Positions 1 through 62,165 of a DNA stretch of 62,165 nucleotides are shown here, piece after piece. The notes beneath the pieces were generated by a model. The model saw nothing but the letters and a program-made list of their open reading frames with translations, made no database searches and was not told the origin of the DNA. The stretch is from positions 1-62,165 of the IMG/VR virus record IMGVR_UViG_3300002307_000058. One strand, 5' to 3'. The position numbers and the translations under genes are program-made. Origin of the DNA: a virus. Taxonomy: Duplodnaviria; Caudoviricetes. How positions within the stretch are numbered: position 1 is the first letter of the stretch; each line of letters begins with the position of its first letter.

Positions 1-145
1 CCCCCCCATATAAAAGTAGGATTATTATTAGTTACAAAAGGACCCCGGAAAACAAAAATGGATTAACCACCACAAAACGGCCCGGTAGACCAACCCCCTT
101 GGCTTGGGTTATTCTGTCGCTCGCGAGACCTGCAACGGGCAAACC

Positions 146-616
146 ATGGCGACTCCACGCAAACCTCCTGAGACCCATCTGAAAAAGGGACCCAAGTCCT
201 CCTATCGCGAGAGCGTCGCGGCTGAGTTTCTCAACCGGCTCTCACAGGGGGAAACGATGACGGCCATTTGCCGGGACGAGGGCATGCCGGGACGGACCAC
301 GATCTACGACTGGGAGAGAGACATCCCCGGTTTTGCCGAACGGGTCGCACGCGCCAAATCTATTGGCTTCGACGCCATGGCTGAAGAGTGCCTTGACATC
401 GCCGATGACACCTCAAACGACTTCGCCAGCCGCGAACTCAAGAACGGGACGGTCGTCGAGACCTTCAACAACGAGCACGTCCAGAGGTCCAAGCTCCGGA
501 TCGAAACGCGCCTGAAACTCCTGTCCAAGTGGGACCGCAACCGCTACGGCGATCAGGTGTCCAAGGCCGACGACAACTCGCTGGACCTGAACATTACCGG
601 GGGCTTGCCCGAGTGA
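146..616 (+). CDS. terS: Terminase small subunit (Sf6 gp1-like)
   Basis: N-terminal HTH (GETMTAICRDEGMPGRTTIYDW) and VQRSKLRIETRLKLLSKW...YGD motif; GTGA overlap with terL; ATG 146 preferred over TTG 104. Confidence 0.9.
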   Translation: MATPRKPPETHLKKGPKSSYRESVAAEFLNRLSQGETMTAICRDEGMPGRTTIYDWERDIPGFAERVARAKSIGFDAMAEECLDIADDTSNDFASRELKNGTVVETFNNEHVQRSKLRIETRLKLLSKWDRNRYGDQVSKADDNSLDLNITGGLPE

Positions 617-1974
617 CCAAGGTCACGGTTTCACTGCCGGTGTTACACGACGACCAGATCCGGGCCTATCAGCTAAAGAAAGACAGAAGGGGCGGGGACT
701 GGGACCGCAACGCTGGGGGACGCTTCAAGGCCGTCCGCTGCGGGCGACGCTGGGGCAAGACCATGTTCGACGAAACGTGGATCTGCTCCGCAGCGGCCAG
801 AGGTCTTCTGGGCGGCTGGTTCGCCCCGGACTACAAGACCCTGTCCGAGGCCTATGCCGAGATCTACGACATCCTTGAGCCGATCATCAAGACGTCCTCG
901 AAGAACGAGGGCGTGATCCGGACCAAGACCGGCGGGCGCATCGACTTCTGGACACTCGAAAACGAGCGGGCCGGGCGCTCCCGGAAATATCACCGCTCGG
1001 TCATCGACGAGGCGGCGTTCACCAAATCCAACATGTTGGACATCTGGGAACGGTCGATCAAGCCGACCCTGCTCGACTATCAGGGCCAGTGCCTTGTGAC
1101 CTCCAACACCAACGGCGTGGATCCGGAAAACTTCTTCTGGCAAATCTGCAACGAGCCCAAGCACGGCTTCATTGAATATCACGCCCCAAGTTGGAACAAC
1201 CCCACGATTCCGTCCCGGCTCCCCGGCGAGACCGAAGAGGAGTGGATCCCCCGGCGTCAGGCGATCTTCGACGATCTCCGGGCGCGAGAACTTCCCATGG
1301 TCTTTGCGCAGGAATACGCAGCAGAGTTCGTGGACTGGTCAGGAGTGGCCTTTTTCGATCTGGGCAAGTGGTTGGTCGACGGACACCCGGTCGAGGCTCC
1401 AGCACACTGCGACGCGATCTTCGCCGTGATCGACACGGCCTCGAAGACCGGGACCAACAACGATGGGACGGGTGTCCTCTGGTGTGCGCGCAACCAGTAT
1501 GTGGGGACGCCCCTGATCCTGCTCGACTACGACATTCGCCAGATCGAGGGCGCGTCGCTGGAAGACTGGCTTCCGTCTGTGCAGCAACGGGGCGAGGAAC
1601 TGGCGGCTCAGTGCGGAGCCCGGCGGGGCTTTGTCGGATCCTTCATTGAAGACAAGTCGAGCGGCATCATCCTGATCCAGCAGGCGCGCAAGCGCCGCCT
1701 TGCGGTCCACGCCATTGACTCCAAGCTGACGGCAATGGGGAAGGACGAGCGGGCCATCTCTGTTTCGGGATATTTCCACCGGGGAGAGGTTAAACTTGCT
1801 CGCTACGCCTACGACAAGGTTTTCATGTATAAGGGAACCACAAGGAACCACTTGGTCAGCCAAGTGACGTCTTTCCGGATCGGGGACAAGGACGCTGCTC
1901 GTCGCGCAGATGACCTTCTCGACTGCTTCTGTTATGCTATCGCCCTGTCCTTGGGGGACAGGTCCGGTTTTTGA
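613..1974 (+). CDS. terL: Terminase large subunit
   Basis: Walker A CGRRWGKT, Walker B VIDEAA, nuclease acidic motifs IDTA..D and DDLLD; GTG start overlapping terS stop. Confidence 0.95.
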   Translation: MTKVTVSLPVLHDDQIRAYQLKKDRRGGDWDRNAGGRFKAVRCGRRWGKTMFDETWICSAAARGLLGGWFAPDYKTLSEAYAEIYDILEPIIKTSSKNEGVIRTKTGGRIDFWTLENERAGRSRKYHRSVIDEAAFTKSNMLDIWERSIKPTLLDYQGQCLVTSNTNGVDPENFFWQICNEPKHGFIEYHAPSWNNPTIPSRLPGETEEEWIPRRQAIFDDLRARELPMVFAQEYAAEFVDWSGVAFFDLGKWLVDGHPVEAPAHCDAIFAVIDTASKTGTNNDGTGVLWCARNQYVGTPLILLDYDIRQIEGASLEDWLPSVQQRGEELAAQCGARRGFVGSFIEDKSSGIILIQQARKRRLAVHAIDSKLTAMGKDERAISVSGYFHRGEVKLARYAYDKVFMYKGTTRNHLVSQVTSFRIGDKDAARRADDLLDCFCYAIALSLGDRSGF

Positions 1975-2813
1975 TCACGACTACGCGAAACGGCCAAATG
2001 AACGATTTCTATGTTTATGCCCTCGTAAGGCTCTCAGACAACCGCCCTTGCTACATCGGCAAAGGTCGTGGGGACCGAGTGCATCGACACAACCTCATGG
2101 GTGAAAATCACCCCAACCAACATCTGGCGAGAATTTACCGCAAAGACGCTTCGCCTCTGGAGCACGAGATCGTTTGTGCGAATCTCTCCGAGCGACAAGC
2201 GTTTGACCTTGAGCGGGACTTGATCTTCCTCATTGGTCGCACGAGCAAAGGCCTTGGCCCGCTTTGCAACATGACAGACGGCGGAGAGGGAACCTCTGGA
2301 TTCGTTCCGGCGTTCACGGAGGAGCATCGGAAGAAGATCGCCCTTTCCAAGCGTGGAATTCCACGCTCTGAAGAATGCAAAAAAAAATTGAGCGAAAGTG
2401 GAAAAGGCAAGCGCCCCTCTCCAGAGGCAATCCAGAAGATTGTTGCTGCGAACACGGGGAGGAAAAGATCGGTGGAGTTTGGTTTGGCGATCAGCGCCAG
2501 ACAAAAAGGCCGCGCTCTCTCTCAAGAAACAAAGGACAAGATTGGGTCGGCAAATCGCGGGCGCTCTCCCTCCGAAGAAACTAGGGCAAAACTGAGCGCG
2601 GCGAGCAAAGGCCGAAAGTATCCCGACGAGATCAAGGAAACCTTTTCCGCCGCCGCTAAAGAGCGGGCCAATCGTCCACAAGAGCGCCTTAAGTCGAGTC
2701 AAAGAAACAAAGGCCGAGTTCACACGCCCGAATCCAGACAACGAATGAGCGAAGGCCGACTTCGCGCTGCCGAAGCAAGACGCTTGGCTAGAAATATCGA
2801 GGAAAGTCCATGA
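1971..2813 (+). CDS. Free-standing GIY-YIG homing endonuclease with NUMOD3 repeats
   Basis: FYVYAL...YIGKG..R, NMTDGGEG, then repeated S.E.(R/K).K(I/L)S...KG units; lower GC than flanks; start may be ATG 1998. Confidence 0.88.
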   Translation: MITTTRNGQMNDFYVYALVRLSDNRPCYIGKGRGDRVHRHNLMGENHPNQHLARIYRKDASPLEHEIVCANLSERQAFDLERDLIFLIGRTSKGLGPLCNMTDGGEGTSGFVPAFTEEHRKKIALSKRGIPRSEECKKKLSESGKGKRPSPEAIQKIVAANTGRKRSVEFGLAISARQKGRALSQETKDKIGSANRGRSPSEETRAKLSAASKGRKYPDEIKETFSAAAKERANRPQERLKSSQRNKGRVHTPESRQRMSEGRLRAAEARRLARNIEESP

Positions 2814-4282
2814 CTTCGACCTTGCAGATCAACGGCGCGACCACGGGCAACGCTCTTCAGACCCTGCTTGTCGCTCCGGACATACAGCCCGGAGACGAGG
2901 TAAGTTATCAACTCTGCAAGGAAATTTATGCGTGGCACCCCATGGGTGCAAAACTGGCCGACTTCCCCATCGCCATGGCCCAGTTCAAACCTCGCAAGAT
3001 CGCCGTCCCGGACGGCCCGGAGGACGTTCTGGTCGAGGCTTTCGAGCGCGAATGGAAGGCCTGCGACGCTTCCCGCGTGATCTTCAACGTGGCGCGTCTG
3101 GCTCGGGTCTATGGGGTCTCGACGCTGGCCCTGCTGGTCGAGGGCGTGCAGGCCGGATCCCCGGTCAACTTTGAAGAACTGGCAGGCAAGAAGATCGCCT
3201 TCAACGTCTTCGACCCGCTCAACACCGCCGGATCACTGGTGCTCAATCAGGATCCGAACGCCTTCGACTTTCAGAAGTCGGACGGCGTCACTGTGCAAGG
3301 GGTGGAATATCACCCATCCCGGACGGTGACGATCATGAACGAAGATCCGATCTATATTGGCTACACCCAATCGGCCTTTGGATACGTTGGCCGCTCGGTC
3401 TACCAGCGGGCGCTCTATCCCCTGAAGTCGTTCATCAACACTCAGATCACCAACGACATGATCGCCCTGAAGGCCGGTGTTTTGATCGCCACCTTGGACC
3501 AGCAATCGTCCGCTGTGGACAAACTCATGGCCAACATTGCAGGCCAGAAGCGGGACATGGTCAAGGGGGCCTCGGTCGGCAACGTGATCTCCATCGCCGT
3601 GGGCGAGGACATCCAGAGCCTGAACCTCCAGAACCTTGACGGCGCGTTCGGCATGGCGCGCAAGAACATTATCGAGGACATCGCCACCGCCGCCGGGACG
3701 CCGTCCAAGCTCCTCCTCTCCGAGACCTTCGCGGAGGGCTTCGGCGAGGGGACGGAGGACGCAAAGCACGTCGCCCAATATATCCAAGGCCTGCGCGAGT
3801 GGATGCAAGACCTATACGACTTCATGGACACCATCGTCCAATATCGGGCGTGGAACCCGGAGTTCTACGAAACGATCCAAGCTCGGTTCCCCGAGGAATA
3901 CGGCAAGAAGGACTACAAGCAGGCCTTCTATGCGTGGCGAAACGGCTTCAAGGCCGAATGGCCACCGCTCCTCGAAGAGCCCGACAGCGAGAAGATCAAG
4001 GTCGACGAGGCCAAGATGGAGGCGACGATCTCAATGGTCGAGGTCCTGCTTCCCCAGATGGATCCGGAGAACAAGGTCCGTGTGATCCAGTGGGCCTGCG
4101 ACAATTTCAATTCCCTGAAGCTCCTGTTTGATTCGCCGCTCGAACTGGACTGGCAGGCGCTTGAAAACTACGAACCGCCCCAGCCCGAAGAGCCGCCGGG
4201 CGAGCCAGCGCCCCCCAAGCCCAAGGCTTTGACCGACGCCGTCCGCGCCGCCCGCAAGAGGACAACCCGCCGTGAAGGTTGA
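2810..4282 (+). CDS. Portal protein (DUF1073-type)
   Basis: 490 aa after terminase; ARVYG, YHPSR, GRSVY and AAGTP.KLL....GF..GTED motifs. Confidence 0.88.
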   Translation: MTSTLQINGATTGNALQTLLVAPDIQPGDEVSYQLCKEIYAWHPMGAKLADFPIAMAQFKPRKIAVPDGPEDVLVEAFEREWKACDASRVIFNVARLARVYGVSTLALLVEGVQAGSPVNFEELAGKKIAFNVFDPLNTAGSLVLNQDPNAFDFQKSDGVTVQGVEYHPSRTVTIMNEDPIYIGYTQSAFGYVGRSVYQRALYPLKSFINTQITNDMIALKAGVLIATLDQQSSAVDKLMANIAGQKRDMVKGASVGNVISIAVGEDIQSLNLQNLDGAFGMARKNIIEDIATAAGTPSKLLLSETFAEGFGEGTEDAKHVAQYIQGLREWMQDLYDFMDTIVQYRAWNPEFYETIQARFPEEYGKKDYKQAFYAWRNGFKAEWPPLLEEPDSEKIKVDEAKMEATISMVEVLLPQMDPENKVRVIQWACDNFNSLKLLFDSPLELDWQALENYEPPQPEEPPGEPAPPKPKALTDAVRAARKRTTRREG

Positions 4283-5582
4283 TCACATTCTCTCGACCCT
4301 GTCTGGCGTCGAGCGCCGCCTGTCGCGATTGGAGAAGGCCAAGGGCCTTGACCCTGCATCGAAGCTAGACCGGGCTCTGCGCATTGCTGACAGCCTTGAT
4401 CAGCGCCTTAACCGCCTGACCAGAACCCAGCGCCTGCGGTTCGCGGACGCCGACTTCCGGGAAGAGGACCACCCGCGCGCGGCCAATGGCCAGTTTGGGT
4501 CTGGCGGAGGTGGTGCGTCCAAGAGCGAGACCAAGGACAAACCCAAGGCGTCTGCCAACTCCGACGTGGGCATTGGCGTTTCGACCGTGATCGACGGCAA
4601 GAAGGTCTCCGGGGAGGTCGTCGACTCCACCGCCGACACGGCCACGATTCGGACCTCTGACGGCAAGACCCACACGGCCCCATGGAAACAGGTCTCCGGC
4701 GGCTACCACCGGGGAAGCGACTACATTCCCGCAGCCCAGTTCGACGCCGCCTCGTTCGCAAAGAGCCATGACAGGCAAGACGTGACCCCTGCCCAGATCC
4801 TCAGTCATTTCCCGTCCGACACTGAGGCCAAGATGGGCGAGACCATCGCCAAGCTGGACAAGATCAAGCCGACCAACGAGCGATACAAGGACGCCGCCGG
4901 GAACTACACCCCGGAACGTCAGGCGCTCCACAACAAGATCCTGCTGGAGGGGATCACCGCCGAGGTGATGAACGAGGACACGGGCAAGAAGGAGAAGCGG
5001 TTCTTCCCCGGCATCCTTTCCCCCGAGGCCGTCGAGCGGGCGCGCCCGAAGGACGGCGAAAAGCCACGGTTCACGATCCTTGGCGGGCGGGGCGGATCCG
5101 GCAAGTCGTGGTTCACGAAGTCCGGCATGGTCGACAGTGAGACGAATCTTGTCCTCGACGCCGATCACATCAAGAGCCTCCTTCCGGAATATGACGGCTG
5201 GAACGCAGCCGAGGTCCACGAGGAGTCGTCTGACATCTTCGAGATGATCACCGAGTTCGCCCACGCACAGGGCCTGAACCTCGTCCACGACGCCACGATG
5301 AAGACGCCGGAGAAGGCGGTCAAGCTGGCGAAGAAGTTCAAGGACTCGGGCTACACCCTCGAATCCCACTACATGCACCTGCCGCGAGACGAAGCGGCCA
5401 AGCGGGCCGTGGGGCGCTATCTGGGGCCGACGAACCGGCTGGTTCCGCCGGAGATCGTCTTGTCCAACACCCAGAACGAAAAGGCCTTCGACGAGGTCCG
5501 CAAGCTGGCGGACAAGTGGTCGTTCCGCGACAACAACGTCCAGAAGGGCAGGCCCCCGCGCCTGATCTCCGAGTCCGAATAG
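4272..5582 (+). CDS. Zeta-toxin-like P-loop kinase with N-terminal coiled-coil repeats and EEDHPR..NGQFG motif
   Basis: GGRGGSGKS Walker A, LDADHIK, HEESS, VHDAT, RAVGR...R.VP motifs typical of Zeta/PezT family. Confidence 0.8.
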   Translation: MKVDHILSTLSGVERRLSRLEKAKGLDPASKLDRALRIADSLDQRLNRLTRTQRLRFADADFREEDHPRAANGQFGSGGGGASKSETKDKPKASANSDVGIGVSTVIDGKKVSGEVVDSTADTATIRTSDGKTHTAPWKQVSGGYHRGSDYIPAAQFDAASFAKSHDRQDVTPAQILSHFPSDTEAKMGETIAKLDKIKPTNERYKDAAGNYTPERQALHNKILLEGITAEVMNEDTGKKEKRFFPGILSPEAVERARPKDGEKPRFTILGGRGGSGKSWFTKSGMVDSETNLVLDADHIKSLLPEYDGWNAAEVHEESSDIFEMITEFAHAQGLNLVHDATMKTPEKAVKLAKKFKDSGYTLESHYMHLPRDEAAKRAVGRYLGPTNRLVPPEIVLSNTQNEKAFDEVRKLADKWSFRDNNVQKGRPPRLISESE

Positions 5583-5583
5583 C

Positions 5584-5616
5584 AAAAAGGGAGGCCTAGG
5601 CCTCCCCTTCCTTTTT
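5584..5616. terminator. Bidirectional intrinsic terminator
   Basis: Perfect palindrome GGGAGGCCTAGGCCTCCC (5589-5606) flanked by A5 and T5 tracts between convergent genes. Confidence 0.75.
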
Positions 5617-5769
5617 GGCCTTGTCGGCCCGTTTCGACGCAAACGCCTGTTTCAGCGATTCCGGCCAGCCGTCCGGGGGCGTCCAGTTATCGGAGGGCGG
5701 GGACACGCAGTCCATGTCCTCCATCAGCGCCGGGTTGCTGGAGCCCGGCCACTTCTTGTCTTCCGCCAT
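5596..5769 (-). CDS. Small hypothetical protein (57 aa)
   Basis: GAGGGAG RBS before ATG 5769; last gene of the minus-strand island. Confidence 0.6.
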   Translation of the reverse strand: MAEDKKWPGSSNPALMEDMDCVSPPSDNWTPPDGWPESLKQAFASKRADKAKKEGEA

Positions 5770-5782
5770 GGGCGGGTCTCCC

Positions 5783-5974
5783 TCAAGTTTCGGGTGGCGA
5801 ATTGTCCTCCTTTTGGCTGGCGGCTTCAAGCCCCATGGCAAGAAGAGCGTGGATCTTGTCGACTCGCGTCGCGGGCCCCGGCCAAGCGTCGAGCTTGGCG
5901 AGGATCTCGGGACGGAAGCGCACGAGGATGGGCTTCCAGTTGGTCTTGGGTCTGGCCACGGGTTTAGTCTCCAT
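5783..5974 (-). CDS. Ribbon-helix-helix DNA-binding protein
   Basis: PILVRF strand, then PEILAKLDAW and TRVDKIHALLAMGL helices. Confidence 0.65.
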   Translation of the reverse strand: METKPVARPKTNWKPILVRFRPEILAKLDAWPGPATRVDKIHALLAMGLEAASQKEDNSPPET

Positions 5975-6203
5975 ATCCGATCTTGAGGGGTGCAACCTTG
6001 GCCGCGTAATCTTCGGCTTCAGCCTTGGTGGCCCAAGGCTGGCGACCAATGCCAACTTGGCCGGTGTGCGGGTTGCGGACGGTCCAGCCGCGCTGGACGA
6101 TCTCCCAGCCCTCGCCCGCAGGCAATGCGCCGTAGATCGAGGCGGTGCGCCCGGTGGACTCTTGGAGCCAATGGCGGCTCTCGATCACTTCAAACTTGGC
6201 CAT
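5964..6203 (-). CDS. Hypothetical protein (79 aa)
   Basis: GGAG RBS, coupled to neighbours. Confidence 0.7.
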   Translation of the reverse strand: MAKFEVIESRHWLQESTGRTASIYGALPAGEGWEIVQRGWTVRNPHTGQVGIGRQPWATKAEAEDYAAKVAPLKIGYGD

Positions 6204-6433
6204 CAGGCGCTCTCCAGCTTCAATTGAGAAAGGACTGCCTCGACAACGCGAGGTGCGTGGACCATTTTCCCCATCTGGTAGGGGTGGCAGATCACGATCC
6301 GGAACTTTTCCCCGGACCAGACTTTGATCCAGTCGTATGCGGCCCCAGACGCGAGCCAGATCGAGCCCATTGCGGCCTCGCCCTTGACGTCGCGGTGAAA
6401 AACGAGGAACTTGGAAACTTCAAACTTGGCCAT
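6203..6433 (-). CDS. Hypothetical protein
   Basis: GAGGAGG RBS downstream of a sigma70-type promoter; starts MAKFEV like the next gene. Confidence 0.65.
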   Translation of the reverse strand: MAKFEVSKFLVFHRDVKGEAAMGSIWLASGAAYDWIKVWSGEKFRIVICHPYQMGKMVHAPRVVEAVLSQLKLESA

Positions 6434-6462
6434 CTCGGCCTCCTCTCTCAAAACCTACGATC

Positions 6463-6491
6463 AAGATATCCCGCATCATGACCCGCGTCAA
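6463..6491 (-). promoter_or_regulatory. Sigma70-type promoter
   Basis: TTGACG-N17-TATCTT on minus strand, followed by a leader with GAGGAGG. Confidence 0.75.
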
Positions 6492-6504
6492 TAGCAGATA
6501 TCGT

Positions 6505-6714
6505 TTATTTCCGAAGATCCTCGATCCAGAGAAGGGACAAGTCTCGATCGCCCCATTCTCGCCAAAGGTATTGCATCCGAAGATGCGGGCGGTCCGCCAT
6601 GTAGCGCCGGGCGTCGGCTTCCGAGTCAAAAAAGATGTGCTTCGGGCTGGGGACCTGCGTCGCGGATCCTGTGCAGATCCCCTGCGAATGATCAATGACC
6701 TCATGAATCTTCAT
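6505..6714 (-). CDS. Hypothetical protein
   Basis: ATGA-coupled to upstream gene. Confidence 0.55.
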   Translation of the reverse strand: MKIHEVIDHSQGICTGSATQVPSPKHIFFDSEADARRYMADRPHLRMQYLWREWGDRDLSLLWIEDLRK

Positions 6715-6890
6715 GCTTGGGCCACAAACGTCAGGGTTCCGATCTGGGAGACAATGCCCAAGACCGTCCACGCCTCGGCTGTGCAGAAGCGCGCACGGGC
6801 CACACAATCCGGGCAGGGACAATCGGGGCGCTCTGCCCACGCATGCCAGTCCTGACCGCACTCTGGACATTTGGCGGTGTGCTTGGTCAT
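6711..6890 (-). CDS. Small Cys-rich (CPEC...CPCPDC) protein
   Basis: AAGGA RBS, ATGA coupling, CxxC pairs. Confidence 0.55.
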   Translation of the reverse strand: MTKHTAKCPECGQDWHAWAERPDCPCPDCVARARFCTAEAWTVLGIVSQIGTLTFVAQA

Positions 6891-7096
6891 GCTGCTTTCC
6901 TTTCCGCGAGCTTGTAGGTGACGGCCCAAGCGAGAGCGTCGAGCTTGCGCATTGCCGCCGGGGAATAGATCAGGATTGAACGACCGGCCAAGTGCGCCGG
7001 GTTGCGGCTCTCTGGTGCGCTCTCGACTTCAATCCGCAAGGCGTTCAGTTCCTCGAAGCTGTAGGCGTCGGCCAAGTTTCCAAGACTTCCAACCAA
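6887..7096 (-). CDS. Hypothetical protein (start uncertain)
   Basis: Fills the operon gap; the ATGA-coupled ATG at 7121 is out of frame. Confidence 0.45.
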   Translation of the reverse strand: MVGSLGNLADAYSFEELNALRIEVESAPESRNPAHLAGRSILIYSPAAMRKLDALAWAVTYKLAERKAA

Positions 7097-7117
7097 GAAC
7101 GGGCAAGCTGTGCTTGA

Positions 7118-7399
7118 TCATGCGAGCGCCTCCACTTCATGTTTCCCAAGGACCATCCAGAAGGGCAGGGCCTCGGCCCCCTCTTCCTTCAAACGGAAAC
7201 ACCACGCCCCCTTGGCGCAGAACTCGGCGACCCAGTGGGAGGCCAGAACCTTGGCGTGCTCCTCGCTTTCCGCGTGGGCCGCGATCCATTCGCCGCTGCG
7301 AAGCTGGAGCGCGACAAAGTGCCTAAGCCCCCAGCCGTAGGCGGATTTCGCTTGCTCGCGAACTTCCGCCATCAAGAGTTCCAGACTTTTGTGAGCCAT
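7118..7399 (-). CDS. Hypothetical protein (93 aa)
   Basis: ORF downstream of promoter at about 7450-7477. Confidence 0.6.
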   Translation of the reverse strand: MAHKSLELLMAEVREQAKSAYGWGLRHFVALQLRSGEWIAAHAESEEHAKVLASHWVAEFCAKGAWCFRLKEEGAEALPFWMVLGKHEVEALA

Positions 7400-7449
7400 C
7401 TCGGCTACCCCGCCTGCCCGGATCCGGATTGACCCGAGGAGGCAATTTC

Positions 7450-7477
7450 ATTCTAGGGGATATCCCCACAAGTGCAA
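7450..7477 (-). promoter_or_regulatory. Sigma70-type promoter with palindromic spacer GGGGATATCCCC
   Basis: TTGCAC-N16-TAGAAT; 12-bp perfect palindrome at 7456-7467. Confidence 0.65.
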
Positions 7478-7491
7478 GCAATTTCTTTGTT

Positions 7492-8046
7492 TCAGTAGTA
7501 TTCGGAGAAGTGAGAACCCTCCCCGGCGGCGCAAGGGTAAGCCCTCGCGTAGAAGGCGATCTTGAAGGACCCGTGGCTGATCTGCTTGACCATCGGCTCG
7601 CCTATGAACTTGCCGGGGACCGGGTAAGCCTTGCCCTGCATGGCGTGGCTATATTCCCGCTCGGCGGCGATCTTGCGAACCTTGACGCTCCGGACGCCGA
7701 CCAGTTCGACGACCTCGTAATAGTCCACTTGGGTCTGCTCGTAACCCCAAGAGCAACGGAACAACTGGCCGACCTTGAAGCCGTGGGGCTTGGCCAGTTC
7801 GGCCTTTTCCTTGGCTTTCTTCTCCGCCTTGCAAGCCTCGATGGCGGCGACGTGGGCGAAGAACTCTTTCGCCTTGGCCTCGCGCCGTTCGGGGCTCTTG
7901 AACTTCAGCCACCAGACGGGCTTGGCGGACTTGCCGCTGTAGGCGATGGCGCAGGCCTGACCGCAAACCTCGTAGGCGTGGATCTCGGCGCTGGACGCCT
8001 TGGCCTTGACGATCACGGAACCTTCGGGGGAGAAACGCTGCAACAT
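7492..8046 (-). CDS. Hypothetical phage protein (SWGYEQTQVDYY motif)
   Basis: AAGGAG RBS, strong codon bias, own promoter. Confidence 0.8.
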   Translation of the reverse strand: MLQRFSPEGSVIVKAKASSAEIHAYEVCGQACAIAYSGKSAKPVWWLKFKSPERREAKAKEFFAHVAAIEACKAEKKAKEKAELAKPHGFKVGQLFRCSWGYEQTQVDYYEVVELVGVRSVKVRKIAAEREYSHAMQGKAYPVPGKFIGEPMVKQISHGSFKIAFYARAYPCAAGEGSHFSEYY

Positions 8047-8078
8047 GGTGAGAACTCCTTCTCTGAAAACCTGCAATC

Positions 8079-8107
8079 AAGATATCTGCTAAATCGGACG
8101 ACGTCAA
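8079..8107 (-). promoter_or_regulatory. Sigma70-type promoter
   Basis: TTGACG-N17-TATCTT; leader similar to the 6463-6491 promoter. Confidence 0.75.
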
Positions 8108-8122
8108 ACGTTTTGTTTGTTT

Positions 8123-8404
8123 TTATCCCTCGACTTCGACCTCAATCCCTGCCCAGCGCTGCTTGCGATAGCCGCGCAAGGCCTTTTCGCCTTGGACGAG
8201 GCGGTGTTTGACGAAGTAGGACCCGGCCCAAAGCCCCTTGATCTTCTCGGAGAAGGCCTTTTCCGCCTCCTCGATCTCTGCGAGGTTCTTGACCTCGACA
8301 AACTCCCGGCCAAGCGCTCCGGAGAAAGGCGCGTAGTGCACCATCTTGACGCCCGGTTCGCACTCGCTGAACCAGCACTTGAAAGCATAGACTTGGATCT
8401 TCAT
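8123..8404 (-). CDS. Hypothetical protein
   Basis: AGGAGG RBS before ATG 8404. Confidence 0.7.
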   Translation of the reverse strand: MKIQVYAFKCWFSECEPGVKMVHYAPFSGALGREFVEVKNLAEIEEAEKAFSEKIKGLWAGSYFVKHRLVQGEKALRGYRKQRWAGIEVEVEG

Positions 8405-8417
8405 GGGATGCGCCCTC

Positions 8418-8582
8418 CTAGGCGGCAATGGACCGGAGCAGGGCGCTCCGGTGGTGGATCAGGGAACGAGCGGCGGCGGCGACCACGCAGCGGCCTCTGG
8501 CCAAAACCCGCAACTCTGCTAGACTTTTGCGAACCAGCCCGTGGGCCAACTCCGCAGAGAGAATTTCTTGGTGGGAGAACAT
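8418..8582 (-). CDS. Small hypothetical protein
   Basis: GAGGAGG RBS before ATG 8582; promoter TTGCGT-N16-TAAGAT at 8608-8635. Confidence 0.55.
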   Translation of the reverse strand: MFSHQEILSAELAHGLVRKSLAELRVLARGRCVVAAAARSLIHHRSALLRSIAA

Positions 8583-8662
8583 GACAACCTCCTCAAGGGA
8601 CAATTTGATCTTAGAGGATATCTCACAACACGCAAGAACTTTCTTTCTCTTTTTCACACAAA

Positions 8663-8863
8663 ATGACAAGCCGGGAGGATTTCACTTCCGCCGAAGCGGC
8701 CATGCAGGAATTTCTCCTGACGCTGGACCAGTTCCACAAATGCTGCGCGGCGGGCTATTGGTCGCTGGCGCAAGAGATGTCACTCGTGGCCTCGGCCCGG
8801 CTGGAATCGCATCTCGATCTGTTTCTCTCGGGCGCTCGAAAGGTGATCAGCGATGGCGAATGA
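8663..8863 (+). CDS. Hypothetical protein (66 aa)
   Basis: ORF overlapping the start of the MuF gene. Confidence 0.45.
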   Translation: MTSREDFTSAEAAMQEFLLTLDQFHKCCAAGYWSLAQEMSLVASARLESHLDLFLSGARKVISDGE

Positions 8864-10637
8864 ATCTTTCTACGACGTGATCACGCAGGCCATCGCCGAC
8901 TTCGCCAAGCACGGCTACGATAGCGCCGAGCGCATGGCCTATTGGCAGGAGCGGATCCGGCAGGCGGCGGAACGGTCCATGACCCCAGCTTGGCGGATGG
9001 AGGAGCAACTGCGGGCGTCCATGGGCGCGATCTACAAGCGCATGGTCGAGAACGCGGGAGCCCTGCGTTATCATCCGGGCGTGAGCCGGTTCACCCTCGA
9101 CAGCTTGCGCCCCCGGCTGCACGACGAGCTTCGCCGCCGGATCCTCGCCAGCGCCGACCTGATCCGGCTCAATCGGTCGCAGGCCATTGAGAAGACCCTG
9201 CAACGGTTCAGCGGCTGGGCTTCGTCCGTCCCGACCGGCGGGTCAAAGACCATCGACCGGGTCGACGAAAAGAAGACCCTGCGCAAGGCCCTCACGCAGC
9301 TCCCCTTTGAGGAGCGCCGAGTTTTGGTGGATCAGGGGACGAAATTGGTCGCCTCCATAAACCAAGTCATTGCGAGTGATGGAGGGGCTATTGCCGTAAA
9401 ATGGAACAGCCATTGGCGCGAGATCAACTACAACTATCGGGAAGACCACAAGGAGCGCGACGGCCAGATCTACCTGATCCGGGGATCGTGGGCGTCCAAG
9501 GGAGGCTTGGTCCAGCAGGGCGAGGCAGGCTACTACGACGAGGTCACGGCTGTCGCCGAGGAGCCCTTTTGCTTCCCCGGAGACTCAGAGATCCCATTCG
9601 CGGACGGTATAGAAGCCGCGTTTCGTCGTTGGTATGTCGGCGACTTGGTTGAGATGGTCACGTCGTCTGGAAACCGGCTTAAGGGAACACCGAACCACCC
9701 AGTCCTTACGTCGAAGGGTTGGGTCGCGCTGGGTTGTCTCAAGGAAGGCGACAACGTTGTCGAGATTTGCGAGAAAATGGGCCTCGGTCTTGAGCGTGAC
9801 AATCACGGAACAAAAGCCCGAATCTCGGACGTGTTTGCGGCGGTCGGGCGTGCTGGGTTTGCTGAAAAAAGAAGCGGCGGCAGTCACCAGTTCCACGGCG
9901 ATGGATCTGAACGCGACGTCGATGTTGTAAGGGCCGCACGGCCATTGACCTTCGACAGCATGACCCCGCGCCCGAAGCGCCTCGATCAAGGCCAGTTCTC
10001 CTTGACCAACTTGCGTAGATCTGCGGGACGCGCGTTTGATTTTTGTCTCCATGGAGTTGTGCGTTCCGCGCAGGGCGTCGTGAGCGGCTTGGGTCAGCTT
10101 CTTTCGCCCCTGCTCGCCCTCTCTCGCCATCCGAATCAAATTTGCCTCGCTGCGCCCTCGTTGCACCAGCCCGCCCTCTTTGATGGCGCGCACAACCACG
10201 GCGCGGGAGACGTCAAAGTCTCTGGCGATCTGGAGCACGCTTCGCCCTTCCGAGTGCAACCGGCAAACCTCCGCCGGGGGCAAGTCGATTCGGTTGTGGG
10301 CGGATCTCGGGACTGTGTCGAGCGAGACCTTCTGACTGTAAATCCGGCCCCAGAGCGTGCGAGGATTGACGCCCATGATTTTGGCGATCTTTTCGACGGA
10401 AAGCCCTTCTCCACGCAGCTTGGAAAGGTGGTCGAGGTCGAGCGGAACCATTGGTCTGGGCATGTCTACAATCTCCAAACGGAAGCTGGTTGGTATGTAA
10501 CACAAAATATCATTACGCACAATTGCAGATGTTTCGCCACCTACATATACCACTTGCGCCAGCTTCCCCCTGACATGCTGACCAAAAAGGGCCAGCTTCA
10601 ACTCGAAGAGGCTCGGCGCAAGATTGCGGCGCTTTGA
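8853..10637 (+). CDS. MuF/SPP1 gp7-like head morphogenesis protein containing an intein
   Basis: YREDHKERDG motif; splicing restores EPF-CRC, the MuF Cys motif; 276 aa after splicing. Confidence 0.85.
   Translation: MANESFYDVITQAIADFAKHGYDSAERMAYWQERIRQAAERSMTPAWRMEEQLRASMGAIYKRMVENAGALRYHPGVSRFTLDSLRPRLHDELRRRILASADLIRLNRSQAIEKTLQRFSGWASSVPTGGSKTIDRVDEKKTLRKALTQLPFEERRVLVDQGTKLVASINQVIASDGGAIAVKWNSHWREINYNYREDHKERDGQIYLIRGSWASKGGLVQQGEAGYYDEVTAVAEEPFCFPGDSEIPFADGIEAAFRRWYVGDLVEMVTSSGNRLKGTPNHPVLTSKGWVALGCLKEGDNVVEICEKMGLGLERDNHGTKARISDVFAAVGRAGFAEKRSGGSHQFHGDGSERDVDVVRAARPLTFDSMTPRPKRLDQGQFSLTNLRRSAGRAFDFCLHGVVRSAQGVVSGLGQLLSPLLALSRHPNQICLAAPSLHQPALFDGAHNHGAGDVKVSGDLEHASPFRVQPANLRRGQVDSVVGGSRDCVERDLLTVNPAPERARIDAHDFGDLFDGKPFSTQLGKVVEVERNHWSGHVYNLQTEAGWYVTQNIITHNCRCFATYIYHLRQLPPDMLTKKGQLQLEEARRKIAAL
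9570..10523 (+). mobile_element. Intein (318 aa) in MuF
   Basis: Block A CFPGDSEI, block B GTPNHPVLT..GW, block F VYNLQT, block G ITHN/C. Confidence 0.92.
9585..10463 (-). CDS. HTH-HTH-DUF559/Vsr-like endonuclease encoded antisense inside the MuF intein
   Basis: GGAG RBS before ATG 10463; two HTHs (GLSVEKIAKIMGV, GRSVLQIARDFDVS); GELALIEAL...G..VEGQ...GPYNIDVA..IAVE. Confidence 0.75.
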   Translation of the reverse strand: MPRPMVPLDLDHLSKLRGEGLSVEKIAKIMGVNPRTLWGRIYSQKVSLDTVPRSAHNRIDLPPAEVCRLHSEGRSVLQIARDFDVSRAVVVRAIKEGGLVQRGRSEANLIRMAREGEQGRKKLTQAAHDALRGTHNSMETKIKRASRRSTQVGQGELALIEALRARGHAVEGQWPCGPYNIDVAFRSIAVELVTAAASFFSKPSTPDRRKHVRDSGFCSVIVTLKTEAHFLANLDNVVAFLETTQRDPTLRRKDWVVRCSLKPVSRRRDHLNQVADIPTTKRGFYTVREWDL

Positions 10638-10662
10638 CTATCGCGGCGTTTTGCAGTATCTC
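10634..10662 (+). promoter_or_regulatory. Possible sigma70-type promoter
   Basis: TTGACT-N17-TATCTC. Confidence 0.4.
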
Positions 10663-10686
10663 TCGCCCTGAACCACGGGATCTCAA

Positions 10687-11088
10687 ATGGCATCGAACCT
10701 GAACATCTCGCTGGTGGCCGCACAGGCACAAGCCACGGCTCTGGCACCTCTTGCCAACACCGGCTTCATTGACATTTACTCGGGGACGCAGGCCGCAACG
10801 CCCGAGACCGCACCGGGCGTCACCGCACTGGCGACGTTCACGCTCCCGGCGACCTTCGCCTCAAGCATCACCAACGGCGTGATCACGGCCAACGCCATCG
10901 GCAGCGTGGTCATCTCTAACTCCGGCACCGCGACTTGGTTCCGGTGCTGGGAGGCCAACCACACCACGCCCCTGTTCGACGGCACGGTCGGAACCTCCGG
11001 CTGCGACATGAACCTCAACTCGGTCGCGCTGTCCTCCGGAGCCTCGCTCCAGATCAGTTCTCTGACCTTCACCGTTCCGGGCGTCTAA
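10687..11088 (+). CDS. Virion structural protein
   Basis: T/S/G/A-rich beta protein with GTATWFR...DGTVGTSG motif common in phage structural genes. Confidence 0.7.
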   Translation: MASNLNISLVAAQAQATALAPLANTGFIDIYSGTQAATPETAPGVTALATFTLPATFASSITNGVITANAIGSVVISNSGTATWFRCWEANHTTPLFDGTVGTSGCDMNLNSVALSSGASLQISSLTFTVPGV

Positions 11089-11091
11089 CCC

Positions 11092-12801
11092 ATGACCGAC
11101 GGCGTCGTCCTCAATCCCGGCACAGGTGGCGCGACCGTCGACACCGAGACCAATGCGTCGCGCAGCAATGCGCAGATGCAGCGGATGAAGCTGGTCCTCG
11201 GTGACGTGGACGTGGACGGCGGTGACGTATCTCTGACCAACCCCGCGCCGGTCATGTTGTCGCGGGTCAACTACGTCATCAGCACCCTGAACTCGACCAC
11301 GACGCAGCTTGCGGCGGGCCAGACGTGGACGGGCGAAATCGAGGCCGGGGACTCCCAGCCTGCGATCTCCATCGACGTGGTGTCGGACCAGAGCGGCACC
11401 CTGACGCTGAGTCAGTTCATCGACGCAGCAGGCACCCAACCTCTGCGTCCGGTTGTCTTTCCGATCACAGCGGGCGTCGGCTTCGGCTGGTCCCTGACGC
11501 TGAACGGGAACTATGTCCGGCTTTCGTTCCTGAACGGCGGAATCGGCCCGACGACCACGCTGTCGATCAGCACGGCCTATGGCGTCATCAATTCAGCCAC
11601 GTCGCTGGGCAATGCGCCAGTCGCCATGATGGAGGTCGGCGGACAGACCATAGACCCCAACATCGGCTTCCCGGTCGACGTTCAGGCGGTCAATGGCGCT
11701 CCGGTCGCGACTAAGGGTATACCGGTCGTTGACCCTGTCATCGCGTCTGCGTCCGAGAACGAGCGCCCCCTGTCTCAGGTCATCGTCGGCTCCGGTGATG
11801 GTGACTATGCCGGGCAGAGCCTGATCGAGCTCCTGATGAACCCCGACTCCAAGGAGTCGGCGGCGGTGCGGGTCGTCAACCCTCCGAAGCTGGACGCCTC
11901 TGGGGCGACGGTCGTCTCCGACGCGCTCTCTCCGGGGACCTACACCTTCGGCGGCGCAAACCAGCAGATCATCGTTGACACGACGGGATATGCGTCCGTC
12001 GCTCTGGCCATTGTCGGCACTTGGGCGGGGACGATCACCTTCACCCAGTCCAACGACCTCCAGACGTGGCAGACGCTTCAGGGCGTGGTCAGTTCGGCCC
12101 CGCAGGTCGCGCTAGGAGCGACATCGGTCAACGGGCAGTTCCTCTTCCCCGCCATGGCCCGCTATGTGCGCGCCCAGATCACGACCTATACGTCTGGTCT
12201 GGCCGTCCTCGTTCCCTACCTCCGCATTGCCCCCTTCACGGCGCTTCAGGCGGCGAACCTGAACTTCATCAACGGCACGGCTCCTGTCACGGCGAACGTC
12301 GCGGGCATGCTCGCTGTTGGCGGCAACATCGCCCACGGATCCGCGCCCACGGCCTTCCCTCTGCTGGCGGGTGGCACGGACTACAACGGTCTGACCCGCC
12401 GGGTCCAGACCGACAACAGCGGCAACCAGATTGCCGCTGGCTCGCTTCCGGCAGGTTATGCTGTCGGCCAGTATAACGTGACCTATAGCAAGACCACGGT
12501 CGCCTTCGCCTCCGCCCAGTTCCCGACCCTGACAGCGGCGCAGAGTTCTGTCGCGCCGGTCCTGATCGGCGGCGTCGACCCCGGCGGCTTCGTTCGTCAG
12601 GCCCAGACCACGCCGTCCGGCCAGTTGTCGGTCAGTCTGGACGCGCCCAGCGCATCCGGCCAGTCCGTGGCCGAGCTTCTGGCCCAGCTTGTTGCTCTGA
12701 TGCGCGTGAACAACTATTATCAGGCGGTCGGCCTTGGCCCCACCGCCGACGACCCCGAGGCCGTCCTCGGCGAATATCTGGCTCAAAACCCCATCAACTG
12801 A
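11092..12801 (+). CDS. Putative virion fibre/decoration protein (569 aa)
   Basis: Beta-rich, low charge, in structural operon. Confidence 0.6.
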   Translation: MTDGVVLNPGTGGATVDTETNASRSNAQMQRMKLVLGDVDVDGGDVSLTNPAPVMLSRVNYVISTLNSTTTQLAAGQTWTGEIEAGDSQPAISIDVVSDQSGTLTLSQFIDAAGTQPLRPVVFPITAGVGFGWSLTLNGNYVRLSFLNGGIGPTTTLSISTAYGVINSATSLGNAPVAMMEVGGQTIDPNIGFPVDVQAVNGAPVATKGIPVVDPVIASASENERPLSQVIVGSGDGDYAGQSLIELLMNPDSKESAAVRVVNPPKLDASGATVVSDALSPGTYTFGGANQQIIVDTTGYASVALAIVGTWAGTITFTQSNDLQTWQTLQGVVSSAPQVALGATSVNGQFLFPAMARYVRAQITTYTSGLAVLVPYLRIAPFTALQAANLNFINGTAPVTANVAGMLAVGGNIAHGSAPTAFPLLAGGTDYNGLTRRVQTDNSGNQIAAGSLPAGYAVGQYNVTYSKTTVAFASAQFPTLTAAQSSVAPVLIGGVDPGGFVRQAQTTPSGQLSVSLDAPSASGQSVAELLAQLVALMRVNNYYQAVGLGPTADDPEAVLGEYLAQNPIN

Positions 12802-12810
12802 GGACTCCCA

Positions 12811-13464
12811 ATGGCCACTCTGACACCGACTCCGCCCCCGGCTGGCGCTCTTCTCCCGACTTCTCGCGGCACTGGCGCAAACGCCCCTTCCGGCCTGCTG
12901 GGAGAACTGCTGGTCACTGAGGCGCTTCCGCCCTACCACGCCATGCTCAAGTCGGGTCTGGTGTTCTCGCTTTCCTCGACCACCCAGACCGCCGCCACGG
13001 CGTTCACGGGCGGTGCGGCAGGCACGCCGATCTTCGGCCTCTACAACCCCGCAAGCTCCGGCAAGGACCTCGTGATCCTTCAGGCTCGCTACGGCATCCG
13101 GACCACCGGCACCACCGCAGGCACCGTGGACTTCTCGTTCTACGCAGTCAACCAAGGCGGTGTGGCCGTCACCGGCACCCAGACGCAGGCCCGCAACCTC
13201 TACTCGCAGGCCAACTCTGGCGCTGTCGCCTATGGCATGGTCAACACCGCCAACACCGCCGCGCTGGCATCGACCCTGATCGCTCCGTCCCTGTCTCTGG
13301 GCAACGTCACCACCACCGCCGGCCTGAACGTCGGCGTGCTCGTGGACGACGTGAAGGGCGCAATCATCGTCTCCCCCGGCGCGTATCTTGCTCTTGGGTG
13401 CTCTGCGACTCTCGCTGTTGGCTCCATGGACTTCTCGCTGATCTGGGCCGAGCTTCCGGTCTAA
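12811..13464 (+). CDS. Putative virion structural protein
   Basis: GAGGA RBS; A/T/G-rich composition. Confidence 0.65.
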   Translation: MATLTPTPPPAGALLPTSRGTGANAPSGLLGELLVTEALPPYHAMLKSGLVFSLSSTTQTAATAFTGGAAGTPIFGLYNPASSGKDLVILQARYGIRTTGTTAGTVDFSFYAVNQGGVAVTGTQTQARNLYSQANSGAVAYGMVNTANTAALASTLIAPSLSLGNVTTTAGLNVGVLVDDVKGAIIVSPGAYLALGCSATLAVGSMDFSLIWAELPV

Positions 13465-13499
13465 CCGACTACTGACGCCCTCGGCAGGAGGAGCGAACC

Positions 13500-14183
13500 T
13501 TGTCCCTCCTCCTGCTCTACCAGCAGAATCTCTCGTCCACGAACTCGGCCACAGCAGCCCTGATTCAGGACGCTTCCACTCTCTCGTCCACGGCCACTGA
13601 GTCCTTCTCGGCAGCGCCGACCTTCCTTCAGAAGCGTTCCACGACTGCCGCTGCGGCGACGGAGAGCTTCCCGGCCTCGGCTGGCCTCCTCCAGCGCCGC
13701 TCCACAACGGCCATCGCCGGGTCCGGAGCCTTCTCCGCTTTCGGGGCGCTGGCGCAGGCCAGAGACCGGGCGGCGATTGTTGCTCTGGCGATTCACACCG
13801 GCTCCATCGGAGCGACGCAGGCCAAAGACCGGGCGGCGATCACCGACAGCGAGATCTTCTCCGGCGCAGCCCCACTCACTCAGCGGCGCTCGACGATTGT
13901 CGTAACGAACTCCGAGTCTTTCTTCGGCACGTTCACGGCGACGCAGCGCCGGTCCTCAACCGGCGTTGTCGTTGTTGAGGCTTTCGCGGCGACGGTCGCG
14001 GCGACGCAGCGCCATTCTTCGGCGCACGTCGAAGTCACGGTGACCCTGCCGCACGCGCCTCTCAGTTTTACCGCCACACCAAGCTGGTGGGCCGCTGCAC
14101 ACGCCACACCCAACGGCGGGCCTGATCTCTGGAGCCCGCAGAACTACCTCGCGACTCCAGCGTGGTGGAATAAGAGCCACTAG
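13500..14183 (+). CDS. Repeat protein with eight tandem ~21-aa units
   Basis: GGAGGAG RBS, TTG start; Q(R/K)RS(T/S) or QA(R/K)DRA recurring every 21 aa. Confidence 0.65.
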   Translation: MSLLLLYQQNLSSTNSATAALIQDASTLSSTATESFSAAPTFLQKRSTTAAAATESFPASAGLLQRRSTTAIAGSGAFSAFGALAQARDRAAIVALAIHTGSIGATQAKDRAAITDSEIFSGAAPLTQRRSTIVVTNSESFFGTFTATQRRSSTGVVVVEAFAATVAATQRHSSAHVEVTVTLPHAPLSFTATPSWWAAAHATPNGGPDLWSPQNYLATPAWWNKSH

Positions 14184-14239
14184 CGCCGATTGCGCCTTTT
14201 GGTGTATTGTCAAGTTTACGTCCAAGGACCCGCGCCCCC

Positions 14240-16030
14240 ATGCCCCTCGCCTCTGGCTCCTCGAAGCAAGTCGTCAGCCGGAACATCGCGACCGAGCGCC
14301 GGGCGGGCAAGCCCGAGAAGCAGGCCGTGGCCATCGCGCTGAACAAGGCGCGGGGGGATGCAGACGAAGACGACACGCTCATCGGAGCAAAGCTCGTCAA
14401 TGGCGTTTGGCGGCTTACCGACAACGGCAATTTGATTGGGGATGCTAGGGGCCAGCCGAGCAAAGCTGCTGCTTATGCCTACGCAAAGAAGTTTTTTGGA
14501 ACCGGCGTGAAATATGATCCGCAACTCTCGCGTCCTGATTCCAATTCGGCGCGTGGGAAGGTTCAAGCCGATTCCGGAGACCAGCGTGTCACGCCCGAGC
14601 TTCAGAAGCTCTACGACAAGGTCCGCGCCATCGAGTTCAAGATGAAGGCCGGGCGTCGGGAGAACATCGACTTCCTGACCACGCCCGAGGGCCGTCGTCT
14701 GGCGATCCAGCTTGAGGCCGTCGAGGACAACATCAAGAAGCTGGAGTCCAGCCTTGGCAAGATGGCTCCCCCGAAGCTGCGAGAGATTATCTCCGGCATC
14801 GCCAAGGAGGCTGGCATCTCCAGCGACCGTAAGCAGGTCCGCGCCATGACCCGTGACCTGCTGAGCATCGTCAAGTCCTCGCGGACGGACGCCTTCACCA
14901 AGACCAGCGTCGCGGATCGTCAGTGGACCGTCAAAGTTCTCTTCAAGGATGGTGAAGAAGGCACTGTGATGGTCTATGCCAAAGACCAGCCCGACGCCAA
15001 AGCCAAGGTCGAGGCACAATGCCGCAACCACGGCGGCAAGATCGTCGGCGCTCCGCAGGCGCGCAAAGACTCCACCCACACCGGCACCCTAACACCAGAA
15101 GGAATGAAAATGACCAAGTCTGCTGTGCGCGGGGACTCCACCATCAAGAAAGGCAAGACCTCCGGCACCTACGCCGTGTTCCGTGGCGACGCCTGCGTGG
15201 CCAAGGGCTTCGCCACCAAGGCCGACGCCGTGGCTTATACGTCGAAGGCTGACGCTTACGTCGAAGTCGCCAAAGCGCTCGGCACATACAAGGGCTTCAA
15301 GTTGGTTCAAGCCCCGCGTCGCCGCGCTGGAGAAGTCGACGTCGAGGGTCCAAACCTCCCCGACTCCTTGGACCTGATCTTCCCCAGCGAAGCCGCCGCC
15401 AAGAAGGCCATCGACAAGCACCTCGCCGCCAAGGCCGACGCGACCCAAGAAGAAATCAATGAAATGGCAGCGGCCTACAACAAGCAGAAAAACCCTGCCT
15501 TCAAGGTTTATTTCAAGGTGAAGGGAAAATCTAATTACGGCCTTGAAGTCGCATCCACCGAACAAGAGAAAAATGACATTGTAAGAAGGCTACGGGCGAA
15601 GGGATATGTCGTAAAGACAGAACGCGGGGCGAAGGCCGACGCCGTGGCCTATACGTCGAAGGCCGACGCCTCCGACGACGACTACCTGCGCCCCACGAAC
15701 GCCTACAAAGGCCCCCGGCCCAAGACCCCGGACGCCTCGCCAGAGCGCGAGAAAGCCCGCGTGGCTGCGCAGGCCAAGGAAGAGGCGCGCATGGCCGAGG
15801 TCGTAAAGCGCAACGCCGAACACCGCGCCAAGCTCTTGGCCAACAAGCGGAAGGACGCTGCGGGCGTGGAGCCCAAGGTCGGCCAGACGTGGGAGAATGC
15901 GGGCAACGGCGTCAAAGTTCTGATCAAAGCCGTGAACGGCACCAGTGTCACCTTTGAGAACCACGAGGGCCAGATCTTCAAGTTCCCCCGCGACAAGCTC
16001 TACACCAAGTTCGTTATTTCGCGCAAATGA
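14240..16030 (+). CDS. Modular head-associated protein (putative polyprotein, 596 aa)
   Basis: N-terminal MPL..GSS..VVS.NI..E..AGKP.KQAVAIAL motif; 12 [KR]xD[AS] motifs separate unrelated modules; ATGA-coupled to protease gene. Confidence 0.75.
   Translation: MPLASGSSKQVVSRNIATERRAGKPEKQAVAIALNKARGDADEDDTLIGAKLVNGVWRLTDNGNLIGDARGQPSKAAAYAYAKKFFGTGVKYDPQLSRPDSNSARGKVQADSGDQRVTPELQKLYDKVRAIEFKMKAGRRENIDFLTTPEGRRLAIQLEAVEDNIKKLESSLGKMAPPKLREIISGIAKEAGISSDRKQVRAMTRDLLSIVKSSRTDAFTKTSVADRQWTVKVLFKDGEEGTVMVYAKDQPDAKAKVEAQCRNHGGKIVGAPQARKDSTHTGTLTPEGMKMTKSAVRGDSTIKKGKTSGTYAVFRGDACVAKGFATKADAVAYTSKADAYVEVAKALGTYKGFKLVQAPRRRAGEVDVEGPNLPDSLDLIFPSEAAAKKAIDKHLAAKADATQEEINEMAAAYNKQKNPAFKVYFKVKGKSNYGLEVASTEQEKNDIVRRLRAKGYVVKTERGAKADAVAYTSKADASDDDYLRPTNAYKGPRPKTPDASPEREKARVAAQAKEEARMAEVVKRNAEHRAKLLANKRKDAAGVEPKVGQTWENAGNGVKVLIKAVNGTSVTFENHEGQIFKFPRDKLYTKFVISRK
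15218..15669 (+). repeat. 38-bp direct repeat (15218-15255, 15632-15669) encoding KADAVAYTSKADA
   Basis: 36/38 identity by direct comparison. Confidence 0.9.
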
Positions 16031-17154
16031 TCCACGCCGCCGGGATCCTCTTCGTCACCCCTGACAAGCTCGCGCTTTTCGTCAAGCGCGGGAACGGGAG
16101 TGACCATTCTCTGGAATGGTGCATTCCCGGAGGGAGGCGCGAGGAGGGCGAAACGACGGAACAGTGTGCCATCCGCGAGACCCTAGAGGAATGCGGCCAA
16201 GAGGTCGGCTCTGAGGCTATCGTGTATCACACCAGAGGAATTGCCTTGGCGCAGCCGCCCGCAGCCTTGGCAATGCCCACGGGGGAGGCTGGGGACGCCT
16301 CTCCCCTCCAGCCTTCCCCCGTGGCTGCATCCGAGGACGTGGACTTCACCACCTATCTGTCCCGGATCGAGCGCCCCTTCCCCGTGACCCTGTGCGACGA
16401 ACACACCGGATACGCTTGGGCCAGCGTCGACGCACCCCCAGAGCCGCTACACCCCGGCGTGCGCGTGGCTCTGGCCCGGCTGTCCATGGACGAACTGGGC
16501 GTGGCCAAGGCCATGGCCGAAGGCCTGCTGGTCTCACCCCAGCGTTACGAGAACATGACCCTCTTCGCCCTCCGGATCACCGGGACGGGCGTCGCCTTCC
16601 GTTCTTCCATCGACGAGTTCGTGTTCCGGGACCCGTCGCTCTATCTTAACGACGAGTTTCTGCAACGCTGCGCCGGGCTTCAGGTCATTCTGGAACACCC
16701 GACCAACGCGACCCTGACCAGCAAGGAATTTCTGGACCGCACCATTGGCTCCGTCATGTTCGCCTATATCAAGGGCGACGAGGTCTGGGGCATTGCGAAG
16801 ATCTACGACGACGAGGCCATTGACCTGATGATGACGAAGCCCACGAGCACGTCTCCAGCAGTGGTCTTTAAGGATCCCAGCGTTAATGCTAAGATGACGC
16901 TGGAGGATGGCTCGCCGCTCCTTATCGAGGGGCGACCGAGTCTCTTGGACCACATTGCCGTGCTCCCTGAAGGGGCGGGCGTCTGGGACAAAGGCGGGGA
17001 TCTGGCCGGGGTCGATCAAACAGCGACCGAAGTCCGGGCGGATTCCCAAACAGGACCGGTTGCGCTTGATCTGACGAAGATTCGTCGGATTGATCGCACC
17101 CTGCACCTGCTGGACATCAGACTGTCGAACCTTGCCGCATCGCGGCGAACCTGA
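16027..17154 (+). CDS. Nudix hydrolase fused to DUF2213-type prohead protease
   Basis: Nudix box GGRREEGETTEQCAIRETLEECG; RITGTG, ILEHP, STSPAV, LDHIAV...GVWDKGG; lies before scaffold and capsid. Confidence 0.85.
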   Translation: MIHAAGILFVTPDKLALFVKRGNGSDHSLEWCIPGGRREEGETTEQCAIRETLEECGQEVGSEAIVYHTRGIALAQPPAALAMPTGEAGDASPLQPSPVAASEDVDFTTYLSRIERPFPVTLCDEHTGYAWASVDAPPEPLHPGVRVALARLSMDELGVAKAMAEGLLVSPQRYENMTLFALRITGTGVAFRSSIDEFVFRDPSLYLNDEFLQRCAGLQVILEHPTNATLTSKEFLDRTIGSVMFAYIKGDEVWGIAKIYDDEAIDLMMTKPTSTSPAVVFKDPSVNAKMTLEDGSPLLIEGRPSLLDHIAVLPEGAGVWDKGGDLAGVDQTATEVRADSQTGPVALDLTKIRRIDRTLHLLDIRLSNLAASRRT

Positions 17155-17176
17155 ACCTCTTTTGGAGCACCACCAA

Positions 17177-17926
17177 ATGGCCGAAGAAATGACTGAAGCC
17201 CGCGACGACGCCGACGCGGGCCAGAAGCTGGACAAGATCCTCACCCATCTGGACAGCCTGACCAAGCGCATGGACGCACTTGAGAAGCCGCCGGAAGAAA
17301 TGGCCGACGCCGACGAGACCGAAGAATACGAAGACGCCGAAGGCGAGTTCGAGTTCGAAGGTGAGCCGGAAGAAGTCGTTGGCGATTCCGACGACGAAGA
17401 CGAGCCGGAAGCCAAGAAGGACGCCGAAGGCGACCGCGAAATGGAAGAGACCGCGAAGGCCGACTCCATGAACGAAGTCCAGCGCCGGATCGACCGCGTC
17501 GAACGCATGCTCCCCAAGCAACTCTCCGACGCCGACTACGCCAAGATGGCCGACGCCCAAGCCAAGGCCGACAGCGTCTACCAAGCCTTCGGCGACGCCG
17601 CCCCGCGCCCGCTGCAAGGTGAGAACCTGACCGCCTACCGCCGTCGTCTGGCCAAGGGCCTTCAGTCGTACAGCGCCCAACTGAAGGAAGTCAACCTGTC
17701 GGCCATCAAGGACCCGGCGGCGTTCAACTTCATGGAAGGTCAGATTTACTCGGACGCCATGGCCGCAGCCCTGACGCCTCGCGACCTGCCCCTCGGACAG
17801 CTTCGCGAGATCAAGCGCCGCGACTCGACGGGTCGTCAGATCTCGGAGTTCGTCGGTCAGCCCATCTCTTGGCTGTCGCAGTTCACCGGCCACCGTCGTC
17901 GCGTCTCGGCCTTCAACAAGGGCTGA
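17177..17926 (+). CDS. Scaffolding protein
   Basis: Acidic coiled-coil with many DA/DS dipeptides; between protease and capsid genes. Confidence 0.8.
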   Translation: MAEEMTEARDDADAGQKLDKILTHLDSLTKRMDALEKPPEEMADADETEEYEDAEGEFEFEGEPEEVVGDSDDEDEPEAKKDAEGDREMEETAKADSMNEVQRRIDRVERMLPKQLSDADYAKMADAQAKADSVYQAFGDAAPRPLQGENLTAYRRRLAKGLQSYSAQLKEVNLSAIKDPAAFNFMEGQIYSDAMAAALTPRDLPLGQLREIKRRDSTGRQISEFVGQPISWLSQFTGHRRRVSAFNKG

Positions 17927-17960
17927 TCCCTCCCGTTCTCGCCTTGAAAGGGCATGACCA

Positions 17961-18851
17961 ATGACTGCCAATGTTTCCTTCAACCCGATTGTGACCACGA
18001 ACGCGGCGGGGACCTTCAACCTCTCCTCCTCGGGTTACATTTCCGGCACCGCCCTCAACGACCCCGCCGTTCGCAACCTTCTGGCGGGCGGCATTGTCGC
18101 CTCGACCGAAACCGTTCCCATGTGGGGCGGCATCGGCATTTCGGAAGTGTCTGTCCCGGTCGCGTCCTCGGGCAACTACCCAAGCTCCAGCCTCGGCGGC
18201 TACATCACCCGCGCCACCAACATCTCCACCGTTGGCGCGGCCTCCTCGCTGACCGGCTTCACCGTGTTTGATCAGGGCCACGCCATGATCAACACGCCGC
18301 AATCTCCGGTTCCGGTCGCTGGTTCCTATCAGACCATTGGCTTCTATCGTCTGGGCAGCAACGCCCGGATCGTCGTCCCCTGCGACCCGGCCCTGATCTC
18401 GCTGAACGGCACGATCGTCACCAACCGCGTCTCGTGGGACTTCGTGAACCAGCGTCTGGAGCCCTACATCGCCTCGGCTCTGACCATCTCGTCCGCGACC
18501 TATGTTTCCGGAACTGGCGTCGTCACCTTGACAATGGCCGCTCCCGTGACCTTCGGTCCGGGCGACGCTATCGTCGTTTCCGGCTTCACCGGCACAGATG
18601 CGGCCAGCGTCAACGGCACCTTCACCGCCCTGACCGCCTCCGGCACGTCTGTCACCTACGCCACGGCTACCGGCAAGAGCCCGGCCTTTACCGGCTCTCC
18701 GGTTCTGACCCTCGGCTCCGGTGCAGGCTCGGCTCTTCCGGTCCGCGTCCTCGACGTTCAAGCCTCCAATTCGATGGTCCCGTCCTACGACCCGACCACC
18801 GGCTTCGTGACTTGGAACCGTAACGGCTCCGTCGCCGTCATCCTCATCTAA
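17961..18851 (+). CDS. Capsid decoration/cement protein with an inserted beta domain
   Basis: Position before MCP; MWGG..ISE and YRLGSNARI motifs. Confidence 0.7.
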   Translation: MTANVSFNPIVTTNAAGTFNLSSSGYISGTALNDPAVRNLLAGGIVASTETVPMWGGIGISEVSVPVASSGNYPSSSLGGYITRATNISTVGAASSLTGFTVFDQGHAMINTPQSPVPVAGSYQTIGFYRLGSNARIVVPCDPALISLNGTIVTNRVSWDFVNQRLEPYIASALTISSATYVSGTGVVTLTMAAPVTFGPGDAIVVSGFTGTDAASVNGTFTALTASGTSVTYATATGKSPAFTGSPVLTLGSGAGSALPVRVLDVQASNSMVPSYDPTTGFVTWNRNGSVAVILI

Positions 18852-18882
18852 CGGCGCATCGCCACAAACAGGAGACTGAATC

Positions 18883-19905
18883 ATGGCGAACATCGCGCCG
18901 TCCTTCGCAATCGTCAATCCGAGCTACATCGACCCCGGCATCCTGCTTCCCTACACGCAAGCTTCCGGTGCGTTCGATCTGCTTCCCGAGGGCCAGCCCC
19001 TCCCGCGCCTGTCGGATGGCGATCTCTATGCCTACATCAAGACCATCGACGTCCGCTCCAAGGTCGCCGCCGGTCAGTCGGCCTACAACAGCCTGCCGTC
19101 GATCAGCACCACGCTGTCGATGATTTCGACCCCGTCCTACCTGTTGCGCGTGCGCGGCGAGTATGACCACCACGACACCGCCGCCATGGGCCGCTGGGGC
19201 GTCAACATCATTGACACCCAGCGTCTCGGCATGCGTCAGGGTCACTTCCAACTGGCGCGCACCGCGCTCCTGTATGGGATGAACCCGGCCAACGGCGAAG
19301 GGCTCGTCAACACCAGCGGCGCGACTGCGGTCAACCTGCCTGCGGACAGCAACGGCAACACCACCGTCGTCACCTACGACAACGGTCAGATGGCCACCTT
19401 CCTGCTGACCCAGATCTCGGCTCTGAAGACCCGCACCAACCAGCTTGGCATTGGTCGTAAGTTCACAATCCTCGGCCCCCAGCGCGTCCTTGGCGCTCTG
19501 GAATACCAGAACATCGTGCAACTGACCCAGTTCCAGCGCGCCGGGGCCGGTTCGACCTCGACCGCCGGAATGGTCAAGGACGTTCTTGAAATGAACGGGG
19601 ACGAGATCACGTGGGTCTACGACGACACCCTGATCGGCAAGGGCGCTGGCGGCACTGACGCCGTCATCATCAACATGCCGGAGGTGCAGAAGCCTCAAGG
19701 GTCGAAGATCAACACCAATGCCTTCGCCGCTCTGGCCCCCGGCATCGACGCTTGCTCTTTGATGTATTGCGATAAGTCCGCCCCAGTTGAAATCCCGACG
19801 CCTCTGCCGGGCGGCGCTATCGACGTGCTGTCCGAGTGGCGGATCACCTCCGGCTGGGGCGTCCGCCCCGAGTCGATCTCGATCCTGTCGATGCAATATC
19901 AGTAA
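18883..19905 (+). CDS. Major capsid protein
   Basis: 340 aa, AGGAG RBS, strong codon bias, ends TSGWGVRPE, followed by a hairpin. Confidence 0.85.
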   Translation: MANIAPSFAIVNPSYIDPGILLPYTQASGAFDLLPEGQPLPRLSDGDLYAYIKTIDVRSKVAAGQSAYNSLPSISTTLSMISTPSYLLRVRGEYDHHDTAAMGRWGVNIIDTQRLGMRQGHFQLARTALLYGMNPANGEGLVNTSGATAVNLPADSNGNTTVVTYDNGQMATFLLTQISALKTRTNQLGIGRKFTILGPQRVLGALEYQNIVQLTQFQRAGAGSTSTAGMVKDVLEMNGDEITWVYDDTLIGKGAGGTDAVIINMPEVQKPQGSKINTNAFAALAPGIDACSLMYCDKSAPVEIPTPLPGGAIDVLSEWRITSGWGVRPESISILSMQYQ

Positions 19906-19935
19906 GCGGGGCCGGGCGGCTTTGCTCTAGTGATA

Positions 19936-19967
19936 CCCGGATCCCCAATCGCGGGGATCCGGGATTT
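19936..19967 (+). terminator. Hairpin after capsid gene
   Basis: CCCGGATCCCC-N6-GGGGATCCGGG then ATTT. Confidence 0.55.
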
Positions 19968-19987
19968 ACCTTAAGGGAGAGACCCAT

Positions 19988-20461
19988 TTGAAGATGTTCA
20001 TCGCGAACTGCACCATGCAGGTCCAAGACTTCCAATACCGCACTCCAGAGTCCCAGAAGATCCGCCAGCAGATGATCCCCATCCTTGGGCAGGTCCAACT
20101 GAGCGGGGATCTTAATACGCCGGAGATCGACTTCATCGTCGAACAGCACGCGCCCTACGGCCTTGTTCATGTCAAGGACGTGGATCGCACCAAGCCTTTT
20201 GTGGGCACGTGCTACGACGTGGACAAGCGGATCGACGTTGAGAAGATCCGCGTCGCGCACGCCCACAATCAGGAAGTCCTGACCGAGCGCGGAAAGGAAA
20301 TCCGCAAGGAAGCCGCCGTCGTGATCAACGATTCTCTGGAGAAGGAAAGCAAGGATCTTTTGGGTCTGGAGCTTTCCATCGTCGAAGACACCAAGACCGG
20401 CAAGGACGTCGAAGTCAACGAGCGGATCAAGGTTGACCGCACGCACAAGGGCAAGAACTGA
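19988..20461 (+). CDS. Hypothetical head-completion region protein
   Basis: AAGGGAG RBS, TTG start, synteny. Confidence 0.7.
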   Translation: MKMFIANCTMQVQDFQYRTPESQKIRQQMIPILGQVQLSGDLNTPEIDFIVEQHAPYGLVHVKDVDRTKPFVGTCYDVDKRIDVEKIRVAHAHNQEVLTERGKEIRKEAAVVINDSLEKESKDLLGLELSIVEDTKTGKDVEVNERIKVDRTHKGKN

Positions 20462-20901
20462 TGGAGCCGACGCTGGCGGGATTCACGGCTTGGGTGCGGG
20501 GCGTCATGGGCGTCACCACGACCCAACTTCCGGACAACTCGCCAGCGTTGGGCTACGCTTTCGCCGTGGCCATGGAGATCGTCAACCTTCAACTCCAGTC
20601 GGCCAGCGCGCTCATCTACCAGCTTGCGGTCTACAGCCTCGGCGGCGACAACCTGATCAACTGGGCTCCTGACCAGCCCGGCTCTACCTTCTTCGCCGAC
20701 CTGCGCAAGAGTTTCGGCTGCAACTCGTTTGTCGGCGGCATCATCTCGTCCACCAGCGACGAGGGAACCAGCGAGTCCATTCAGGTCGTCAAGTCGCTTG
20801 AGAACCTCGTTCTGTCGGACTTGCAGTCCCTGAAGACGCCCTACGGTCGCCAGTATCTGGCCTTCGCCATGCGTGTCGGAACCCTCTGGGGGATCTCGTG
20901 A
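20461..20901 (+). CDS. Head-tail adaptor (DUF4054-like)
   Basis: GIISSTSDEGTS and KTPYGRQYL motifs. Confidence 0.75.
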   Translation: MEPTLAGFTAWVRGVMGVTTTQLPDNSPALGYAFAVAMEIVNLQLQSASALIYQLAVYSLGGDNLINWAPDQPGSTFFADLRKSFGCNSFVGGIISSTSDEGTSESIQVVKSLENLVLSDLQSLKTPYGRQYLAFAMRVGTLWGIS

Positions 20902-21347
20902 AGCTGTGCATGGGCGTCTATGATCTGCCTTACGCCCACGACAAGGACGGGAAAGGCACGGGCGACGTCGCCGAGATCCTCGAAGCCAAGTATCACCCCA
21001 TGGAACTCTACTGGGAGAGCCACGAAAACGAGATCGTGGGCCACATCACAGAGGCCATGGCGGGCGTTCTGGAGAGCGTCTTCATGGGCGCTCCGCCCCC
21101 GGAGGACCTGACGCAAGCCGTGCAGAGCGGCTGCTCGCAGATCGACGCGGGCTTCAAGATGTTCCTGTCCAGCCGGGAATTCGAGTATCAGGCGCGACTG
21201 GCCGGGAACATTCTTGACGTCCCGACCAAGGCCGCGCTGGCGGGCGTCAACCACCGCAAGAAGCTGAAGAAGGGCGCTCGCCGCCCGTCCCTGATCGACA
21301 CCGGTCTCTATGAGTCGTCGTTTGTCAGTTGGGTGGAGCGCGACTGA
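20898..21347 (+). CDS. Neck/tail completion protein
   Basis: RPSLIDTGLY motif; synteny. Confidence 0.7.
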   Translation: MKLCMGVYDLPYAHDKDGKGTGDVAEILEAKYHPMELYWESHENEIVGHITEAMAGVLESVFMGAPPPEDLTQAVQSGCSQIDAGFKMFLSSREFEYQARLAGNILDVPTKAALAGVNHRKKLKKGARRPSLIDTGLYESSFVSWVERD

Positions 21348-22339
21348 TGGCGAGCGTCAATGAGGCTGCGGGCGACCGCACAGAATTCGCCGCCGGGCTG
21401 AAGCTCGGCCTCGACACCCTGTCCAAACGTCAGGAGATCACGTTCACCAAATACGTGAAGATGATCCTGCCTCTTGATGGTTTCGTGTTCTGGGTCAAAG
21501 CCGACATCCTGTCACCCATCGGTATCAACGCAGCGGCGATCAACACCCAAGAGATCAACGCCACGCCCAAGGTCCAGAACCCGGCGAACACGATCAAGGC
21601 CATGGGCTCGCTGCACTATGCCACCGAAAACAATCAGGACGAGACCGAGGGCTTCGCCACCAACCGCGTGATCTTCACCTCGGAAGTGGACGTGGAGGAA
21701 CTGAACACCATCGCTCCCCGCGTCCTGTATGTCGGGGAGTTCGAGGGGCTGAAGTTCGCGTTTTCCATGCGCTCGTCGTTCTACCGGCAGGCGGACCTGT
21801 TCCACTATCAGGGCTTCGCTGTCTATCCGGCGCTTGCGACCCAGTTGATCGACACGCCCGTCGAGGCGATGAACCGGGACCTTGTGGTCAGCAACAGCCT
21901 GCCAATCTGGCTGACCCTGAACCAGCAATGCCCGATGTATCCGTCCTTTCTGATCGACGACAACATCAATCCGCCGTGGTGCGCAGTCCACATCGAACCG
22001 GGCATGACCAGTGGCCTCCAGTCCGCGCCCTTCATCGACAGCAACGGCTCACACTGGCAGCTTGCCACCGATCATGTTAGATTGACCTTCTACGGTTTGC
22101 GGAACGACGCGATCTTCGACTGGCTGGACTATGTGCTTCAGTTCTCTCTCTATTCGGAGGTCATGGGCGTCATGAACATCCCGGTTCCGAGAGACGACAA
22201 GCGCACGCAGGCCGAGCTTGGCGTTCTGGCCATTCGCAAGACCATTGAGTTCGACGTCAACTATTACCAAGCCCGCGTCCGAGACGCCGCCCTGACCTAC
22301 ATCAAGAGCGTTTTCCTCGATCTGATCGTCTCCTTTTAA
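21347..22339 (+). CDS. Head closure/tail terminator-like protein
   Basis: LPLDGFVFWV motif; synteny before sheath. Confidence 0.6.
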   Translation: MASVNEAAGDRTEFAAGLKLGLDTLSKRQEITFTKYVKMILPLDGFVFWVKADILSPIGINAAAINTQEINATPKVQNPANTIKAMGSLHYATENNQDETEGFATNRVIFTSEVDVEELNTIAPRVLYVGEFEGLKFAFSMRSSFYRQADLFHYQGFAVYPALATQLIDTPVEAMNRDLVVSNSLPIWLTLNQQCPMYPSFLIDDNINPPWCAVHIEPGMTSGLQSAPFIDSNGSHWQLATDHVRLTFYGLRNDAIFDWLDYVLQFSLYSEVMGVMNIPVPRDDKRTQAELGVLAIRKTIEFDVNYYQARVRDAALTYIKSVFLDLIVSF

Positions 22340-22357
22340 CCCGACAGGACCTCAATC

Positions 22358-22753
22358 ATGCCCCAGTCCCCCTTGAACTACACCGCCAAGAACGTTGCGG
22401 GCGCTCTTGCCCCGATGAGCCTCGACGCCACCGGAAAACTGCTGATGACGACGCAGGGCGGCACTGCCTCTTCGCTGAACATCACCGCTGCTGCGGTCGT
22501 GAAAGCAGGCGCGGGCCGGATCTCCAAGATCATCATCCTTGCGCCCGGCTCGACCTCCGGCACGTTCACCATCAACGATTCCGCGACCACGGGCGCAGCC
22601 GCAGCGGCCAACGCCGTTTGGACCCTGCCCTACAACGGCGCGGCCAACGTCGCAGGCGCGATCTTTGACGTCGACTGGCCCTGCGCGAACGGCATCGTCG
22701 TCTCGGCTGTCCCCGGTGGCGGCTCGCCCATTCTGGCGATCAGCTACACTTGA
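22358..22753 (+). CDS. Small virion structural protein
   Basis: Beta-rich A/G/T composition; AGGA RBS. Confidence 0.6.
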   Translation: MPQSPLNYTAKNVAGALAPMSLDATGKLLMTTQGGTASSLNITAAAVVKAGAGRISKIIILAPGSTSGTFTINDSATTGAAAAANAVWTLPYNGAANVAGAIFDVDWPCANGIVVSAVPGGGSPILAISYT

Positions 22754-22792
22754 TCCTGACGTCCCGCCCTCTCCACATCAAGGACAAGCCCC

Positions 22793-24169
22793 ATGGCTAA
22801 TCAAATCGTTACGGTCAACGTAACCCAGACCGTCGCAGCGGCTCCGAGCGCCCTGCTGCGGACGGGTGCGCTGATCACGCAGGGCGGGACGACGACGGCG
22901 TCTGGAACCCTGACTCTTTTGACGCAACTCTCGGACCTGACGCCCGTTCTGGCAACGACCAAGAGCATCTCGTCCATGTCTCTGTCGGGCGGTGTCGTGA
23001 CGGTCACGACCACTTCCCCTCACGGCTGGACCAATGCTGACGTGATCCCGGTCACGATTGCGGGCGTCACGCCGACCGCCTACAACGGCAACGTCACCGC
23101 AACCGTCACCGGCACCTCGACCTTCACCTATCCGCTGGGCGGCTCACCCGGCTCAGTGACCGTTCAGGGAACGGCCATTCTGGGCGCGGTCGCGGAACTG
23201 GTGTCGATGGCCACAACGTTCTTCGCCCAAGGCTCCAATGTCCCTGTCTATGTGCTTGAGCTTGGCGAGGGGATTGTCTCGGCTGGCGTCACGGCGCTGT
23301 CGTCCTTCATCACCGCCAATCCGGCGCTGATCTATTCGTATCTGGTTCCTCGCGAGTGGGACGCCGCCGCGTCTTTCCTGACCCTGCTGGGGGCGTTCAA
23401 CACCACCACGTCGAAGACCTATTTCCACATCACCACGACGCTCGGGACCTACTCGAACTACACAACCCTGATGAAGTGCGCCCTGACCACTGTTCAGGCT
23501 CCACTGGCTCCGGCGACAGAGTTCACAGCTGCGGCCCAGTTCTGGGTCACGCTGAACTACAACCCAAGCTCCACCAACCGCGTGACGCCGCTGGCGTTCT
23601 CCTATGTGCAGGCTGTCACCGCCTATCCGCAGAAGGGCAACGCCGCGACCTTGACGGCGCTGAAGGCTGCGAACGTCGGTTACATCGGCACCGGGGCCGA
23701 GGGCGGCATCAGCAACACCGTCCTGTTCTGGGGCCACACCATGGACGGGAACCCGTTCAATTATTGGTATTCGGTCGACTGGGCGCAGATCAACATCGGC
23801 CAAGCTCTGGCCAACGCCGTGATCAACGGGTCGAACAACTCGCTGAACCCGCTCTACTACAATCAGCAGGGGATCAATGTCCTTCAGGACGTCGCCACTG
23901 CTCAAGTTACCAACGCCGTGACCTACGGTCTGGCCAACGGCACGGTGACGCAGGTGGAATTGCCCGTCGCGGACTTCACGGCCAATCTTCAGGCGGGCCT
24001 CTACCTCGGGCAACTTGTGGTCAACGCCGAGCCGTTCCTGATCTACTCGGGCGAGAATCCGAACGACTACGCCATTGGCAAGTATGCGGGCCTCGCCTGC
24101 GTCTACACGCCGCTCCGTGGGTTTGAGCAGATCTTGTTCAATCTCAACGTCACCAACTTCATCGCTTAG
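22793..24169 (+). CDS. Tail sheath protein
   Basis: IVTVNVT start, YWYSVDW and PLYYNQQGI motifs; precedes tube. Confidence 0.85.
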   Translation: MANQIVTVNVTQTVAAAPSALLRTGALITQGGTTTASGTLTLLTQLSDLTPVLATTKSISSMSLSGGVVTVTTTSPHGWTNADVIPVTIAGVTPTAYNGNVTATVTGTSTFTYPLGGSPGSVTVQGTAILGAVAELVSMATTFFAQGSNVPVYVLELGEGIVSAGVTALSSFITANPALIYSYLVPREWDAAASFLTLLGAFNTTTSKTYFHITTTLGTYSNYTTLMKCALTTVQAPLAPATEFTAAAQFWVTLNYNPSSTNRVTPLAFSYVQAVTAYPQKGNAATLTALKAANVGYIGTGAEGGISNTVLFWGHTMDGNPFNYWYSVDWAQINIGQALANAVINGSNNSLNPLYYNQQGINVLQDVATAQVTNAVTYGLANGTVTQVELPVADFTANLQAGLYLGQLVVNAEPFLIYSGENPNDYAIGKYAGLACVYTPLRGFEQILFNLNVTNFIA

Positions 24170-24181
24170 GGGTCCTGAACC

Positions 24182-24625
24182 ATGGCATCGCCTCAGATCA
24201 TTCAGGGGACGCTGAACCGGCTTCGGGGCAGCATCACCTTCCCTCAGAACCCGAGCCTCAACATCACGGCATCGTTCCTCGGCGAGGAGGGCATCAACCT
24301 CACGCCCGAGGGTGAGATCGTCGAGAACTACGGCACCATGACCGGGACCGTGACCTCGCCCGCGCCCTACCAGATGGTCACGGTCGAAGTCGAACTGCTG
24401 AAGACCCAGTCCTTCGCCGACCGCTTCAAGCGCCAGCTTGAGACGCTGGCGACGGTTGGTCCTTTCGTGGTCCGCACCGACGCCTCGACCCTCAGCGCCT
24501 ACCAGATCCTGAACGGGTCGATCCATAGCGCCTCCCCCGGTCGCCTGAACGGGCGCAACGTCGGCTTCGTGGTCGGACTGCGGGGCTACTATCTGATCAA
24601 CTCGGCTCTGTATGGTGGCACTTGA
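24182..24625 (+). CDS. Tail tube protein
   Basis: 147 aa after sheath; TMTGTVTSP motif. Confidence 0.8.
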   Translation: MASPQIIQGTLNRLRGSITFPQNPSLNITASFLGEEGINLTPEGEIVENYGTMTGTVTSPAPYQMVTVEVELLKTQSFADRFKRQLETLATVGPFVVRTDASTLSAYQILNGSIHSASPGRLNGRNVGFVVGLRGYYLINSALYGGT

Positions 24626-25206
24626 AGATCGACCGCAAACTTAATCTTGTCCTGACGGTCGAGCGCGAGGACGGCGGGGAAGCCCACGTCCACGCAACGC
24701 CCATCGACATGGAGACGTTCGAGCGTTACTTCCTGACCATCAGCCAGACCTACTCGGAACTGCTGGCCCGTGGCGGGGAATACATGCTCCGGCAGGGCCC
24801 GCAGGTAGCCAAGTTCATGCTGCGTCGGGTGGCGGAGAAGGAAGGCAACTGGGACGGCCCGGAGGGCGTCGAGCGCGGCCTGATGGCCGAGATCCGGCGG
24901 CTGGCCAACGTCATGGTTCCGACCGAGACCGGCGGCTGGGAGATGGTTCCGCTTCAGGAGGCTCTGGACCGCAAATATTTCGAGCCGTCCGACGCGACCG
25001 AGGTCGAAAACGCGATAACTTTTTTTACTGTATGCTGGCATGCGATGCGGAGGCGGGACGCGACGGAAATGCTCCCGACTGTCTTTGGACTTCTCGGCGG
25101 GTCGATTACCTCCTCCGATGCTACCGCATTCCTTGGTTCTTTGCCGACGTCGAGAACGGGCGCGAATACTGGCGAGAAGGTGACAGCGTCGTCCATTCCG
25201 CGCTAG
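24622..25206 (+). CDS. Tail assembly chaperone
   Basis: Between tube and tape measure. Confidence 0.7.
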   Translation: MKIDRKLNLVLTVEREDGGEAHVHATPIDMETFERYFLTISQTYSELLARGGEYMLRQGPQVAKFMLRRVAEKEGNWDGPEGVERGLMAEIRRLANVMVPTETGGWEMVPLQEALDRKYFEPSDATEVENAITFFTVCWHAMRRRDATEMLPTVFGLLGGSITSSDATAFLGSLPTSRTGANTGEKVTASSIPR

Positions 25207-25334
25207 ACTGGCTTGGCGGGGAGGGCTTCTCGACCTTCTCCGAGATGGTTGACGAATTCAGTTTCGGGTCAGCGCTTGAGTTTCGGCAGCGTCACCTGAT
25301 TGCGGCTCTGGGAGGGCTCACCAAATGGCGATGA
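25032..25334 (+). CDS. Probable -1 frameshift extension of tail chaperone
   Basis: In -1 frame relative to the 24622 ORF; T7 run at 25020-25026. Confidence 0.45.
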   Translation: MLACDAEAGRDGNAPDCLWTSRRVDYLLRCYRIPWFFADVENGREYWREGDSVVHSALDWLGGEGFSTFSEMVDEFSFGSALEFRQRHLIAALGGLTKWR

Positions 25335-26995
25335 AGAAGCCCATTCTGGACATCGACATCAACGACGGCAAGTTCCGTGAGTTCCTCGCTCTTTTCTCCA
25401 AGTTCCAGAAGGCCCTCGGATCCATGCCGAAGGCGTGGGGCGCGACCAACGCCGCCATTGAGGACTCTGCCGGGTCGGCGACCAAGCTCACCGAGGAGAT
25501 GATCGAGCAGAAGCGCCTCTCCGAGGAGCTTGCCGAGATCGAGGACCGTGCCGCCAAGCGCCGCCGCAAGCTGCTGGACGACGAGCACGAGCGGCAGAAG
25601 AAGCGCCTCAACGAGATCAAGAACGCCACGCAGCAGGTCGCCTCCGGTCTGCTGGGGGCCGCTGGCAGCTTCACCAAGATGCTGGGCGTGGGCGGGATCC
25701 TGTCCGGCCTCGCCGGGGCGGGTGGGTTGTTCGGTTTCGACCGCATGGCGCATGGCGTGTCCGACGCCTACAGGACGTCCACGGGCTACGGTATGAGCCT
25801 GTCGAAGATGCAGGCGTTCGACGTCCAGTTCGGGGGCTTGAGCGACACGCACTCGCTGATGCAGGCGACGGCGCAGGCGCAGAACGACCCGAGCCAGAAC
25901 TACGCCTATGGTCGCCTTGGCATCAACCCGCGTGGGATGGCCAAGGACGAACTCATGATTCAGGTCATGAAGAAGACCGGCGAGCTATGGGAGGGCGTGG
26001 GCAAGAACAAGTTGCGCATGCAGGGCTACGGCCTTGAGGGCATTGGCGCAGGCAACTTCGAGGACTGGCAGAACTGGAGCGAGCGCAAGGGCGAGCTTAA
26101 CCAGCGCATCGCGGCTTATCGTGCAACGTCTGGCGCTGGCATCTCAAACTCGGCGGCGCAAGATTATGCGGAGTTGTCGCGCCAGCTTGAGGAGACGAGC
26201 TTCGTCCTGAAGTCCTCTTTCCTTCGAGTGCTGAAGGCAGCGGCTCCTGCCGTTAAGGATTTCTCCAAGTCCTTTGAGACGCTGGTCAAGAAGCTGTCCG
26301 ACAACGGGACTTTGTCGACTTGGGTCAAGCAACTTTCTGGCGGAATCGAGTGGCTGGCGAAAAAGATTGGCGACCCCAGTTTCCAGCAGTCCATTGCAGA
26401 CTTTGCAGGCAAGATGATCGACATCGTCGACAAACTGGAAAAGATTCTCGTCAAGATTTTTGGCTGGGTCTTTCCAGACGAGCAAGACCAAGGAGCGCGC
26501 AAGCCCGAGAGCGACCGTGACCGTCGCGCCGCTCAAAGCTGGGCCAAGAACAACCCCGGAAACGTCAAAGACAGGCAGGGCAATTTCCGCTCTTTTCACA
26601 CCGTCGACGAGGGCATCTGGGCGGCTGCGAACCAGTTTGACCGATATGCCAACGATCGCGCATGGAACAGCCTCGGGGCTGACCGAAACACAATCGCCAA
26701 GATGATTCGGACATATACTTCCGGGGAGGCCCCCGAGAAACAGAACGCCCACATTCTGGCGGTTTCCAAATATCTCCACACGGATCCGAACCAGCACCTT
26801 GATTTCTCGCATACAGCGCGAGGCCTATACAACCTTGCGCGGCTCGCCGAGGCCGAGATGAATCAGGTTGAGGGCTACAAGAAGACGAGTTCCGGACATG
26901 TGAATCAGGTGATCTTGGGACACATCAAGATCGAGGACCGGACAGGCGGCGGCGTCGCCATCACCGCCGGTCAAGCGGCAGCGGGCGCGCACTGA
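25325..26995 (+). CDS. Tape measure protein with C-terminal lysozyme-like domain
   Basis: Helical composition; NNPGNV...F.T.DEGI motif. Confidence 0.8.
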   Translation: MAMKKPILDIDINDGKFREFLALFSKFQKALGSMPKAWGATNAAIEDSAGSATKLTEEMIEQKRLSEELAEIEDRAAKRRRKLLDDEHERQKKRLNEIKNATQQVASGLLGAAGSFTKMLGVGGILSGLAGAGGLFGFDRMAHGVSDAYRTSTGYGMSLSKMQAFDVQFGGLSDTHSLMQATAQAQNDPSQNYAYGRLGINPRGMAKDELMIQVMKKTGELWEGVGKNKLRMQGYGLEGIGAGNFEDWQNWSERKGELNQRIAAYRATSGAGISNSAAQDYAELSRQLEETSFVLKSSFLRVLKAAAPAVKDFSKSFETLVKKLSDNGTLSTWVKQLSGGIEWLAKKIGDPSFQQSIADFAGKMIDIVDKLEKILVKIFGWVFPDEQDQGARKPESDRDRRAAQSWAKNNPGNVKDRQGNFRSFHTVDEGIWAAANQFDRYANDRAWNSLGADRNTIAKMIRTYTSGEAPEKQNAHILAVSKYLHTDPNQHLDFSHTARGLYNLARLAEAEMNQVEGYKKTSSGHVNQVILGHIKIEDRTGGGVAITAGQAAAGAH

Positions 26996-27774
26996 TGTCA
27001 CGCTCCGACTTCGCCCTGAGCTACACCAAGTCGCCGATCATCTTCTGCGACGGCATGGCCCAGAACGTGCCGGGCAAGAAGGTCCCGATTGTCGCCGTGA
27101 CGCAGTCGCTGGAGCAGTCGACGGGCTTTCTTCAGGCGCAGTTCGAGGCGCAGTATGCCGGTCTGGACAACTTTGACGCGGACTTCTACCCGCTCCCCGG
27201 CGGAACGCTGGCCGAATATCAGGTCGCGACCTATCCCTTCGCCAACCAGACCGTTGCGGGCAACTCGATCATCAGCCAACCTCTCCATATCTCTATGCTG
27301 ATGATCGCGCCCGCCAATTCGGTCGGGGCCTACAGCAAGAAGAGCGCCCTGTTCCAGTCGATCAAGTCCGCCGTGACCCTACACTCGCGCCTTGGCGGGA
27401 CTTACAACGTGGCCACTCCGGCCTACGTCTATACGAACTGCATCCTGACGAGCCTGCGGGACGTCTCTGACGGCGATCCGAAGCGTCCGCAAGAGAAGTG
27501 GCAGTGGGACTTCACGCAGCCTCTGCTGACGCTCCAGCAGGCGGCGCAGGCCTACAACGCCATGACCAGCCGCATGGACGGTGGCACGCAACTTCTCCCC
27601 GACGCATACGGCTACATCTCGGCTACGGGCGTTGCCGCCAACACAGGCGGCAACCCGACGGCCTCCACCAGCCAGTCCGTGATCGCCGGATCCAAGGGCA
27701 ACCTCGCTGCGTCCGTGGACGTGCTGAACTTCGACATTCAGTCCGGCGCTCGCGCAAACTTCGCGGGGGGCTAG
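26995..27774 (+). CDS. Baseplate/tube initiator protein
   Basis: Synteny after tape measure; YPFANQTVA motif. Confidence 0.65.
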   Translation: MSRSDFALSYTKSPIIFCDGMAQNVPGKKVPIVAVTQSLEQSTGFLQAQFEAQYAGLDNFDADFYPLPGGTLAEYQVATYPFANQTVAGNSIISQPLHISMLMIAPANSVGAYSKKSALFQSIKSAVTLHSRLGGTYNVATPAYVYTNCILTSLRDVSDGDPKRPQEKWQWDFTQPLLTLQQAAQAYNAMTSRMDGGTQLLPDAYGYISATGVAANTGGNPTASTSQSVIAGSKGNLAASVDVLNFDIQSGARANFAGG

Positions 27775-27777
27775 ACC

Positions 27778-28044
27778 ATGGCCACCGTCGTCCCGTTCGC
27801 CCCCACGCTGGCCCAGCCGTTCCAGTTCCAGCCGACACTGGACAATCAGGTCTACACCTGCGTCGTCCTGTGGAACGTCGCCGGGCAGCGTTACTATCTC
27901 AACTGCTACACGCTGGCCGGGACGCTGGTCTTCAGCCGCGCCATGGTCGGGTCTCCGCCGGACTACGACATCTCGCTCGCGGCGGGCTACTTCTCGACCG
28001 TCTTGGTCTATCGTCAGGCGAGCAACCAGTTCGAGGTCTTCTAG
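27778..28044 (+). CDS. Small baseplate protein
   Basis: WN..GQRYY motif; synteny. Confidence 0.65.
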   Translation: MATVVPFAPTLAQPFQFQPTLDNQVYTCVVLWNVAGQRYYLNCYTLAGTLVFSRAMVGSPPDYDISLAAGYFSTVLVYRQASNQFEVF

Positions 28045-28045
28045 G

Positions 28046-29083
28046 GTGCGCTACTACCGCCTTGAGATCTTCTCCGCGACCGGAGCCGTCACGACCGCGA
28101 CAGTCGGAACGGACGCCGCCGGAAACGTCTTCACGACGCCGACTTCTGCGTCTTCGACCTCAACCGCTCCGGAACTGGTCTTCACCTCCTACCCTAACGG
28201 ACAAGTGGACCTGAACGCGGCGGACATCGAGTTCGACATCACAGTCGGCCTCGCGTCCGTTCCGGTCGGCGTGGCCATGATCAAGGTCAAGGGCGTCTCC
28301 CTCCAGCAGGTGGCGCAGGCGTCCGACTTCAACAACAAGACGGTCAAGTTCTTCGCGGGCATGTCGGCGGGCCTGCCGCTCGCCAATCCGAACCAAGCCG
28401 GGCTGATCCTTGAGGGCAAGATCATCTCGGCTTTCGGAAACTGGATCGGCAACGAGCAGTGGATTGAGTTCTACGTCGTGGCCGTTGAGGTCCCGGACAG
28501 CACCAACGTCAACATCACGCTGAACTGGAAGAAGGGGCAGTCGCTGAAGGAGGCGCTGACCAAGACCCTCGGCGTGGCCTTTCCCAACTACACGCCCCAG
28601 ATCAACATCAGCAGCAAGGTCGTTCTGGCACAGGACGAGCCGGGCTTCTTTCGGTCTGTCTCGACCTTCGCCTACTATCTTCAGACCATGTCCAAGGCAG
28701 TCATCGACAACAAGGACTATCAGGGTATCGACATCCTGTTCACCGAGAAGACGGTGATCGTCAACGACGCCACGGTCAAGAGCACACCAAAGGACATCGA
28801 CTTCCGAGACCTGATCGGCCAGCCGACGTGGCTCTCTCCGGGAGAGATTCAGGTGACCACGGTGCTGCGCGCCGACATCCACCCCTACACGTTCTTCACG
28901 CTCCCGCGCACTCAGATCACCTACAGCCCGTCGAACGTTCAGGTTCCGGCGGACAAGTCTGTCTTTCAGGGGACGTTTGTCGTCAAGCAGGTGCGCCATC
29001 TCGGCAGCTTCAGGCAGGCGGACGGCATGTCGTGGATCACCACCATTGACGCCGCACCAGACAACTATGTGGAGCCGAGCTAA
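28046..29083 (+). CDS. Baseplate hub protein
   Basis: DLIGQPTW and G.F.V..VRHLG motifs. Confidence 0.75.
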   Translation: MRYYRLEIFSATGAVTTATVGTDAAGNVFTTPTSASSTSTAPELVFTSYPNGQVDLNAADIEFDITVGLASVPVGVAMIKVKGVSLQQVAQASDFNNKTVKFFAGMSAGLPLANPNQAGLILEGKIISAFGNWIGNEQWIEFYVVAVEVPDSTNVNITLNWKKGQSLKEALTKTLGVAFPNYTPQINISSKVVLAQDEPGFFRSVSTFAYYLQTMSKAVIDNKDYQGIDILFTEKTVIVNDATVKSTPKDIDFRDLIGQPTWLSPGEIQVTTVLRADIHPYTFFTLPRTQITYSPSNVQVPADKSVFQGTFVVKQVRHLGSFRQADGMSWITTIDAAPDNYVEPS

Positions 29084-29085
29084 CC

Positions 29086-29739
29086 ATGGCCGACTACACA
29101 AAGAAGCCGATAGGCCGCAGCCTCAACAAGGTCGCTGAGAACGCCGCTCGCGAGGCAATCAGCCTTACGGGCCGCGCTCTGCCCTGCACCATCGCCAAGG
29201 TCGTCAGTTCCGGGATCGTCACGGTCAACTTCGAGGTCAACGCCGCGCCGTTCACCTTGCCGCAGGTCACGGTCCCCATCGTCGGATCCGAGTATGTGCG
29301 CCTGCCCCTGCGGGTCGGCGACAAGGGCATGGTCATCTCGGCGGACGTCCGCCTCGGCGGGATCACCGGCCTTGGCGCTGGCGTCCCCGACCTCACGCGC
29401 CCGGCCAATCTGGCGGCGCTGGCGTTTGTCTATCTCGGCAGCACAGAGTGGACGACGCCGGACGACGCCAACGCGGTCGTGGTTTACGGACCCAATGGCG
29501 TGGTCCTGCGCGATACAGCCTCGACGCACAAGCTCACGGTCAACTCGACGCACGTCGATGTCGATGGTAATCTGATCGTCAACGGCAACAAGTTCGCGGC
29601 CTTCGGCGGATCTCCGGCCACCAAGCAGACTATCACCGGGGCGCTCTCGGCGGTTACGGATGGAAACGCCAAGGCCGTTCTGACCTCAATCATCGCCATG
29701 CTGACTGCCAACTCTCTTGCCAGCAACGGGACAACCTGA
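29086..29739 (+). CDS. Baseplate spike protein
   Basis: LP...VP....Y.RLP..VGDKG OB-fold motif. Confidence 0.75.
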   Translation: MADYTKKPIGRSLNKVAENAAREAISLTGRALPCTIAKVVSSGIVTVNFEVNAAPFTLPQVTVPIVGSEYVRLPLRVGDKGMVISADVRLGGITGLGAGVPDLTRPANLAALAFVYLGSTEWTTPDDANAVVVYGPNGVVLRDTASTHKLTVNSTHVDVDGNLIVNGNKFAAFGGSPATKQTITGALSAVTDGNAKAVLTSIIAMLTANSLASNGTT

Positions 29740-30089
29740 TGCGGACCTACGGGCGGATCACCAACGCGGACGGAAGCAAGTCGTGGGTCGAGGTCACAAC
29801 CGACGCCTCCGGCAACAACGACTTCGTCTGGTTGGTGACGCTGATCCAGTGCCTTCTGCTGAACCGGGGCGAGAGCCCATTCTATGCCGATCACGGCATC
29901 CCCTCGCAGCAGGCGGTCATTCAGCAGATTTTCCCCGATTTTTATGTTACACTCACCCAACAGCAGTTCGCGCCGTATTTCGCCTCGTTGTCCGTGACCA
30001 AGATCTCCGGGACGTCTCCGGCCTACCGGATCTCGCTCACGACGCAGCAGGGCGTCAGCGCAACAGAATATGTGCCGGTCCCGCAATGA
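29739..30089 (+). CDS. Baseplate wedge subunit (gp25-like)
   Basis: GESPFYADHGIP motif. Confidence 0.7.
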   Translation: MRTYGRITNADGSKSWVEVTTDASGNNDFVWLVTLIQCLLLNRGESPFYADHGIPSQQAVIQQIFPDFYVTLTQQQFAPYFASLSVTKISGTSPAYRISLTTQQGVSATEYVPVPQ

Positions 30090-31501
30090 GCATCCCCGTC
30101 GTTCTGACCTCTGCCGGAAGAACCAACCAGACGCCAGCGGCTCTGCGCGCCCAACTGGTGGCGCTGGTGGCTGCGACCAACCCCGGTTACACGTCTGAAC
30201 TCCCCGGTTCGCTGATCGAGGACGTTGCCAGCACCGACACCGGGTCGCTGGTCCTGATCGACCAGTTCGTGACAGAACTGATCAATAGCCTGACGCCCTA
30301 TGGCGCGAACGCCTTCATTCTGGCGGAGCTTGGCGCGATCTACGGCGTCCAGATCGGGGCCAACGTCAACACGTCGGTCTATGTCACCTTCACAGGAACT
30401 GTCGGCTTCGTCATCTCCCCCGGCTTCACGGTTTCGGACGGAACCTACCAGTATATCGTGCAGGACGGGGGGATCATCGGCTCTGGCGGCACGTCGTCCC
30501 CGCTCTATGCCGTGGCCACCACCGCCGGAACATGGGCCGTGCCTGTTGGGACCGTGACGCAACTGGTGACTTCGGTTCCGGGGGCGATCACACTCTCCGT
30601 GACGAACCTGTCGACCGGAACGCCGTCGTCCGGGGCCGAGACAGAAGAGAGCTACCGCGCCCGCGTGCTTCAGGCCGGACTGGCCGCATCCACGGGCATG
30701 GCGACTTATCTCAAGACCCTCCTGTCCAACGTCTCCGGGGTGCAGCCACGCCTCGTGGCAGTGCAACAGCAGAGCACGGGCGGGTGGGAAGTGATCGTCG
30801 GCGGCGGCGACCCCTACGAGGTGGCTAACGCCATATGGCGGGCGATCTTCGACATCTCCACGCTGGTCGGCTCCTCCATGAACGTCACCGGCATCACGAA
30901 GGCCAATCCGGGCGTTGTGACCACGGACAAGAACCACAACTACACCACCGGCCAGACGATCCAGATGAACGGCGTCGTGGGCATGACGACAGTCAACGGG
31001 GTGAACTACACCGCGACCGTGATCTCCCCGACCACATTCTCCATCGGCGTCAACACCTCCGGCTACACGACCTATGTCTCGGGCGGTGTCGTCACGCCCA
31101 ACGCCCGCAACATCACCGTGAACATCAAGGACTCGCCGGACACCTACACCATCCCCTTCGTGAACCCGCCCCAGCAGACGGTCTCCATGGTAGTGACGTG
31201 GAACACGATAGCGACGAACGTCGTCTCGCCTGCCGCCGTCTCGCAATTGGCGATCCCGGCGCTGGTGGACTACGTGAACTCCGTCTATGTGGGCCAGCCG
31301 ATCAACCTGTTTGAGCTTCAGGCGACGTTCCAGCAGGCCGTGGCCCACATCATCCCGACCGCGCTCCTGACCCGGATGGTCTTCACCGTCTCGATCAACG
31401 GCATCGTCACCGCACCGCTGGCAGGCACCGGGGAGATCATCGGAGACCCGGAGAGCTTCTTCGAGACCAACACATCTCTGATCACGGTGTCTCAGGGATG
31501 A
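30086..31501 (+). CDS. Baseplate J-like protein
   Basis: G...ETEESYRARV and EVIVGGGD motifs. Confidence 0.85.
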   Translation: MSIPVVLTSAGRTNQTPAALRAQLVALVAATNPGYTSELPGSLIEDVASTDTGSLVLIDQFVTELINSLTPYGANAFILAELGAIYGVQIGANVNTSVYVTFTGTVGFVISPGFTVSDGTYQYIVQDGGIIGSGGTSSPLYAVATTAGTWAVPVGTVTQLVTSVPGAITLSVTNLSTGTPSSGAETEESYRARVLQAGLAASTGMATYLKTLLSNVSGVQPRLVAVQQQSTGGWEVIVGGGDPYEVANAIWRAIFDISTLVGSSMNVTGITKANPGVVTTDKNHNYTTGQTIQMNGVVGMTTVNGVNYTATVISPTTFSIGVNTSGYTTYVSGGVVTPNARNITVNIKDSPDTYTIPFVNPPQQTVSMVVTWNTIATNVVSPAAVSQLAIPALVDYVNSVYVGQPINLFELQATFQQAVAHIIPTALLTRMVFTVSINGIVTAPLAGTGEIIGDPESFFETNTSLITVSQG

Positions 31502-32244
31502 CCGATAACACCATCAGATGGGACGGGACCAACGGCCTCTACATCACGTGGGCGGGCAGCAACACGCGCCCCATCACGTGGGCCGGAAAGATCACGGACG
31601 TTCCGCCTTTCCCCCCTGCCAAGAACCCGGTCATTGGCAAGGCGATCCTGTCATATCTCTATGTCCAGTATAACGATGACGACAACCTTCAAGCCTTCGC
31701 CGACGCCTACAACGAACTGGCGCAGCAGTATGTCGACTTCCTGACCTCGCTGAACCTGCCGGTCTACACAAACCCGAACGTTTCCGGGACGCTTCTGGAC
31801 TGGGTGGCAGAAGGGCTCTATGGCGTCGAGCGCCCCAGCCTGCCCTCGGACCTGACGACCCAGATCGCGGCCATCAACACGTTCGAGATCAACAAACTGA
31901 AGTTTCCGATCAACGCCCTGATCCCAGCCAAGGCTCCGACCTACTATCTGACCACGGACGACGTGTTCCGGCGCATCATCACGTGGAATTTCAGCAAGAC
32001 GGACGGGCGCTATTTCTGCATCAAGTGGCTGAAGCGGCGGGTCATGCAGTTCCTCTATGGCACGGACGGCGTCAACCTGCTGATCGACAACACCTATCCG
32101 GTTTCTGTCACGTTCGGATCGCACCCCGTCGTGAACATCACAGTTCCCTCCACGCTCCAGTCGCCTATACTGAAGGCCGCGATTGAGAGTCGTGCTCTGG
32201 AGCTTCCCTTCCAATATCAATATCATGTGCAGGTGACTCCATGA
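31498..32244 (+). CDS. Baseplate wedge protein (DUF2612-like)
   Basis: G.LLDWV...YGV.R and TDDVFRRI motifs. Confidence 0.75.
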   Translation: MTDNTIRWDGTNGLYITWAGSNTRPITWAGKITDVPPFPPAKNPVIGKAILSYLYVQYNDDDNLQAFADAYNELAQQYVDFLTSLNLPVYTNPNVSGTLLDWVAEGLYGVERPSLPSDLTTQIAAINTFEINKLKFPINALIPAKAPTYYLTTDDVFRRIITWNFSKTDGRYFCIKWLKRRVMQFLYGTDGVNLLIDNTYPVSVTFGSHPVVNITVPSTLQSPILKAAIESRALELPFQYQYHVQVTP

Positions 32245-33041
32245 GCACGATCAAGTTCGCCGACAATGCCTCTTCGACGCTCAGTGCGTCGATCACCAAC
32301 GCAGCGACGACCGCCGTGCTGGCCTCCGGGACCGGGGCGCTTTTCCCGACGCTGGGGGCGGGCGAGGTCTTCAAGGCCACGTTCACAGACGCCGCAACCC
32401 AGCTTCTGCGGGAGATTGTCACCATCACCGCCATTGCGGGCGACACGGTGACGATGGTCCGGGGTCAGGAGGGAACGACCGCACTGGCGTGGACCACAGG
32501 CGACTACTTCGTCAACCAAGTGACCGCCGGGACGCTGGACACCTTTCTTCAGGCCGGGTCCACCGTGGTCAACACCTTCAACACCCGCAGCGGCGCGGTG
32601 ACACTGACCAGTTCGGATGTGACCACGGCGCTCTCCGCCAATGCTCTGGCCAACAGCAAGCTGGCGCAAATGCCAGCCTACACCGTCAAAGGCAACAACG
32701 CCGGCTCCACCGCCAATGCGGCGGACCTCTCAGTCACGCAATTGCAGACGCTCCTCAGCGTCACCTCGACGCTTGGCTCTCCGCTGGTCTTCAACGTGGC
32801 CGGGGCCATTGTTCAGGTCGCGAACGCCACGACCTCGGGCGGTGGCAGCATCGCCCTGACGTTCCCCGTCACCTTTCCGACAGCCTGCATCGGGTTTGTG
32901 GCGACAGCGAACACCACCACCAACGGCTTCCTGATTACGAGAGGAACGCTTGGCGCGGCGGGGCTCACCGCCTACAGTTGGTTTGCAAACACCAGCGCCG
33001 CGTCCAGCGTTCCCTTCTCCTACGTCGCGATTGGATACTGA
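32241..33041 (+). CDS. Tail fibre protein
   Basis: EIV.I......T..RGQEGT.A N-terminus; TFPVTFPTAC...YVAIGY C-terminus. Confidence 0.8.
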   Translation: MSTIKFADNASSTLSASITNAATTAVLASGTGALFPTLGAGEVFKATFTDAATQLLREIVTITAIAGDTVTMVRGQEGTTALAWTTGDYFVNQVTAGTLDTFLQAGSTVVNTFNTRSGAVTLTSSDVTTALSANALANSKLAQMPAYTVKGNNAGSTANAADLSVTQLQTLLSVTSTLGSPLVFNVAGAIVQVANATTSGGGSIALTFPVTFPTACIGFVATANTTTNGFLITRGTLGAAGLTAYSWFANTSAASSVPFSYVAIGY

Positions 33042-33044
33042 CCC

Positions 33045-33284
33045 ATGGCAAGATACTACTCCCCATCGACCAAGGGCTTCTACGACACAAAGATCAACGG
33101 CGAGCTTCGCGTCCCCTCGGACGAGGACCCGCGTGTGCTGGTCGTCAACCCCGAGTGCTCGATCCCGACCGACGCTCTGGCCATCACCGACGAGGCGTGG
33201 CTTGCTCTCATGATCGGCCAGTCCGAGGGTCACGCGATCCTGCACGACGGCGTCGGTCTCCCAACAAGTGAAGGACAAGTCTGA
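33045..33284 (+). CDS. Tail fibre assembly chaperone (short)
   Basis: YYSPSTKGFY...IP.DA..IT motif. Confidence 0.7.
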   Translation: MARYYSPSTKGFYDTKINGELRVPSDEDPRVLVVNPECSIPTDALAITDEAWLALMIGQSEGHAILHDGVGLPTSEGQV

Positions 33285-33649
33285 TGGTTGGATATCCCAA
33301 CGACCAAGGCAACCCGGCGGGGGCCATTCCGGTTCGCGTCACCAATGGAAGTGGCGGCGGTGGCGGACCCCCGGCGAGCGCGACGCCCAAAGGCTTCCAG
33401 CAGATTGCCGCAGCGACACTGGCCACGGCCACGACCCTGACCGTTCCGGCGGGCGCGACCTCGGCAGTGGTGCAGGCCGAGACGGGGGACGTCCGCTGGC
33501 GCGACGACGCCGTGGCCCCGACCGGGACCGTGGGAGTCATCCTCTACGGCGGGGGCCAGTCGATGTATCTCAGCGGCTCAATGACCGCCATTCAGTTCAT
33601 CGCCTCGTCCGGGGCTGCTCCAATCCTCAACGTGAGCTATTACGCATGA
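33284..33649 (+). CDS. Small virion-type beta protein
   Basis: VRWRDD...PT...G motif. Confidence 0.65.
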   Translation: MVGYPNDQGNPAGAIPVRVTNGSGGGGGPPASATPKGFQQIAAATLATATTLTVPAGATSAVVQAETGDVRWRDDAVAPTGTVGVILYGGGQSMYLSGSMTAIQFIASSGAAPILNVSYYA

Positions 33650-34029
33650 AAAAGTCAGAAATTTTTCTCATCGGGCTGGTCTGCGTGGTCGGCCTCGCGG
33701 GCGCAGCCAAGGCGGCGAGCCTCGTCACCATTGCGAGCACACCGTCCTCGGACGGTTCGGCAAGCATCACGTTCAGCGGGTCCGCCGTCCAGTTGTTCGG
33801 CGGCGCTGTCCCTCTGACCGGATACAAGGTGGCCCTGACCTCAGCGACACAATCCTCCACGCCCTGCTGGGTGAGCGATTCCACGTCGACGCCGTCCGCC
33901 ACGACGACCGGCTCTTATCCGGTCTTCTTTCAGGGACAATACTCGACCGAGGTCGGAGAAAAGCCCATCGGTCCAGTCTACATCTGGTGTCCTGCCGGGA
34001 CCGTCATTGTCTCCGCGAAGAAGTGGTGA
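33646..34029 (+). CDS. Small beta protein with Sec-type signal peptide
   Basis: MKK + hydrophobic core + AKA site. Confidence 0.6.
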   Translation: MKKSEIFLIGLVCVVGLAGAAKAASLVTIASTPSSDGSASITFSGSAVQLFGGAVPLTGYKVALTSATQSSTPCWVSDSTSTPSATTTGSYPVFFQGQYSTEVGEKPIGPVYIWCPAGTVIVSAKKW

Positions 34030-34034
34030 GCGCC

Positions 34035-35783
34035 ATGTTTCGTAAATTCATCGCGGCGCTGGCCGCTTGCCTGATCGCAGCGCCTGCTTTTGCGGGGGCG
34101 GTAAATCCACCGACCATAGTTCCAACGCTCCGCAACGCGATTCAAAGCCTTGCGGCCAACGCGGCTGCTGGAAACCTTCTGACCAATCCCATCAGCGCAT
34201 CGGCTGCAACCATCACGTCCCCCGGATCTGCCGCATCGACGACCGGCCTTACTGACTTGCTTCCGGGGACCAATGGTTTTGGCGGGACGATCACCGGAAC
34301 GACAGTGGCAGGAAGTAGCGTTGTCACATCGACGTCGGCAGTATCTGGCGGGGCCACATCAACTTGGCAGGTCGGAGGCTATCTGGCCGAAACGGGGACA
34401 AATGATGCTTATCCAACACACGTGACGCCGGGCTCACAGATCGTTTCCGTAAACGCTGGCGCGAACACTCTTACTATGTCGAAGCCAGCTTTGCTGTCAG
34501 GATCGGCGGTGCCGATTGGATATTTCCCCGCGAGCATCAAGATTGTCGGGGGTTATGCGGGGAATTATGGTTCGACGTTTTCGCCTGCATCGGGAACGCG
34601 CACCAGCGCCTCCCCTGCCCAGTCATACGTTCCGTTCGCTTTAGAATTTATGACTGACGCGGCGAATTTCTCGACCGCTACGCCTGCAATTGTCATGACG
34701 ATTGTCGGAAATCAGACCCCATTGGCGTATCGGGTTGCCGTCGACGACGTATATCAGACGGCCAATTATGTTTTGATCAACACTGGATCAAACCAGATCA
34801 CAATTCAGTTCGCTACGGCTGGTGTTCACAAGGTCAGGATTGAGCAAACCGCAGGCGTTCGCGTATCCCATCTCTATTTGACGACCAATGCCAAGATTTG
34901 GCAACCGCCAAAAAATGGATATTCGGTCAATGCCGCTATGTTTGCCGATAGCTTCTTTAATTCTGGATATACAGGCTCGTGGGGGATGCATAACATCGCA
35001 AACCAAGTCTGCATTCTTTTAGGCTGGAATTGTTTTGCCCCAGCAGTGAACGGCACGGGCTATATTGCCACGGGCGGAACAAGTTATGCTTGGACGGATG
35101 CGCGCCGCATTGCCGACATAACGCGGATTCCACCTGACGTTATAGTGCTGTTTGGGAGCGTTAACGACAGTGGTCAGACTTCTAACGCGGAACAAACTGC
35201 CGCCGCGTCGGTTTACAGTCAGATTCGAGCGATTTATCCAACCATCCCAATCTTTGTTTTTGGCGTGCCAAATACCAAAACCGTCAGCACGTCGGCGGCG
35301 ACTTTGGAGACCGGGATTGCGGCGGCTGTAGCGGCAAGCCAGGCAGCGGGCGACAACAATATTTGGTTTTTCCCGATTACCAACGACCCGGCTGGCGCTT
35401 GGATTACAAAAGATGTCACCACGGATTTTGCTGGCGGTGGATACACAAGCTATTGTGCAGCCAGCTCTGCGACAATTTCCGGCGCCACCCTGACCATTAA
35501 CACCATGACTACAGGGACCGTGTTGCCCTATTCGACTGTAACCCTAACAGGGGGCGCGACCGGAGTAGTGCAGCCCTACGGCACATCGTCTACGACGGGA
35601 ACAGGCCAAACCGGCACTTATGCGCTCACGGGAAATTCGGGTTCAGGCACGGCGGTTGCGACCACGGCGTGTGGAGACAGCACGCATCCGGCTGACAATT
35701 TCGGCAACGCAAACGGACCCGAGTATTACGCCAAGAGAATGAAGGCGTTGATTCTCAGTGTCGTGAGCAGCCTAGACCAGTGA
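34035..35783 (+). CDS. SGNH/GDSL esterase-domain protein with signal peptide
   Basis: FADS, NGTGY, GSVND, DSTHP blocks; MFRKFIAALAACLIAAPAFA leader; lower GC. Confidence 0.75.
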   Translation: MFRKFIAALAACLIAAPAFAGAVNPPTIVPTLRNAIQSLAANAAAGNLLTNPISASAATITSPGSAASTTGLTDLLPGTNGFGGTITGTTVAGSSVVTSTSAVSGGATSTWQVGGYLAETGTNDAYPTHVTPGSQIVSVNAGANTLTMSKPALLSGSAVPIGYFPASIKIVGGYAGNYGSTFSPASGTRTSASPAQSYVPFALEFMTDAANFSTATPAIVMTIVGNQTPLAYRVAVDDVYQTANYVLINTGSNQITIQFATAGVHKVRIEQTAGVRVSHLYLTTNAKIWQPPKNGYSVNAAMFADSFFNSGYTGSWGMHNIANQVCILLGWNCFAPAVNGTGYIATGGTSYAWTDARRIADITRIPPDVIVLFGSVNDSGQTSNAEQTAAASVYSQIRAIYPTIPIFVFGVPNTKTVSTSAATLETGIAAAVAASQAAGDNNIWFFPITNDPAGAWITKDVTTDFAGGGYTSYCAASSATISGATLTINTMTTGTVLPYSTVTLTGGATGVVQPYGTSSTTGTGQTGTYALTGNSGSGTAVATTACGDSTHPADNFGNANGPEYYAKRMKALILSVVSSLDQ

Positions 35784-35790
35784 CCCTGAA

Positions 35791-35821
35791 CGCCCCGGCC
35801 TAACCCGCCGGGGCGACCTTT
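35791..35821 (+). terminator. Intrinsic terminator-like hairpin
   Basis: CGCCCCGGC-N7-GCCGGGGCG then CCTTT. Confidence 0.5.
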
Positions 35822-35842
35822 CCAAACATCGAAAGATACCCC

Positions 35843-37564
35843 ATGACCAGCGTTCCCTACACTTTCGCAGACCAAGGCGGAACGACGGTTCCGGCGGCGG
35901 AACTCGACTATAACTTCACGACGCTGGCCATCAACTCGGCAGATACGAACCTGTCGAACGTGTCCGCCGCGACGGGCTACAAGAACCTCGTCACCGCTCT
36001 GGGCGGTGGCTCCGCCCTTACTGGCACCGAGTCTGTGGGCATCATTCAGGGCGGCGTGGCCGTTCAGGTGCAGGCCTCCTATCTCGCGACCGCCGCCCTG
36101 TTCAACGGGACGCTTCCGGTCTCCAAGGGCGGCACCGGGGCCACCACCCTGACCGGCTACGTGTCGGGCAGCGGGACCGGCGCTCTGACGGCTTCGGCAA
36201 CCATCCCGACGTCGGCGCTCACAGGCACGTTCCCGGCGGGCTCGATCTCCGGGACACTGGCCGTGGCCAATGGCGGGACGGGCGTCGCAACCTCGACCGG
36301 CACTGGCGCGGCGGTGCTGAACAATGCCCCGGCCCTGACGTCGCCCTCGATCTCGTCGGGCGCATCTTTCAACGGCTCATCGTCCGGAGCCGTCGTCGTC
36401 CGCTCCGCCGCCACCACGGCGAATTACAACCTCACCCTCCCCGCCAGCGCGGGAACCAACGGTTATGTCCTCGCCACGGACGGGTCAGGGACCACGTCTT
36501 GGATTGCCAACACGGGCGCGGGCGGCACCGTCACCAGCGTCAACATCGCCGTTGGTGCAACCGGCCTGACAGCCACGGGCGGACCCATCACCGGGTCCGG
36601 ATCCATCACGCTGGGCGGGGTGCTGGTCCCGACGAACGGCGGCACCGGGGCCGCGACCTTGACCGGCTATGTCTACGGCAATGGCACGTCAACGATGACG
36701 GCCAGCACGACGATCCCGACCTCGGCCTTGTCCGGGACGTTTCCCGCCGGTTCGATCTCCGGCACGCTGGGCGTCGCAAACGGCGGCACCGGCCTGACGA
36801 CCCTGACCGGCGTCGCCTACGGCAACGGGTCCTCGGCCATGTCGGCGGCGACCGCAGCCCAGATCGTCGCGGTCATTGGCTCAACGCCTGTCGCCAACGC
36901 CACGCTTGCAACGTCAGCCAACGGCCTCACCGGCACCTTCCCCGCCGGGTCTCTTTCCGGCACGGTGAGCGTCGCCAACGGCGGCACGGGCGCTACGACC
37001 CTGACCGGATTGGTCTATGGCAACGGGACCTCTGCCATGTCGGCGGCGACCGCCGCGCAGGTCGTCGCTGTCATTGGCTCCACGGCAGTCACGAGCGCGA
37101 CGACAGCCAGCGCCCTGAACACCGGCAACAACTATCAGGTCAACAGCATTGGTGTCGGCGGCTCGGCCCCCGGCACAGCCGGGCAGGGAGAATTCTACGG
37201 AGACGCCTTCTTTGCGTCGTCCTACAACCCGACCAGCACGCTCTCCATCGGCTTCCGGGGTCTGCCCCAGAATAGCCAGTCGATAGCCTATCCTTGCGTG
37301 CTGTCCGACGCGGGCAAGCACATCCGCCTGACCGGCACCGGCGGCGCAAGCGTCCCCGGCAACGGCACGGTGGCCTATCCCATCGGAACGACGCTGACCT
37401 TCGTCAACACCAACGCTCTGGCCGTTCCGATCACCGTCACTGACACCACGACGTTGGCGAATACCGCACTGACCGGAAGCCGGACGCTGGCCAGCTACGG
37501 CTTGGCGACGGCGCTCAAGATCGGCACGACGGAATGGATCATCTCCGGTGCGGGGCTGACCTGA
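35843..37564 (+). CDS. Tail fibre-like protein with G.L.V.NGGTG repeats
   Basis: Five GTL.V.(N/K)GGTG-type units. Confidence 0.75.
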   Translation: MTSVPYTFADQGGTTVPAAELDYNFTTLAINSADTNLSNVSAATGYKNLVTALGGGSALTGTESVGIIQGGVAVQVQASYLATAALFNGTLPVSKGGTGATTLTGYVSGSGTGALTASATIPTSALTGTFPAGSISGTLAVANGGTGVATSTGTGAAVLNNAPALTSPSISSGASFNGSSSGAVVVRSAATTANYNLTLPASAGTNGYVLATDGSGTTSWIANTGAGGTVTSVNIAVGATGLTATGGPITGSGSITLGGVLVPTNGGTGAATLTGYVYGNGTSTMTASTTIPTSALSGTFPAGSISGTLGVANGGTGLTTLTGVAYGNGSSAMSAATAAQIVAVIGSTPVANATLATSANGLTGTFPAGSLSGTVSVANGGTGATTLTGLVYGNGTSAMSAATAAQVVAVIGSTAVTSATTASALNTGNNYQVNSIGVGGSAPGTAGQGEFYGDAFFASSYNPTSTLSIGFRGLPQNSQSIAYPCVLSDAGKHIRLTGTGGASVPGNGTVAYPIGTTLTFVNTNALAVPITVTDTTTLANTALTGSRTLASYGLATALKIGTTEWIISGAGLT

Positions 37565-38829
37565 TGTCAGCCTCCGCAGCCGCAATGATGATGTCCGCAG
37601 GCGGCAACCTGCTGACCCGCTCCTACACGGGCAGCGGAACCGAGACCATTCCGACAGGCGCTACGTCCGTCAACATCCAGATCTGGGGAGGCGGCGGAGG
37701 CGGCGGATATGGGTCGACTAGCGCCCTGACCGATCCCGGCGCGGGCGGCGCGGGCGGCGGATATTCCCAGAAGACCTTGGCGATCTCCTCCGCGAACTGG
37801 GGGCAGACGTTCACCTACTCGGCAGGGGCCGTTGGACTTGGTGCGGTTCATCTGTCGACAGCGGCAACGGCAGGCGGTGCATCCGCCGTTGCCAACGGCA
37901 CCTTTCCGACAACGACGTCCATGACAGCAAACGGCGGCGGTTACGGTCAAAACGGCAACGGATCCGGAACTGCCCTGTCCGGACTTGGTGGCACGGCGAC
38001 AGGCGGCGACGTCAACATCAAAGGCCACCCGCAAACACAATACGAATATGCCTCTCAGTCCTATGGGGGCGCGTCCCCGAACGGCGGCGGGGTCCAGACG
38101 GCCTTCAGCACTGCCGGGGCCTCTCCCGGCGGCGGCGGCGGCGGCGGGAACTATTCCCCGTCCTATTCGTCCGGCGGCAATGGGGCGTCGGGCGTTGTTG
38201 TGTTCAGCTACATCACCGTTCCGACGTTCACGCCCGTCACCCGCACCTACACTCCGGGATCACCGGGGACGGGGACAGAGACGATTCCGTCCGGCGCATC
38301 GACCCTTCTCATTGAAATGTGGGGATCCGGCGGCGGTGGTGGCAAGGGCGACAACGCGGGCGGCAACCCCGGCGGTGGTGGCGGTGGCGGCGCATACTGC
38401 GCAAGAACGGTCTCTGTCGCTGGGCAGGCCGGGGCGACCTTCACCTACGCGGTCGGATCCGGCGGTGCAGGCGGGGCCATCGGCTCCACGACCGGCGGGA
38501 CGGGAACGGCCTCCACGACAGCGAACGGCACCTATCCCACGTCGACCAGCATGTCCGCTGGCGGCGGGCTTGGTGGCGCACCGGGCGCAACGACCGGCAA
38601 CCAAGGCGACGGCGGAAGCGCCACGGGCGGGACGACAAACACCCACGGGACGGGACTCGGTGGCACCATCCCCGATGGCGCAGCAGGTCCGCCCCCCGGC
38701 GGCGGCGCGACGCAGACCACGGCGGGTGCAGCAGGCAACCCTCCCGGCGGCGGTGGTGCTGGTGGCAACGTATCCGGAGGCAACGGCGGTGCTGGTGCTG
38801 GCGGACAGGTGAAATTCAGCTATACTTAA
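37564..38829 (+). CDS. Glycine-rich fibre protein, two tandem domains
   Basis: Duplicated GTETIP.GA....I..WG.GGGGG units. Confidence 0.75.
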   Translation: MSASAAAMMMSAGGNLLTRSYTGSGTETIPTGATSVNIQIWGGGGGGGYGSTSALTDPGAGGAGGGYSQKTLAISSANWGQTFTYSAGAVGLGAVHLSTAATAGGASAVANGTFPTTTSMTANGGGYGQNGNGSGTALSGLGGTATGGDVNIKGHPQTQYEYASQSYGGASPNGGGVQTAFSTAGASPGGGGGGGNYSPSYSSGGNGASGVVVFSYITVPTFTPVTRTYTPGSPGTGTETIPSGASTLLIEMWGSGGGGGKGDNAGGNPGGGGGGGAYCARTVSVAGQAGATFTYAVGSGGAGGAIGSTTGGTGTASTTANGTYPTSTSMSAGGGLGGAPGATTGNQGDGGSATGGTTNTHGTGLGGTIPDGAAGPPPGGGATQTTAGAAGNPPGGGGAGGNVSGGNGGAGAGGQVKFSYT

Positions 38830-38852
38830 ACTTACCCTGAAAGGGCATCTTT

Positions 38853-38975
38853 ATGAAAACGCTTCTCGCCACTCTCCTCGCGCTCTCGCTGGCAGCGTGC
38901 AGTCGCGTCCCGCACAAGGACGCTCCGGCAGGCCTGAGTAAGCCTGCGGACGTCGGACCCGCTCAGACTCGATAG
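38853..38975 (+). CDS. 40-aa lipoprotein (not in ORF track)
   Basis: MKTLLATLLALSLAAC lipobox; GAAAGGG RBS. Confidence 0.6.
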   Translation: MKTLLATLLALSLAACSRVPHKDAPAGLSKPADVGPAQTR

Positions 38976-39094
38976 GAGGGAAGACCGCGATGCTGGCCTC
39001 CCCAACGCCGAGGATAGACGCATTCCTTGAGACCCGAGCGCCCGCTTATGGTCGCCACCTTTCATTGGCCATTCAGAAGCTGGAGTCGAAAACA

Positions 39095-39463
39095 ATGAAT
39101 GACCGTCCGAACCTCCCGCCCAATGACGCGGCGCTGGAGCTCTTGCGCGAGTCGCTCACAGAGCAGAGGGCCATCAGGGGGGACGTGACCGGCATCAAGG
39201 AAGATCTGGGCGAGATCCGAGGCATGGACCTCAAAGGACGCTTTGAGAAGGTCGACAAGGTCCACGCTCAACTGGCCGAGGACATTCGCAAGGTGTCGGC
39301 TGACGTCAGCGCCGTCAAGACCGAGATCGTGGTCATCAAGACCGCGTCCGAGCCGGGAAAGTTCTTCGTGAAGGAGGGCCTGAAGGCGTCGCTGATGGCA
39401 GTCCTCGCCGCCATCGTCGGATGGGTCGCAGGCCACAGCGGGGAACTTCCCCCGCATCACTGA
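39095..39463 (+). CDS. Coiled-coil protein with C-terminal TM helix (lysis-associated)
   Basis: GGAG RBS; composition; position before holin. Confidence 0.6.
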   Translation: MNDRPNLPPNDAALELLRESLTEQRAIRGDVTGIKEDLGEIRGMDLKGRFEKVDKVHAQLAEDIRKVSADVSAVKTEIVVIKTASEPGKFFVKEGLKASLMAVLAAIVGWVAGHSGELPPHH

Positions 39464-39474
39464 GAGGGTGAACC

Positions 39475-39723
39475 ATGAAGATCGAGTCTGAGCTTCTCTC
39501 CGGGCAGGTGGTGGTGGCGCTGGCCATCACCCTCGCCCTTGTCATTCTTGGGGGGCTGCTGGTCGTGGCCGGGATCCTGACCCACAACATCGCCGTGGCC
39601 ATGTCTGCGGTCGGCCCGATCATCGGATCGCTGGCCACAGCCCTGAACGCGCCGACCGGCATCAGCAACGCCCTGAAGGCCAACAAGCCCGACGCGGATC
39701 CGCCCAAGGGTGACGCCGCATGA
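39475..39723 (+). CDS. Putative holin
   Basis: 82 aa, two hydrophobic segments, directly before endolysin. Confidence 0.6.
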   Translation: MKIESELLSGQVVVALAITLALVILGGLLVVAGILTHNIAVAMSAVGPIIGSLATALNAPTGISNALKANKPDADPPKGDAA

Positions 39724-40178
39724 CCGATCAGGACTTGCTGACCCTGTGCGCCTTCGAGGAGGCCAACGGCGAGATCGACGACGGCATCGCCGCTGTCGTC
39801 TATGTCATCCTTGAGCGCATGCGCCTCAAATTCCAATCGGACGGAACCATCCCCGGCACGGTGCTCAGGCACAACCAGTTCAGTTGGGTTGAGTGGGCCA
39901 TGGTCGACGGGCGCTACACCCGCGTCGCCACGACGCCCGACCAGATCAGCGCCCGCGTCGAGAGTCTGCTGGCCACGGCCAAGAGTTACACCAAGGCGTG
40001 GGCGCGCTGTTGTGGTATTGTGGAGCAGGTTCAGGACGGCGTCTATGCTGGGCCTCTGTTTGCCAAGCTGGAGCCGGGGACGGTCAACTATCTCAACCCG
40101 GCGATCTCGCACACGGCGTGGGCGACGCCGGACAAACTGGTCTGCGCCATAGGACACCACAATTTCTATCGAGCTTGA
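39720..40178 (+). CDS. Endolysin, SleB/Hydrolase_2 family
   Basis: EANGE...AV..VI..R, QFSW, IGHHNFY. Confidence 0.85.
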   Translation: MTDQDLLTLCAFEEANGEIDDGIAAVVYVILERMRLKFQSDGTIPGTVLRHNQFSWVEWAMVDGRYTRVATTPDQISARVESLLATAKSYTKAWARCCGIVEQVQDGVYAGPLFAKLEPGTVNYLNPAISHTAWATPDKLVCAIGHHNFYRA

Positions 40179-40188
40179 GGAGAGCACA

Positions 40189-40593
40189 ATGGCCATCATC
40201 AACGACGCCCTGAAGGGCAAGATTAGCTGGGAGACCGCCGCCGTCCAGATTGGGAACTGGTTTCAGCAGGTCGCCGGGCGTTCCATGACCGACCCGGTCG
40301 TCTCGCAAGCGGTCAACGCCCTTCAGACCGACGTCAAGCAAGGGGTGTCCAACGCTCTGGCTCTGGCGGACACTGAAATGGGCGTGCATCTGGCGGACGC
40401 AACCGCAACAATCGAAACGGCGGCGGACGCCATGCTAACCCGGCTCCTTGGTCCTGCGGCCATTGGCGCGGTCCCCATCGTCAATGCCGGGATCGAGACA
40501 GCCATGGGCGTGCTTCACTCCGCTCTCCACGCCAAGGAACTGGAGTGGAAGTCCAAGCTGACCTCGCCCACGACCCCGGCGGCGACAAAGTGA
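40189..40593 (+). CDS. Hypothetical protein
   Basis: GAGGAG RBS. Confidence 0.7.
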   Translation: MAIINDALKGKISWETAAVQIGNWFQQVAGRSMTDPVVSQAVNALQTDVKQGVSNALALADTEMGVHLADATATIETAADAMLTRLLGPAAIGAVPIVNAGIETAMGVLHSALHAKELEWKSKLTSPTTPAATK

Positions 40594-41066
40594 TCTGGCT
40601 GGCGCTCGCGTTGTGGACCTCCCCGGACGGGAGGTCCATGGACCAACTGATCGCCGCCCACGTCCTGCCGGACCCTGCGGTGAAGCCGGGCGTGCTCAAT
40701 CCCGCCGTCACGGACGGGACGATCAGGGCGACGATCTGCGTCCACGGGTGGACGGCCACGGTCCGGCCTCCGGCGTCTGTGACCGACAGGATGAAGGCCA
40801 AGGACACGCCTGCCGGTCACGTCCCGGCAGGCGGCGAGGAGGATCACCTGATCTCGATTGAGGATGGCGGATCGCCCACGGACCCGAAGAACCTCTGGTG
40901 GATGGTCTACGACGACCACTACGGGGCGAGGGTGAAGGACGTTCTGGAGACCCGGCTCCACCGACTGGTCTGCTCCGGGACAATCTCGCTCGACGACGCT
41001 CGGACCGCACTGGTCCCGAACTGGCTGGAAGGCTACGAGCGATATGTGGGAATGCTTCCGAAATGA
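40590..41066 (+). CDS. HNH-like (His-Me) protein
   Basis: EEDHLISIEDGGS....NLW motif; GTGA/ATGA coupling. Confidence 0.65.
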   Translation: MIWLALALWTSPDGRSMDQLIAAHVLPDPAVKPGVLNPAVTDGTIRATICVHGWTATVRPPASVTDRMKAKDTPAGHVPAGGEEDHLISIEDGGSPTDPKNLWWMVYDDHYGARVKDVLETRLHRLVCSGTISLDDARTALVPNWLEGYERYVGMLPK

Positions 41067-41479
41067 AACCTTCCGTGATTCCTGCCGCTGCTCTGCTGGC
41101 AATCTCGCTCGTGCTCCTTGGCGCTGCGGGCGCGTCGTGGTGGGACAGTCGCCCGGCGGGTGAGCCCAGCATTTCGTTTTGGTTCGTCCGCTGGACCGCG
41201 CCGGACAGTTTGTTGGCGCAGAGGGACAAAGCAAGATCAGATCTTGCTTTGTCCCTCGCCAACGAACGCCAACTGTCCTCGGCTCTGGACGCCCAGAACG
41301 CCGCTCTGGCCGATATTTCGGCCAAAGGGGAGATTGCACGGGAGAGGGCCGAAACCGCCGTGGCGCGCTACCGTAGCGAACTGGCGACGGCATCTGCGGC
41401 AAAACTCCCCACAACGGGGCCGGAGTGTTTTTCCGACGACGAGGCGTTCATCGCCTACCTGAAGGAGATCCAACCATGA
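41063..41479 (+). CDS. Rz-like inner-membrane spanin
   Basis: N-terminal TM then coiled coil with QNAA. Confidence 0.7.
   Translation: MKPSVIPAAALLAISLVLLGAAGASWWDSRPAGEPSISFWFVRWTAPDSLLAQRDKARSDLALSLANERQLSSALDAQNAALADISAKGEIARERAETAVARYRSELATASAAKLPTTGPECFSDDEAFIAYLKEIQP
41221..41257. repeat. 18-bp perfect inverted repeat with 1-nt spacer
   Basis: GAGGGACAAAGCAAGATC-A-GATCTTGCTTTGTCCCTC. Confidence 0.95.
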
Positions 41480-41757
41480 GAGCTTGGACCGCGCTGATCT
41501 TGGCCCTTGGTCTTGCGTCCTGCGGCAAGTCGATCCCGATCGTCGAGATTCACGAGGTCAAGATCCCCATCGCCGTGGACTGCGTCCCGAAGGACCTCCC
41601 GGCCCGGCCCGTGCTGGAGGACGAACCCGGCGCACTGTTGGCCGCTCAAAACGCTGCGGGCCGCGCCCGACTTTTGGAGAAGGGCTACGGGCCGCGTCGT
41701 GCGCGCCTGAACCTGCTTGAAGACGTCGTCTCTTCGTGTCAGACTGGACGTCCCTAG
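41476..41757 (+). CDS. Rz1-like outer-membrane lipoprotein spanin
   Basis: LALGLASC lipobox, Pro-rich linker. Confidence 0.75.
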   Translation: MRAWTALILALGLASCGKSIPIVEIHEVKIPIAVDCVPKDLPARPVLEDEPGALLAAQNAAGRARLLEKGYGPRRARLNLLEDVVSSCQTGRP

Positions 41758-41774
41758 CGGGGGTCACCTGACTT

Positions 41775-41810
41775 AAAGCCCGGAGAAGCAAAACTGCTCC
41801 TCCGGGCTTT
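41775..41810. terminator. Bidirectional terminator between late and early arms
   Basis: AAAGCCCGGAG...CTCCGGGCTTT. Confidence 0.75.
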
Positions 41811-41813
41811 CTC

Positions 41814-42140
41814 TTAAGCAAGGTCGACGGCGGACCAGAAGTCCTTGCGCTTGGAATCGACGATCATCTCGGGCTGACGCCCCATCGCCTTGTCCTCTGC
41901 GTTCCACTTGTCCGCGAGCTTGGCCATCTGCTGGAAGCTGTAAGCGGTGTTCTCGGACCGCCCGTTCTTGCCCTTCCGCCAGACCTGAAGGAACGGCAGG
42001 AGCACCACGCCTCGCGCCCGGTTGATCGCGAAGAACCGCTCCTTGTGGGCGGGGGTGCAGAACACCTTGCGCCCGGAGCAGGTCTCGAACTGAACGCTGC
42101 ACTGGGGGCAGACACGCTTGGCTTTGAATTTCTGGGCCAT
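41814..42140 (-). CDS. Zn-finger protein (CPQC...FC..H)
   Basis: GAGGAG RBS; own promoter TTGACG-N17-TAGGTT at 42180-42208. Confidence 0.75.
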   Translation of the reverse strand: MAQKFKAKRVCPQCSVQFETCSGRKVFCTPAHKERFFAINRARGVVLLPFLQVWRKGKNGRSENTAYSFQQMAKLADKWNAEDKAMGRQPEMIVDSKRKDFWSAVDLA

Positions 42141-42204
42141 CTCGGCTCTCCTCAGTTGCTACCAGCAGCAACCAAGGAGAACCTAGACCGTGTTACACGA
42201 CGCG

Positions 42205-42516
42205 TCAAATTCTTTCTTTGGCATCGTCCACGCCCGCGCACCATGCGGCGTGGGCCACGGTGTTAAGTGGGTAGGGAGAGGCCTGAAGAGGCTTCTCCCT
42301 ACCCAACCGATAAGCGGCATGCGCCGCCCCCGTCTGGCGGGGGCTTTCTTCTGGTTTGACCAGTCTGAAATAGTCGTAGATGGCTTTCAGTTCGTCCGAA
42401 AACATGTCGTCCCAGCCCTTCAGGATTTCGAGGATCCGCCGCCCCTGTCGTCGAGCGTAACGGTCCGTGCTGCGGTCGGCCAGATCACGGGCAATGATTT
42501 CGATGCGGTTGATCAT
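42205..42516 (-). CDS. Hypothetical protein with Rmf/CrpP-like C-terminal motif
   Basis: AY..G.......SPY.......AW..G. Confidence 0.5.
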   Translation of the reverse strand: MINRIEIIARDLADRSTDRYARRQGRRILEILKGWDDMFSDELKAIYDYFRLVKPEESPRQTGAAHAAYRLGREKPLQASPYPLNTVAHAAWCAGVDDAKERI

Positions 42517-44015
42517 CCGACGAACCCCAAGGTTTGCTGTGAGCGGGTGTAGGCGACATAGGCCAGATTGCCCTCTTGGGCCAGTTGCCAAGGCTGTCTG
42601 GCGGCTTTGGACGGGCAACGCAGGCTGTGCTCCCAGAGATAGACCCGAGGCCACTCACGGCCCTTGGAGCGGTGATAGGTGGCGAGCGTCAGAACGCCCT
42701 TGGCCCCATCAGCGAACAAGGCGTCGATGAAGTCGTTGACGTCGGCGACCATCGTGAGACCCCGGAGGATGCACTCGTTGCAGATCGCCTCGACCGTGGA
42801 CACCCGGTCCTCGACCTCCTCGACCTTGGAGTCGTTGCCCTTGGCCATGGCCTTCTGGATCTCTCGCTCGCGGTAGTCTTCCAGTTTGTCGAGGAAGGCC
42901 GCAATCGTCTTGACCTTCCAGCGCCCGGTCAGGGCCTTAAGGCCGTCACCGATGTTGCGGCCTTCGACCTTGCAAGGCGTCCCGGCCCTGATCAGCTTGT
43001 AGGCCAGTTCGATCAGGGGTGCGGTGTTGCGGCACAGGATCGCGTCCGTGGGCTGAAGGTCGTCCGGGAGCTTGTCGAGGTAGAGCACTTCGCCTTCCGG
43101 GGCCGTAGGCGCGGCCATGATGTCCGGAACCAGCCCTTGGGCCAGCCGGACCACCGCCTTGGGGCAACGCCACGTCACGGACAGGGGAAGTTCCTTGGCC
43201 CCCAGCGCCGCGATCATGTTCGGCAGAGCCTCGGCGTCCGCGCCGGAGAACCCGTAGATCGCTTGCGCCGGATCCCCGACCACGATCATGCGCCCGGTCT
43301 TGGGCTTCAGGAACTTCCGGGCCAGCGCCTGACGGCTGGGGCTCAGGTCCTGCGCCTCGTCAAGGAAGATGTAGTCCTTGCCGTAGCGGACCCGCATGTT
43401 CTTGATCAACGGGAACAGGATCATGTCGTCGAAGTCGATCACGTTGGTCTGGGCGAGAGACGCCCGGTAGATCTTCTGGGCGGCGTCGACGACCATGTCC
43501 GCGTCGCTCGTGTCGTCCAGACCGTTGACGTCGAAGTGGTCGGCCAATTCATGCCACACGCCCACGTCCCCGATCGGTTTGTCATTGAAGAAGCCGACCC
43601 CAGCTTGCTTGGCGTAGCGGACTAGCGCCGCGATCTGGGAGCGATACTGGTCGAAGACGTCCTCGTTCTGGAGGTCGATCAGGTCGAGCACCTTCTTGTC
43701 GTTGATCTTGGGCGGGACCGGATACTTCAGGAGGCCGAACCCCATGGAGTGAAGCGTGGCAGCCTGAACCTTTTGCCAGTTCGTGTGGCCCGCTTTCTTG
43801 AGCTTCTCGCCCACTTCGTCGGCGATGGCCTTGTTGTAGGCGCAGACGACGATCTCGGCCTGCGGGGAGTTTTTGACGATCTCGTCCACTGCGATCAGGA
43901 TCGTCGAGGTCTTGCCGCATCCTGCGCGGGCGACCAGCGCCAGATGACTGGTGGTCGTGACCAGTTCCTTGAGGAAGGCGTCTTGCTGGGGGGTGTTCTT
44001 CATGTCGATCTCCAT
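42513..44015 (-). CDS. UvrD/Rep-like SF1 helicase
   Basis: ARAGCGKT, LDEAQD, VGDPAQAIYGF, TYHRSKGRE, YVAYTR. Confidence 0.92.
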   Translation of the reverse strand: MEIDMKNTPQQDAFLKELVTTTSHLALVARAGCGKTSTILIAVDEIVKNSPQAEIVVCAYNKAIADEVGEKLKKAGHTNWQKVQAATLHSMGFGLLKYPVPPKINDKKVLDLIDLQNEDVFDQYRSQIAALVRYAKQAGVGFFNDKPIGDVGVWHELADHFDVNGLDDTSDADMVVDAAQKIYRASLAQTNVIDFDDMILFPLIKNMRVRYGKDYIFLDEAQDLSPSRQALARKFLKPKTGRMIVVGDPAQAIYGFSGADAEALPNMIAALGAKELPLSVTWRCPKAVVRLAQGLVPDIMAAPTAPEGEVLYLDKLPDDLQPTDAILCRNTAPLIELAYKLIRAGTPCKVEGRNIGDGLKALTGRWKVKTIAAFLDKLEDYREREIQKAMAKGNDSKVEEVEDRVSTVEAICNECILRGLTMVADVNDFIDALFADGAKGVLTLATYHRSKGREWPRVYLWEHSLRCPSKAARQPWQLAQEGNLAYVAYTRSQQTLGFVG

Positions 44016-44078
44016 CGAAGGCGGACCGGCTTCGCACCGGCAAGGAACAGTGTCACGTTTGAGAAAGAAAGGAAAGCG

Positions 44079-44750
44079 TTATTTCAGGGCCTCGATGTAG
44101 GTCTCGACCCGTTCGAGGATCTCCGGCCACGAGCGGGCGTAGTGGTCCCCGGCGTATGGGTCGGCTTCGCTGTCCTCGAAGGACGGGTGGCTCACATACC
44201 ACGGCTTGGAGTCCAGATCCGTGTGACGCTCGATCTCGACGCCGTGGAGCTTGGCCAGTCGCTTGGCCTTGGCTTTCGCAGGATCCGCCTTGGCTTTGGG
44301 CGGCGGGGAGAAGTCCTTGGCCGGGCCGACTTGGGTGATCTCGTAGACTTCATCGACCCTAGCCCGGCGGTGCGGGGCGTCCTTCAGGCCGACGATCTGG
44401 CCGGTGATCCCGCAGGCATATTGGAATCCTTGGACGACCAACCAGTGACCCCCGGCTGCGATCAGCCAGACCTTGCCGCCGCGCGTGGCCTTGGTGGCCT
44501 CCAGCCACTGGGTCAGGGTCTTGCGCCCGGCGTGGACGTAGACCCCGTGCATCCGCATGGAGTAGCCCAGCATCCGCAGGCCCTTGGCCATGTCGAAGGA
44601 GGCGGTTCCCATGATGGACCGCTTGCCGCTGACCAGCTTCAGGATCCCGGCGGCGTGGCCGGTGTCGATCCCGGCGATGATGGACAGGGCGGCGGGGCCG
44701 CACCATCTGTTGTGGCCCTTCTCGGGCTTGATGACGGGGCCGATTTTCAT
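44079..44750 (-). CDS. Papain/C39-like cysteine peptidase-fold protein
   Basis: WCGPAALS and GHWLVV motifs. Confidence 0.5.
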   Translation of the reverse strand: MKIGPVIKPEKGHNRWCGPAALSIIAGIDTGHAAGILKLVSGKRSIMGTASFDMAKGLRMLGYSMRMHGVYVHAGRKTLTQWLEATKATRGGKVWLIAAGGHWLVVQGFQYACGITGQIVGLKDAPHRRARVDEVYEITQVGPAKDFSPPPKAKADPAKAKAKRLAKLHGVEIERHTDLDSKPWYVSHPSFEDSEADPYAGDHYARSWPEILERVETYIEALK

Positions 44751-44959
44751 TCGTCGTCTTCCTCCGCGCTCCACTCTCCGCGCTCGATGGCTTCGGCCTT
44801 CTCGGCCTTGGCCAGTTCTTCGTTCCGGCGGACCGTCTCCTGCTCTCGCTCCCACTTGGCGGCGAGCCGGGCTTGAAGGATCGGATCCGCCATGTCCCGG
44901 TCATATTGAGCCGCTCGCTTCGCGGCCTCCTCTTCGAGGAACTTTTCAATGTCGTCCAT
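44747..44959 (-). CDS. Small charged hypothetical protein
   Basis: GGAG RBS; promoter TTGACG-N17-TAATCT at 44995-45023. Confidence 0.7.
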   Translation of the reverse strand: MDDIEKFLEEEAAKRAAQYDRDMADPILQARLAAKWEREQETVRRNEELAKAEKAEAIERGEWSAEEDDE

Positions 44960-45034
44960 ACGAACTCTCCCGCCGGTCTCTCACCGGCAACTGAAGATTA
45001 GGGGATATCCGCCTTGGCGTCAATCCCTTTCTTT

Positions 45035-47365
45035 TTACACAATCCAATCTTTGTAGCCGTCCGCCGTGATCGCCGTGGCCATGTTCATCTTGGCCCGGAG
45101 CGCGGAGATCATTTTCTCCTCAACCGTGTCCCGGACGATCAGGTCCACATAGGCCACCGGGTCGACCTTGCCGACCGCCTGCGGGCGCTCCTCGGACTGG
45201 AGGCGGTGCTCTAGGTCGGCGCTGTTGCTGTAATAGACCACGAGGCTGGAATTGGTCCACGTCCGCCCGCGCCCACCAGCGGCGGCGGTTGCGACCATGA
45301 ACCGGCACGAGGGAAGCTGAAGAAAGTTTTTTTCTTCAGCTTCCCTCGTCTTGGTATTCCCACCCCAGAACCGGGCCACGGACCCTTCGCCGTAACGCTT
45401 CTCAAGCGCCGCCGCGACCTTGGCGATGTCGTGACCGTAGGAGCACCAGATGATGGCCTTGCCGTCGAACTCCTCCAGCAGGTCGAGGAGCGCCGACGTC
45501 CGATTCTCCGCGATCTCGTGAAACGTGCCATCCTCGTCCATGGTGTGGCCGCACAGGATCTGGTGCAGGCGGATGATCTGGGCGATCACGATGCTTGCGG
45601 TGACGTGCTCCCCGGAAGCGAGTTGCGTAGTCGCAAACTGTTTCATCTCGGCGTAAAGCCGCTTCTGTTCCGGGGTCATCTCGACTTCCCGGAAGCTGTA
45701 ACTCTTGGGCGGCAAGTCGTAGCAGTCGGACAGCAGGACCCGGCTGCTATGGTCGAGGATCCGCCGGGACAGGTCGTCCAGATCGCGATAGCCCTTGACG
45801 ACCGGGACCGAGCGACCGCCGACAATCAGGTTGTGCATGATCGCGTAGCGCGCCCGGAACGAATAGTAGGACCGATGGCCGAGGATCCGCCAATCAAGGA
45901 ACTCGAACTGGCCGTAAAGATCCAACGGATCCTTGGGCGTGGGCAGGCCGGACAGAATCCGGCGATAGTTGGCCAAGGGCTTCAGCTTGCCGTTGATGAA
46001 CTTGGTCCGCTGTGACGAGGGATTCTTGATGATGGTGCAGTTGTGGACAAGGACGCCTCCAGCAAAAAAATGAGGAGTTCCGTCGAGTTCAAGGTTGAAG
46101 AAAGCTCTAGGGCTTTCGAATTCGACAATCTCACAATCTTCCACCCAAACTCCGCAATCTTCTGTTCTTTCTTCTGGGCAAGTGCTTTCGCCTTGAAGCT
46201 GTTGTGGCTGGATCCGTCGCACTCCACTGCCAGTTTCAAGTTTGGATTTCCAAGGTCCACTTTGTAGCAAGTGGGATAGCCGGGAAGCCTCTTCCCCAAC
46301 GCGATTGCAAATTCCGGGATCCATTCCGGGCCAAGAACCGCAAGCAAATTTGCTTGCGGTTTCGTAAGCGGCCTCCCATTCCCTCCGATAACGCTGAACC
46401 TGTGGTTCATGGCTTTGAGAGTTGCGCTCAATTTCGCAGCAGACTCCGGTCGCATAGGAATCCCTTTGTTCCAAGAAGGAGCTCCCAGTCGTTTCCCTTT
46501 TCGTCCCAAAGACATCTTTTTGGAGCGTTGATCCGTGTAAATTTTCTCCCGAATTTCGGGCTGTTGCATCCGCCATTTCGCTGAACAAGATGTGCTGCAA
46601 AATCTTCTGTTTCGCCTTGCTCGCGCCGAAAATTCGATTTCGCAAATCTGACATTTCACGGTCACAAACATATTTGCCCTTCAAGTTCGAAGCAGACACC
46701 CATCCTTCAGAAGTAAAAAATGGATGGTCTGGCGTCGTCTTGATGATTGTGCCATTAGATAGCTTCAAAAAGCAACTCTTAACGGAGGTGTTGACCAAAA
46801 TCCGCTTTATTTTTACGGGACCGAAAGAGCCGACGACCTTTTGTCCCGGCTCAAGAAGAAAAATAGGAACCGGTCCATCTGGCGTTAGAATCTCTGTGTC
46901 GGGAGAAAAACACTCGTCCACGGCCAGATAGTTTTTGTCCGCCGCCAGAAAGTCCAGCATGGCTGTCTGCGCCGCCTTGACGCTGGAGAGCGCCTCGACG
47001 TTCATGAGGAGCGCCACAGGAGGCCCGGCGGGGTCCTTGGCCGCGTCCATGAGCGCCTGAAAGCGCCGCATGTCCTTGGCCCCCATGCCGGACTGCCAGA
47101 CGGCGATCAGCAGGCGGCTTTTGAGGTCTGCTGACAGGTGCTCTTCCAGAGCGCCCTTCCACGTCTTGTAGACGCCGCCGGGCGCGATCAGGCCGAAGTT
47201 ACGAACCTTGCCCGCCAGTTCCAGACGCCCGTAGTCGTCAATCGTGGTCTTGGTCTTGCCCGTCCGCATCTGCATCAGGTAGGCAAACGCTTCGGCCCCG
47301 TCCGATTTGTCGAGGGCCTCCTGCTGGTGTGCGAACGGCTTGAACGCCGGGGTGTAGACGCTCAC
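45035..47365 (-). CDS. SNF2-family helicase containing an intein
   Basis: MRTGKT, DE/CT Walker B split by intein, LSGLP, GGRGRT, QSEER; GTGA-coupled start 47365. Confidence 0.9.
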   Translation of the reverse strand: MSVYTPAFKPFAHQQEALDKSDGAEAFAYLMQMRTGKTKTTIDDYGRLELAGKVRNFGLIAPGGVYKTWKGALEEHLSADLKSRLLIAVWQSGMGAKDMRRFQALMDAAKDPAGPPVALLMNVEALSSVKAAQTAMLDFLAADKNYLAVDECFSPDTEILTPDGPVPIFLLEPGQKVVGSFGPVKIKRILVNTSVKSCFLKLSNGTIIKTTPDHPFFTSEGWVSASNLKGKYVCDREMSDLRNRIFGASKAKQKILQHILFSEMADATARNSGENLHGSTLQKDVFGTKRETTGSSFLEQRDSYATGVCCEIERNSQSHEPQVQRYRREWEAAYETASKFACGSWPGMDPGICNRVGEEASRLSHLLQSGPWKSKLETGSGVRRIQPQQLQGESTCPEERTEDCGVWVEDCEIVEFESPRAFFNLELDGTPHFFAGGVLVHNCTIIKNPSSQRTKFINGKLKPLANYRRILSGLPTPKDPLDLYGQFEFLDWRILGHRSYYSFRARYAIMHNLIVGGRSVPVVKGYRDLDDLSRRILDHSSRVLLSDCYDLPPKSYSFREVEMTPEQKRLYAEMKQFATTQLASGEHVTASIVIAQIIRLHQILCGHTMDEDGTFHEIAENRTSALLDLLEEFDGKAIIWCSYGHDIAKVAAALEKRYGEGSVARFWGGNTKTREAEEKNFLQLPSCRFMVATAAAGGRGRTWTNSSLVVYYSNSADLEHRLQSEERPQAVGKVDPVAYVDLIVRDTVEEKMISALRAKMNMATAITADGYKDWIV
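45982..46671 (-). CDS. Zn-finger/NUMOD/DUF559-Vsr-like endonuclease overprinted in +1 frame of the helicase intein
   Basis: CQIC..EF....NRRFCS..C, PSWNKG, YKVDLG....KLAVECDGSSH...K......GWKIVR; GAAGGG RBS. Confidence 0.8.
   Translation of the reverse strand: MFVTVKCQICEIEFSARARRNRRFCSTSCSAKWRMQQPEIREKIYTDQRSKKMSLGRKGKRLGAPSWNKGIPMRPESAAKLSATLKAMNHRFSVIGGNGRPLTKPQANLLAVLGPEWIPEFAIALGKRLPGYPTCYKVDLGNPNLKLAVECDGSSHNSFKAKALAQKKEQKIAEFGWKIVRLSNSKALELSSTLNSTELLIFLLEASLSTTAPSSRIPRHSGPSSSTAS
46040..46912 (-). mobile_element. Intein (291 aa) in helicase Walker B
   Basis: CFSPDTEILT, TTPDHPFFT..GW, FNLEL....HFFAGGVLVHN/C; low GC. Confidence 0.93.
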
Positions 47366-47616
47366 GGCTTGGGGACCAGCCAGACTTCCATGGGATGCGG
47401 GCCGCGCAGTTCGGTCCGCATGAGCCGCTGGCCATGGCCCATGGCCTCCAGCTTGCGGGACAGGGACTTCAGCCGACCGACCAGAATGGGTTTGGCGTTG
47501 AACGGCTGGTCGTCGCCGTAGATCTTGGGCAGCAGGTCGCGGGAAGAGATCTTGGATCCATCCGTTGGGATGACATCCAGAAGCTCCTGTTCCTTGGGCG
47601 AAAGCTGAATGGCCAT
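47362..47616 (-). CDS. Small winged-helix-like protein
   Basis: GAGGA RBS; LSPKEQELL start. Confidence 0.6.
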   Translation of the reverse strand: MAIQLSPKEQELLDVIPTDGSKISSRDLLPKIYGDDQPFNAKPILVGRLKSLSRKLEAMGHGQRLMRTELRGPHPMEVWLVPKP

Positions 47617-47655
47617 TTGGATTCCTCGTAAAAGAACAACAATAACAAAGAAACG

Positions 47656-48075
47656 TCAGGAGAGCAACAGAGCCCGGATTTCGGACCAGTTCCACTTGAC
47701 GGGCGGTCCGGGCCAGTAGCCGAGGCGATTCTGGCTTCGGAGGCCATGGACCAGAAGGTTCCGGGCCTCCGAGCCCGGATAGAGCCACAGCGCGTCGCTT
47801 GCAGGCCCCTTGCGCGGTCCGGCGGTGGTCTGGTGGCGGACGGCGACGAAGACCCGCCCGCCGTGCCGCAGGCGGGATTCAATCCATCCGACCTGCGGGC
47901 CGGACAAACCCACGGCCATGGTCGATGTCTTTTTAAACTCGACCCAGCCTTCGACGCCGTCCCCGGCGAAGTTAGAGTCCGGGATCCCCAAGCCGGTCCC
48001 GCCGGTCTCGACGGCTTGCCAGTGCAGGCCCTTGAGGTTCTTGTGGAACAGGACGCGCAGCCCGCCGTCGATCAC
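47656..48075 (-). CDS. PD-(D/E)xK nuclease, VRR-NUC/Holliday resolvase-like
   Basis: GIPD....WVEFK...LSGPQVGW. Confidence 0.8.
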   Translation of the reverse strand: MIDGGLRVLFHKNLKGLHWQAVETGGTGLGIPDSNFAGDGVEGWVEFKKTSTMAVGLSGPQVGWIESRLRHGGRVFVAVRHQTTAGPRKGPASDALWLYPGSEARNLLVHGLRSQNRLGYWPGPPVKWNWSEIRALLLS

Positions 48076-50129
48076 TTGTAGTCCCCCAGATATCGGATCG
48101 CCTCGACCTTGATCATGCGGAAACCCTCGGGGCAGGTCCCCTTGATCGCAAACAGACTCTTGCCAGCCTTGGCCACTTCGAGGACCTTGGGCGAAAGCCG
48201 TTCAAAGGCGTAGCGGTCGATCTTGGCGAAGACCTCGTCCGTGTCATCGACGAGAAACAGGTTCAGGCTCTTGTCCGGGCCAAACACCGGCTTGCCCTTG
48301 CGCTTTTCCAGTTCAGCCGGGGTGTTCTCGTTTTTGATGTTCATCCGCTTCAAGAGGCCAATAAACACGAACGCGCCCCGGATCCCCGGCTGGATCTGGA
48401 TCCCCGGCGTCGGGTCCGAGATGATGTTGATCGCCCGCAGGTCCGGATGGAGCCGGGAGACCGCGTCCCGAATCGGGTCGAGGGTGTCGATTTCGGTCGT
48501 GGCGCGGGCCAGTTGCTTCTGGAGGCCGGGGCTCAACTCTCCGCCCTCGCGCCGCTCCTTCAGGATCTGCGACACCTTGGCCGGGCCAATGCCCTTGATG
48601 GCGGTCAGGGGGCCGACGAGAGATCCGTCCGTGGCGATCTCCCAGCGCGCCGTCGAGACATGCGGGAGGAAGGGGGCATAAGAGACCCCCTCCTCCCTCA
48701 GTTCCCGGAGCAACAGGATCTGCTTCGAGGCGTCGTTTTCGGCGTCAAGGGTGGCGGCGGCGAAAGCCAAAGGATGGTAGGCCTTGAACCAACAACACCA
48801 GTAGCTGATGATGGCGTAAGCGACCGCGTGGCTCTTGTTGAACGCATAGCCGCCCATGGTCTTGATCTGGTTCCAGACGCGCGCGGCCTCTTCAGGATGA
48901 AGCCCCGAAGAAGCCGCACCCTGAGCGAAGTCCTTGGAGAATTTCTCCAAGGCCTCCGCCCCCTGACTCTTGCCCATGATCTTGCGAACTGCGCTGGTGT
49001 CCTCCCACGAAAACCCGCCGACCTCCCGGACCATCTGCATGACGGTCTCCTGATAGGCGATCAGGCCGTAGGTCCCCGCCGTGATCCGGTCCACCGCCGG
49101 GTGGATCTCCTCGACCCGCTCCTTGCCGTTATGACGGCGCACCCATTGCTCCGCCACGCCGGAGGCCATAGGGCCGGGCCGGGCGAGCGCGGTCAGGGCG
49201 ACAACATCTTCGATCCGCGAGAAGTGGACCTGCGACGCCAGACGCCGCAAGGCTGCGCCCGCGAACTGGAACACGCCGGAGAACTTCTTGGCGTTGAGAA
49301 CGTCGAACACCTTGGGGTCGTCCAGAGGCAAAGCCTCCAGAAACGCCGACCTCGGCTCAACGCCGATCAGTTCCATGGCGCGCTCGAATATGGAAAGCTG
49401 GGTCAGGCCGAGGGCGTCAATCTTGAGCAGATTGAGACTCTCGGCGTCCTTCTTGTCGCACCACGCGGCCTTGGTCCGTGTGCTGACGGCCACGTATTCC
49501 GAGATCGGATCCTGCGTCAGCAGGAGTCCGGCTGCGTGCTGGCTGGCCACGTTCGGGTGGCCCTCGATCCGGGCGGCGACGGCCATGTTGGGGAACCGCT
49601 CAATGAACTTCTTCCCCGGCCCGGTGTCGGCGAACGTGTCCTCCAGACACTTGAGTGCGCGGGCATCGCCTGCGTCGCGCTCTATAGCCACGTCGGCCAG
49701 CTTTTCCGTCTCCCACGACGGCACGCCAAGGACCGCGCCCGCTTGCTTCAGGGCGGACCGCGTCTTGAGCATTCCGACCGTTCCCAACCGGGCGACGTGG
49801 TCGGAGCCGTATTTCTGCTCGGCGTAGGCAAAGACCAGATCCCGCTTGGCGTCGGAAAAATCCACGTCGATGTCGGGCAGGTCAGTGTCCATCCAGACGG
49901 GCGGCTTTGACGTCGGCTTTTCGTTCGTGATTCCCAGCACATAACCCAACGCAGAATTGTTGGGGTTAGGGAAAACTCGACCCGCAAAAGCATGTTCCAA
50001 AAACGTCTTGGAAACACTTTCCGACGAAAGAGCGGCAAAAAGTTCGGGCTTGAAATGGTCTTCTCCGACTTCCTTGATTTTTGCAGAATCAAACGAAAAG
50101 GCCCTCAAACGTTCAGAATAGGATTCCAT
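48072..50129 (-). CDS. dnaE: DNA polymerase III alpha-like, C-terminal fragment (palm/thumb/fingers/OB)
   Basis: PDIDVDF, HAAG, KIDALGL, GVFQF, YQE, YAFNKSHAVAY, IKGIG. Confidence 0.92.
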   Translation of the reverse strand: MESYSERLRAFSFDSAKIKEVGEDHFKPELFAALSSESVSKTFLEHAFAGRVFPNPNNSALGYVLGITNEKPTSKPPVWMDTDLPDIDVDFSDAKRDLVFAYAEQKYGSDHVARLGTVGMLKTRSALKQAGAVLGVPSWETEKLADVAIERDAGDARALKCLEDTFADTGPGKKFIERFPNMAVAARIEGHPNVASQHAAGLLLTQDPISEYVAVSTRTKAAWCDKKDAESLNLLKIDALGLTQLSIFERAMELIGVEPRSAFLEALPLDDPKVFDVLNAKKFSGVFQFAGAALRRLASQVHFSRIEDVVALTALARPGPMASGVAEQWVRRHNGKERVEEIHPAVDRITAGTYGLIAYQETVMQMVREVGGFSWEDTSAVRKIMGKSQGAEALEKFSKDFAQGAASSGLHPEEAARVWNQIKTMGGYAFNKSHAVAYAIISYWCCWFKAYHPLAFAAATLDAENDASKQILLLRELREEGVSYAPFLPHVSTARWEIATDGSLVGPLTAIKGIGPAKVSQILKERREGGELSPGLQKQLARATTEIDTLDPIRDAVSRLHPDLRAINIISDPTPGIQIQPGIRGAFVFIGLLKRMNIKNENTPAELEKRKGKPVFGPDKSLNLFLVDDTDEVFAKIDRYAFERLSPKVLEVAKAGKSLFAIKGTCPEGFRMIKVEAIRYLGDYK

Positions 50130-50959
50130 AGCTCTTTCCCTATGACGATGATTTTCTCCTCGGGGAACTCCGTCCGAAAAAGTTCAAATTTTTCTTTTGC
50201 TTGGGGATACCAATAGCCTTTGATCTCAATCAGCAGGTTCAGTTCTGGAAGAAAGAAATCCGGCAAATATCTTTTTCAATTAGACAGCTTGAATTTTCTC
50301 TTTTCATAAGTCCAAGCGATTCCTTTCTCGTCTAGGGCCTTGGCAAACGCCAGTTCCCAAGAGGAACGCATCAAGATTCCGTTGTGAAACCCTCCGATTC
50401 CTCTTCCGTGTCTGATCGGCTTTCTGTCGTCAAAAGCACCCTTTCGCCACGTCTCCTTGAGCTTGTCGTTTCCAAAGTTCGGGTTGTTGGTCCCGGACCA
50501 GCGCCCATCGGAATAGAGCCTCTTCATGTGAATTGCGGCGCAAGGACGCCCGCAAAACCTCCTGTTCTTTTTCTTTGGGGCCTTGAACTCCGCCCCGCAC
50601 CCCTCACAAATGTTCACATGGGCTAGTCCTGTGTTCCAAGAAGGACGTCCTCTCATTTTTGAGGCGTGGGCTTCAATCGATTCTAAAGAACGCGTCTTTC
50701 CTTTCCAATAGGGGGCTATTTCCCCCAAAGAATGACGCAGCTTCATTCTCTCTGATTGAGACTTGGTTTTTTCTGAATTCGCGTTTGCTCGAATTCTTCC
50801 ATCGAACTTTACGCCGGTCCTTGCCAATGCTCTTTGGACCGACATTTGGGAAACCCCCAAAAACTCAGAAACTGCCCTTTGCGAGCCGTGCTTTTTCATC
50901 AGGTCGAAAAGTTCCTCCTTAGAGAGTTTCACTTTGATCGGGTGCCGGAAACGGGCCAT
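50105..50959 (-). pseudogene. HTH/NUMOD/Zn-finger PD-(D/E)xK homing endonuclease with one in-frame TGA (50276-50278)
   Basis: RSSWE....LD..GI.W.YE then, after TGA in the same frame, KRYLPDFFLPELNLLIEIKGYW; AAGGA RBS before ATG 50959; low GC. Confidence 0.8.
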
Positions 50960-52025
50960 AATCTTTAAATTCCTTGTTGTATCTGTATCCTCCTCGATTG
51001 ATATCAATAAATCGTTCAAAAATCAAACCGTAGGGGACGGGGTCGACCGCCGTGATCCCGAGGAGGTAGCAGACCAGAGATCCGCAGGAGGATCCGCGCG
51101 CCGGGCCGACGACCATGACGGTCTTGGCGTAGGCGATCAGGTCGGCCAGAATGTAGAAATAGTCCTCGAACTCCTTCTCGTGGATTACTTCCAGTTCGCG
51201 AGCAAGGCGCTGGGCGTAGATCTCTGAACTGAGGTCTACGCCCAGCTTCTCCGCGCCCGCCCGGCACAGATCCAGAAGGCTGGTCGTCTTGTCTACGTTC
51301 GGAAGCCGCGCCTGCTGCATCTGGACGACGCAACGGTCCATGACCCGGTCGCGGTTGTGGAAAGCCTCGGAGACCGTGCCCTCTGAAAGAGACAGGGTCT
51401 CCGAAAGCCAAAGCCGAAGCTCTTCATCGTCCACGATGTGGCGCGGGTAGGTCTGGGTTCCTGACCGAAACGATCCCAGTGTTACACGATAGAACTCCAG
51501 ATCGTCCGGGGACGGGTAGTAGTTGTCCCCGGTAGCGAGAAGGGGGACCTTTCTTTTTATGGCTCTGCGGGCCTGTCCGACCGAGGTTGACGGAGAGAGA
51601 CCCAGATACACATGATTGGGGATAGCCCCCTCCGGAAGCATGTCTAGCTGCGCTCTTTCTGCCATGATCGCCACGACGCCCTTGGCGTTCCAGACGTTGG
51701 CGTAGGTGAGCATGGGCTCCCGCTCATTGGCGTCGGTGGCGTCGCGGATCAGGTCGTGGAGGTCCGACAGGCGGTCGGTGGCGAAAAACGTCCAGTAGTC
51801 GACCGGGGGCTTCTTGTCCCCAAGGCGCGGGACGACGGCCAGTTCAACGCCGAAAATAGGCCGCAAGCCTCGCTTGGCGCAAGCCTTGGTCCAGCGGGTG
51901 AAACCGAACGTGGACACCCGGTCAGAGATCGGGGCCACTCCCCAGCCCAGAGCCTCGACCCGGTCGAGGACGTCGTCGAGGTGGCCAACTGCGGCGTGAA
52001 AACTGTAGCCTGTCCGGATTCGCAC
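50919..52025 (-). CDS. dnaE: DNA polymerase III alpha-like, N-terminal fragment (PHP domain to FERF motif)
   Basis: RTGYSF, PIFGVEL, GPARGSSCGSLVCYLLGIT.VDP..YGLIFERF. Confidence 0.92.
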   Translation of the reverse strand: MRIRTGYSFHAAVGHLDDVLDRVEALGWGVAPISDRVSTFGFTRWTKACAKRGLRPIFGVELAVVPRLGDKKPPVDYWTFFATDRLSDLHDLIRDATDANEREPMLTYANVWNAKGVVAIMAERAQLDMLPEGAIPNHVYLGLSPSTSVGQARRAIKRKVPLLATGDNYYPSPDDLEFYRVTLGSFRSGTQTYPRHIVDDEELRLWLSETLSLSEGTVSEAFHNRDRVMDRCVVQMQQARLPNVDKTTSLLDLCRAGAEKLGVDLSSEIYAQRLARELEVIHEKEFEDYFYILADLIAYAKTVMVVGPARGSSCGSLVCYLLGITAVDPVPYGLIFERFIDINRGGYRYNKEFKDYGPFPAPDQSETL

Positions 52026-52561
52026 TAGATCTCACCTCGCTTGAACAGTTCGACCATGCAGCGAGTCAGAGCCGCCACGTCGTTGCGGGCGCGGTGCGCC
52101 TCTGGGAGGGTCTCCTCAAACAGGAGTTCGTAGAGCCCTTGGAGCTTCAGGCGGTAGCCCAGCAAATGGACCGTGGCCTCTGCGGAGCAGATCTTGCGCT
52201 TGGGCCATGTGACCGTTTGGCCTAGGCGCTCAAACTCGAAGTCGACCATGTCCATGTCGAAGGTCAGGTTGTGGGCGCAAACGGCGGGGGCGGACTCGAT
52301 AAAAGTTTGTATTGAGGACGAGACCGCAGAAAACGGCGACGCGTCCTCAAGCATGTCGTTGTCGATCTTCGTGATCTTCGTGATCTCGGCGGAGATCGGT
52401 TCAGAGGGCTTGATCAAAAGATCAAGTTCCCTGAACACCTCTCCAGTCGCAAGATCCACCACGCACCCGTAGAACTCAATGATGGACGGTTGCTTCTTCA
52501 GGGGGACGAGCCGGGTCTGGACCAGACCACTTGTCTCCGTGTCAAAAATTAGTAAACGCAT
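52025..52561 (-). CDS. DEDDh 3'-5' exonuclease (epsilon-like)
   Basis: FDTETSG, AHNLTFD, AHRARND. Confidence 0.9.
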   Translation of the reverse strand: MRLLIFDTETSGLVQTRLVPLKKQPSIIEFYGCVVDLATGEVFRELDLLIKPSEPISAEITKITKIDNDMLEDASPFSAVSSSIQTFIESAPAVCAHNLTFDMDMVDFEFERLGQTVTWPKRKICSAEATVHLLGYRLKLQGLYELLFEETLPEAHRARNDVAALTRCMVELFKRGEI

Positions 52562-52725
52562 CAGACATTGGCCCCGAAGTCTTCGTCCTCGATCATCTCT
52601 TCGGCTTTCTCCCAGAGATCCAGCCATTCGGCGATGGTCACGGTCTGGGGGCGTTGCAGGACCCCATGGAACAGGGACACCTGATCCGTAGAGACCTCGA
52701 CATTGGCCAAGGGCTTCAGGTTCAT
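52561..52725 (-). CDS. 54-aa hypothetical protein (not in ORF track)
   Basis: MNLKPLANV...; TGATG-coupled on both sides. Confidence 0.6.
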   Translation of the reverse strand: MNLKPLANVEVSTDQVSLFHGVLQRPQTVTIAEWLDLWEKAEEMIEDEDFGANV

Positions 52726-53156
52726 CACGACCTCGCAAAGACTTGAAGGGCGGTGACGCCCAGCGACTGGAATGCGGCGACGACGTCCTCCCGGTCGTCC
52801 ACGACCAGCAGGATCTGATCCTTGATCTCGCCACCGGCAAGCTCGGCGGCAAGGGCCAGCTTAAGGTCAACGGCGGACCGGAAGTCGTCGTCCGGGCGCA
52901 TCAGGACGCCCTCCAGCGGAATGTCGTTCTCCACCAGCCACCGCAGGGTCATGCCCCTGAACTTCTCGGGCCGGGCGGTGAAGCCGACGACGCGGACGTC
53001 GAGCGCGGCGAGCGCCCGAACCATTTTGATCACGGCCTTGACCGGCGCGTCGTCCTTGGCGGCGGCATGATAGTCGTCCCAGCTTTGGACGCCAATCATT
53101 TCGTCGCGCCAGAAGGCGTCACTTAGGGTGTGGTCGATGTCGAACAGGGCGATCAT
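52725..53156 (-). CDS. HAD phosphatase (PNKP 3'-phosphatase-like)
   Basis: FDIDHTL, TARPE, LMRP..D.R, DDR. Confidence 0.85.
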   Translation of the reverse strand: MIALFDIDHTLSDAFWRDEMIGVQSWDDYHAAAKDDAPVKAVIKMVRALAALDVRVVGFTARPEKFRGMTLRWLVENDIPLEGVLMRPDDDFRSAVDLKLALAAELAGGEIKDQILLVVDDREDVVAAFQSLGVTALQVFARS

Positions 53157-53653
53157 GCGGTCCTCTTTTCGGGGATGGTGCCGCGCCGATGATGCGCCGG
53201 GCAATAGGGGCCGTCCGCCGCCGGGGCGCAGCAGAACAGATAGGGAGGCCGGTCGCCCAGAGGGTAGGCGCATTGGTGCGGCCCGCGAAGCTCCAGCGGT
53301 CGACCCACGATATAGTCGCGACCGTCCCGGACAAGGGGTGAAGTGTTGTCGGCCACGAGGTGGATCTCCGGCTTGGGCGTCGAAGGGTTGAAGCTGGATC
53401 TGACTACGGGATGCGGCTTGGGGACCTTCAGCCTTGGCGGCGGCGGGACCTGCTTGGGCTTGCCGAGTTTGTCCGGCCTGCGGCCAGAATAAGCCCACCC
53501 CATGCGGTGGATCTTGGAACAGACGGAGTTCTTGGTCGTCCCGAACTTGCGGGCGATCTGAAGGGTCGAGAACTCCTGCGACTGGAACAGCGCCTTTAGT
53601 TCCTCGGTGCGCTCTTCGGTCCAGCGGAAGCTATGGGGGAGGTCGGTGTTCAT
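53153..53653 (-). CDS. gcrA: GcrA cell-cycle regulator homologue
   Basis: WTEER...LK.L......QIA...G.TKNSV..KIHRMG and C.YPLGD....FC......PYC..H. Confidence 0.88.
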   Translation of the reverse strand: MNTDLPHSFRWTEERTEELKALFQSQEFSTLQIARKFGTTKNSVCSKIHRMGWAYSGRRPDKLGKPKQVPPPPRLKVPKPHPVVRSSFNPSTPKPEIHLVADNTSPLVRDGRDYIVGRPLELRGPHQCAYPLGDRPPYLFCCAPAADGPYCPAHHRRGTIPEKRTA

Positions 53654-53675
53654 TTGGGTGGTCCTGCATTAAAGG

Positions 53676-53712
53676 GGTGGATGGAGGAGCAAGTTTTGCT
53701 CCTCCATCCACC
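53676..53712 (-). terminator. 17-bp stem hairpin/terminator
   Basis: GGTGGATGGAGGAGCAA-GTT-TTGCTCCTCCATCCACC. Confidence 0.65.
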
Positions 53713-53719
53713 TTCACGC

Positions 53720-54526
53720 TCACATAGCCGCGTCGTCACCCGCAGGCGCTTGAGCGTGGGTGGCGTCTTCTTCGCCGATCTGGCGCTCGCCAGAGGCGAA
53801 GCTCTCGTGCAGGTCCGCGCCGCGATTGTATTCCGCCTCGGACTGGACCCAGCCCGCGTCGGTGATATCCCACGTGGACCACGTTCCGGCCTTGTTGGTG
53901 CGAGACTTGGTCTTCAGGCGGTAGTAGCAAGCAAACGACGGGGCCTTGGACCCACTCATTTGCTTGCCGTTCATCAGGAACATCCAACCCTTGGACGCCG
54001 TGTGAGCCGAGGAGGACATGGGGATGACGTAGGGCAAAGCGCCTTGGTCGGTGATCACGTAGCCGATGTGGTAGCGGGTTTCGACGACCGTGTTCCCGTT
54101 GGGGAGCACCCACGCCAGCTTGTCCGGGCTCTGCGGGTCGATGTTCTTCTCGACCACATCCGCCGGGCGATCCGGATAGCGGCCCACATAGCCGCCGCCA
54201 GCGCCACGCGGGATCCACTCCACCCAATCCTTTTGAAAATAGCAGGGCTGGAACAGGATCCCTTCGTCGCCGCTCACGGCGGGAAGGCCGGAATTGCGCA
54301 GCCAGATCGCACCGTCCTCTGCGCCTTCGACGTAGTCCGGGCCGCGCTTGTTGCATTGCGGGGACTGGGCCTGCAAAATGTAGATCAGGGGGACGAGGTT
54401 GTCCTCCTGAAGGGTGGAAACACCCTTCCCCGCGTCTTCGGCGATCTTGGTCGCGAGAAAGGCGGGGACGCCGTCTTGGACAGCAACTTCGGTGTTCTTG
54501 GTTTGAGTCACAGGGGCCTTGGCCAT
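53720..54526 (-). CDS. Putative ssDNA-binding/annealing protein
   Basis: P...ILQAQSP, WVEW, N..G.W..W motifs, acidic tail; replication operon. Confidence 0.55.
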   Translation of the reverse strand: MAKAPVTQTKNTEVAVQDGVPAFLATKIAEDAGKGVSTLQEDNLVPLIYILQAQSPQCNKRGPDYVEGAEDGAIWLRNSGLPAVSGDEGILFQPCYFQKDWVEWIPRGAGGGYVGRYPDRPADVVEKNIDPQSPDKLAWVLPNGNTVVETRYHIGYVITDQGALPYVIPMSSSAHTASKGWMFLMNGKQMSGSKAPSFACYYRLKTKSRTNKAGTWSTWDITDAGWVQSEAEYNRGADLHESFASGERQIGEEDATHAQAPAGDDAAM

Positions 54527-55135
54527 TTACTTCTTGTCCTTCGCGGGTTTGATTTCGACGATACGGCCCACTTGGCCGTTGATCTTGTCGAGGTCCGGCA
54601 TAACGCCGTGCTTGGTGATCTGTTCCTTGAGCCATGCGGTCAAAGTCTGGAAGGCCACGGATTCCTTCAAGGCCACGGTGTAGCCCTCCGAGGCGTTGTG
54701 TTCGGCGAACTCGACCGCCTCCTCCCGTTGTTCGCGAGGGAAGGCCGTGACGACTTCGGTCTTGATCAGGTCTCCCGCCCCGATTTCGCCCAGATAGGCG
54801 AAGGCGGCGCGGCGCTGGTCCTCCGGCCACGAGGCCGGAATGTTGGCATAATAGTAGTCCTTGACCGTGGCGTTGTAGCCCGGCAGGTTGCCTTCGGGCT
54901 CCAGCCCGATGGTGGTGGTCTTGACCTCGGCGAACAGGTCAGGCAGCGTCTTGCGCTTCATCTCCTCCAGCTTGATGTTGGTCTGCTTTAGTCGCTCTTC
55001 GAGATCGGCCTTGTCGGCCTCCAGATCGCGGCACTGCGCGACCAGACGCCGGAGGCGTTCGAGCTTGTCTTCGTTCTCGGTCTCGGGCCGGGCCTCAATG
55101 GCTGCGGCCAGAAATGCCGGAGGGGCTTCGTTCAT
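54527..55135 (-). CDS. Conserved phage replication-region protein
   Basis: AAGGAG RBS; coiled coil then AF.YL...G.GDLIK..V and TL.AW.KE. Confidence 0.7.
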   Translation of the reverse strand: MNEAPPAFLAAAIEARPETENEDKLERLRRLVAQCRDLEADKADLEERLKQTNIKLEEMKRKTLPDLFAEVKTTTIGLEPEGNLPGYNATVKDYYYANIPASWPEDQRRAAFAYLGEIGAGDLIKTEVVTAFPREQREEAVEFAEHNASEGYTVALKESVAFQTLTAWLKEQITKHGVMPDLDKINGQVGRIVEIKPAKDKK

Positions 55136-55196
55136 GTGGCGGGGTCTCCTTTGTTTTTTCCAGACTGCCGGAGTTTTTCGAGAAAGAAAAGAAGAA

Positions 55197-55242
55197 AAGT
55201 GCGCGGAAGGGCAAAATTTTGTTTTTGCCTTTCCGCGCACTT
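55197..55242. repeat. 20-bp inverted repeat in the divergent intergenic region
   Basis: AAGTGCGCGGAAGGGCAAAA / TTTTGCCTTTCCGCGCACTT, 19/20 match. Confidence 0.85.
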
Positions 55243-55289
55243 GCCATATCCTCGCAGGAACATCCAAACCGTAAACGGAAAATGACCCC

Positions 55290-57527
55290 ATGGCGACAGA
55301 ACACCCACCCTCAGTAAAGGCCTATCTGAATCGCATCGGGGCCGAGGTGTTGAATTTCCGCCGGGCGATGGTGAAGATCCACAAGGGTCACTATTACATC
55401 GAAAAGGCGATAATCAAGATTGCCGAGGACGGCGTGGTTTCCTGCTCAGTAGGTGAATATTCGCCGACTGAGCAGGAGGCGACCCAGATGAAGGCGGAAC
55501 TGGCCAATTGTCATTTCCCAAGGGCCATCCGAGCCAGTCGGGCCAGTCTCCGAAAGCTCCGCAAGATCGCCGAGGGGAAGCTCTTCGAGTTCATCGACCA
55601 AGACACCGACGAAATTATCATGTGTCAGGAACTCGGATACACCAAGAATCTCGCCAAGGCGTATTATCCTTGGGTCCTCATGGACAACAACGAATGGGTG
55701 AAGATGGAGCCGGACGGCCCCCTCCCCTTCTGGAAGCCGCCCAAATCAGACCTGAAGAAAATCATGGTCCACGAAGGGGCCAAGACCGCCAAGTTCGTCA
55801 CCGACCTGATCGCCAAGGGCGACACCCGGCATCCTTGGTTTGACGAACTGAAGGACTATCAGCACTGGGGCATGATCGGCGGGGCGCTCGCCCCTCACCG
55901 GGCCGACTACGCCGAACTGGTCAGGTTCTCCCCGGACGAATTGATCTATGTCTGCGACAACGACCAGATCGGCGTCGCCGCCCTCCAGAAAATTTCCAAG
56001 TGTTGGCGGCGTCCGATGAAAGGCGTCCGGTTCGGGGCCAAGTTCCCGGAACATTGGGACATGGCCGACCCCATGCCGGAGAGCTTGTTCTCGCCCACCG
56101 GGCGCTACGTTGGCCCCCGACTGGTAGACTTCATGGACTCAGCCACGTGGGCCACGGATCAATTCGTGGTCCCTTCCCAAAGTGGGAAGGGCAAGGGGAC
56201 CACAACCACCTCGATCAGCCCCTATTGCAGCGAGGAATGGATCCATTGCGTCACGCCGGAGGTGTTCCTGAATCGGCACTGGCCGAACCGGATTCTGACC
56301 GCGAATGAGTTCAACAACCGGATTCGCCCGTTCTCCGACGCCGAAGACACCGCCCGGCTCCTCAAGTGCGACTATGCGTCCAAGGGGCTGGCTCTGAAAT
56401 ATGTCCCTTCGGAAGATCCGGGGATTCACGACGGAGACTCCACGACGGGGGCCTATGTCAACACGTTCGTGCCGTCTCCGGTAAGTCCAGAAAGAGGCGA
56501 CCCTGCGCCTTTTCTGGATTTTATGGAGCGTCTGATCGCCGAGGACAAGGACCGGCACGAGCTTATGCGCTGGTGTGCGACGCTGATCGCCCGGCCCGAC
56601 ATCAAGATGATGTATGGCGTCCTCTTGATCAGTGAGATGCAGGGCGTCGGCAAGGGGACGCTGGGGGAGAAGATCCTCGCGCCTCTGGTCGGAGAGATCA
56701 ACGTCTCGACGCCGTCCGAACAGGAGATCGTCGACTCGAACTACAACTATTGGCTCGCTCACAAGCGGCTGGCCGTGGTCCATGAAATTTACGCCGGGAA
56801 CTCGTCCAAGGCCTACAACAAGCTGAAGTCCTGCATCACTGACAAGACCATGTCGGTCCAGAAGAAGTATCAGGCCAACTACGACATCGACTCTTGGATC
56901 CACATCTTCGCCTGCTCGAACTCGACGCGGGCGCTCAAGTTGTCCACGGACGACCGGCGCTGGCTGGTTCCCAAGCTGTCCGAAGAGAAGCGCCCGGCGG
57001 AATATTGGGAGAGCCTCAATTCGTGGCTCCAACTTGAAGGGGGCCTTGGGATCGTGGCCCAGTGGGCTCACGACTTCGTCGCCGAGCACGGGCCTGTGCT
57101 TCGAGGTGCGGACGCACCAGCCACCGCCCTGAAGCGCACCATGATCGAGGAAAACTACAGTCCCGGCCAGACCGTGGTGCTGAAGGCGATCCACGACATC
57201 AAGGACCGAATCTCGGACGGGACTTTGCCGCCGGAGACCTTCATTCTAGACACCGACCTCGTGAACCTGATCAAACAGGAGCTTTACGACGGACGGCACA
57301 ACGAGCGTCTGGAGAAGCCCCACACGGTCCGGTCCGTGGCCAAGGCCCTCGGCATGTTCAGCGGCGAGGTCCGGGCGCAGGTCCGTGGTTGGGGCTACAA
57401 CACCTTCGGGGCGAGGATCATGTCCTTCGACAAGGCCACCGCCATGTCGTTGCCCTCGGATCTCGGCGGCGAGAAGCTCCCGCCAGAGATGCGCCGCAGA
57501 CCGCTGGAATTGAGCGCGGGCCTCTAA
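55290..57527 (+). CDS. Primase-helicase (Toprim-like + SF3/DUF5906-like NTPase)
   Basis: VHEGAK, CDND..G, WDMAD; QGVGKGT, VHEI, CSN, DDRRW. Confidence 0.85.
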   Translation: MATEHPPSVKAYLNRIGAEVLNFRRAMVKIHKGHYYIEKAIIKIAEDGVVSCSVGEYSPTEQEATQMKAELANCHFPRAIRASRASLRKLRKIAEGKLFEFIDQDTDEIIMCQELGYTKNLAKAYYPWVLMDNNEWVKMEPDGPLPFWKPPKSDLKKIMVHEGAKTAKFVTDLIAKGDTRHPWFDELKDYQHWGMIGGALAPHRADYAELVRFSPDELIYVCDNDQIGVAALQKISKCWRRPMKGVRFGAKFPEHWDMADPMPESLFSPTGRYVGPRLVDFMDSATWATDQFVVPSQSGKGKGTTTTSISPYCSEEWIHCVTPEVFLNRHWPNRILTANEFNNRIRPFSDAEDTARLLKCDYASKGLALKYVPSEDPGIHDGDSTTGAYVNTFVPSPVSPERGDPAPFLDFMERLIAEDKDRHELMRWCATLIARPDIKMMYGVLLISEMQGVGKGTLGEKILAPLVGEINVSTPSEQEIVDSNYNYWLAHKRLAVVHEIYAGNSSKAYNKLKSCITDKTMSVQKKYQANYDIDSWIHIFACSNSTRALKLSTDDRRWLVPKLSEEKRPAEYWESLNSWLQLEGGLGIVAQWAHDFVAEHGPVLRGADAPATALKRTMIEENYSPGQTVVLKAIHDIKDRISDGTLPPETFILDTDLVNLIKQELYDGRHNERLEKPHTVRSVAKALGMFSGEVRAQVRGWGYNTFGARIMSFDKATAMSLPSDLGGEKLPPEMRRRPLELSAGL

Positions 57528-57532
57528 ACGAG

Positions 57533-57564
57533 AAAACCCCCGGCAATGGTCTGCCGGGGGTTTT
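57533..57564. terminator. Bidirectional intrinsic terminator
   Basis: AAAACCCCCGGCA-N6-TGCCGGGGGTTTT between convergent genes. Confidence 0.85.
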
Positions 57565-57589
57565 GAGACGACGAAGAAAGATCGTGAAA

Positions 57590-57718
57590 TTAGATCGGGT
57601 GAAGGATTACGTCAACCACCGAGGCGCGCAACAGTTTCATCGTGGGCCACGATGGCTCCACATACCACTCGTGCGGGGCTCTCTCAAACGCGTGCGCCGC
57701 TTTCGCTTTCTTTGTCAT
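57590..57718 (-). pseudogene. Possible truncated DNA methyltransferase N-terminus (42 aa)
   Basis: ER.PHEWYVEP.W resembles the start of phage MTases; ends before any SAM-binding motif. Confidence 0.35.
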
Positions 57719-58086
57719 CTGGCTTCCATGACCTTCTTTACGACCTGACGGCCCTTGTCGGTGAAATAGTATCCAACGCCCCAGTCGTTTCCGATGGCGT
57801 CCGCGCCGAACAAGCGGCGTAGGCGATAGATCAGCACGCGGACAATCCGGCTCTCCTCGATTGTCGGGTTGTCCGGGCAGACGGCCTTCTTCAAATGCCA
57901 CGTTCGCACCGGGCGACCGTTGGCCTCCCAGAGCGCCCGGACCAGCAGCCACTCCTGACGGTTCAGGCGCAGCCGGTTGCGGATCCGCATTTCCTCGTCC
58001 AGCGTCAGGCTGGGCTGGAGTTCGGAGAGCCGGGCTTTGACCCTGTCCAGTTCGGCTTGGAGATCTTCGCAGCGGGAGCAGGTCAC
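57715..58086 (-). CDS. Receiver-less OmpR/CtrA-like winged-helix regulator
   Basis: L..QE..L...L, IVRVLIYRLRR, I...WGVGY; N-terminal CxxC + coiled coil. Confidence 0.75.
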   Translation of the reverse strand: MTCSRCEDLQAELDRVKARLSELQPSLTLDEEMRIRNRLRLNRQEWLLVRALWEANGRPVRTWHLKKAVCPDNPTIEESRIVRVLIYRLRRLFGADAIGNDWGVGYYFTDKGRQVVKKVMEAR

Positions 58087-58406
58087 AGAGAAAGAATCCG
58101 TTGTTTGTGTCGCTGGAGAACTTCAAGTGTTTCTTGACCTGCCTGCTTGCTGGATTCTCGGATGCTTTCCGAAATTTCTTGGAGGTTCGCGTCTTCAGGC
58201 AAGACACGGAAGACATCCCGACGAGCGCGAGATTTTGGCGGATCGTCTCTCCACCACGCCTCCTTTTGGCCCCATGCTCGGACCCATTTCATCATGACTG
58301 GCGAGACCGAGGAGACGATTCCGACTTCATATCTCGGAAACGCGAAGCTGTCGTTCTGAACGACGATCTTGTCGCCGGGTTTGATGTCGATCATTGCCTT
58401 CTCCAT
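58083..58406 (-). CDS. Hypothetical protein
   Basis: Coupled ORF in early operon. Confidence 0.6.
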   Translation of the reverse strand: MEKAMIDIKPGDKIVVQNDSFAFPRYEVGIVSSVSPVMMKWVRAWGQKEAWWRDDPPKSRARRDVFRVLPEDANLQEISESIRESSKQAGQETLEVLQRHKQRILSL

Positions 58407-58506
58407 TCATAAATCCTTTCCGCATAGGCGCGGCATCCAGATAGCGTTGTCGTGTGGTCGCGGCGGATTCCGGCCTCGTAGATGATCCGGCCTAGCTCGA
58501 ATTCGG

Positions 58507-60243
58507 TCAATCGTCACCACCAATGGCTTTGAGAATACGCTCTGCACGGGCCTCAACCCATCCGTAGGTAGGGCCTTGGCAATCGGCTTTGATGTCTTGC
58601 AACCCCTCCCGCGCCAGCTTCAGCTTGGCCCAGTTCTCCCCGGCCTGCATGTCGGCGGCGTGCCACGACAGGAACATTTTCTTGAGATCCCGCCGTAGGC
58701 GCTCGATCTCAGCGGTGGCTTCGGGGCCGTCTGGCGCAGTCTCAATAGGCTGCCGCGCAGGCACGGATGGGGCGGGGTGGAGGTAGAGGGGTTGCCACGT
58801 GTAGCCTGAGCCATCGACTTGAAATCGGACATTGCCTTCGTTCGCAAGGAACGTCTGGCCCGTCTCAGGCACAGTCAGTCGCCGCCACAAGTCCTTCATC
58901 GCGACCTGCAACGCCGCCAGTTGTTTGAGCGGCAAACGACAAGCGTTTCAGCGCCTCCCTCAGCTGCTCGTTCTCCTCACGCAGGGCGGTGAGGGCGTCG
59001 AGGAGGCCGTCTATGAGCACATTAATTCCCGTCGTTGCCCGCCACGCATTACAATGGCTTTGCCAATTCCTCGCCTCAGCAATCAGCGCGTCTAGCTCTT
59101 GGGTCTGGGTCATGGTCATTTGTCACCTGTGGTGTTGGGGGCCGCGCAGCAGATGATTGTTTTCAACCGCTCATTCTCAGCGCGCACGCGGACGAGATCG
59201 TCACGTAGTCGGGAATAGTATAGCCAGTGCTGATAGTATTCTCTGCGGCATTGCATTTCAGCAATCAGCGCGTCTAGGTCTTGGGTCTGGGTCATGGTTG
59301 GGGGTCCTTGGGTTTGGGTCACTCCCCACCTCCCCGCACCCGGGCGGCGGGCGCTTTTCACAAGTATCGCCGCAAGACTTGTTCCTGCGATCAAACCGAT
59401 AACTCGGAATGTTTGTTCAAACTGTTCTTGGGTCATTCTTCACGCTCCTCGGCTTGATGATAGTTTGTTAGGACGGTGGCCCTTTTGGCATCGGCATCAA
59501 TACCGCAAAGCAGGACAGCCGCTTTAGGGCCGCCGCCAACTCGTCAGCGATCTCCCGCCAGTTGGGTTCGGGCGGGAGGAGGCGGTAGGCGGTGATGTCC
59601 GACCCAAAGCCGCCATGCGACCAGTCAAGGACAGCAGCCCCGCCTGCTTCGCTGATAAGTCCGTTTCTAAACTTCACCTGAATTATCGCCGCAGGATCAA
59701 CCGGGCAGGGTCCGCCGTTGTGTGGGGTCCATTCGGTCATGGGATGCGCCCTAGATTGGAGACATGAAGCGTTACGCCAAACTCACTCTCAAATGTGGAA
59801 ACCCATGCGTAGTCGCCATGAAGCCCCAGAATATCGCGCGGATATCCGTTCCAAATCACCTTGTCCCCCACCTTCAGCGGCTCGGGCGGGCGTTCGACGG
59901 AGAGGATTTCGAGGTCGAACTCTTTAACGCTGCTGTCTGGCGCATAAATGACGATTTCCGCGCCGTGACTGAGGGATTCGGATTTTGCCAGCCGCACCGT
60001 GATCACGTCACCGGCGCGCAGGGTTTGTTGGTCGAGGGTCATTGGAAGATCTCCCAGATCAGGGTGAGGGCGCTCGCGCCCATGGCGATGGAATAGAGCG
60101 TGACCAGCCACGGGCGCTCGTTCTCGTTGAGGGTGTCGTCGCGCAGGACCTTCATCAGCATGAAGACAGACCAGATGAAGATAAAGGAGGTGGCGATCAC
60201 GACACCACCAACGACACGAGGGCGAGGGACAGGAAGATCCATG
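58507..60243 (-). other. Cluster of about six small early hypothetical genes (e.g. 58865-59119, 59116-59295, 59468-59740, 59737-60042, 60039-60243)
   Basis: ATGA-coupled short ORFs; phage-typical QPIETAP and W..HNGGPCPV motifs; some boundaries uncertain. Confidence 0.55.
59076..59298 (-). repeat. 41-bp direct repeat (59076-59116, 59258-59298) at two gene starts
   Basis: 40/41 identity; MTQTQ(E/D)LDALIAE. Confidence 0.9.
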
Positions 60244-60342
60244 CGGCGGTCAGGTAGCGGCGGCGGCGCGTGGCGTCGTTCTCCAGCGTGGACATCGTCC
60301 CGGACACGAGAGCAGTCAAGAGCGAGACGGCGGCGAGGGTCA

Positions 60343-60858
60343 TCATAGCTCGGGATCCTGTGCAAGGGTGGTGGCCAACGCGTGCAAGTGAGCGTTGGCC
60401 TTGGTCATGACAGTCAACAGGTGACGCTTCTCGGCGAGGTAGACCTTGGCGAACACCGGATCAAATTGAAGAATTGATCCGGTGTTCGAGATCAAGTCGG
60501 CGCACTTCACCGTCTGGACCCAGCCGGGAGCGGTCGAGAGGGAACGGGCGTATGCCTGTTTCCTTTCGACCCTAGTGCCTTCGTTGAGGTCCGAGAGAAG
60601 AGAGACGCCATGCGCCACGTGAAACCCGAACCGTTCGCGGATCTCGGAGATCTCGACCTTGGTGTCCTCGACCACGTCGTGGAGCCAAGCCGTGCAGATC
60701 ATGGTGTCGAACATCGTCGGGTAAGCGACGGACGCCGTGATTCCGGCGACCTCGGCCAAGTGGTCCGTGTAAGGGACGCCGGTATATTTGCGTTTCTGGT
60801 CGCCGTGCGCGTGGCGTGCGAACATCATGGCGGCGAAGACGTTGGGCTCTTTTGACAT
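60343..60858 (-). CDS. HD-domain (p)ppGpp hydrolase-like protein (Mesh1/SAH type)
   Basis: AH.DQKRK....PY..H, AWLHDVVEDT, VK.ADL..N. Confidence 0.85.
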   Translation of the reverse strand: MSKEPNVFAAMMFARHAHGDQKRKYTGVPYTDHLAEVAGITASVAYPTMFDTMICTAWLHDVVEDTKVEISEIRERFGFHVAHGVSLLSDLNEGTRVERKQAYARSLSTAPGWVQTVKCADLISNTGSILQFDPVFAKVYLAEKRHLLTVMTKANAHLHALATTLAQDPEL

Positions 60859-60894
60859 GCGGGTTCCTTTCAAATTAAGATTTCACAATTAGAA

Positions 60895-60936
60895 GCCTAA
60901 AACAACAGAAAAGTTTCTTTTTCTGTTGTTTTAGGC
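60895..60936. repeat. 18-bp perfect AT-rich inverted repeat
   Basis: GCCTAAAACAACAGAAAA-N6-TTTTCTGTTGTTTTAGGC. Confidence 0.9.
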
Positions 60937-61884
60937 CTTAAAAGAGGTCACGATCTTCACCACCCGGAAAGTCTGGCCGACCCGCTCCTTGGACAGTTCC
61001 TCAGCCCGGCGTTCAGCGCCGTCTTGGGTCTTGTAGGCCTTGCCGACCGTGTGGTCGGGGTTCAAGACGTAGTAGATCAACATGGCAGGGTCTCTGCCTT
61101 GGCGATGGCGGCGCGGGCGGCATCGCCGCATGAGTATGGCTCGCCGAACTCCCTTTCGTTGTTCTCGATGAAGTTGAGCGCCTGTCTCAGCGCCGCCAGC
61201 AGGTCGTTCACGGCGAGGATCTTGGCCACGTTCTCGTCTGAGCAGTAGCCGTGCAGGGAGAAGGAGGCGTCGGGAGAATACGGGTTCTTGGGATCAGTGG
61301 CGTGCAAGTGCGTGCCGAAATACCACTGGGACACGCCTTGATAGTCGTGCTTGCGGTCTACGCGGGTGGCGATCCATGGGGTTGACATCAGGCAGGCTCC
61401 TTGCCGTCCCGCAGCGCGGGCGGTGGATTTTGGGGTGGGACGAGAGGGTCAATGCCGCGTGCGGCGCAGACCTCGGCGAGGCGGTCCCAGAGCGTGAATC
61501 CTTCGCTCCAACTCATGGAGAAGCACTCGTCGCCCCACAGAGCCGGGACGCGGATCTTGCGGTTGGTCTCCGGGCCGTCAAGGCTGATCCGGACGCCGAG
61601 GGCGTGGGCCATCTGGTTGGCGGACCATTCGGCATAGGCGGCGGGGCGGATCATGCCGTCCTCCGAACGTGGCGGGGGAAGAAGGAGACCTCTTTCGTGC
61701 CGTCTGGCTGTCGCACCAAGCGGGCGTGGAGCAGAGGCTTCTCGGACTTGACGATCTGGACCTCGAACACCGACAGGCTCCCGTAGGCGCGGACGTTGGA
61801 CACAGCGAAGTCCTTGGCCATCTCCTTGTCTTCAAAGGTTCGGATCAAGACGCCCTTGGCGTTTTTGACGTGGGAGTCGATCAT
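60931..61884 (-). other. Four small early hypothetical genes (60931-61083, 61077-61388, 61388-61654, 61651-61884)
   Basis: Translationally coupled ORFs; GAGGAG RBS at the first gene. Confidence 0.6.
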
Positions 61885-62165
61885 CGGATGAAAGCTCCTC
61901 TCACTGCAAAGATGATCTCGATCATGAGCCAGATCGTGACTCGGATCAAGAGAAAAAGAAAGAAGTGTGCGACGCAAAAGATTCCGATAATGGCGAGAGC
62001 AACGAAAAGCATCAGGCAAGCCTCCGGACCGTGGGCGCAGGGTCTGTGCGCTTTTGCAGCACGCTATAGCGCCGACCGGGGTGGGTCCGGTTCAAGTGAG
62101 ACAACTGGTTGTTGGTCAGGTTCAAGACTTGCTGACGGGTGAAACCTTCTGCGAAGAAGGTTTCA

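Follow-up and report, generated by a model that had tools for sequence, protein, structure and literature searches.

The window analysed here, a 62,165-nucleotide Caudoviricetes sequence (IMG/VR record IMGVR_UViG_3300002307_000058), contains a MuF-like gene with a class-1-type intein, and the opposite strand of the intein carries a separate Vsr-like gene. Together they probably constitute a homing element. The antisense open reading frame (ORF) was supported as a real, selected gene. Structure modelling supported a Vsr/DUF559-like fold for its product, of which nuclease activity is only predicted. The features are listed in Table 1.

Table 1. Features of the intein-bearing gene and of its opposite strand, in window coordinates.
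Feature	Position	Strand	Details
MuF-like head-morphogenesis gene, intein-holding	8853..10637	+	ORF, 594 codons + stop
N-extein, 239 aa	8853..9569	+	70 intein-less homologues continue directly into C(R/S)C...
Intein, 318 aa, C1 to HN, Cys+1 next	9570..10523	+	C1, T40, H43, H317, N318
N-terminal splicing domain, intein residues 1-70, blocks A and B	9570..9779	+	pLDDT 83-95 (1-60), 78 (61-70)
Sense-frame linker, intein residues 128-278, open, without predicted fold	9951..10403	+	pLDDT <50 at 128-159 and 164-278
C-terminal splicing domain, intein residues 280-318, blocks F and G	10407..10523	+	pLDDT 85-94
C-extein, 37 aa, starts CRC, + stop	10524..10637	+	intein-less homologues
Antisense gene, 292 codons + TGA, codon-aligned with intein frame	10463..9585	-	ATG 10463, stop 9585-9587
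First helix-turn-helix, antisense residues 10-43	10335..10436	-	HTH_23 at 16-41; helices 10-18, 23-30, 34-43
Second helix-turn-helix, antisense residues 63-96	10176..10277	-	HTH_7 at 64-88; helices 63-71, 76-83, 87-96
Vsr/DUF559-like nuclease core (predicted), antisense residues 156-251	9711..9998	-	E156, Y179, D182, E191 invariant; S198 at His place
C-terminal beta-hairpin, antisense residues 255-289, reverse of blocks A-B	9597..9701	-	pLDDT 96-97
GGAG, Shine-Dalgarno-like, 9 nt ahead of ATG	10473..10476	-	reverse of Leu-CTC + next C, block F
ATG start	10461..10463	-	reverse of block F His-CAT
TGA stop of antisense gene	9585..9587	-	reverse of intein Ser6-TCA
Candidate -10, AATGAT here, 4/6	10509..10514	-	reverse of block G Ile-Ile codons

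The N-extein matched the head-morphogenesis family phrog_324 (E 1.4e-13) and BLASTP tied the host gene to loci bearing PF04233 (Phage_Mu_F), whereas the exteins received no Phage_Mu_F call from Pfam. The name MuF used in the initial annotation rests on the phrog_324 match and on homology to PF04233-bearing loci. The intein begins with CFPGDS and ends with THN, followed by CRC. It possesses C1, a block B TxxH motif (T40 and H43) and H317-N318 followed by Cys+1, as class 1 inteins do. These five intein residues were invariant in 23 aligned inteins, and GHVYNL...THN was conserved in the C-terminal splicing domain. The HN pattern placed the C-terminal boundary in 26 out of 39 loci, nearly all of which read ...HN then C(R/S/L/V)C; eight of the remaining 13 had SN, KN, QN or RN ahead of the Cys. 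The sense intein scored slightly below the 35.8-bit cut-off of Pfam Intein_splicing (32.0 bits, E 1.3e-7) and reached 21.5 bits against TIGR01445 (cut-off 24.5), while the relatives L025 and L045 exceeded the Pfam cut-off (38.5 and 39 bits). We infer that the precursor would splice, from the intact catalytic residues and from the 70 intein-less homologues in which the exteins join exactly at the boundaries.

The 318-residue intein with its splicing motifs had been described initially, along with a stop-free centre lacking a recognisable domain, and both descriptions held in coordinates and counts. No Pfam or NCBIfam profile matched the centre in the sense frame. AlphaFold2 gave the sense intein an overall pLDDT of 58.5 with 23 aligned sequences, and the antisense protein 94.2 with 92, a comparison made at unequal alignment depth. 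The model supports an unstructured linker at the sense-frame centre. Literature searches on MuF with intein, on MupF and on Aaphi23 found nothing relevant. InBase presumably lists an Aaphi23 “MupF” intein.

The antisense ORF spans 879 of the 954 intein bases, exactly as first mapped. Two helix-turn-helix (HTH) motifs had been proposed in its product, and both Pfam families, HTH_7 (E 9e-9, 35.8 bits, cut-off 23.8) and HTH_23 (E 6.6e-8, 32.6 bits, cut-off 24.6), matched in two stretches. A modular N-terminal part with two HTH motifs is thus present, as in EDxHD and other Vsr-like homing endonucleases. The family profile, searched against PDB sequences, matched the bipartite Cbp1 structure 2lvs (E 1.2e-8), and Foldseek matched the bipartite HTH structures 1u78 and 2lvs. 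The single antisense protein found nothing significant among PDB sequences with phmmer.

For the C-terminal part, Foldseek retrieved 3hrl (TM 0.73, probability 1.00) and 3r3p, the structure of I-Bth0305I (TM 0.64, probability 0.98). The family profile matched 3hrl with E 1.2e-5 and I-Bth0305I weakly (E 0.073). Of the DUF559/Vsr-like pattern proposed initially, the Vsr-like fold was upheld by these matches, but DUF559 itself (PF04480) gave no Pfam match at E up to 1; a weak match was obtained to MTES_1575, a DUF559-like REase family (residues 158-187, E 0.1). Atlas neighbours bearing DUF559 were treated as leads only.

Residues E156, Y179, D182, V190 and E191 were invariant in 92 sequences. D182 corresponds to the metal-binding Asp (Vsr D51, I-Bth0305I D196) and E191 to the acidic residue at the place of Vsr F62, a correspondence drawn from the 3hrl alignment and spacing and not from residue-level superposition. 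The conserved Glu opens the segment ELVTAAAS, and the initial caveat about this segment was right: S198 stands where distant relatives carry the His of GGxWH, and so replaces the general-base His (Vsr H69, I-Bth0305I H213). Among the 114 best representatives with a YN(I)D core, a crude pattern showed this His to be missing from at least 100. Distant family members retain the full GGxWH motif. Given S198 and the weak -10 match described below, the window copy may use changed chemistry or be past its active phase.

An exhaustive HMMER search recovered 1668 relatives of the antisense protein, where a word-indexed protein search recovered one. The family was present in 53 viral loci and, by tblastn, in 125 cultured-phage records, reaching phages of Salmonella, Klebsiella, Pseudomonas, Vibrio, Aggregatibacter and others, and it was found in antisense orientation in the MuF genes of the Gordonia phages Vivi2, Fosterous and Affeca. 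Non-conservation, which would have spoken against the antisense ORF, can thus be set aside. The host gene had only two weak 145-nt blastn matches among cultured phages. A pattern search of genome contigs produced 34 matches, none of them confirmed. Five of the 150 listed database representatives were looked up, and all were singletons on contigs of 1.1-2.6 kb. The stretch itself was found in four freshwater DNA sequencing runs, three of them possibly its source, with no RNA run among them. The idea that the run X4, containing 0.47 of the words, carried an intein-less allele was rejected, as its contigs gave only patchy low-depth cover of the intein-bearing sequence; they cross both intein junctions and the intein-less joint is absent.

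The proposal of a mobile element agrees with the distribution. Among 80 N-extein homologues the intein was absent from 70, present in six and cut off in four. On the extein tree, with four truncated loci left unlabelled, presence and absence required at least 11 changes (15 carriers among 85 labelled rows), nine of them forced by starred branches. The loci L121 and L122 have identical N-exteins, and in the 3713 nt leading to the insertion point they share 99.87% DNA identity. An insert of about 957 nt is found in L122 only, and identity falls to 85.9% exactly at the insert. Close relatives thus differ in whether the insert occupies one exact site, in a pattern that the host-gene tree contradicts, and the sequence comparisons support a mobile-element-like scatter of the intein with its antisense gene. 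In Acinetobacter phages, a free-standing homologue was convergent with an adjoining intein-less MuF gene.

An unlikely alternative is that the antisense gene is real and selected while its product has lost nuclease activity, or in this subfamily never possessed it, and acts as a regulator, recombination helper or insertion-site guard; the intein would then have been scattered by ordinary recombination between phages. The loss of the general-base His in the window and most close relatives is in line with this, as is the region after E191, the most variable part of the core. The boundary between L121 and L122 is moreover a recombination boundary, for which general recombination could suffice. 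However, the invariance of E156, D182 and E191 together with Y179 would be difficult to account for if the protein had no metal site, the structural matches are to nucleases and the distant members keep GGxWH. Occupation of a single insertion site in one gene family is also the habit of homing endonuclease genes, and so is the position of the free-standing homologue beside an intein-less MuF gene.

The claim that the DNA is dual-coding was borne out by the comparison of loci. In the window alone, 3.6 blocking codons were expected and the probability of an open mirror frame was about 0.03. This is only mildly unlikely, and the comparative data are decisive. Sense and antisense frames were codon-aligned in all 53 viral loci with the antisense protein, at GC contents of 0.39-0.69, and the opposite frame was open over the match in each (fully in 52, and over 729 of 753 nt in L041). 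Summed over 40 non-redundant loci, about 193 blocking codons were expected, and none breaks either frame. The free-standing homologue served as a natural control: in Acinetobacter phage IME285 its mirror frame has 12 stops in 298 codons. Near-identical loci were omitted from the 40-, 41- and 23-locus sets.

The substitution patterns point to selection on the antisense frame at the intein centre, and on the sense frame in exteins and splicing blocks. In the centre (about residues 314-513 of P0003), sense position 1, which is antisense position 3, was the most variable (0.53-0.70 vs 0.35-0.60), while codon position 3 was most variable in the exteins and splicing blocks. In 78 pairs from 13 sequences, pN/pS in the centre (P0003 305-535) was 0.90 for the sense and 0.64 for the antisense frame, against 0.40-0.53 and 0.97-1.07 respectively in the exteins and splicing blocks; with divergence near saturation and a bias from overlapping frames, only the flip from region to region is meaningful and not the values. 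The N-terminal splicing domain showed sense-type substitutions (pN/pS 0.40).

The opposite strand is open there as well. Blocking codons were absent from intein residues 13-75 in 23 out of 23 inteins, with 16.9 expected at residues 7-62 (19 inteins with estimates), and the sole blocking codon in the first 75 residues fell at residues 2-12, mostly at Ser6, in all 23. The mirrored block B was recognised by a refined pattern in 116 of 150 representatives and in none of 150 shuffled ones, and by a stricter first pattern in 65 of 114. The C-terminal hairpin was kept in the free-standing homologue. The mirror of that gene's tail resembles block B, but the tail itself is conserved, so the resemblance fits escape from an intein and ancestry equally.

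The start, Shine-Dalgarno-like site and stop of the antisense gene are set by synonymous codons of blocks F and A, as the codon choices support. The GGAG initially described as hidden in block F was indeed found there. The antisense start was ATG in 28 and GTG in two of 40 aligned loci, and L052 also has Met at the start column in the codon-aligned frame. The block F His was CAT in 24 of 26 loci (11.6 expected, p 4e-7) and the block F Leu was CTC in 19 of 32 (8.7 expected, p 1e-4). The codon-choice test skipped L001, L004 and L043, which have no other ORFs. Also dropped were L048 and L049, because of a gap at the start column, and, by manual exclusion, L050, L051 and L052.

A TATAAT appears to be set likewise by block G codons in part of the family. 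Many relatives carry it at the candidate -10 place, and the match to TATAAT at antisense positions 10-15 sums to 109 of 138 against 86.8 +/- 2.4 simulated (0 of 2000 simulations reached 109), a signal noticed after data inspection. The block G Ile was ATA in nine of 12 (2.0 expected). The candidate in the window is no better than amino-acid expectation, and only one of six independent cultured-phage loci with resolved block G had TATAAT at this place. A simple promoter scan of the minus strand found no sigma-70-like site between 8400 and 11200, and this interval had four terminator-like sites (2.6 +/- 1.7 expected), an uninformative number.

These data argue strongly against the antisense ORF being a relic that is not expressed, or a frame left open by chance through high GC content, in which case only the sense intein would matter. 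The modest improbability of the open frame in the window alone, the empty promoter scan and the absence of a call by annotators in all eight intein-bearing cultured-phage records examined would suit such an explanation. It is nonetheless very improbable, since the frame is open in every locus down to a GC of 0.39, substitutions are of antisense type, two HTH domains exceed the Pfam cut-offs in a protein modelled with pLDDT 94, codon bias makes the ATG and Shine-Dalgarno-like site, and the free-standing homologue has 12 stops in its mirror frame. Vsr-like endonuclease genes are known between split-intein halves (PMC2677866), yet a host gene fractured in effect, with separately made N and C parts joined in trans and an incidentally open sense centre, is hardly credible here, as the sense frame was open in 53 out of 53 viral loci and through the insert in eight of nine cultured-phage loci examined (the ninth, L141, lacks the intein), a state that lasts only if the antisense gene keeps avoiding TTA, CTA and TCA.

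Under the homing reading that we prefer, the starting point is an intein inserted just ahead of the conserved Cys-Arg-Cys of the MuF-like head gene. The precursor would consist of two Hint half-domains (residues 1-70 and 280-318) bridged by a linker, of which some 150 residues (128-278) are predicted to be disordered and whose sole duty would be to stay open and harmless. Splicing would restore MuF, judging from C1, TxxH and HN followed by Cys. The same DNA, read codon for codon on the opposite strand, would yield a 292-residue protein with a bipartite (paired-like) double HTH, a Vsr/DUF559-like core and a C-terminal beta-hairpin, the fold of the core relating it to I-Bth0305I, an EDxHD homing endonuclease. 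Both frames are kept stop-free throughout, and the element would carry its own expression signals wherever it moved, because they are written in splicing-block codons. The most likely function would be homing. During co-infection, the antisense protein would bind an intein-less MuF allele and cut or nick it near the insertion point, and repair would copy the intein and antisense gene into the cut allele.

A broader joint reading, which we offer tentatively and at slightly less than even weight, is that intein and antisense gene are bound up with each other more closely than in any system yet described. It combines expression signals lying in blocks F and A, and for the -10 box of one subfamily in block G, with Hint DNA that may serve two functional proteins, the last ~55 antisense residues, a confidently predicted beta-hairpin, being read from the reverse of blocks A-B. 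The hairpin would have arisen by overprinting on the intein and later left with the gene, as the free-standing Acinetobacter phage copy would illustrate. The family would be old, spread across phages of several bacterial phyla, and would represent a new catalytic variant of the Vsr fold, since the general-base His is replaced in most members.

In bacteria and phages, long antisense overlaps encoding two functional proteins are uncommon, and their reality is frequently questioned. The present family supplies dozens of natural replicates that have diverged while demonstrably retaining both frames, with an internal control in the flip of the selected frame between centre and splicing blocks and an external one in the stop-rich mirror frame of the free-standing homologue. 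One piece of DNA would solve two problems for a mobile element: the intein makes the insertion invisible in the finished protein, and the inverted gene keeps its own signals, independent of the late head gene. The family is also a warning for annotation, as the antisense gene escapes gene callers whenever they meet a complete host gene. Sense-synonymous stops could silence the antisense protein and leave the intein untouched, and cultured carriers exist.

Several known systems share parts of this arrangement. Dassa et al. (2009, PMC2677866) described split inteins in fractured genes, accompanied by a Vsr-like endonuclease gene that stands free. There, as in the window, the DNA is phage-like and a Vsr-like gene lies at an intein's endonuclease-insertion point. 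However, their endonuclease gene runs in the same direction as the host gene and breaks its frame, giving a split intein, whereas in the window the endonuclease-like gene is inverted, both frames are open and the intein is contiguous. I-Bth0305I, the prototype of EDxHD homing endonucleases (Taylor et al. 2011, PMC3239194; PDB 3r3p), shares with the window protein two N-terminal HTH/NUMOD-like motifs followed by a C-terminal Vsr-like core, as well as the metal-binding Asp and the acidic residue at the place of Vsr Phe62. It is encoded in a group I intron in sense orientation, unlike the antisense gene in the intein, and the window protein lacks its general base H213 and has an extra C-terminal beta-hairpin. 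The ShiLan insertion in phage DNA methylases (PMC11855218) is likewise an in-frame insertion in a phage gene hiding an endonuclease ORF in another frame. It reportedly could not be identified as an intein or intron, and its hidden endonuclease is HNH, as opposed to Vsr-like, and is described as out-of-frame, with the opposite strand unmentioned in that account.

Endonuclease ORFs on the opposite strand of inteins have themselves been published. The antisense LAGLIDADG type, in Synechocystis DnaX and a Chloroflexus SpoVR-like protein, is credited to Gorbalenya (1998) and also Gogarten et al. (2002), as cited in bioRxiv 10.1101/2025.01.02.630785; the window gene differs in being Vsr-like. Antisense VSR-like endonucleases in actinobacteriophage inteins were reported in that same preprint by Gosselin, Arsenault and Gogarten, so the architecture of an intein with an antisense Vsr-like endonuclease ORF is already known, and the novelty implied in the initial annotation was overstated. 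The window fits their architecture, a contiguous sense frame with a complete endonuclease-like ORF on the opposite strand between the splicing blocks. Both cases share a contiguous intein with the endonuclease as a separate antisense ORF, a Vsr-like core linked to 3R3P and an in-frame centre without recognisable structure, and the four host proteins given there for non-canonical endonucleases include minor capsid proteins. Their examples come from actinobacteriophages and the architecture is called rare, whereas the window derives from an uncultured freshwater phage and the family is widespread, across 125 phage records. The long helical part for which they describe no meaningful PDB match is here a double HTH, and the ORF in the window runs through blocks A-B and starts in block F. 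The terms “promoter”, “ribosom” and “helix-turn-helix” never occur in the main text of Gosselin et al. (2025), and beyond that main text the present analysis adds the breadth of the family among cultured-phage records, expression signals embedded in the element, and a splicing domain that is itself doubly coding.

The MuF-like gene of the window carries an intein, and an ORF on the opposite strand lies within the same DNA (table below). The window, with a GC content of 61%, is an entire IMG/VR virus record of 62,165 bases. The intein starts with CFPGDS, contains TPNH (T40, H43) and GHVYNL and ends with THN followed by CRC, in agreement with the 318-aa intein with blocks A, B, F and G described in the initial annotation. 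Pfam Intein_splicing matched it with an E-value of 1.3e-7 (32.0 bits, cut-off 35.8). The centre had been described as lacking a recognisable domain in the sense frame, and nothing in Pfam or NCBIfam matched these ~190 residues. In the AlphaFold2 model of the sense intein (23 aligned inteins, mean pLDDT 58.5), residues 1-60 and 280-318 scored 83-95 and residues 61-70 scored 78, while residues 128-159 and 164-278 were below 50. The antisense protein had a mean pLDDT of 94.2 with no segment below 50, though its deeper alignment (92 relatives against 23) favours the antisense run.

Features of the MuF locus in the window
Feature	Position	Strand	Remarks
Terminase	529-1974		
Portal	2810-4282		
Gene of unknown function, 194 aa	7492-8076	-	phrog_37844, E 2.6e-25
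MuF-like gene, 594 aa	8853-10637	+	
Intein	9570-10523	+	precursor residues 240-557
Antisense ORF, 292 aa	ATG 10463 to stop 9585-9587	-	codons coincide exactly with sense codons
Virion protein	10687-11088		

The minus-strand ORF was recovered at the position first read for it. HTH_7 (E 9e-9) and HTH_23 (E 6.6e-8) each matched its protein in two stretches, with scores exceeding the Pfam cut-offs, as anticipated from the two HTHs recognised earlier, and a weak MTES_1575 match was found at residues 158-187. The model showed a pair of three-helix HTH units along with a long helix, an alpha/beta core and, at the end, a beta-hairpin. Foldseek against the PDB detected the endonuclease-like protein 3hrl (TM 0.73 over the target, probability 1.00) and the catalytic domain of I-Bth0305I, 3r3p (TM 0.64, probability 0.98), and the predicted structure thus supports the proposed Vsr-like nuclease pattern. 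The N-terminal part resembled DNA-binding domains of bipartite type, those of Tc3 transposase (1u78) and of the CRISPR repeat-binding protein Cbp1 (2lvs). The family profile matched 2lvs (E 1.2e-8), 3hrl (E 1.2e-5) and, weakly, 3r3p (E 0.073).

Residues E156, Y179, D182, V190 and E191 were invariant in all 92 sequences. Distant members possess AVEIFGGxWH after the Glu, with a Vsr-type His; at the same place the window reads AVELVTAAAS, with Ser198 where the His would be. The initial annotation had rightly cautioned that this segment reads ELVTAAA and that the nuclease may be degenerate; most close relatives of the protein also lack the Vsr-type His. Shorter elements, with inteins of 264-281 aa, were found in loci L005, L018, L019, L020, L023 and L028. 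Their antisense protein lacked the first HTH (tblastn matches started at query residues 27-70, mostly 58-70), so the family has both one-HTH and two-HTH versions.

Taken alone, the open mirror frame of the window is a weak case (3.6 frame-breaking codons expected, P ~0.03), and it is comparison that settles the matter. A pattern search with the antisense protein yielded 53 viral loci with GC contents of 0.39-0.69. In all 53, the match lay within an open frame opposite a sense ORF homologous to the window's intein-bearing gene, and the codons of the two frames were aligned. Fifty-two of the frames were fully open and one, in L041, was open over 729 of 753 nt. Between 0.6 and 15 blocking codons were expected per locus, or ~193 summed over 40 non-redundant loci. 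The same arrangement was found in eight of the nine cultured-phage loci examined: Aaphi23 (GC 0.42), Salmonella phage BPS11Q3, Klebsiella phage RCIP0054, Edwardsiella phage MSW-3, two Vibrio phages, Gordonia phage Vivi2 and Mycobacterium phage Sejanus. The antisense ORF is thus conserved well beyond the window. The ninth locus held a free-standing homologue with 12 stops in the 298 codons of its mirror frame, as would be expected of a mirror frame under no constraint.

Selection on the two frames was compared in 13 sequences from the window's MuF group (protein identity 40-46%). Across the exteins and the two splicing half-domains, variability was highest at sense position 3 (0.44-0.64, against 0.24-0.44 at position 1). 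Between precursor residues ~314 and 513 it was highest at sense position 1, corresponding to antisense position 3 (0.53-0.70 against 0.35-0.60). Uncorrected pN/pS over 78 pairs was 0.53 (sense) and 1.07 (antisense) in the N-extein, 0.40 and 0.97 in the N-terminal splicing part, 0.90 and 0.64 in the centre, and 0.40 and 1.06 in the C-terminal splicing part with the C-extein; since divergence was near saturation and overlap biases the ratios, only the flip between regions counts as evidence. This flip towards the antisense frame in the centre, along with the open frames, upholds the dual coding proposed in the initial annotation.

The signals of the antisense gene appear to be written in the codons of the splicing blocks. 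Read in reverse, the His-CAT codon of block F (G-H-V-Y-N-L) gives its ATG, and among 40 aligned loci the start column held ATG in 28 and GTG in two. The block F His was encoded by CAT in 24 of the 26 loci possessing it (11.6 expected from the other ORFs of these loci, p 4e-7), and the Leu by CTC, giving GAG in reverse, in 19 out of 32 (8.7 expected, p 1e-4). In the window, the reverse of this codon contributes to a GGAG at 10476-10473 on the minus strand, 9 nt ahead of the ATG, where a ribosome-binding site hidden in block F had been suggested. A TCA Ser codon at intein residue 6, read in reverse, supplies the antisense stop. In each of the 23 inteins the sole blocking codon among the first 75 fell at residues 2-12, with none at residues 13-75; over the 19 loci for which estimates were made, 16.9 would be expected at residues 7-62. 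The antisense reading frame is thus maintained across the whole of blocks A and B. Its last ~55 residues form a hairpin in the model (pLDDT 96-97), and their conserved motif [WR][VM][VIL][RWG][CGSR] mirrors block B (P-N-H-P) codon by codon. Of the 150 best database representatives, 116 had the motif within their last 75 residues, mostly 38-42 residues before the end, where the window also has it; none of 150 shuffled sequences had it.

A further signal, spotted only after looking at the data, was TATAAT at antisense positions 10-15 from the intein's C-terminal border in many loci. It is the reverse of Ile-Ile encoded as ATT-ATA in block G and would place a -10 box ~45 nt ahead of the ATG. The summed match was 109 out of 138, against 86.8 +/- 2.4 under synonymous resampling (109 was reached in 0 of 2000 simulations), and the rare ATA codon was used in nine of 12 loci (2.0 expected). 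The window itself has AATGAT at this position, a 4/6 match not above expectation, and TATAAT was seen in just one of six independent cultured-phage loci whose block G was resolved, that of the Salmonella phage. We regard it as a candidate promoter element of one subfamily, not an established one. The last 60 bases of the window's intein (blocks F-G, 10464-10523) had a GC content of 0.38, against 0.61 for the genome. The dip recurred in all 23 inteins examined, the window's included, and is compatible with antisense expression signals without proving them.

The N-extein matched phrog_324 (head morphogenesis, E 1.4e-13), and Pfam made no Phage_Mu_F call on the window's exteins. Homologous host genes possessed PF04233 or PF06152; in 10 out of the 10 diverse loci scanned, the intein followed immediately after MuF-domain position 107 of 112. 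The same intein and antisense gene were hosted by portal-MuF fusions (L034, L048 and L052) and by MuF genes with a C-terminal NUDIX (L039) or inorganic-pyrophosphatase-like (InPase, L051) domain. What the insertion site tracks is the MuF domain, rather than any single gene architecture. Judging by the phrog_37844 match, the region immediately upstream of the MuF gene holds at least one genuine gene on the minus strand, as assumed in the initial annotation; the neighbouring ORF 8123-8428 (-) had no match.

Among the best 80 N-extein homologues (identity 44-66%), 70 were intein-less, with the N-extein joined directly to C(R/S)C, six had an intein and four were cut off. The window's nearest relatives (66% identical) lacked the intein. 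In an N-extein tree of 89 rows (15 carriers and 70 non-carriers labelled), the intein label changed at least 11 times, nine changes being forced by well-supported branches, against 13.9 on average with shuffled labels. The viral contigs L121, without the intein, and L122, with it, had identical N-exteins and 99.87% DNA identity over 3713 nt up to the insertion point (locus position 3711-3713). There L122 has ~957 extra bases, beyond which identity was 85.9%, so the insert also marks a recombination boundary. The element is scattered as a mobile one would be, in line with the initial annotation. Its scattered presence is compatible with homing, or at least with frequent exchange at the exact site, and does not indicate the causal protein.

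The free-standing homologue is a 297-aa annotated hypothetical protein of Acinetobacter phage vB_AbaM_IME285 (MH853786.1), which aligned end to end with the family (hhalign probability 100, E 2.2e-50, residues 1-293) and was 32% identical over its full length to the Aaphi23 antisense protein. The aligned region takes in the tail hairpin; the tail is a part of the protein, not mere read-through. The gene is convergent with an intein-less MuF-like gene whose end reads ...CKCRAKL... (features 455-1348 + and 1342-2055 -, 7-nt overlap), and the match recurred in two further Acinetobacter phage records. A gene of the family can thus exist on its own next to its presumed target, as do free-standing homing endonuclease genes of phages.

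Database searches recovered 1668 cluster representatives at E <=0.001, with 816 remaining at E <=1e-10, and 125 cultured-phage records, including Salmonella (62), Gordonia (15), Pseudomonas (15) and Klebsiella (8). Five representatives that were looked up were singletons on contigs of 1.1-2.6 kb, which fits the idea that gene callers pick up the antisense ORF only in truncated host genes. In support of this, it was annotated in none of the eight intein-bearing phage records examined. An intein was mentioned in one of nine phage records, that of Vibrio phage 1.197.A._10N.286.54.F2 (MG592566.1, CDS NVP1197A_08), whose note cites the InterPro 'Intein C-terminal splicing region'.

Dassa et al. 2009 described Vsr-like endonuclease genes between split-intein halves, in host-gene orientation. 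Gosselin, Arsenault and Gogarten (bioRxiv, October 2025 version) reported non-canonical endonucleases in 63 out of 784 actinobacteriophage inteins, including LAGLIDADG or VSR-like endonucleases encoded anti-sense; the host genes were those for DNA polymerase, minor capsid protein, terminase and thymidylate synthase. They linked the VSR-like type to 3R3P by HHpred and attributed the anti-sense LAGLIDADG example to Gorbalenya 1998. This kind of architecture was therefore already known and the window is one more member. The initial observation is upheld; the core of its interpretation, dual coding with a real antisense gene, stands, its functional part is a proposal, and its implied novelty was overstated. 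By tblastn, Gordonia phages Affeca, Sedona, Keitabear and Angelicage carry the Vsr-like family antisense in MuF-like genes; the preprint places these phages, as 'cluster 47', under endonuclease VII-like out-of-frame inteins. These phages may carry two distinct inteins, or there may be overlap between the classes.

In the main text of the preprint, the part covered by our search, 'promoter', 'ribosom' and 'helix-turn-helix' do not occur. Beyond that main text, the present analysis offers a frame-by-frame selection test, signals in blocks F, A and perhaps G with a doubly coding N-terminal splicing part, and breadth past actinophages. Under the EDxHD motif definition of Taylor et al. 2011, the antisense protein fails one defining residue, having Ser198 instead of His. 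Its fold, its Asp, the additional acidic residue and the architecture with two HTHs are shared with the EDxHD enzymes.

Follow-up and report, generated by a model that had tools for sequence, protein, structure and literature searches.

In the window, by which we mean the whole stretch of 62,165 nucleotides that was analysed, a protein of unusual construction is encoded between a MuF-like gene and a run of protease, scaffold and capsid genes, a position that places it in the head-morphogenesis module (Table 1). In relatives the head-morphogenesis gene directly precedes the leader/protease gene, and the late/virion gene context holds for the protein of the window, here called P0001. It begins with a short conserved leader, continues as a string of small modules punctuated by the word [KR]xD[AS], and stops where a putative head-maturation protease gene starts.

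Table 1. Features of the locus; amino-acid positions refer to the protein concerned and a slash marks the putative scissile bond.
Feature	Position	Strand	Remarks
Head-morphogenesis gene (MuF/SPP1 gp7-like)	8853..10637	+	intein-interrupted
Putative cargo polyprotein gene, P0001	14240..16030	+	596 aa; start placed at the ATG yielding the conserved MPL N-terminus, the leader being conserved in relatives
Leader, aa 1-40, MPL..NI..E..AGKP.KQAVAIALNKARGD	14240..14359	+	two predicted helices; ends at first motif, RGD/A
Module 1, aa 41-100	14360..14539	+	net charge 0; ends RPD/S; no family
Module 2, aa 101-217	14540..14890	+	four predicted helices; net +7; ends RTD/A; no significant family
Module 3, aa 218-277	14891..15070	+	predicted beta-beta-alpha-beta; ends RKD/S
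Segment aa 278-338	15071..15253	+	22-aa piece ending RGD/S; small module, aa 300-338; first spacer AVAYTSKAD, aa 330-338
Module 6, aa 339-400	15254..15439	+	ends KAD/A
Module 7, aa 401-467	15440..15640	+	predicted beta-beta-alpha-beta; net +5
Second 9-aa spacer AVAYTSKAD, aa 468-476	15641..15667	+	KAD/A on both sides
Module 9, aa 477-539	15668..15856	+	long predicted helix 501-540; net +5; ends RKD/A
Module 10, aa 540-596	15857..16027	+	predicted all-beta mini-domain; net +4; best-modelled part, pLDDT 60-75
ATGA stop/start overlap, cargo gene to Nudix-protease gene	16027..16030	+	also in L003, L010, L012, L014
Nudix hydrolase and putative DUF2213-like head-maturation protease, fusion	16027..17154	+	Nudix aa 4-60 (Pfam); protease aa 199-316
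Scaffold protein	17177..17926	+	start ATG 17177 or 17189; C-terminal part phrog_6216, E 5.3e-46; acidic, net -21
Conserved head-module protein, phrog_6268	17961..18851	+	between scaffold and capsid genes; 0 motifs
Major capsid protein	18883..19905	+	phrog_6671, E 1.1e-144; phrog_264 and PF09950 weak; 0 motifs

A motif-rich gene coupled to a putative head protease

A regular-expression count on the translation of 14240-16030 returns the twelve [KR]xD[AS] motifs that a first-pass annotation of this DNA had reported: RGDA at residue 38, RPDS at 98, RTDA at 215, RKDS at 275, RGDS at 297, RGDA at 315, KADA at 327, 336, 398, 465 and 474, and RKDA at 537. Shuffled versions of the protein hold a mean of 1.39 (SD 1.13), and none of 20,000 reached twelve. 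The comparison with the rest of the proteome, proposed in the same annotation, gives 11 motifs against 11.3 expected in the other 48 ORFs (13,937 aa). P0001 is strongly basic, with a net charge of +35 and a pI of 9.8, and its cargo part (+30) is of normal complexity with predicted beta-alpha mini-domains. Pfam scans of the whole protein and of its segments found no peptidase family in it, and megablast of positions 8000-22000 against phage genomes gave no match.

Coupling to the protease gene, also claimed earlier, takes the form of the ATGA in which the stop of P0001 overlaps the start of its neighbour. Because no slippery heptamer could be seen by eye before the ATGA, and because the same overlap is found in five independent loci, termination-reinitiation is preferred over a -1 frameshift fusing the two reading frames, a candidate that was rejected.

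The neighbouring putative protease domain has invariant residues H224, S274-T-S276-P and D308-H309. Its match to PF09979 (DUF2213) is sub-threshold (21.1 bits against a cut-off of 22, E 3.4e-4), and such a match at E<=0.01 occurs in just 4 of 12 clade members; the protein also matches phrog_530, 'head maturation protease', at E 5e-5 and phrog_6216 at E 1.8e-95. Given 12 sequences of the Nudix-protease, AlphaFold2 produced a good model of the Nudix domain and left the protease domain below pLDDT 50, and a protease-domain profile found nothing below E 0.24 among PDB sequences. The word said to recur near the protease C-terminus is there, as VRAD/S at residue 337 (nt 17035-17046), and the scaffold, translated from 17189, carries RDDA and RMDA in addition to the KKDA, RRDS and two KADS already recognised, a total of six against 0.65 expected. 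The N-terminal part of this scaffold is acidic and of low complexity, with a DEKRA content of 0.59 compared with 0.45 in the cargo.

The leader pattern originally drawn by eye, MPL..NI..E..AGKP.KQAVAIA, corresponds to the N-terminal domain of some 40 residues (MPL..G.S....NI..E..AGKP.KQAVAIA) of phrog_2423, a family of small head-module proteins, which is matched at E 1.9e-14 by the whole protein and at 1.6e-16 by residues 1-40. P2, L3, N15, K27, Q28, A29, A31, I32 and A33 are invariant in 38 aligned members, and a low-confidence model places helices at 8-21 and 26-40. This domain heads 375 database clusters with hypervariable tails (E<=1e-3), and phrog_2423 is matched by all 93 family members of at least 100 aa, among which Pfam recognises NUDIX (2), DUF2213 (1), DUF6582 (1) and DUF6496 (1) and otherwise single weak matches. 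In 80 viral loci, leader genes have portal, head-morphogenesis (MuF), minor head, protease and capsid genes as neighbours. The leader is not simply a protease-dependent signal, because in 68 of 80 sampled loci it is a stand-alone basic protein of 41-72 aa, and because phage RSB1 and phages with a P22-like annotation have it too.

The motif across the leader family and the protease clade

The family sample comprised 153 proteins, namely the query, three further matches and 149 listed out of 375 matching clusters, and in at least 60 of these 153 the leader ends in a site. Another 58 members have a leader with R-x-D-A/S at its end, and their tails hold 164 motifs against 27.8 expected (5.9x), and with P0003, L010 and L012 added (61 members) 190 against 31.4, counts that are inflated since members are not independent and some have near-identical segments. 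Control words range from 0.4 to 2.7x ([KR]D[AS] 1.33, [KR]..D[AS] 2.69, [KR].E[AS] 0.78, the reversed word 0.76, [KR].D[DE] 0.60). The family subset lacking the strict junction expression is likewise enriched, with 76 motifs against 15.7, and so does not serve as a clean negative control.

Domain boundaries in homologues were looked at as well, and homology between members tends to stop at motifs: when family cargos were compared with one another, 41% of the 197 HSPs had their end no more than 3 aa from a motif, compared with 11% under random placement, and 62% had their start no more than 5 aa from one, compared with 36%. Modules 3, 5 and 7 of P0001 recur at different positions in P0002, P0008 and L012, and sites are conserved at module edges. 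Motif spacing in family cargos has a median of 34 aa and an interquartile range of 14-59. A scaffold-type helix ending R-[MILV]-D-[AS], found in 37 of the 153 family proteins examined, is absent from P0001.

Close relatives carry the leader as a direct fusion to a Nudix-DUF2213 protease-scaffold protein with no cargo, and the motif then stands at the leader-Nudix junction, as ARGD/A in P0003 and SKAD/S in L053; QDWS_44 has it there too, as KARAD/A behind a different leader. P0001, unlike these fused relatives, is not covalently linked to the scaffold. At the protease-scaffold junction, that is, the C-terminal end of the protease, the canonical motif is present in 7 of 15 clade members and missing in 8. 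The scaffolds of the window, L002-L006, PdC23 and QDWS_44 contain 6-11 motifs against 0.65-1.8 expected, and one scaffold site, Q-x-[KR]-x-D-[AS]-V, is conserved and lies in a conserved helix. Proteins that combine the same leader with a different DUF2213 subfamily (BcepB1A gp26, L031 and L089) have 1, 1 and 0 motifs, where 0.78, 1.07 and 0.71 are expected.

Cargo length after the leader runs from 0 aa in P0003 and P0004 through about 120 (L003), 330 (P0002) and 510 (L012) to about 555 aa in P0001; PdC23 and L005 also lack a cargo. The proteases of L012 and the window are 71% identical, and their cargos share just the leader and one module at 33% identity. In L010, L012, L014 and L019 (the four sampled cargo-bearing loci with a leader ending ARGD), in L003 and in the window the cargo gene lies immediately upstream of the phrog_6216 Nudix-protease gene, and five of these six cargo-bearing loci have the ATGA overlap. 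All cargo-bearing relatives are metagenomic; the cultured clade members Pantoea phage PdC23, Klebsiella phage Chronis and Shewanella phage vB_Sb_QDWS include one, PdC23, in which the protease-scaffold protein has VRSD/S.

On the evidence of comparison, the motif shows the behaviour to be expected of a site at which the head protease of this phage clade processes its substrates. The proposal that a DUF2213 protease processes P0001 is to that extent borne out in part, by motif enrichment, by placement at junctions and by specificity to one protease clade.

Modules and their boundaries

If P0001 were cut at every motif, the fragments would measure 40, 60, 117, 60, 22, 18, 12, 9, 62, 67, 9, 63 and 57 aa. 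The modules had been described as unrelated, basic and some 50-100 aa long; they are indeed unrelated, BLASTP between them showing no mutual similarity except for the nine-residue spacer, and most are basic, but their sizes are not uniformly 50-100. Two motif pairs flank this duplicated spacer, AVAYTSKAD, and the underlying 39-nt repeat differs at two synonymous positions. Homologues of module 3 in P0002 and P0008 come directly after the leaders and are themselves followed by sites, and module 7 has two tandem relatives in the L012 polyprotein, both with flanking sites.

Not every motif can be a boundary, since some lie inside conserved modules, at helix starts or within a helix. The small module at residues 300-338 contains RGDA 315 and KADA 327 and is conserved, motifs included, at 336-368 of P0002 (as in FRGDAC), so these two motifs may be structural rather than boundaries. 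The motif at residue 338 falls in a predicted helix, and an SKED/A of L012 lies inside a conserved module or at a helix start. AlphaFold2 modelling of the whole of P0001 without an alignment reached a mean pLDDT of 43.9, and its secondary structure alone was used; in this low-confidence single-sequence model 10 of the 12 putative scissile bonds have a coil flank, compared with 52% expected (binomial P 0.027).

When nine segments (the leader and eight from the cargo) were scanned against Pfam and PHROG, no cargo module matched any family. The best match of module 2, to phiKZ_IP at E 0.079, was not counted, and a scaffold-like helix in the window's cargo was rejected after comparison of module 2 with the window scaffold showed no similarity (E 5.6). 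Among 7,041 candidates there was no stand-alone shorter homologue of residues 41-596 at E<=0.01, and the ESM Atlas offered no usable feature match, its structural rows having TM values of 0.14-0.22.

Readings of the locus and comparison with known systems

P0001 is probably a cargo polyprotein processed by the prohead protease, as far as sequence can tell, and because its modules are separated by a motif resembling a cutting site, one precursor probably gives rise to many small head-packaged proteins. The precursor would comprise the 40-residue head-module leader, about nine mostly basic mini-domains (about 57-117 aa) and two nine-residue spacers, with [KR]-x-D-[AS] sites linking them all. Its synthesis would be tied to that of the downstream Nudix-protease by termination-reinitiation at the ATGA, and it would enter the procapsid along with the acidic scaffold and the protease core, and there the DUF2213-type serine protease would cut it, trimming itself and its own scaffold at the same word. 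The cut most likely falls after Asp, a register taken over from the analogous A-x-E/ sites of gp245 in SPN3US. The released basic proteins of 6-13 kDa would remain with the packaged DNA and might be ejected into the host. The cargo would form a hypervariable, recombining cassette between leader and Nudix-protease. We entertain, more tentatively and with some doubt, the wider idea of a widespread phage delivery system in which the leader heads a recombining string of site-bounded orphan mini-proteins, and one late gene fills the capsid with a combinatorial set of small basic effectors (putatively anti-defence or DNA-protecting proteins, for example), set free in the head and injected along with the DNA. 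On that view the Ala or Ser N-termini left by D/[AS] cutting would, by the N-degron rule, be stabilising in the host.

Should the motif prove to be a genuine processing site, it would define the specificity of a common, uncharacterised DUF2213-like family of head proteases, and a site with basic P3, Asp at P1 and small P1' would make maturation sites predictable in many genomes. A polyprotein strategy would then operate in tailed phages, with the leaders that end in a site as its measure, and hundreds of orphan 6-13 kDa modules would become candidates for proteins co-delivered with DNA, a class from which anti-restriction factors have come in T4 and P1. For loading foreign proteins into phage heads, a leader joined to such a site would likewise offer a natural handle.

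The cargo might instead be disposable filler, an auxiliary scaffold or core component chopped up with the scaffold, whose fragments leave the head before or during packaging and have no function in the next host. The motif is densest in scaffolds, its median spacing in cargos resembles the implied scaffold fragment sizes, the scaffold-type helix recurs in the family, and no module has a function recognisable in Pfam, PHROG or stand-alone homologue searches; the propeptides of SPN3US are likewise cut many times and mostly leave the head (PMC10052503). Filler, however, should co-evolve with the capsid, whereas this cargo is nearly all replaced between phages with 71% identical proteases and is dispensed with entirely in P0003, P0004, PdC23 and L005. 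It is moreover basic, of normal complexity and with predicted beta-alpha mini-domains, while the N-terminal part of the scaffold is acidic and of low complexity, and we regard the filler reading as rather unlikely. It is still less probable that nothing is cleaved, and that the motif is a structural word (a helix N-cap, an R-G-D beta-turn, a charged linker) spread by duplication and recombination through one 65-kDa multidomain head or DNA-binding protein. Such a word would hardly be so position-specific, with basic P3, Asp at P1 and Ala or Ser at P1', when Glu, shifted and reversed variants stay near or below expectation; nor would it be expected to sit at chance level in the other 48 ORFs, to track one protease clade, or to mark leader-Nudix and protease-scaffold junctions exactly. 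What speaks for it are the motifs at 315 and 327 conserved inside a module, the one at 338 in a predicted helix, the conserved scaffold site in a conserved helix, and the linker KADAVAYTSKADA, a recent DNA duplication.

Processing without packaging would mean that the precursor is cut in the cytoplasm during late infection, by the phage protease or one of the host, and that its pieces work inside the cell that made them, for example in assembly, lysis timing or superinfection exclusion. This would suit a separate polypeptide without a recognised capsid-targeting element, whose gene is coupled to the protease gene so that both products appear together. The procapsid is where prohead proteases of this kind do their work, as in systems of the HK97, T4 and herpes type; every phage sampled has its leader gene in a head module, and little time would be left for late-made proteins to be of use in the cell that produces them. 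These points leave cytoplasmic processing very improbable.

As a putative cargo polyprotein, P0001 invites comparison with the internal proteins IPI-III and Alt of T4, whose N-terminal targeting sequence is removed by gp21 at [LI]-x-E with a small P1', and which are basic, stored with the DNA and ejected, their genes dispensable and variable. Like them, P0001 starts with a leader at whose end stands a short site, acidic at P1 and small at P1'. Where each T4 protein has one leader and one cut, however, P0001 has about 12 sites and about nine units; its word is [KR]-x-D-[AS] rather than [LI]-x-E, and relatives show no enrichment of [KR].E[AS] (0.78x); the neighbouring protease matches DUF2213/phrog_530 and no gp21 family (S77); and the 40-aa leader, unlike the T4 targeting sequence, is itself widespread as a stand-alone protein. 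In picornavirus 3C and retroviral Gag systems one precursor is cut by one viral protease at a short conserved site, with small spacer peptides, of which the AVAYTSKAD between double sites is reminiscent. There is no evolutionary relation to these eukaryotic-virus polyproteins, which hold core replication or capsid proteins where P0001 would hold accessory cargo, its processing being putative. A limited search of the literature on DUF2213/COG3566 proteases and phage polyproteins found no account of the motif or the architecture, and the arrangement would be a variant of protease-processed phage head internal proteins.

Among phage systems, the account in PMC10052503 has T4 propeptides steering proteins into the core of the prohead, and SPN3US gp245 cutting after A-x-E with a preference for Ser at P1' and cutting propeptides many times. 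In phages of the phiKZ/SPN3US type, gp175/gp245 cut many head and ejection proteins and the protease removes its own C-terminal piece (PMC10052503), to which the VRAD/S of the window's protease would be the analogous site. Those phages remove a long N-terminal propeptide from one mature protein each, whereas the P0001 chain is apparently divided into comparable small units, and its units, unlike theirs, are shuffled between phages. In the description by Iyer et al. (2017, PMC5512222), polyvalent proteins are large proteins of 2-15 recognisable, shuffled domains, enzymatic or binding, encoded among late/virion genes and predicted to be co-delivered with DNA and processed by their own zincin-like MPTase domain. 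P0001 resembles them as a multi-unit chain in late/virion gene context; unlike them it has only orphan mini-modules with no recognisable effector domains, and, lacking a peptidase domain, it seems to depend on the motif of the prohead protease. Iyer et al. (2022; PMC9503650, section 3.5.2) predict that a Nudix domain in fusion with the capsid-processing serine peptidase is packaged in the head and injected, in a section that describes the system without a leader, a [KR]xD[AS] word or an inserted cargo polyprotein; the gene downstream of the P0001 cargo encodes exactly such a fusion, of a Nudix domain and a putative peptidase.

A single motif concentrated in the cargo, scaffold and protease

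The 12 [KR]xD[AS] motifs that the first-pass annotation listed in the window's cargo protein (P0001) are all present, and exactly 12 is a count that none of 20,000 shuffles reached (shuffle mean 1.39); the motif pattern is genuine and greatly exceeds chance. Nor is the word a genome-wide property, since, in the comparison with the rest of the proteome that the annotation proposed, the window's 48 other ORFs (13,937 aa) hold 11 copies against 11.3 expected. The word clusters in three products, namely the cargo protein, the scaffold (6 against 0.65 expected) and the C-terminal region of the protease, with a single VRAD↓S at aa 337 (arrow, putative scissile bond), and so recurs where the annotation had placed it; the major capsid and phrog_6268 proteins have none. 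The reported coupling to the protease gene takes the form of an ATGA in which the cargo stop overlaps the protease start. Cut at every motif, the cargo protein (net charge +35, pI 9.8) would yield pieces of 40, 60, 117, 60, 22, 18, 12, 9, 62, 67, 9, 63 and 57 aa, among which BLASTP found no similarity apart from a duplicated 9-residue spacer, AVAYTSKAD, encoded by a 39-nt DNA repeat whose copies differ at two synonymous positions.

The 62,165 bp record is a complete virus of myovirus type, with genes for tail sheath, baseplate wedge protein, DNA polymerase, helicase and primase.

Features of the window around the head module
Feature	Position	Strand	Remark
Large terminase	529-1974		
Portal	2810-4282		
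MuF-like head-morphogenesis gene with intein	8853-10637	+	first in head-module order
Four unassigned ORFs	10687-14183	+	between MuF-like gene and cargo gene
Cargo polyprotein ORF	14240-16030	+	596-aa product
Nudix-DUF2213 protease gene	16027-17154		
Scaffold gene	about 17177-17926		
phrog_6268 protein	17961-18851		
Major capsid protein	18883-19905		
Tail sheath	22793-24169		

The intein lies in-frame in the MuF-like gene (PF14890, E 5.4e-7, aa 252-557), with phrog_15127 and phrog_324 on its flanks, and the gene is crossed by an antisense 338-aa ORF (9585-10601, -) that may be a high-GC artefact. Right after the portal, a 436-aa ORF (4272-5582, +) matches part of the 1440-position profile of phrog_16619 'minor head protein' (E 3.3e-12); its product may be another head-packaged protein. 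The four unassigned ORFs encode Ala/Thr/Gly-rich products of 133, 569, 217 and 227 aa, the last with ~20-aa repeats (..TQRRST..) visible by eye, and scans of three of the four gave no hit to Pfam or PHROG. Because the MuF-like gene lies directly 5' of the protease gene in the relatives L005 and PdC23 (a Pantoea phage), these ORFs look like an insertion.

The motif as a candidate processing site

The product encoded downstream of the cargo gene carries a NUDIX domain (E 4e-11), a DUF2213 match of 21.1 bits, just below the Pfam cut-off of 22, and matches to phrog_530 'head maturation protease' (5e-5) and phrog_6216 (1.8e-95). Invariant in 12 members of its clade are His224, Ser274-Thr-Ser276-Pro and Asp308-His309, a constellation compatible with what may be a prohead-type Ser/His protease. 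For Nudix domains fused to the capsid-processing serine peptidase, Iyer et al. 2022 (PMC9503650) predict packaging in the head and injection.

Comparative data lend good support to the annotation's proposal that the word is a site of cleavage, through enrichment, junction placement and clade specificity. The test set of 58 further family members, chosen for a leader that terminates in R-x-D-A/S, leaves out P0001 and the fusion protein P0003; after the junction it holds 164 motifs against 27.8 expected (5.9x). Adding P0003 and the locus proteins L010 and L012 (61 members) raises these figures to 190 and 31.4. No variant word reaches a similar enrichment in the 61-member set: [KR]D[AS] stands at 1.33x, [KR]..D[AS] at 2.69x, [KR]...D[AS] at 1.71x, [KR].E[AS] at 0.78x, [KR].D[DE] at 0.60x, [DE].D[AS] at 0.44x and the word in reverse at 0.76x. 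Across the sites, P1' is occupied by Ala (77%) or Ser (23%) and P3 by Arg (67%) or Lys (33%), and Met is over-represented 5.4x at P2. The motif sits at the leader-Nudix junction of fused relatives and, in canonical form, at the protease-scaffold boundary of 7/15 clade members (window, L003, L004, L012, P0003, P0004, PdC23), the other eight having mostly D or E then S. Scaffolds of the window, L002-L006, PdC23 and QDWS_44 (gene 44 of Shewanella phage vB_Sb_QDWS, L091) hold 6-11 motifs against 0.65-1.8 expected. Enrichment is absent where the phrog_2423 leader is fused to a different DUF2213 subfamily (BcepB1A gp26, L031, L089); the word follows the clade of the protease rather than the leader.

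A widespread leader and a hypervariable cargo

Residues 1-40 of P0001 correspond to phrog_2423, whose 52-position profile has no assigned function. An exhaustive HMMER search returned 375 cluster representatives at E<=1e-3, and nearly all of the 150 matches listed (56-812 aa long) match only via the leader at their own N-terminus; Pfam DUF6496 is matched by 1/93 family members. Across 80 viral loci fetched with a leader profile, 68 encode a stand-alone protein of 41-72 aa (12 are longer), consisting of the leader and a Lys/Arg-rich tail and usually lying just after portal or MuF-like genes. The genes around the leader encode portal, head-morphogenesis, minor head, protease and capsid proteins, likewise in phage phiEap-2 and one P22-like genome. 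The stand-alone form is a small, basic, as yet uncharacterised protein of the head module and is very common. Its frequency argues for the leader as an independent product; in the polyprotein the leader may be a targeting signal or simply the first piece released. The leader also forms the N-terminus of DUF2213 protease-scaffold fusions (BcepB1A gp26, L031, L089, L053, P0003, P0004, P0153). L002 (3633-4004) and QDWS_44 carry a second leader, unrelated to the first, in the equivalent place ahead of the Nudix-protease (MPT.S..Q.R.MEAAAH...G...VG.EF); in QDWS_44, KARAD↓A comes between it and the Nudix domain.

The leader of P0003 and P0004 continues directly into the Nudix-protease-scaffold protein, the P0003 junction reading ..ALNKARGD↓A. 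A cargo segment follows the leader in the window (whole protein 596 aa), L003 (161), L010 (228), L012 (550), L014 (114) and L019 (175); in all six the cargo ORF ends immediately 5' of the Nudix-protease gene, with an ATGA overlap in five and a 2-nt gap in L019. The L012 protein also has 12 motifs, and its similarity to P0001 is confined to the leader (73%) and a single module (33%). As the two proteases are 71% identical, the cargo is a hypervariable cassette beside conserved machinery. In L003 an ORF at 5117-6030, with an HNH-type endonuclease motif (..HHIIPK..N..L..H..) recognised by eye, separates protease and scaffold, which other relatives encode as a fusion.

Module boundaries, packaging and competing readings

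The expectation that motifs mark domain boundaries in homologues held in part. Of the 197 HSPs that link cargos of the family, 41% have their end no more than 3 residues from a motif (11% for segments placed at random) and 62% have their start no more than 5 residues away (36%). Module 3 of P0001 (aa 218-277) is found again in P0002 and P0008, where it adjoins the leader and has a site at either edge, and module 7 occurs as two tandem, site-flanked copies in L012. A low-confidence single-sequence model predicts a coil flank at 10/12 putative scissile bonds against 52% expected (binomial P 0.027), with motif 338 in a helix. A possible exception is the small module at aa 300-338, which recurs at the P0002 C-terminus with its internal FRGDAC and following [KR]ADA conserved, so that motifs 315 and 327 may belong to the module's structure instead of marking its edges. 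That the word is structural and not cut is improbable.

Under the processing reading, the cut would fall after the Asp, by analogy with SPN3US gp245, which cuts after A-x-E with a preference for Ser at P1', makes several cuts per propeptide and removes its own C-terminal piece (PMC10052503). Net charge is +30 for the cargo without its leader, -20 for the Nudix-protease and -21 for the scaffold (-28 in its first 135 residues); the basic cargo could plausibly enter the procapsid core by electrostatic co-assembly with these acidic partners. Processing in the cytoplasm without packaging we consider very unlikely; packaging, injection and effector function of the pieces are hypotheses. The serious rival is that the cargo is disposable, scaffold-like filler, which is unlikely but draws on the short motif spacing in the family (median 34 aa) and on the lack of any module with known function.

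The cargo protein would belong among the protease-processed internal proteins of phage heads, in a form differing from known ones. Those of T4 and of phiKZ/SPN3US are alike in mode of working, but they comprise one propeptide and one mature protein rather than many equal units, and the cleavage word and protease differ from those of T4. 'Polyvalent proteins', as described by Iyer et al. 2017 (PMC5512222), also work alike, whereas P0001 lacks recognisable effector domains and the MPTase. Neither this architecture nor DUF2213 specificity was described in the openly accessible article texts searched.

A scaffold-like amphipathic helix ending R/K-[MILV]-D-[AS] (e.g. CDSLAKRMDA) occurs in 37/153 family proteins (P0004-P0143), P0001 not among them, and resembles the conserved LDSLTKRMD↓A at the scaffold start (about aa 20-30 in the window); it could be a docking element. 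Two further modules recur in several polyproteins (members P0129 and P0042; P0051, P0153 and L019): the Cys-containing CW.GY..G.K.KGG..VPNCVP, and KYP.K....W.Y.R.LLLAAAREARMHGHEDLA, probably the source of the family's DUF6582 match.

What the first reader, a model, noticed from the sequence alone, without database searches (positions are those of the whole stretch)
45982..46912. Second intein with its endonuclease overprinted in the +1 frame
Seen: a 291-aa intein sits in the helicase Walker B (AVDE/CTIIKN). Right after the N-terminal splicing domain, an ATG (46671, GAAGGG RBS) opens a 229-aa ORF in the +1 frame with a CxxC..FCxxxC finger, PSWNKG and a clear YKVD...LAVECDG..H DUF559/Vsr-like motif. 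It runs 58 nt past the intein end. The intein-frame translation of the same bases looks like filler but must stay open for the helicase. Inference: two independent cases in one genome suggest an overlooked class of inteins with out-of-frame endonucleases, which standard annotation would call degenerate inteins. It may be a snapshot of how endonucleases invade mini-inteins.
Basis: partly seen in the sequence, partly recalled or inferred. Interest (0 to 1): 0.9.

Follow-up and report, generated by a model that had tools for sequence, protein, structure and literature searches.

The report
Helicase intein hiding a frame-shifted endonuclease gene
A self-splicing protein insert (intein) in a phage helicase carries, in a second reading frame of the same DNA strand, an intact-looking gene for a DNA-cutting "homing" enzyme, and the same two-frames-in-one layout recurs in over a hundred phage sequences where annotation shows only the helicase.

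Summary
A 291-aa class-1 intein (46040-46912, minus strand) splits the Walker B motif (AVDE|C...HN|CTIIKN) of an SNF2-type helicase. A 229-aa ORF (45982-46671) lies in the +1 frame.

The ORF encodes a zinc finger plus a Vsr/DUF559/EDxHD-type nuclease. It folds with confidence (pLDDT 84). The same bases read in the intein frame give a disordered loop (pLDDT below 50).

This is not a one-off. Of 125 related loci, 119 have the nuclease gene nested at exactly +1 inside an intein at the Walker B "DE" of a P-loop NTPase. These hosts are DEAH/ResIII and SNF2 helicases, clamp loaders and terminases. Three loci have it in frame, one free-standing, two have a broken host frame, and none has it at +2.

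The host frame has no stops where synonymous shuffles expect about 9. Codon periodicity switches to the nuclease frame inside the overlap. Most copies have their own ATG and Shine-Dalgarno.

Assembly indels are excluded. The "snapshot of invasion" reading is not supported, because this is a stable, old architecture.

Out-of-frame intein endonucleases were reported in 2025 for other nuclease types, so this is a new variant. The window's own copy lacks a conserved catalytic Asp (A165) and may be inactive.

The parts
45035..47365 (-). SNF2-family helicase gene (776-aa precursor including the intein). N-extein is 46913-47365 and C-extein is 45035-46039.
   Evidence: Pfam SNF2-rel_dom and Helicase_C; PHROG 62 DNA helicase at E 5.7e-74. 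The spliced junction AVDE+CTIIKNPSSQRTKFIN matches the intein-less orthologue P0002, AIDESTIIKNPSSQRTKFIN.
46040..46912 (-). Class-1 intein, 291 aa, inserted directly after the Walker B DE. It has C1, TPDH (block B), a terminal HN, and Cys at +1.
   Evidence: In A3, C1 and N291 are invariant, and H63 and H290 are nearly invariant.
46628..46912 (-). N-terminal splicing (Hint) domain, about residues 1-95.
   Evidence: AF2 pLDDT is 96-98 for residues 1-80. Codon periodicity follows the helicase frame.
46184..46570 (-). Intein-frame 'filler' (residues 115-243): a predicted disordered loop, kept free of stops.
   Evidence: AF2 pLDDT is below 50 with no secondary structure. There are 0 stops against about 11.5 expected.
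46040..46165 (-). C-terminal splicing domain (residues 250-291).
   Evidence: AF2 pLDDT is 85-98. It matches the C-domain HMM built here.
45982..46671 (-). +1-frame ORF, 229 aa: a putative homing endonuclease made of a zinc finger, a NUMOD3-like PSWNKG motif, a GGNG motif and a Vsr/DUF559/EDxHD nuclease.
46677..46682 (-). Shine-Dalgarno-like GAAGGG, 5 nt upstream of the ATG at 46669-46671. It lies within codons of the N-terminal splicing domain.
   Evidence: The role is inferred, not shown.
46585..46653 (-). CxxC...FCxxxC zinc finger (residues 7-29 of the +1 protein).
   Evidence: C7, C10, C25 and C29 are conserved in 33-35 of 35 sequences. There are weak FCS/MYM finger hits.
46102..46275 (-). 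Nuclease core (residues 133-190): YKVD, ECDGSSH, K168, GW, R181.
   Evidence: D139, E150, D152, G153, H156, K168, G176, W177 and R181 are invariant in 35 of 35. The profile hits 3HRL at E 2.7e-11 and 3R3P at E 0.0054.
46177..46179 (-). Codon GCC = Ala165, where 34 of 35 relatives have Asp. This position aligns with D222 of I-Bth0305I.
45982..46039 (-). 58-nt tail of the +1 ORF that overlaps the first codons of the C-extein.
   Evidence: In most relatives the stop lies 8-65 nt before the intein end.

Best explanation
This is a composite mobile element.

**The intein.** A class-1 mini-intein sits directly after the Walker B Asp-Glu of a phage SNF2-type helicase. It is translated as part of the helicase and removes itself by protein splicing. 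Its two Hint half-domains are joined by a loop of about 130-160 residues that is intrinsically disordered. The only detectable constraint on this loop is that it contains no stop codon.

**The +1 gene.** The DNA of that loop, read one base further on, encodes a separate protein. It has an N-terminal zinc finger and NUMOD-like DNA-binding region, and a C-terminal Vsr/DUF559/EDxHD-type nuclease.

**Expression (inferred).** This protein is made by independent internal initiation at its own ATG with a Shine-Dalgarno sequence. Both signals lie within the last codons of the N-terminal splicing domain.

**Function (inferred).** By analogy with I-Bth0305I, it cuts intein-less alleles near the Walker B coding sequence. 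Recombinational repair then copies the intein and nuclease gene together.

**Family.** The element belongs to an old family that keeps the nuclease gene at exactly +1 and has moved between P-loop NTPase genes.

**What is shown:** the anatomy, dual openness, selection on the +1 protein sequence, the fold predictions, the conservation, and the patchy distribution.

**What is inferred:** splicing, internal initiation, cleavage and homing.

**Caveat.** The window's copy has Ala at a conserved metal-binding Asp, so its nuclease may be inactive.
For: **Architecture**
- Coordinates, frames and motifs.
- In the two DNA-level scans plus three GenBank phages, 119 of 125 loci have the nuclease ORF nested at +1 inside a long ORF. 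Both intein half-domains flank it, always at ...DE|C...HN|C/S.
- This is 93 of 98 clusters at 90% identity. None is at +2.

**Both frames under constraint**
- 41 of 41 loci have 0 stops in the host frame. Synonymous shuffles expect a mean of 9.3, and P(0) is at most 0.014 for each locus. The third frame holds 4-28 stops.

**Which frame codes protein**
Frame-agnostic nucleotide alignments of 47 pairs give these mismatch fractions at host codon positions 1/2/3:

| Region | pos 1 | pos 2 | pos 3 |
|---|---|---|---|
| N-domain | 0.31 | 0.23 | 0.57 |
| C-domain | 0.27 | 0.19 | 0.37 |
| Overlap | 0.52 | 0.31 | 0.29 |

In the overlap the wobble position is that of the +1 frame.

**Folds**
- The +1 protein has pLDDT 83.8.
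- The intein-frame loop has pLDDT below 50, between Hint halves above 90.

**Nuclease family**
- Pfam DUF559 is above its cut-off.
- The profile hits 3HRL at E 2.7e-11 and 3R3P at E 0.0054.
- Foldseek gives 3r3p_A probability 0.99, TM 0.62 on the target.

**Internal start**
- Most loci have an ATG a few codons before the first CxxC, with GAGGT or AAGG 5-8 nt upstream.
- In L034 and L038 the ATG directly follows a +1-frame stop.

**Mobility**
- Among the 119 best non-self helicase orthologues, 112 have intein-less length. The nearest is 72% identical.
- Four carry this intein and three carry a different one at Walker A. Only 9 sequences were read; the rest were judged by length.
- The intein is 13 GC points below its exteins.

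**Related states**
- A free-standing homologue lies next to an intein-less terminase-like gene (L030).
- In-frame versions occur in UvrD inteins.
Against: - No expression, splicing or cleavage data exist. No RNA run holds the sequence.
- The window's copy has A165 where 34 of 35 aligned relatives have Asp. This position aligns with I-Bth0305I D222, whose D222A mutant was made as an inactivated construct. Of 125 sequences, 122 keep the motif; WIN, L064 and L129 do not.
- The window's ORF has also lost the usual stop and runs 58 nt into the extein.
- Foldseek E-values are weak (0.026).
- Retrieval used conserved nuclease peptides as patterns. Invariance of YKxD, ExDGxxH and GGNG is therefore partly by construction, and decayed copies would be missed.
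- The sequence pairs are not phylogenetically independent.
- No significant RNA structure lies around the start (z -1.2), and no promoter-like site was found on the gene's strand.
- The host-frame loop shows only a slight compositional shift beyond stop avoidance: 67.9% against 65.8% disorder-prone residues, and none in the window itself.
Confidence: 0.8

Rival explanations
1. Assembly or sequencing indels. The true intein would have the nuclease in frame, and two compensating errors create the apparent +1 ORF.
For: Three relatives (L045, L047, L048) do carry the DUF559 domain in frame inside an intein, so an in-frame form exists.
Against: - The helicase frame is stop-free through the whole overlap, where about 11.5 stops are expected.
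- The same +1 arrangement occurs in 119 loci from independent assemblies, including three finished GenBank phage genomes.
- Contigs of three runs are identical, with no gaps.
Confidence: 0.01
2. Dead relic in this phage. The intein still splices, but the +1 ORF is a recently inactivated endonuclease gene that no longer promotes homing. It stays open only because too little time has passed for stops to accumulate.
For: - A165 replaces the Asp that aligns with I-Bth0305I D222.
- The nearest relative L064 has His there and shares the 58-nt read-through. L065 keeps Asp.
- The usual stop has been lost.
Against: - The ORF is intact over 229 codons, and all other invariant residues are present.
- The fold prediction is confident.
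- The large GC deficit suggests a fairly recent arrival.
- A neighbouring Glu169 might compensate; this was not tested.
- This rival concerns only this copy, not the family.
Confidence: 0.3
3. Recoding. The nuclease is made by a programmed +1 ribosomal frameshift from the helicase/intein frame. This would give a fusion of N-extein, N-intein and nuclease rather than a separate protein.
For: - The phase is always +1.
- In some clades the +1 frame is open for up to about 60 codons upstream of the first CxxC (L015-L022).
Against: - In L034 and L038 a +1-frame stop directly precedes the ATG. In L029, L037 and L042 it lies one codon before it. This leaves no room for a shift.
- Most loci have an ATG with a Shine-Dalgarno sequence.
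- No conserved slippery site was looked for or seen.
- An in-frame intein-nuclease would need a second shift back.
Confidence: 0.04
4. The +1 protein is a real nuclease but has been domesticated for another job. Examples are degrading host or rival-phage DNA, or excluding co-infecting phages. It would not be homing the intein.
For: - DUF559/Vsr-like domains occur in many non-homing contexts. The best PDB hit, 3HRL, is a bacterial protein of unknown role.
- No cleavage site is known.
Against: - The protein is strictly linked to inteins at one site type.
- Its clades track the extein family: 8 changes against a shuffled mean of 21.6.
- A free-standing homologue sits beside the same target gene (L030).
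- The intein is patchily distributed among close orthologues.
- All of these fit homing.
Confidence: 0.08

Closest known systems
Non-canonical actinobacteriophage inteins with endonucleases outside the intein frame (Gosselin, Arsenault & Gogarten, bioRxiv 10.1101/2025.01.02.630785; abstract and sections 8 and 15 read, passages searched)
   Same: - The intein splicing domain stays in the host frame.
- The endonuclease is encoded in another frame or strand of the central region.
- Free-standing endonuclease genes invading inteins are the proposed origin.
   Different: - Their same-strand case is an endonuclease VII-like enzyme in 'frame 3'.
- Their VSR-like (EDxHD) cases are antisense.
- Their hosts are DNA polymerase, minor capsid, terminase and thymidylate synthase of actinophages (63 of 784 inteins).
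- Here the case is a same-strand +1 Vsr/EDxHD enzyme with a zinc finger. It sits at the Walker B DE of helicases, clamp loaders and terminases, mostly in phages of Gram-negative hosts and in metagenomes, with a strictly conserved phase.
- Their supplementary tables could not be opened and might list further cases.
Fractured genes: split inteins with a free-standing Vsr-like or GIY-YIG endonuclease gene between the halves (Dassa et al. 2009, PMC2677866; abstract and passages read)
   Same: - The same nuclease family sits at the same place, between the intein half-domains.
- It occurs in phage DNA-metabolism genes, including helicase, DnaE and terminase.
- There are short overlaps (6-69 bp) between the endonuclease 3' end and the downstream intein part.
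   Different: - There the host frame is interrupted by a stop and a restart, and splicing is in trans.
- Here the host frame runs through the whole endonuclease gene, and the intein is contiguous.
I-Bth0305I, prototype of the EDxHD homing endonucleases (Taylor et al. 2011, PMC3239194; abstract and passages read)
   Same: - It has a bipartite layout: an N-terminal DNA-binding region and a C-terminal Vsr-like nuclease.
- The conserved acidic, His and Asp residues align.
- The fold matches.
   Different: - I-Bth0305I is encoded in a group I intron of recA and binds DNA through NUMOD2/HTH repeats.
- Here the gene is overprinted on an intein and has a CxxC...CxxxC finger, a NUMOD3-like motif and a GGNG motif.
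- The window's copy has Ala at the D222 position.
ShiLan-type hidden HNH endonuclease in a phage methylase (Arsenault et al. 2025, PMC11855218; abstract read)
   Same: An out-of-frame endonuclease ORF lies inside an insertion that stays open in the host frame.
   Different: - That element has no intein splicing domains and carries an HNH nuclease.
- Its insert is thought to be tolerated as a loop in the mature protein.
Canonical inteins with an in-frame DUF559 domain (L045, L047, L048, found here)
   Same: The same nuclease domain sits in an intein at the DE| site of a P-loop NTPase (UvrD).
   Different: The nuclease is part of the intein polypeptide. On the quick tree this clade nests inside a +1-nested clade (SH-aLRT 95, long branch, unrooted).

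Membership tests
Intein (class 1, Hint fold) | In-frame insertion in a conserved host motif, with extein continuity once it is removed. | tested here: met
   AVDE|...|CTIIKNPSSQRTKFIN compared with intein-less P0002, AIDESTIIKNPSSQRTKFIN.
Intein (class 1, Hint fold) | Cys/Ser at position 1, block B TxxH, terminal His-Asn, and a nucleophile at +1. | tested here: met
   C1, TPDH, HN and C+1 are present. They are conserved across 33 aligned inteins.
Intein (class 1, Hint fold) | Hint fold and family model. | tested here: met
   PF14890 scores 37.0 bits against a cut-off of 35.8. AF2 gives pLDDT above 90 for both half-domains.
Intein (class 1, Hint fold) | Protein-splicing activity. | not testable with these tools
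   Inferred only, from intact motifs and from the helicase being a conserved replication-module gene.
EDxHD / Vsr-like (DUF559) homing endonucleases | Vsr-like nuclease fold and family model. | tested here: met
   - DUF559 scores 22.7 bits against a cut-off of 20.6.
- The profile hits 3HRL at 2.7e-11 and 3R3P at 0.0054.
- Foldseek gives 3r3p_A probability 0.99 with TM 0.62 on the target, but E is 0.026.
EDxHD / Vsr-like (DUF559) homing endonucleases | Composite catalytic motif E, D, H, D. | tested here: inconclusive
   - E150, D152 and H156 are present.
- The last Asp (position 165, which aligns with D222 of I-Bth0305I) is Ala in the window. It is Asp in 34 of 35 aligned relatives.
- The family as a whole meets the motif, in 122 of 125 sequences.
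EDxHD / Vsr-like (DUF559) homing endonucleases | N-terminal modular DNA-binding region. | tested here: met
   There is a zinc finger and a NUMOD3-like PSWNKG/NPM motif. PHROG 1271 matches residues 3-75. The domain type differs from the NUMOD2/HTH of I-Bth0305I.
EDxHD / Vsr-like (DUF559) homing endonucleases | Site-specific cleavage of the element-less allele, and homing. | not testable with these tools
   The only indirect evidence is the patchy intein distribution among orthologues.
Inteins with an endonuclease encoded outside the intein frame | The host frame is open through the endonuclease gene, and the endonuclease frame is open and under purifying selection. | tested here: met
   and for recurrence.
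Fractured gene / split intein (Dassa type) | The host frame is interrupted, and the intein halves lie on separate ORFs. | tested here: not met
   A single uninterrupted 776-codon ORF spans the locus.

The most novel reading that the evidence does not exclude
The +1 overprint is not a transitional accident. It is the ancestral and preferred state of a monophyletic, ancient mobile element: a Walker-B-targeting intein fused at the DNA level, but not the protein level, to an EDxHD nuclease gene.

Overprinting would itself be adaptive in three ways:
- It makes nuclease and intein genetically inseparable.
- It throttles nuclease translation under helicase-translating ribosomes.
- It lets the intein stay a fast-folding mini-intein.

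The free-standing, in-frame and host-broken forms seen here would be derived offshoots. Together they give a natural series that makes the 'splicing first, endonuclease later' model of intein evolution directly testable.
Probability: 0.4. Interest if true: 0.8.

Novelty: new variant of a known kind. Interest (0 to 1): 0.65.

Why it matters
- **Annotation.** These elements are recorded as plain helicases or would be called degenerate mini-inteins. The nuclease gene is absent from all three GenBank records examined. The 5.8-billion-protein collection holds only 45 proteins at E 1e-5 or better. A DNA scan of one metagenome collection found 413 relatives.
- **Evolution.** One nuclease family is seen here in four states: free-standing, +1-nested, in-frame, and with a decayed host frame. 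Models of how inteins and homing endonucleases became associated can therefore be tested by phylogeny.
- **Dual coding.** This is a clean natural example of long (about 200 codons) same-strand overlap. One frame carries a folded enzyme and the other only needs to stay open and disordered.
- **Practical use.** The inteins tolerate a loop of 130-160 residues. The nucleases form a pool of site-specific enzymes aimed at Walker B coding sequences.

Tried and rejected
**Work that led nowhere or gave negative results**
- blastn of the helicase locus against phage genomes found no match.
- A single-protein scan of viral contigs gave only partial NUMOD-region hits, loci L004-L014, which were not used.
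- Composition of the host-frame loop against synonymous shuffles showed only a slight shift: 67.9% against 65.8% disorder-prone residues, and 23.3% against 23.7% hydrophobic. Hydrophobic content was lower than the shuffle mean in 25 of 36 loci. The window itself showed nothing. I therefore do not claim tuning beyond stop avoidance.
- The RNA fold around the internal start gave z -1.21, so no claim is made.
- The promoter and terminator scan of 45800-47500 found one weak promoter-like site on the opposite strand and no terminator.
- No RNA holder was listed for the stretch. Run X4 covers only 45932-46640 at low depth; no meaning is attached to the uncovered part.
- hhalign of the antisense ORF of the other intein against the nuclease profile gave probability 0.3. 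It is therefore not called Vsr-like here.
- L056 and L057 were weak DUF559 hits of 54 and 43 residues. They were dropped from all counts as unrelated.
- L017 gave no C-domain HMM hit and L051 is cut by the contig end. Both were kept as +1-nested by the frame test but are without full junctions.
- The 2026 preprint on the cyanobacterial dnaX intein (10.64898/2026.09.14.751524) was seen only as a search listing. Two attempts to open it failed.
- Supplementary tables of the 2025 preprint are closed and may list further non-canonical inteins.
- Literature searches behind 'not reported': plus passage searches.


Full report
**What is in the window**

The window is a complete 62,165-bp IMG/VR phage record. 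On the minus strand an SNF2-type helicase gene (45035-47365, 776 codons) is interrupted by a 291-codon insert. The insert lies exactly between the Walker B AVDE and CTIIKN (46040-46912).

The insert has Cys1, TPDH, a terminal His-Asn and Cys at +1. It passes the Pfam intein model at 37.0 bits against a cut-off of 35.8. Removing it restores the sequence of intein-less orthologues: P0002 is 72% identical and reads AIDESTIIKNPSSQRTKFIN.

One base out of phase, an ATG at 46669-46671 opens a 229-codon ORF that ends at 45982. GAAGGG lies 5 nt upstream of the ATG. The ORF runs 58 nt past the intein end. It has a CxxC...FCxxxC finger, PSWNKG, GGNG and YKVD...ECDGSSH...GW..R. It matches DUF559 above the Pfam cut-off.

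**Is it an artefact?**

No, for three reasons.
- The helicase frame has no stop through the overlap, although synonymous shuffles of the +1 ORF give a mean of 11.5 and none of 500 is stop-free.
- Contigs from three runs are identical over 45700-47200, with no gaps. These runs may be the source samples, and they are contigs, not reads. A fourth sample matches the part it covers.
- Most tellingly, the arrangement recurs elsewhere, as described next.

**Recurrence**

tblastn of the +1 protein against phage genomes found 38 records: 37 Vibrio phages and Pseudomonas phage MR14. All 30 listed hits lie under a gene annotated as a helicase, a P-loop NTPase or a 'coil containing protein'.

In the three records I opened (MR14, CP-T1 and Vibrio phage 1.088.O) the match starts at offset +1 from the annotated helicase CDS. 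That CDS is open throughout and carries an intein at DE|CFPAG...VVHN|CHH. No CDS is annotated for the nuclease.

DNA-level scans with alignments of the nuclease gave further loci:
- 36 viral and 7 genome loci;
- 413 metagenome relatives, of which the best 80 were fetched.

Frame analysis of the first 46 loci gave this split:

| State | Loci |
|---|---|
| Nested at +1 | 40 |
| In frame (L045, L047, L048; UvrD inteins with DUF559 in the same ORF) | 3 |
| Free-standing (L030) | 1 |
| Weak unrelated hits, dropped | 2 |

Of the 80 metagenome loci, 78 are nested at +1 and 2 have an interrupted host frame.

Adding the window gives these totals:

| State | Loci (of 125) |
|---|---|
| Nested at +1 | 119 |
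| In frame | 3 |
| Host frame broken | 2 |
| Free-standing | 1 |
| Nested at +2 | 0 |

This corresponds to 98 clusters at 90% identity, of which 93 are nested at +1. Some loci are the same contig found in two collections. Wherever junctions could be read, the insertion site is the Walker B DE of a P-loop NTPase. In the first set the hosts are 20 ResIII/DEAH helicases, 12 SNF2 helicases, 3 clamp-loader AAA+ proteins and 2 terminase-like proteins, plus the window's own SNF2 type.

**Which frame makes a protein?**

In 41 of 41 loci the host frame has 0 stops, against a mean expectation of 9.3. The third frame has 4-28.

Frame-agnostic nucleotide alignments of 47 pairs show that the fastest-changing codon position differs by region. 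In both splicing domains it is host position 3 (0.57 and 0.37). In the overlap it is host position 1 (0.52 against 0.31 and 0.29), which is position 3 of the +1 frame. Inside the overlap, selection therefore acts on the +1 protein. The helicase frame is merely kept open.

AlphaFold agrees. The +1 protein folds with mean pLDDT 83.8. In the intein frame, residues 115-243 are below 50 with no secondary structure, between Hint halves above 90. Beyond stop avoidance, the loop's composition is barely different from shuffles.

**What the +1 protein is**

A profile of 35 sequences hits the DUF559 structure 3HRL at E 2.7e-11 and the I-Bth0305I catalytic domain 3R3P at E 0.0054. Foldseek ranks 3r3p_A at probability 0.99 and TM 0.62 on the target, although E is only 0.026.

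Invariant residues in 35 of 35 sequences are C29, GGNG, D139, E150, D152, G153, H156, K168, GW and R181. Part of this invariance is by construction, because several of these motifs served as search patterns.

The alignment to 3R3P places position 165 opposite D222 of I-Bth0305I. That residue is a putative metal ligand, and its D222A mutant was built as an inactive construct (PMC3239194, passages). Thirty-four of 35 relatives have Asp there, but the window has Ala. Its nearest relative L064 has His, and L065 keeps Asp. The window's copy may therefore be catalytically impaired. It has also lost the usual stop: in most relatives the stop lies 8-65 nt before the intein end.

**How it is probably expressed**

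Most loci have an ATG a few codons before the first CxxC, with GAGGT or AAGG 5-8 nt upstream. In several loci a +1-frame stop lies directly before that ATG or one codon before it. That rules out a frameshift from the helicase frame in those loci and points to internal initiation. I found no significant RNA structure or same-strand promoter.

**Mobility**

Among the 119 best non-self orthologues of the helicase, 112 have intein-less length. Four carry this intein with a recognisably similar loop, and three carry a different intein at the Walker A site. These are judged by length; 9 sequences were read.

The intein is 48.5% GC against 61.8% in its exteins. Across 102 loci, intein and extein GC correlate at r = 0.91, and the mean deficit in high-GC hosts is 7.5 points. 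This suggests a comparatively recent arrival here, which is an inference.

On a quick, unrooted nuclease tree:
- clades follow extein families (8 label changes; minimum 6; shuffled mean 21.6);
- the free-standing L030 groups with the terminase-intein nucleases (SH-aLRT 99);
- L030 sits just upstream of an intein-less terminase-like gene whose Walker B matches the L031/L032 exteins;
- the in-frame UvrD clade nests within a +1 clade (SH-aLRT 95, long branch).

**Comparison with what is known**

Inteins whose endonuclease lies outside the intein frame were described for actinophages in 2025: antisense LAGLIDADG, antisense VSR-like, and same-strand endonuclease VII-like in 'frame 3' (10.1101/2025.01.02.630785; abstract and sections 8 and 15 read). 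According to that preprint, an antisense case in Synechocystis dnaX dates to 1998.

Dassa et al. 2009 (PMC2677866) described the same nuclease family as a free-standing gene between split-intein halves. A hidden out-of-frame HNH in a methylase insert without an intein is also known (PMC11855218, abstract read).

My searches found no report of a same-strand +1 Vsr/EDxHD nuclease in contiguous Walker-B inteins. Supplements and one 2026 preprint could not be read. I therefore rate this a new variant of a known kind. It is notable for its abundance, its strict phase and its presence in well-known phages.

The genome's only other intein is in the MuF-like head protein (8853-10637). It carries an antisense 338-codon ORF with two HTH domains. 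Homologues of that ORF lie antisense to head-protein genes in Gordonia phage Vivi2 and Edwardsiella phage MSW-3.

The DnaE gene is split by an insert of about 800 bp carrying a nuclease-associated ORF. That insert has no Hint domain and about 9 in-frame stops.

Noticed in passing
window 8853-10637 (+) and 9585-10601 (-): A second intein (EEPF|CFPGD...ITHN|CRC) sits in a MuF-like minor head protein. An antisense 338-aa ORF spans it and has two HTH domains (HTH_7, E 1.4e-8). Homologues in 125 phage records lie antisense to head or MuF genes in the two records opened (Gordonia phage Vivi2, Edwardsiella phage MSW-3). It resembles the antisense type reported in 2025. Its nuclease family was not established here (hhalign probability 0.3 against the +1 nuclease profile).
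   Followed up: partly
window 48072-52025 (-), insert about 50130-50918: The DnaE polymerase gene is split at Pfam DNA_pol3_alpha position 98/99 into two same-frame ORFs (50919-52025 and 48072-50129), with about 9 stops between them. The insert carries a 247-aa ORF (50276-51019, +1 relative to DnaE) with HTH, NUMOD3 and a similar zinc finger, but no recognised nuclease domain and no Hint domain. The LGIT motif region appears in both halves. It looks like a gene fractured by a free-standing endonuclease gene, without an intein.
   Followed up: partly
L030:3462-4142 and 4129-5952: A free-standing homologue of the nuclease lies directly upstream of an intein-less terminase-like gene and overlaps it by 14 nt. 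The Walker B of that gene (KQKRVRLIGDE) matches the exteins of the intein-bearing L031 and L032.
   Followed up: partly
L143:2815-3654: The nuclease ORF is intact (280 aa), but the surrounding host frame is full of stops and the N-terminal splicing domain and exteins are unrecognisable. The endonuclease gene appears to have outlived its intein and host gene.
   Followed up: partly
P0009, P0010, P0030 (orthologues of the window helicase): A different intein of about 330 aa is inserted in the Walker A motif (MAMRC|VD...GN|TGKTK) of the same helicase family. Both nucleotide-binding motifs of this helicase are therefore intein targets.
   Followed up: no
window 34600-35200 (+), inside ORF 33987-35783: A low-GC island (about 48-50% against 61%) lies inside a tail-fibre-like or esterase-like ORF. 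It is not an intein and may be a swapped receptor-binding module.
   Followed up: no
L045:2175-4826, L047 and L048:2334-4820: UvrD-type helicases carry a contiguous intein at DE|C...HN|CQD with a DUF559 nuclease domain in frame (Pfam E 8.1e-9). According to the 2025 preprint, VSR-like nucleases had been reported in inteins only in split or antisense form.
   Followed up: partly
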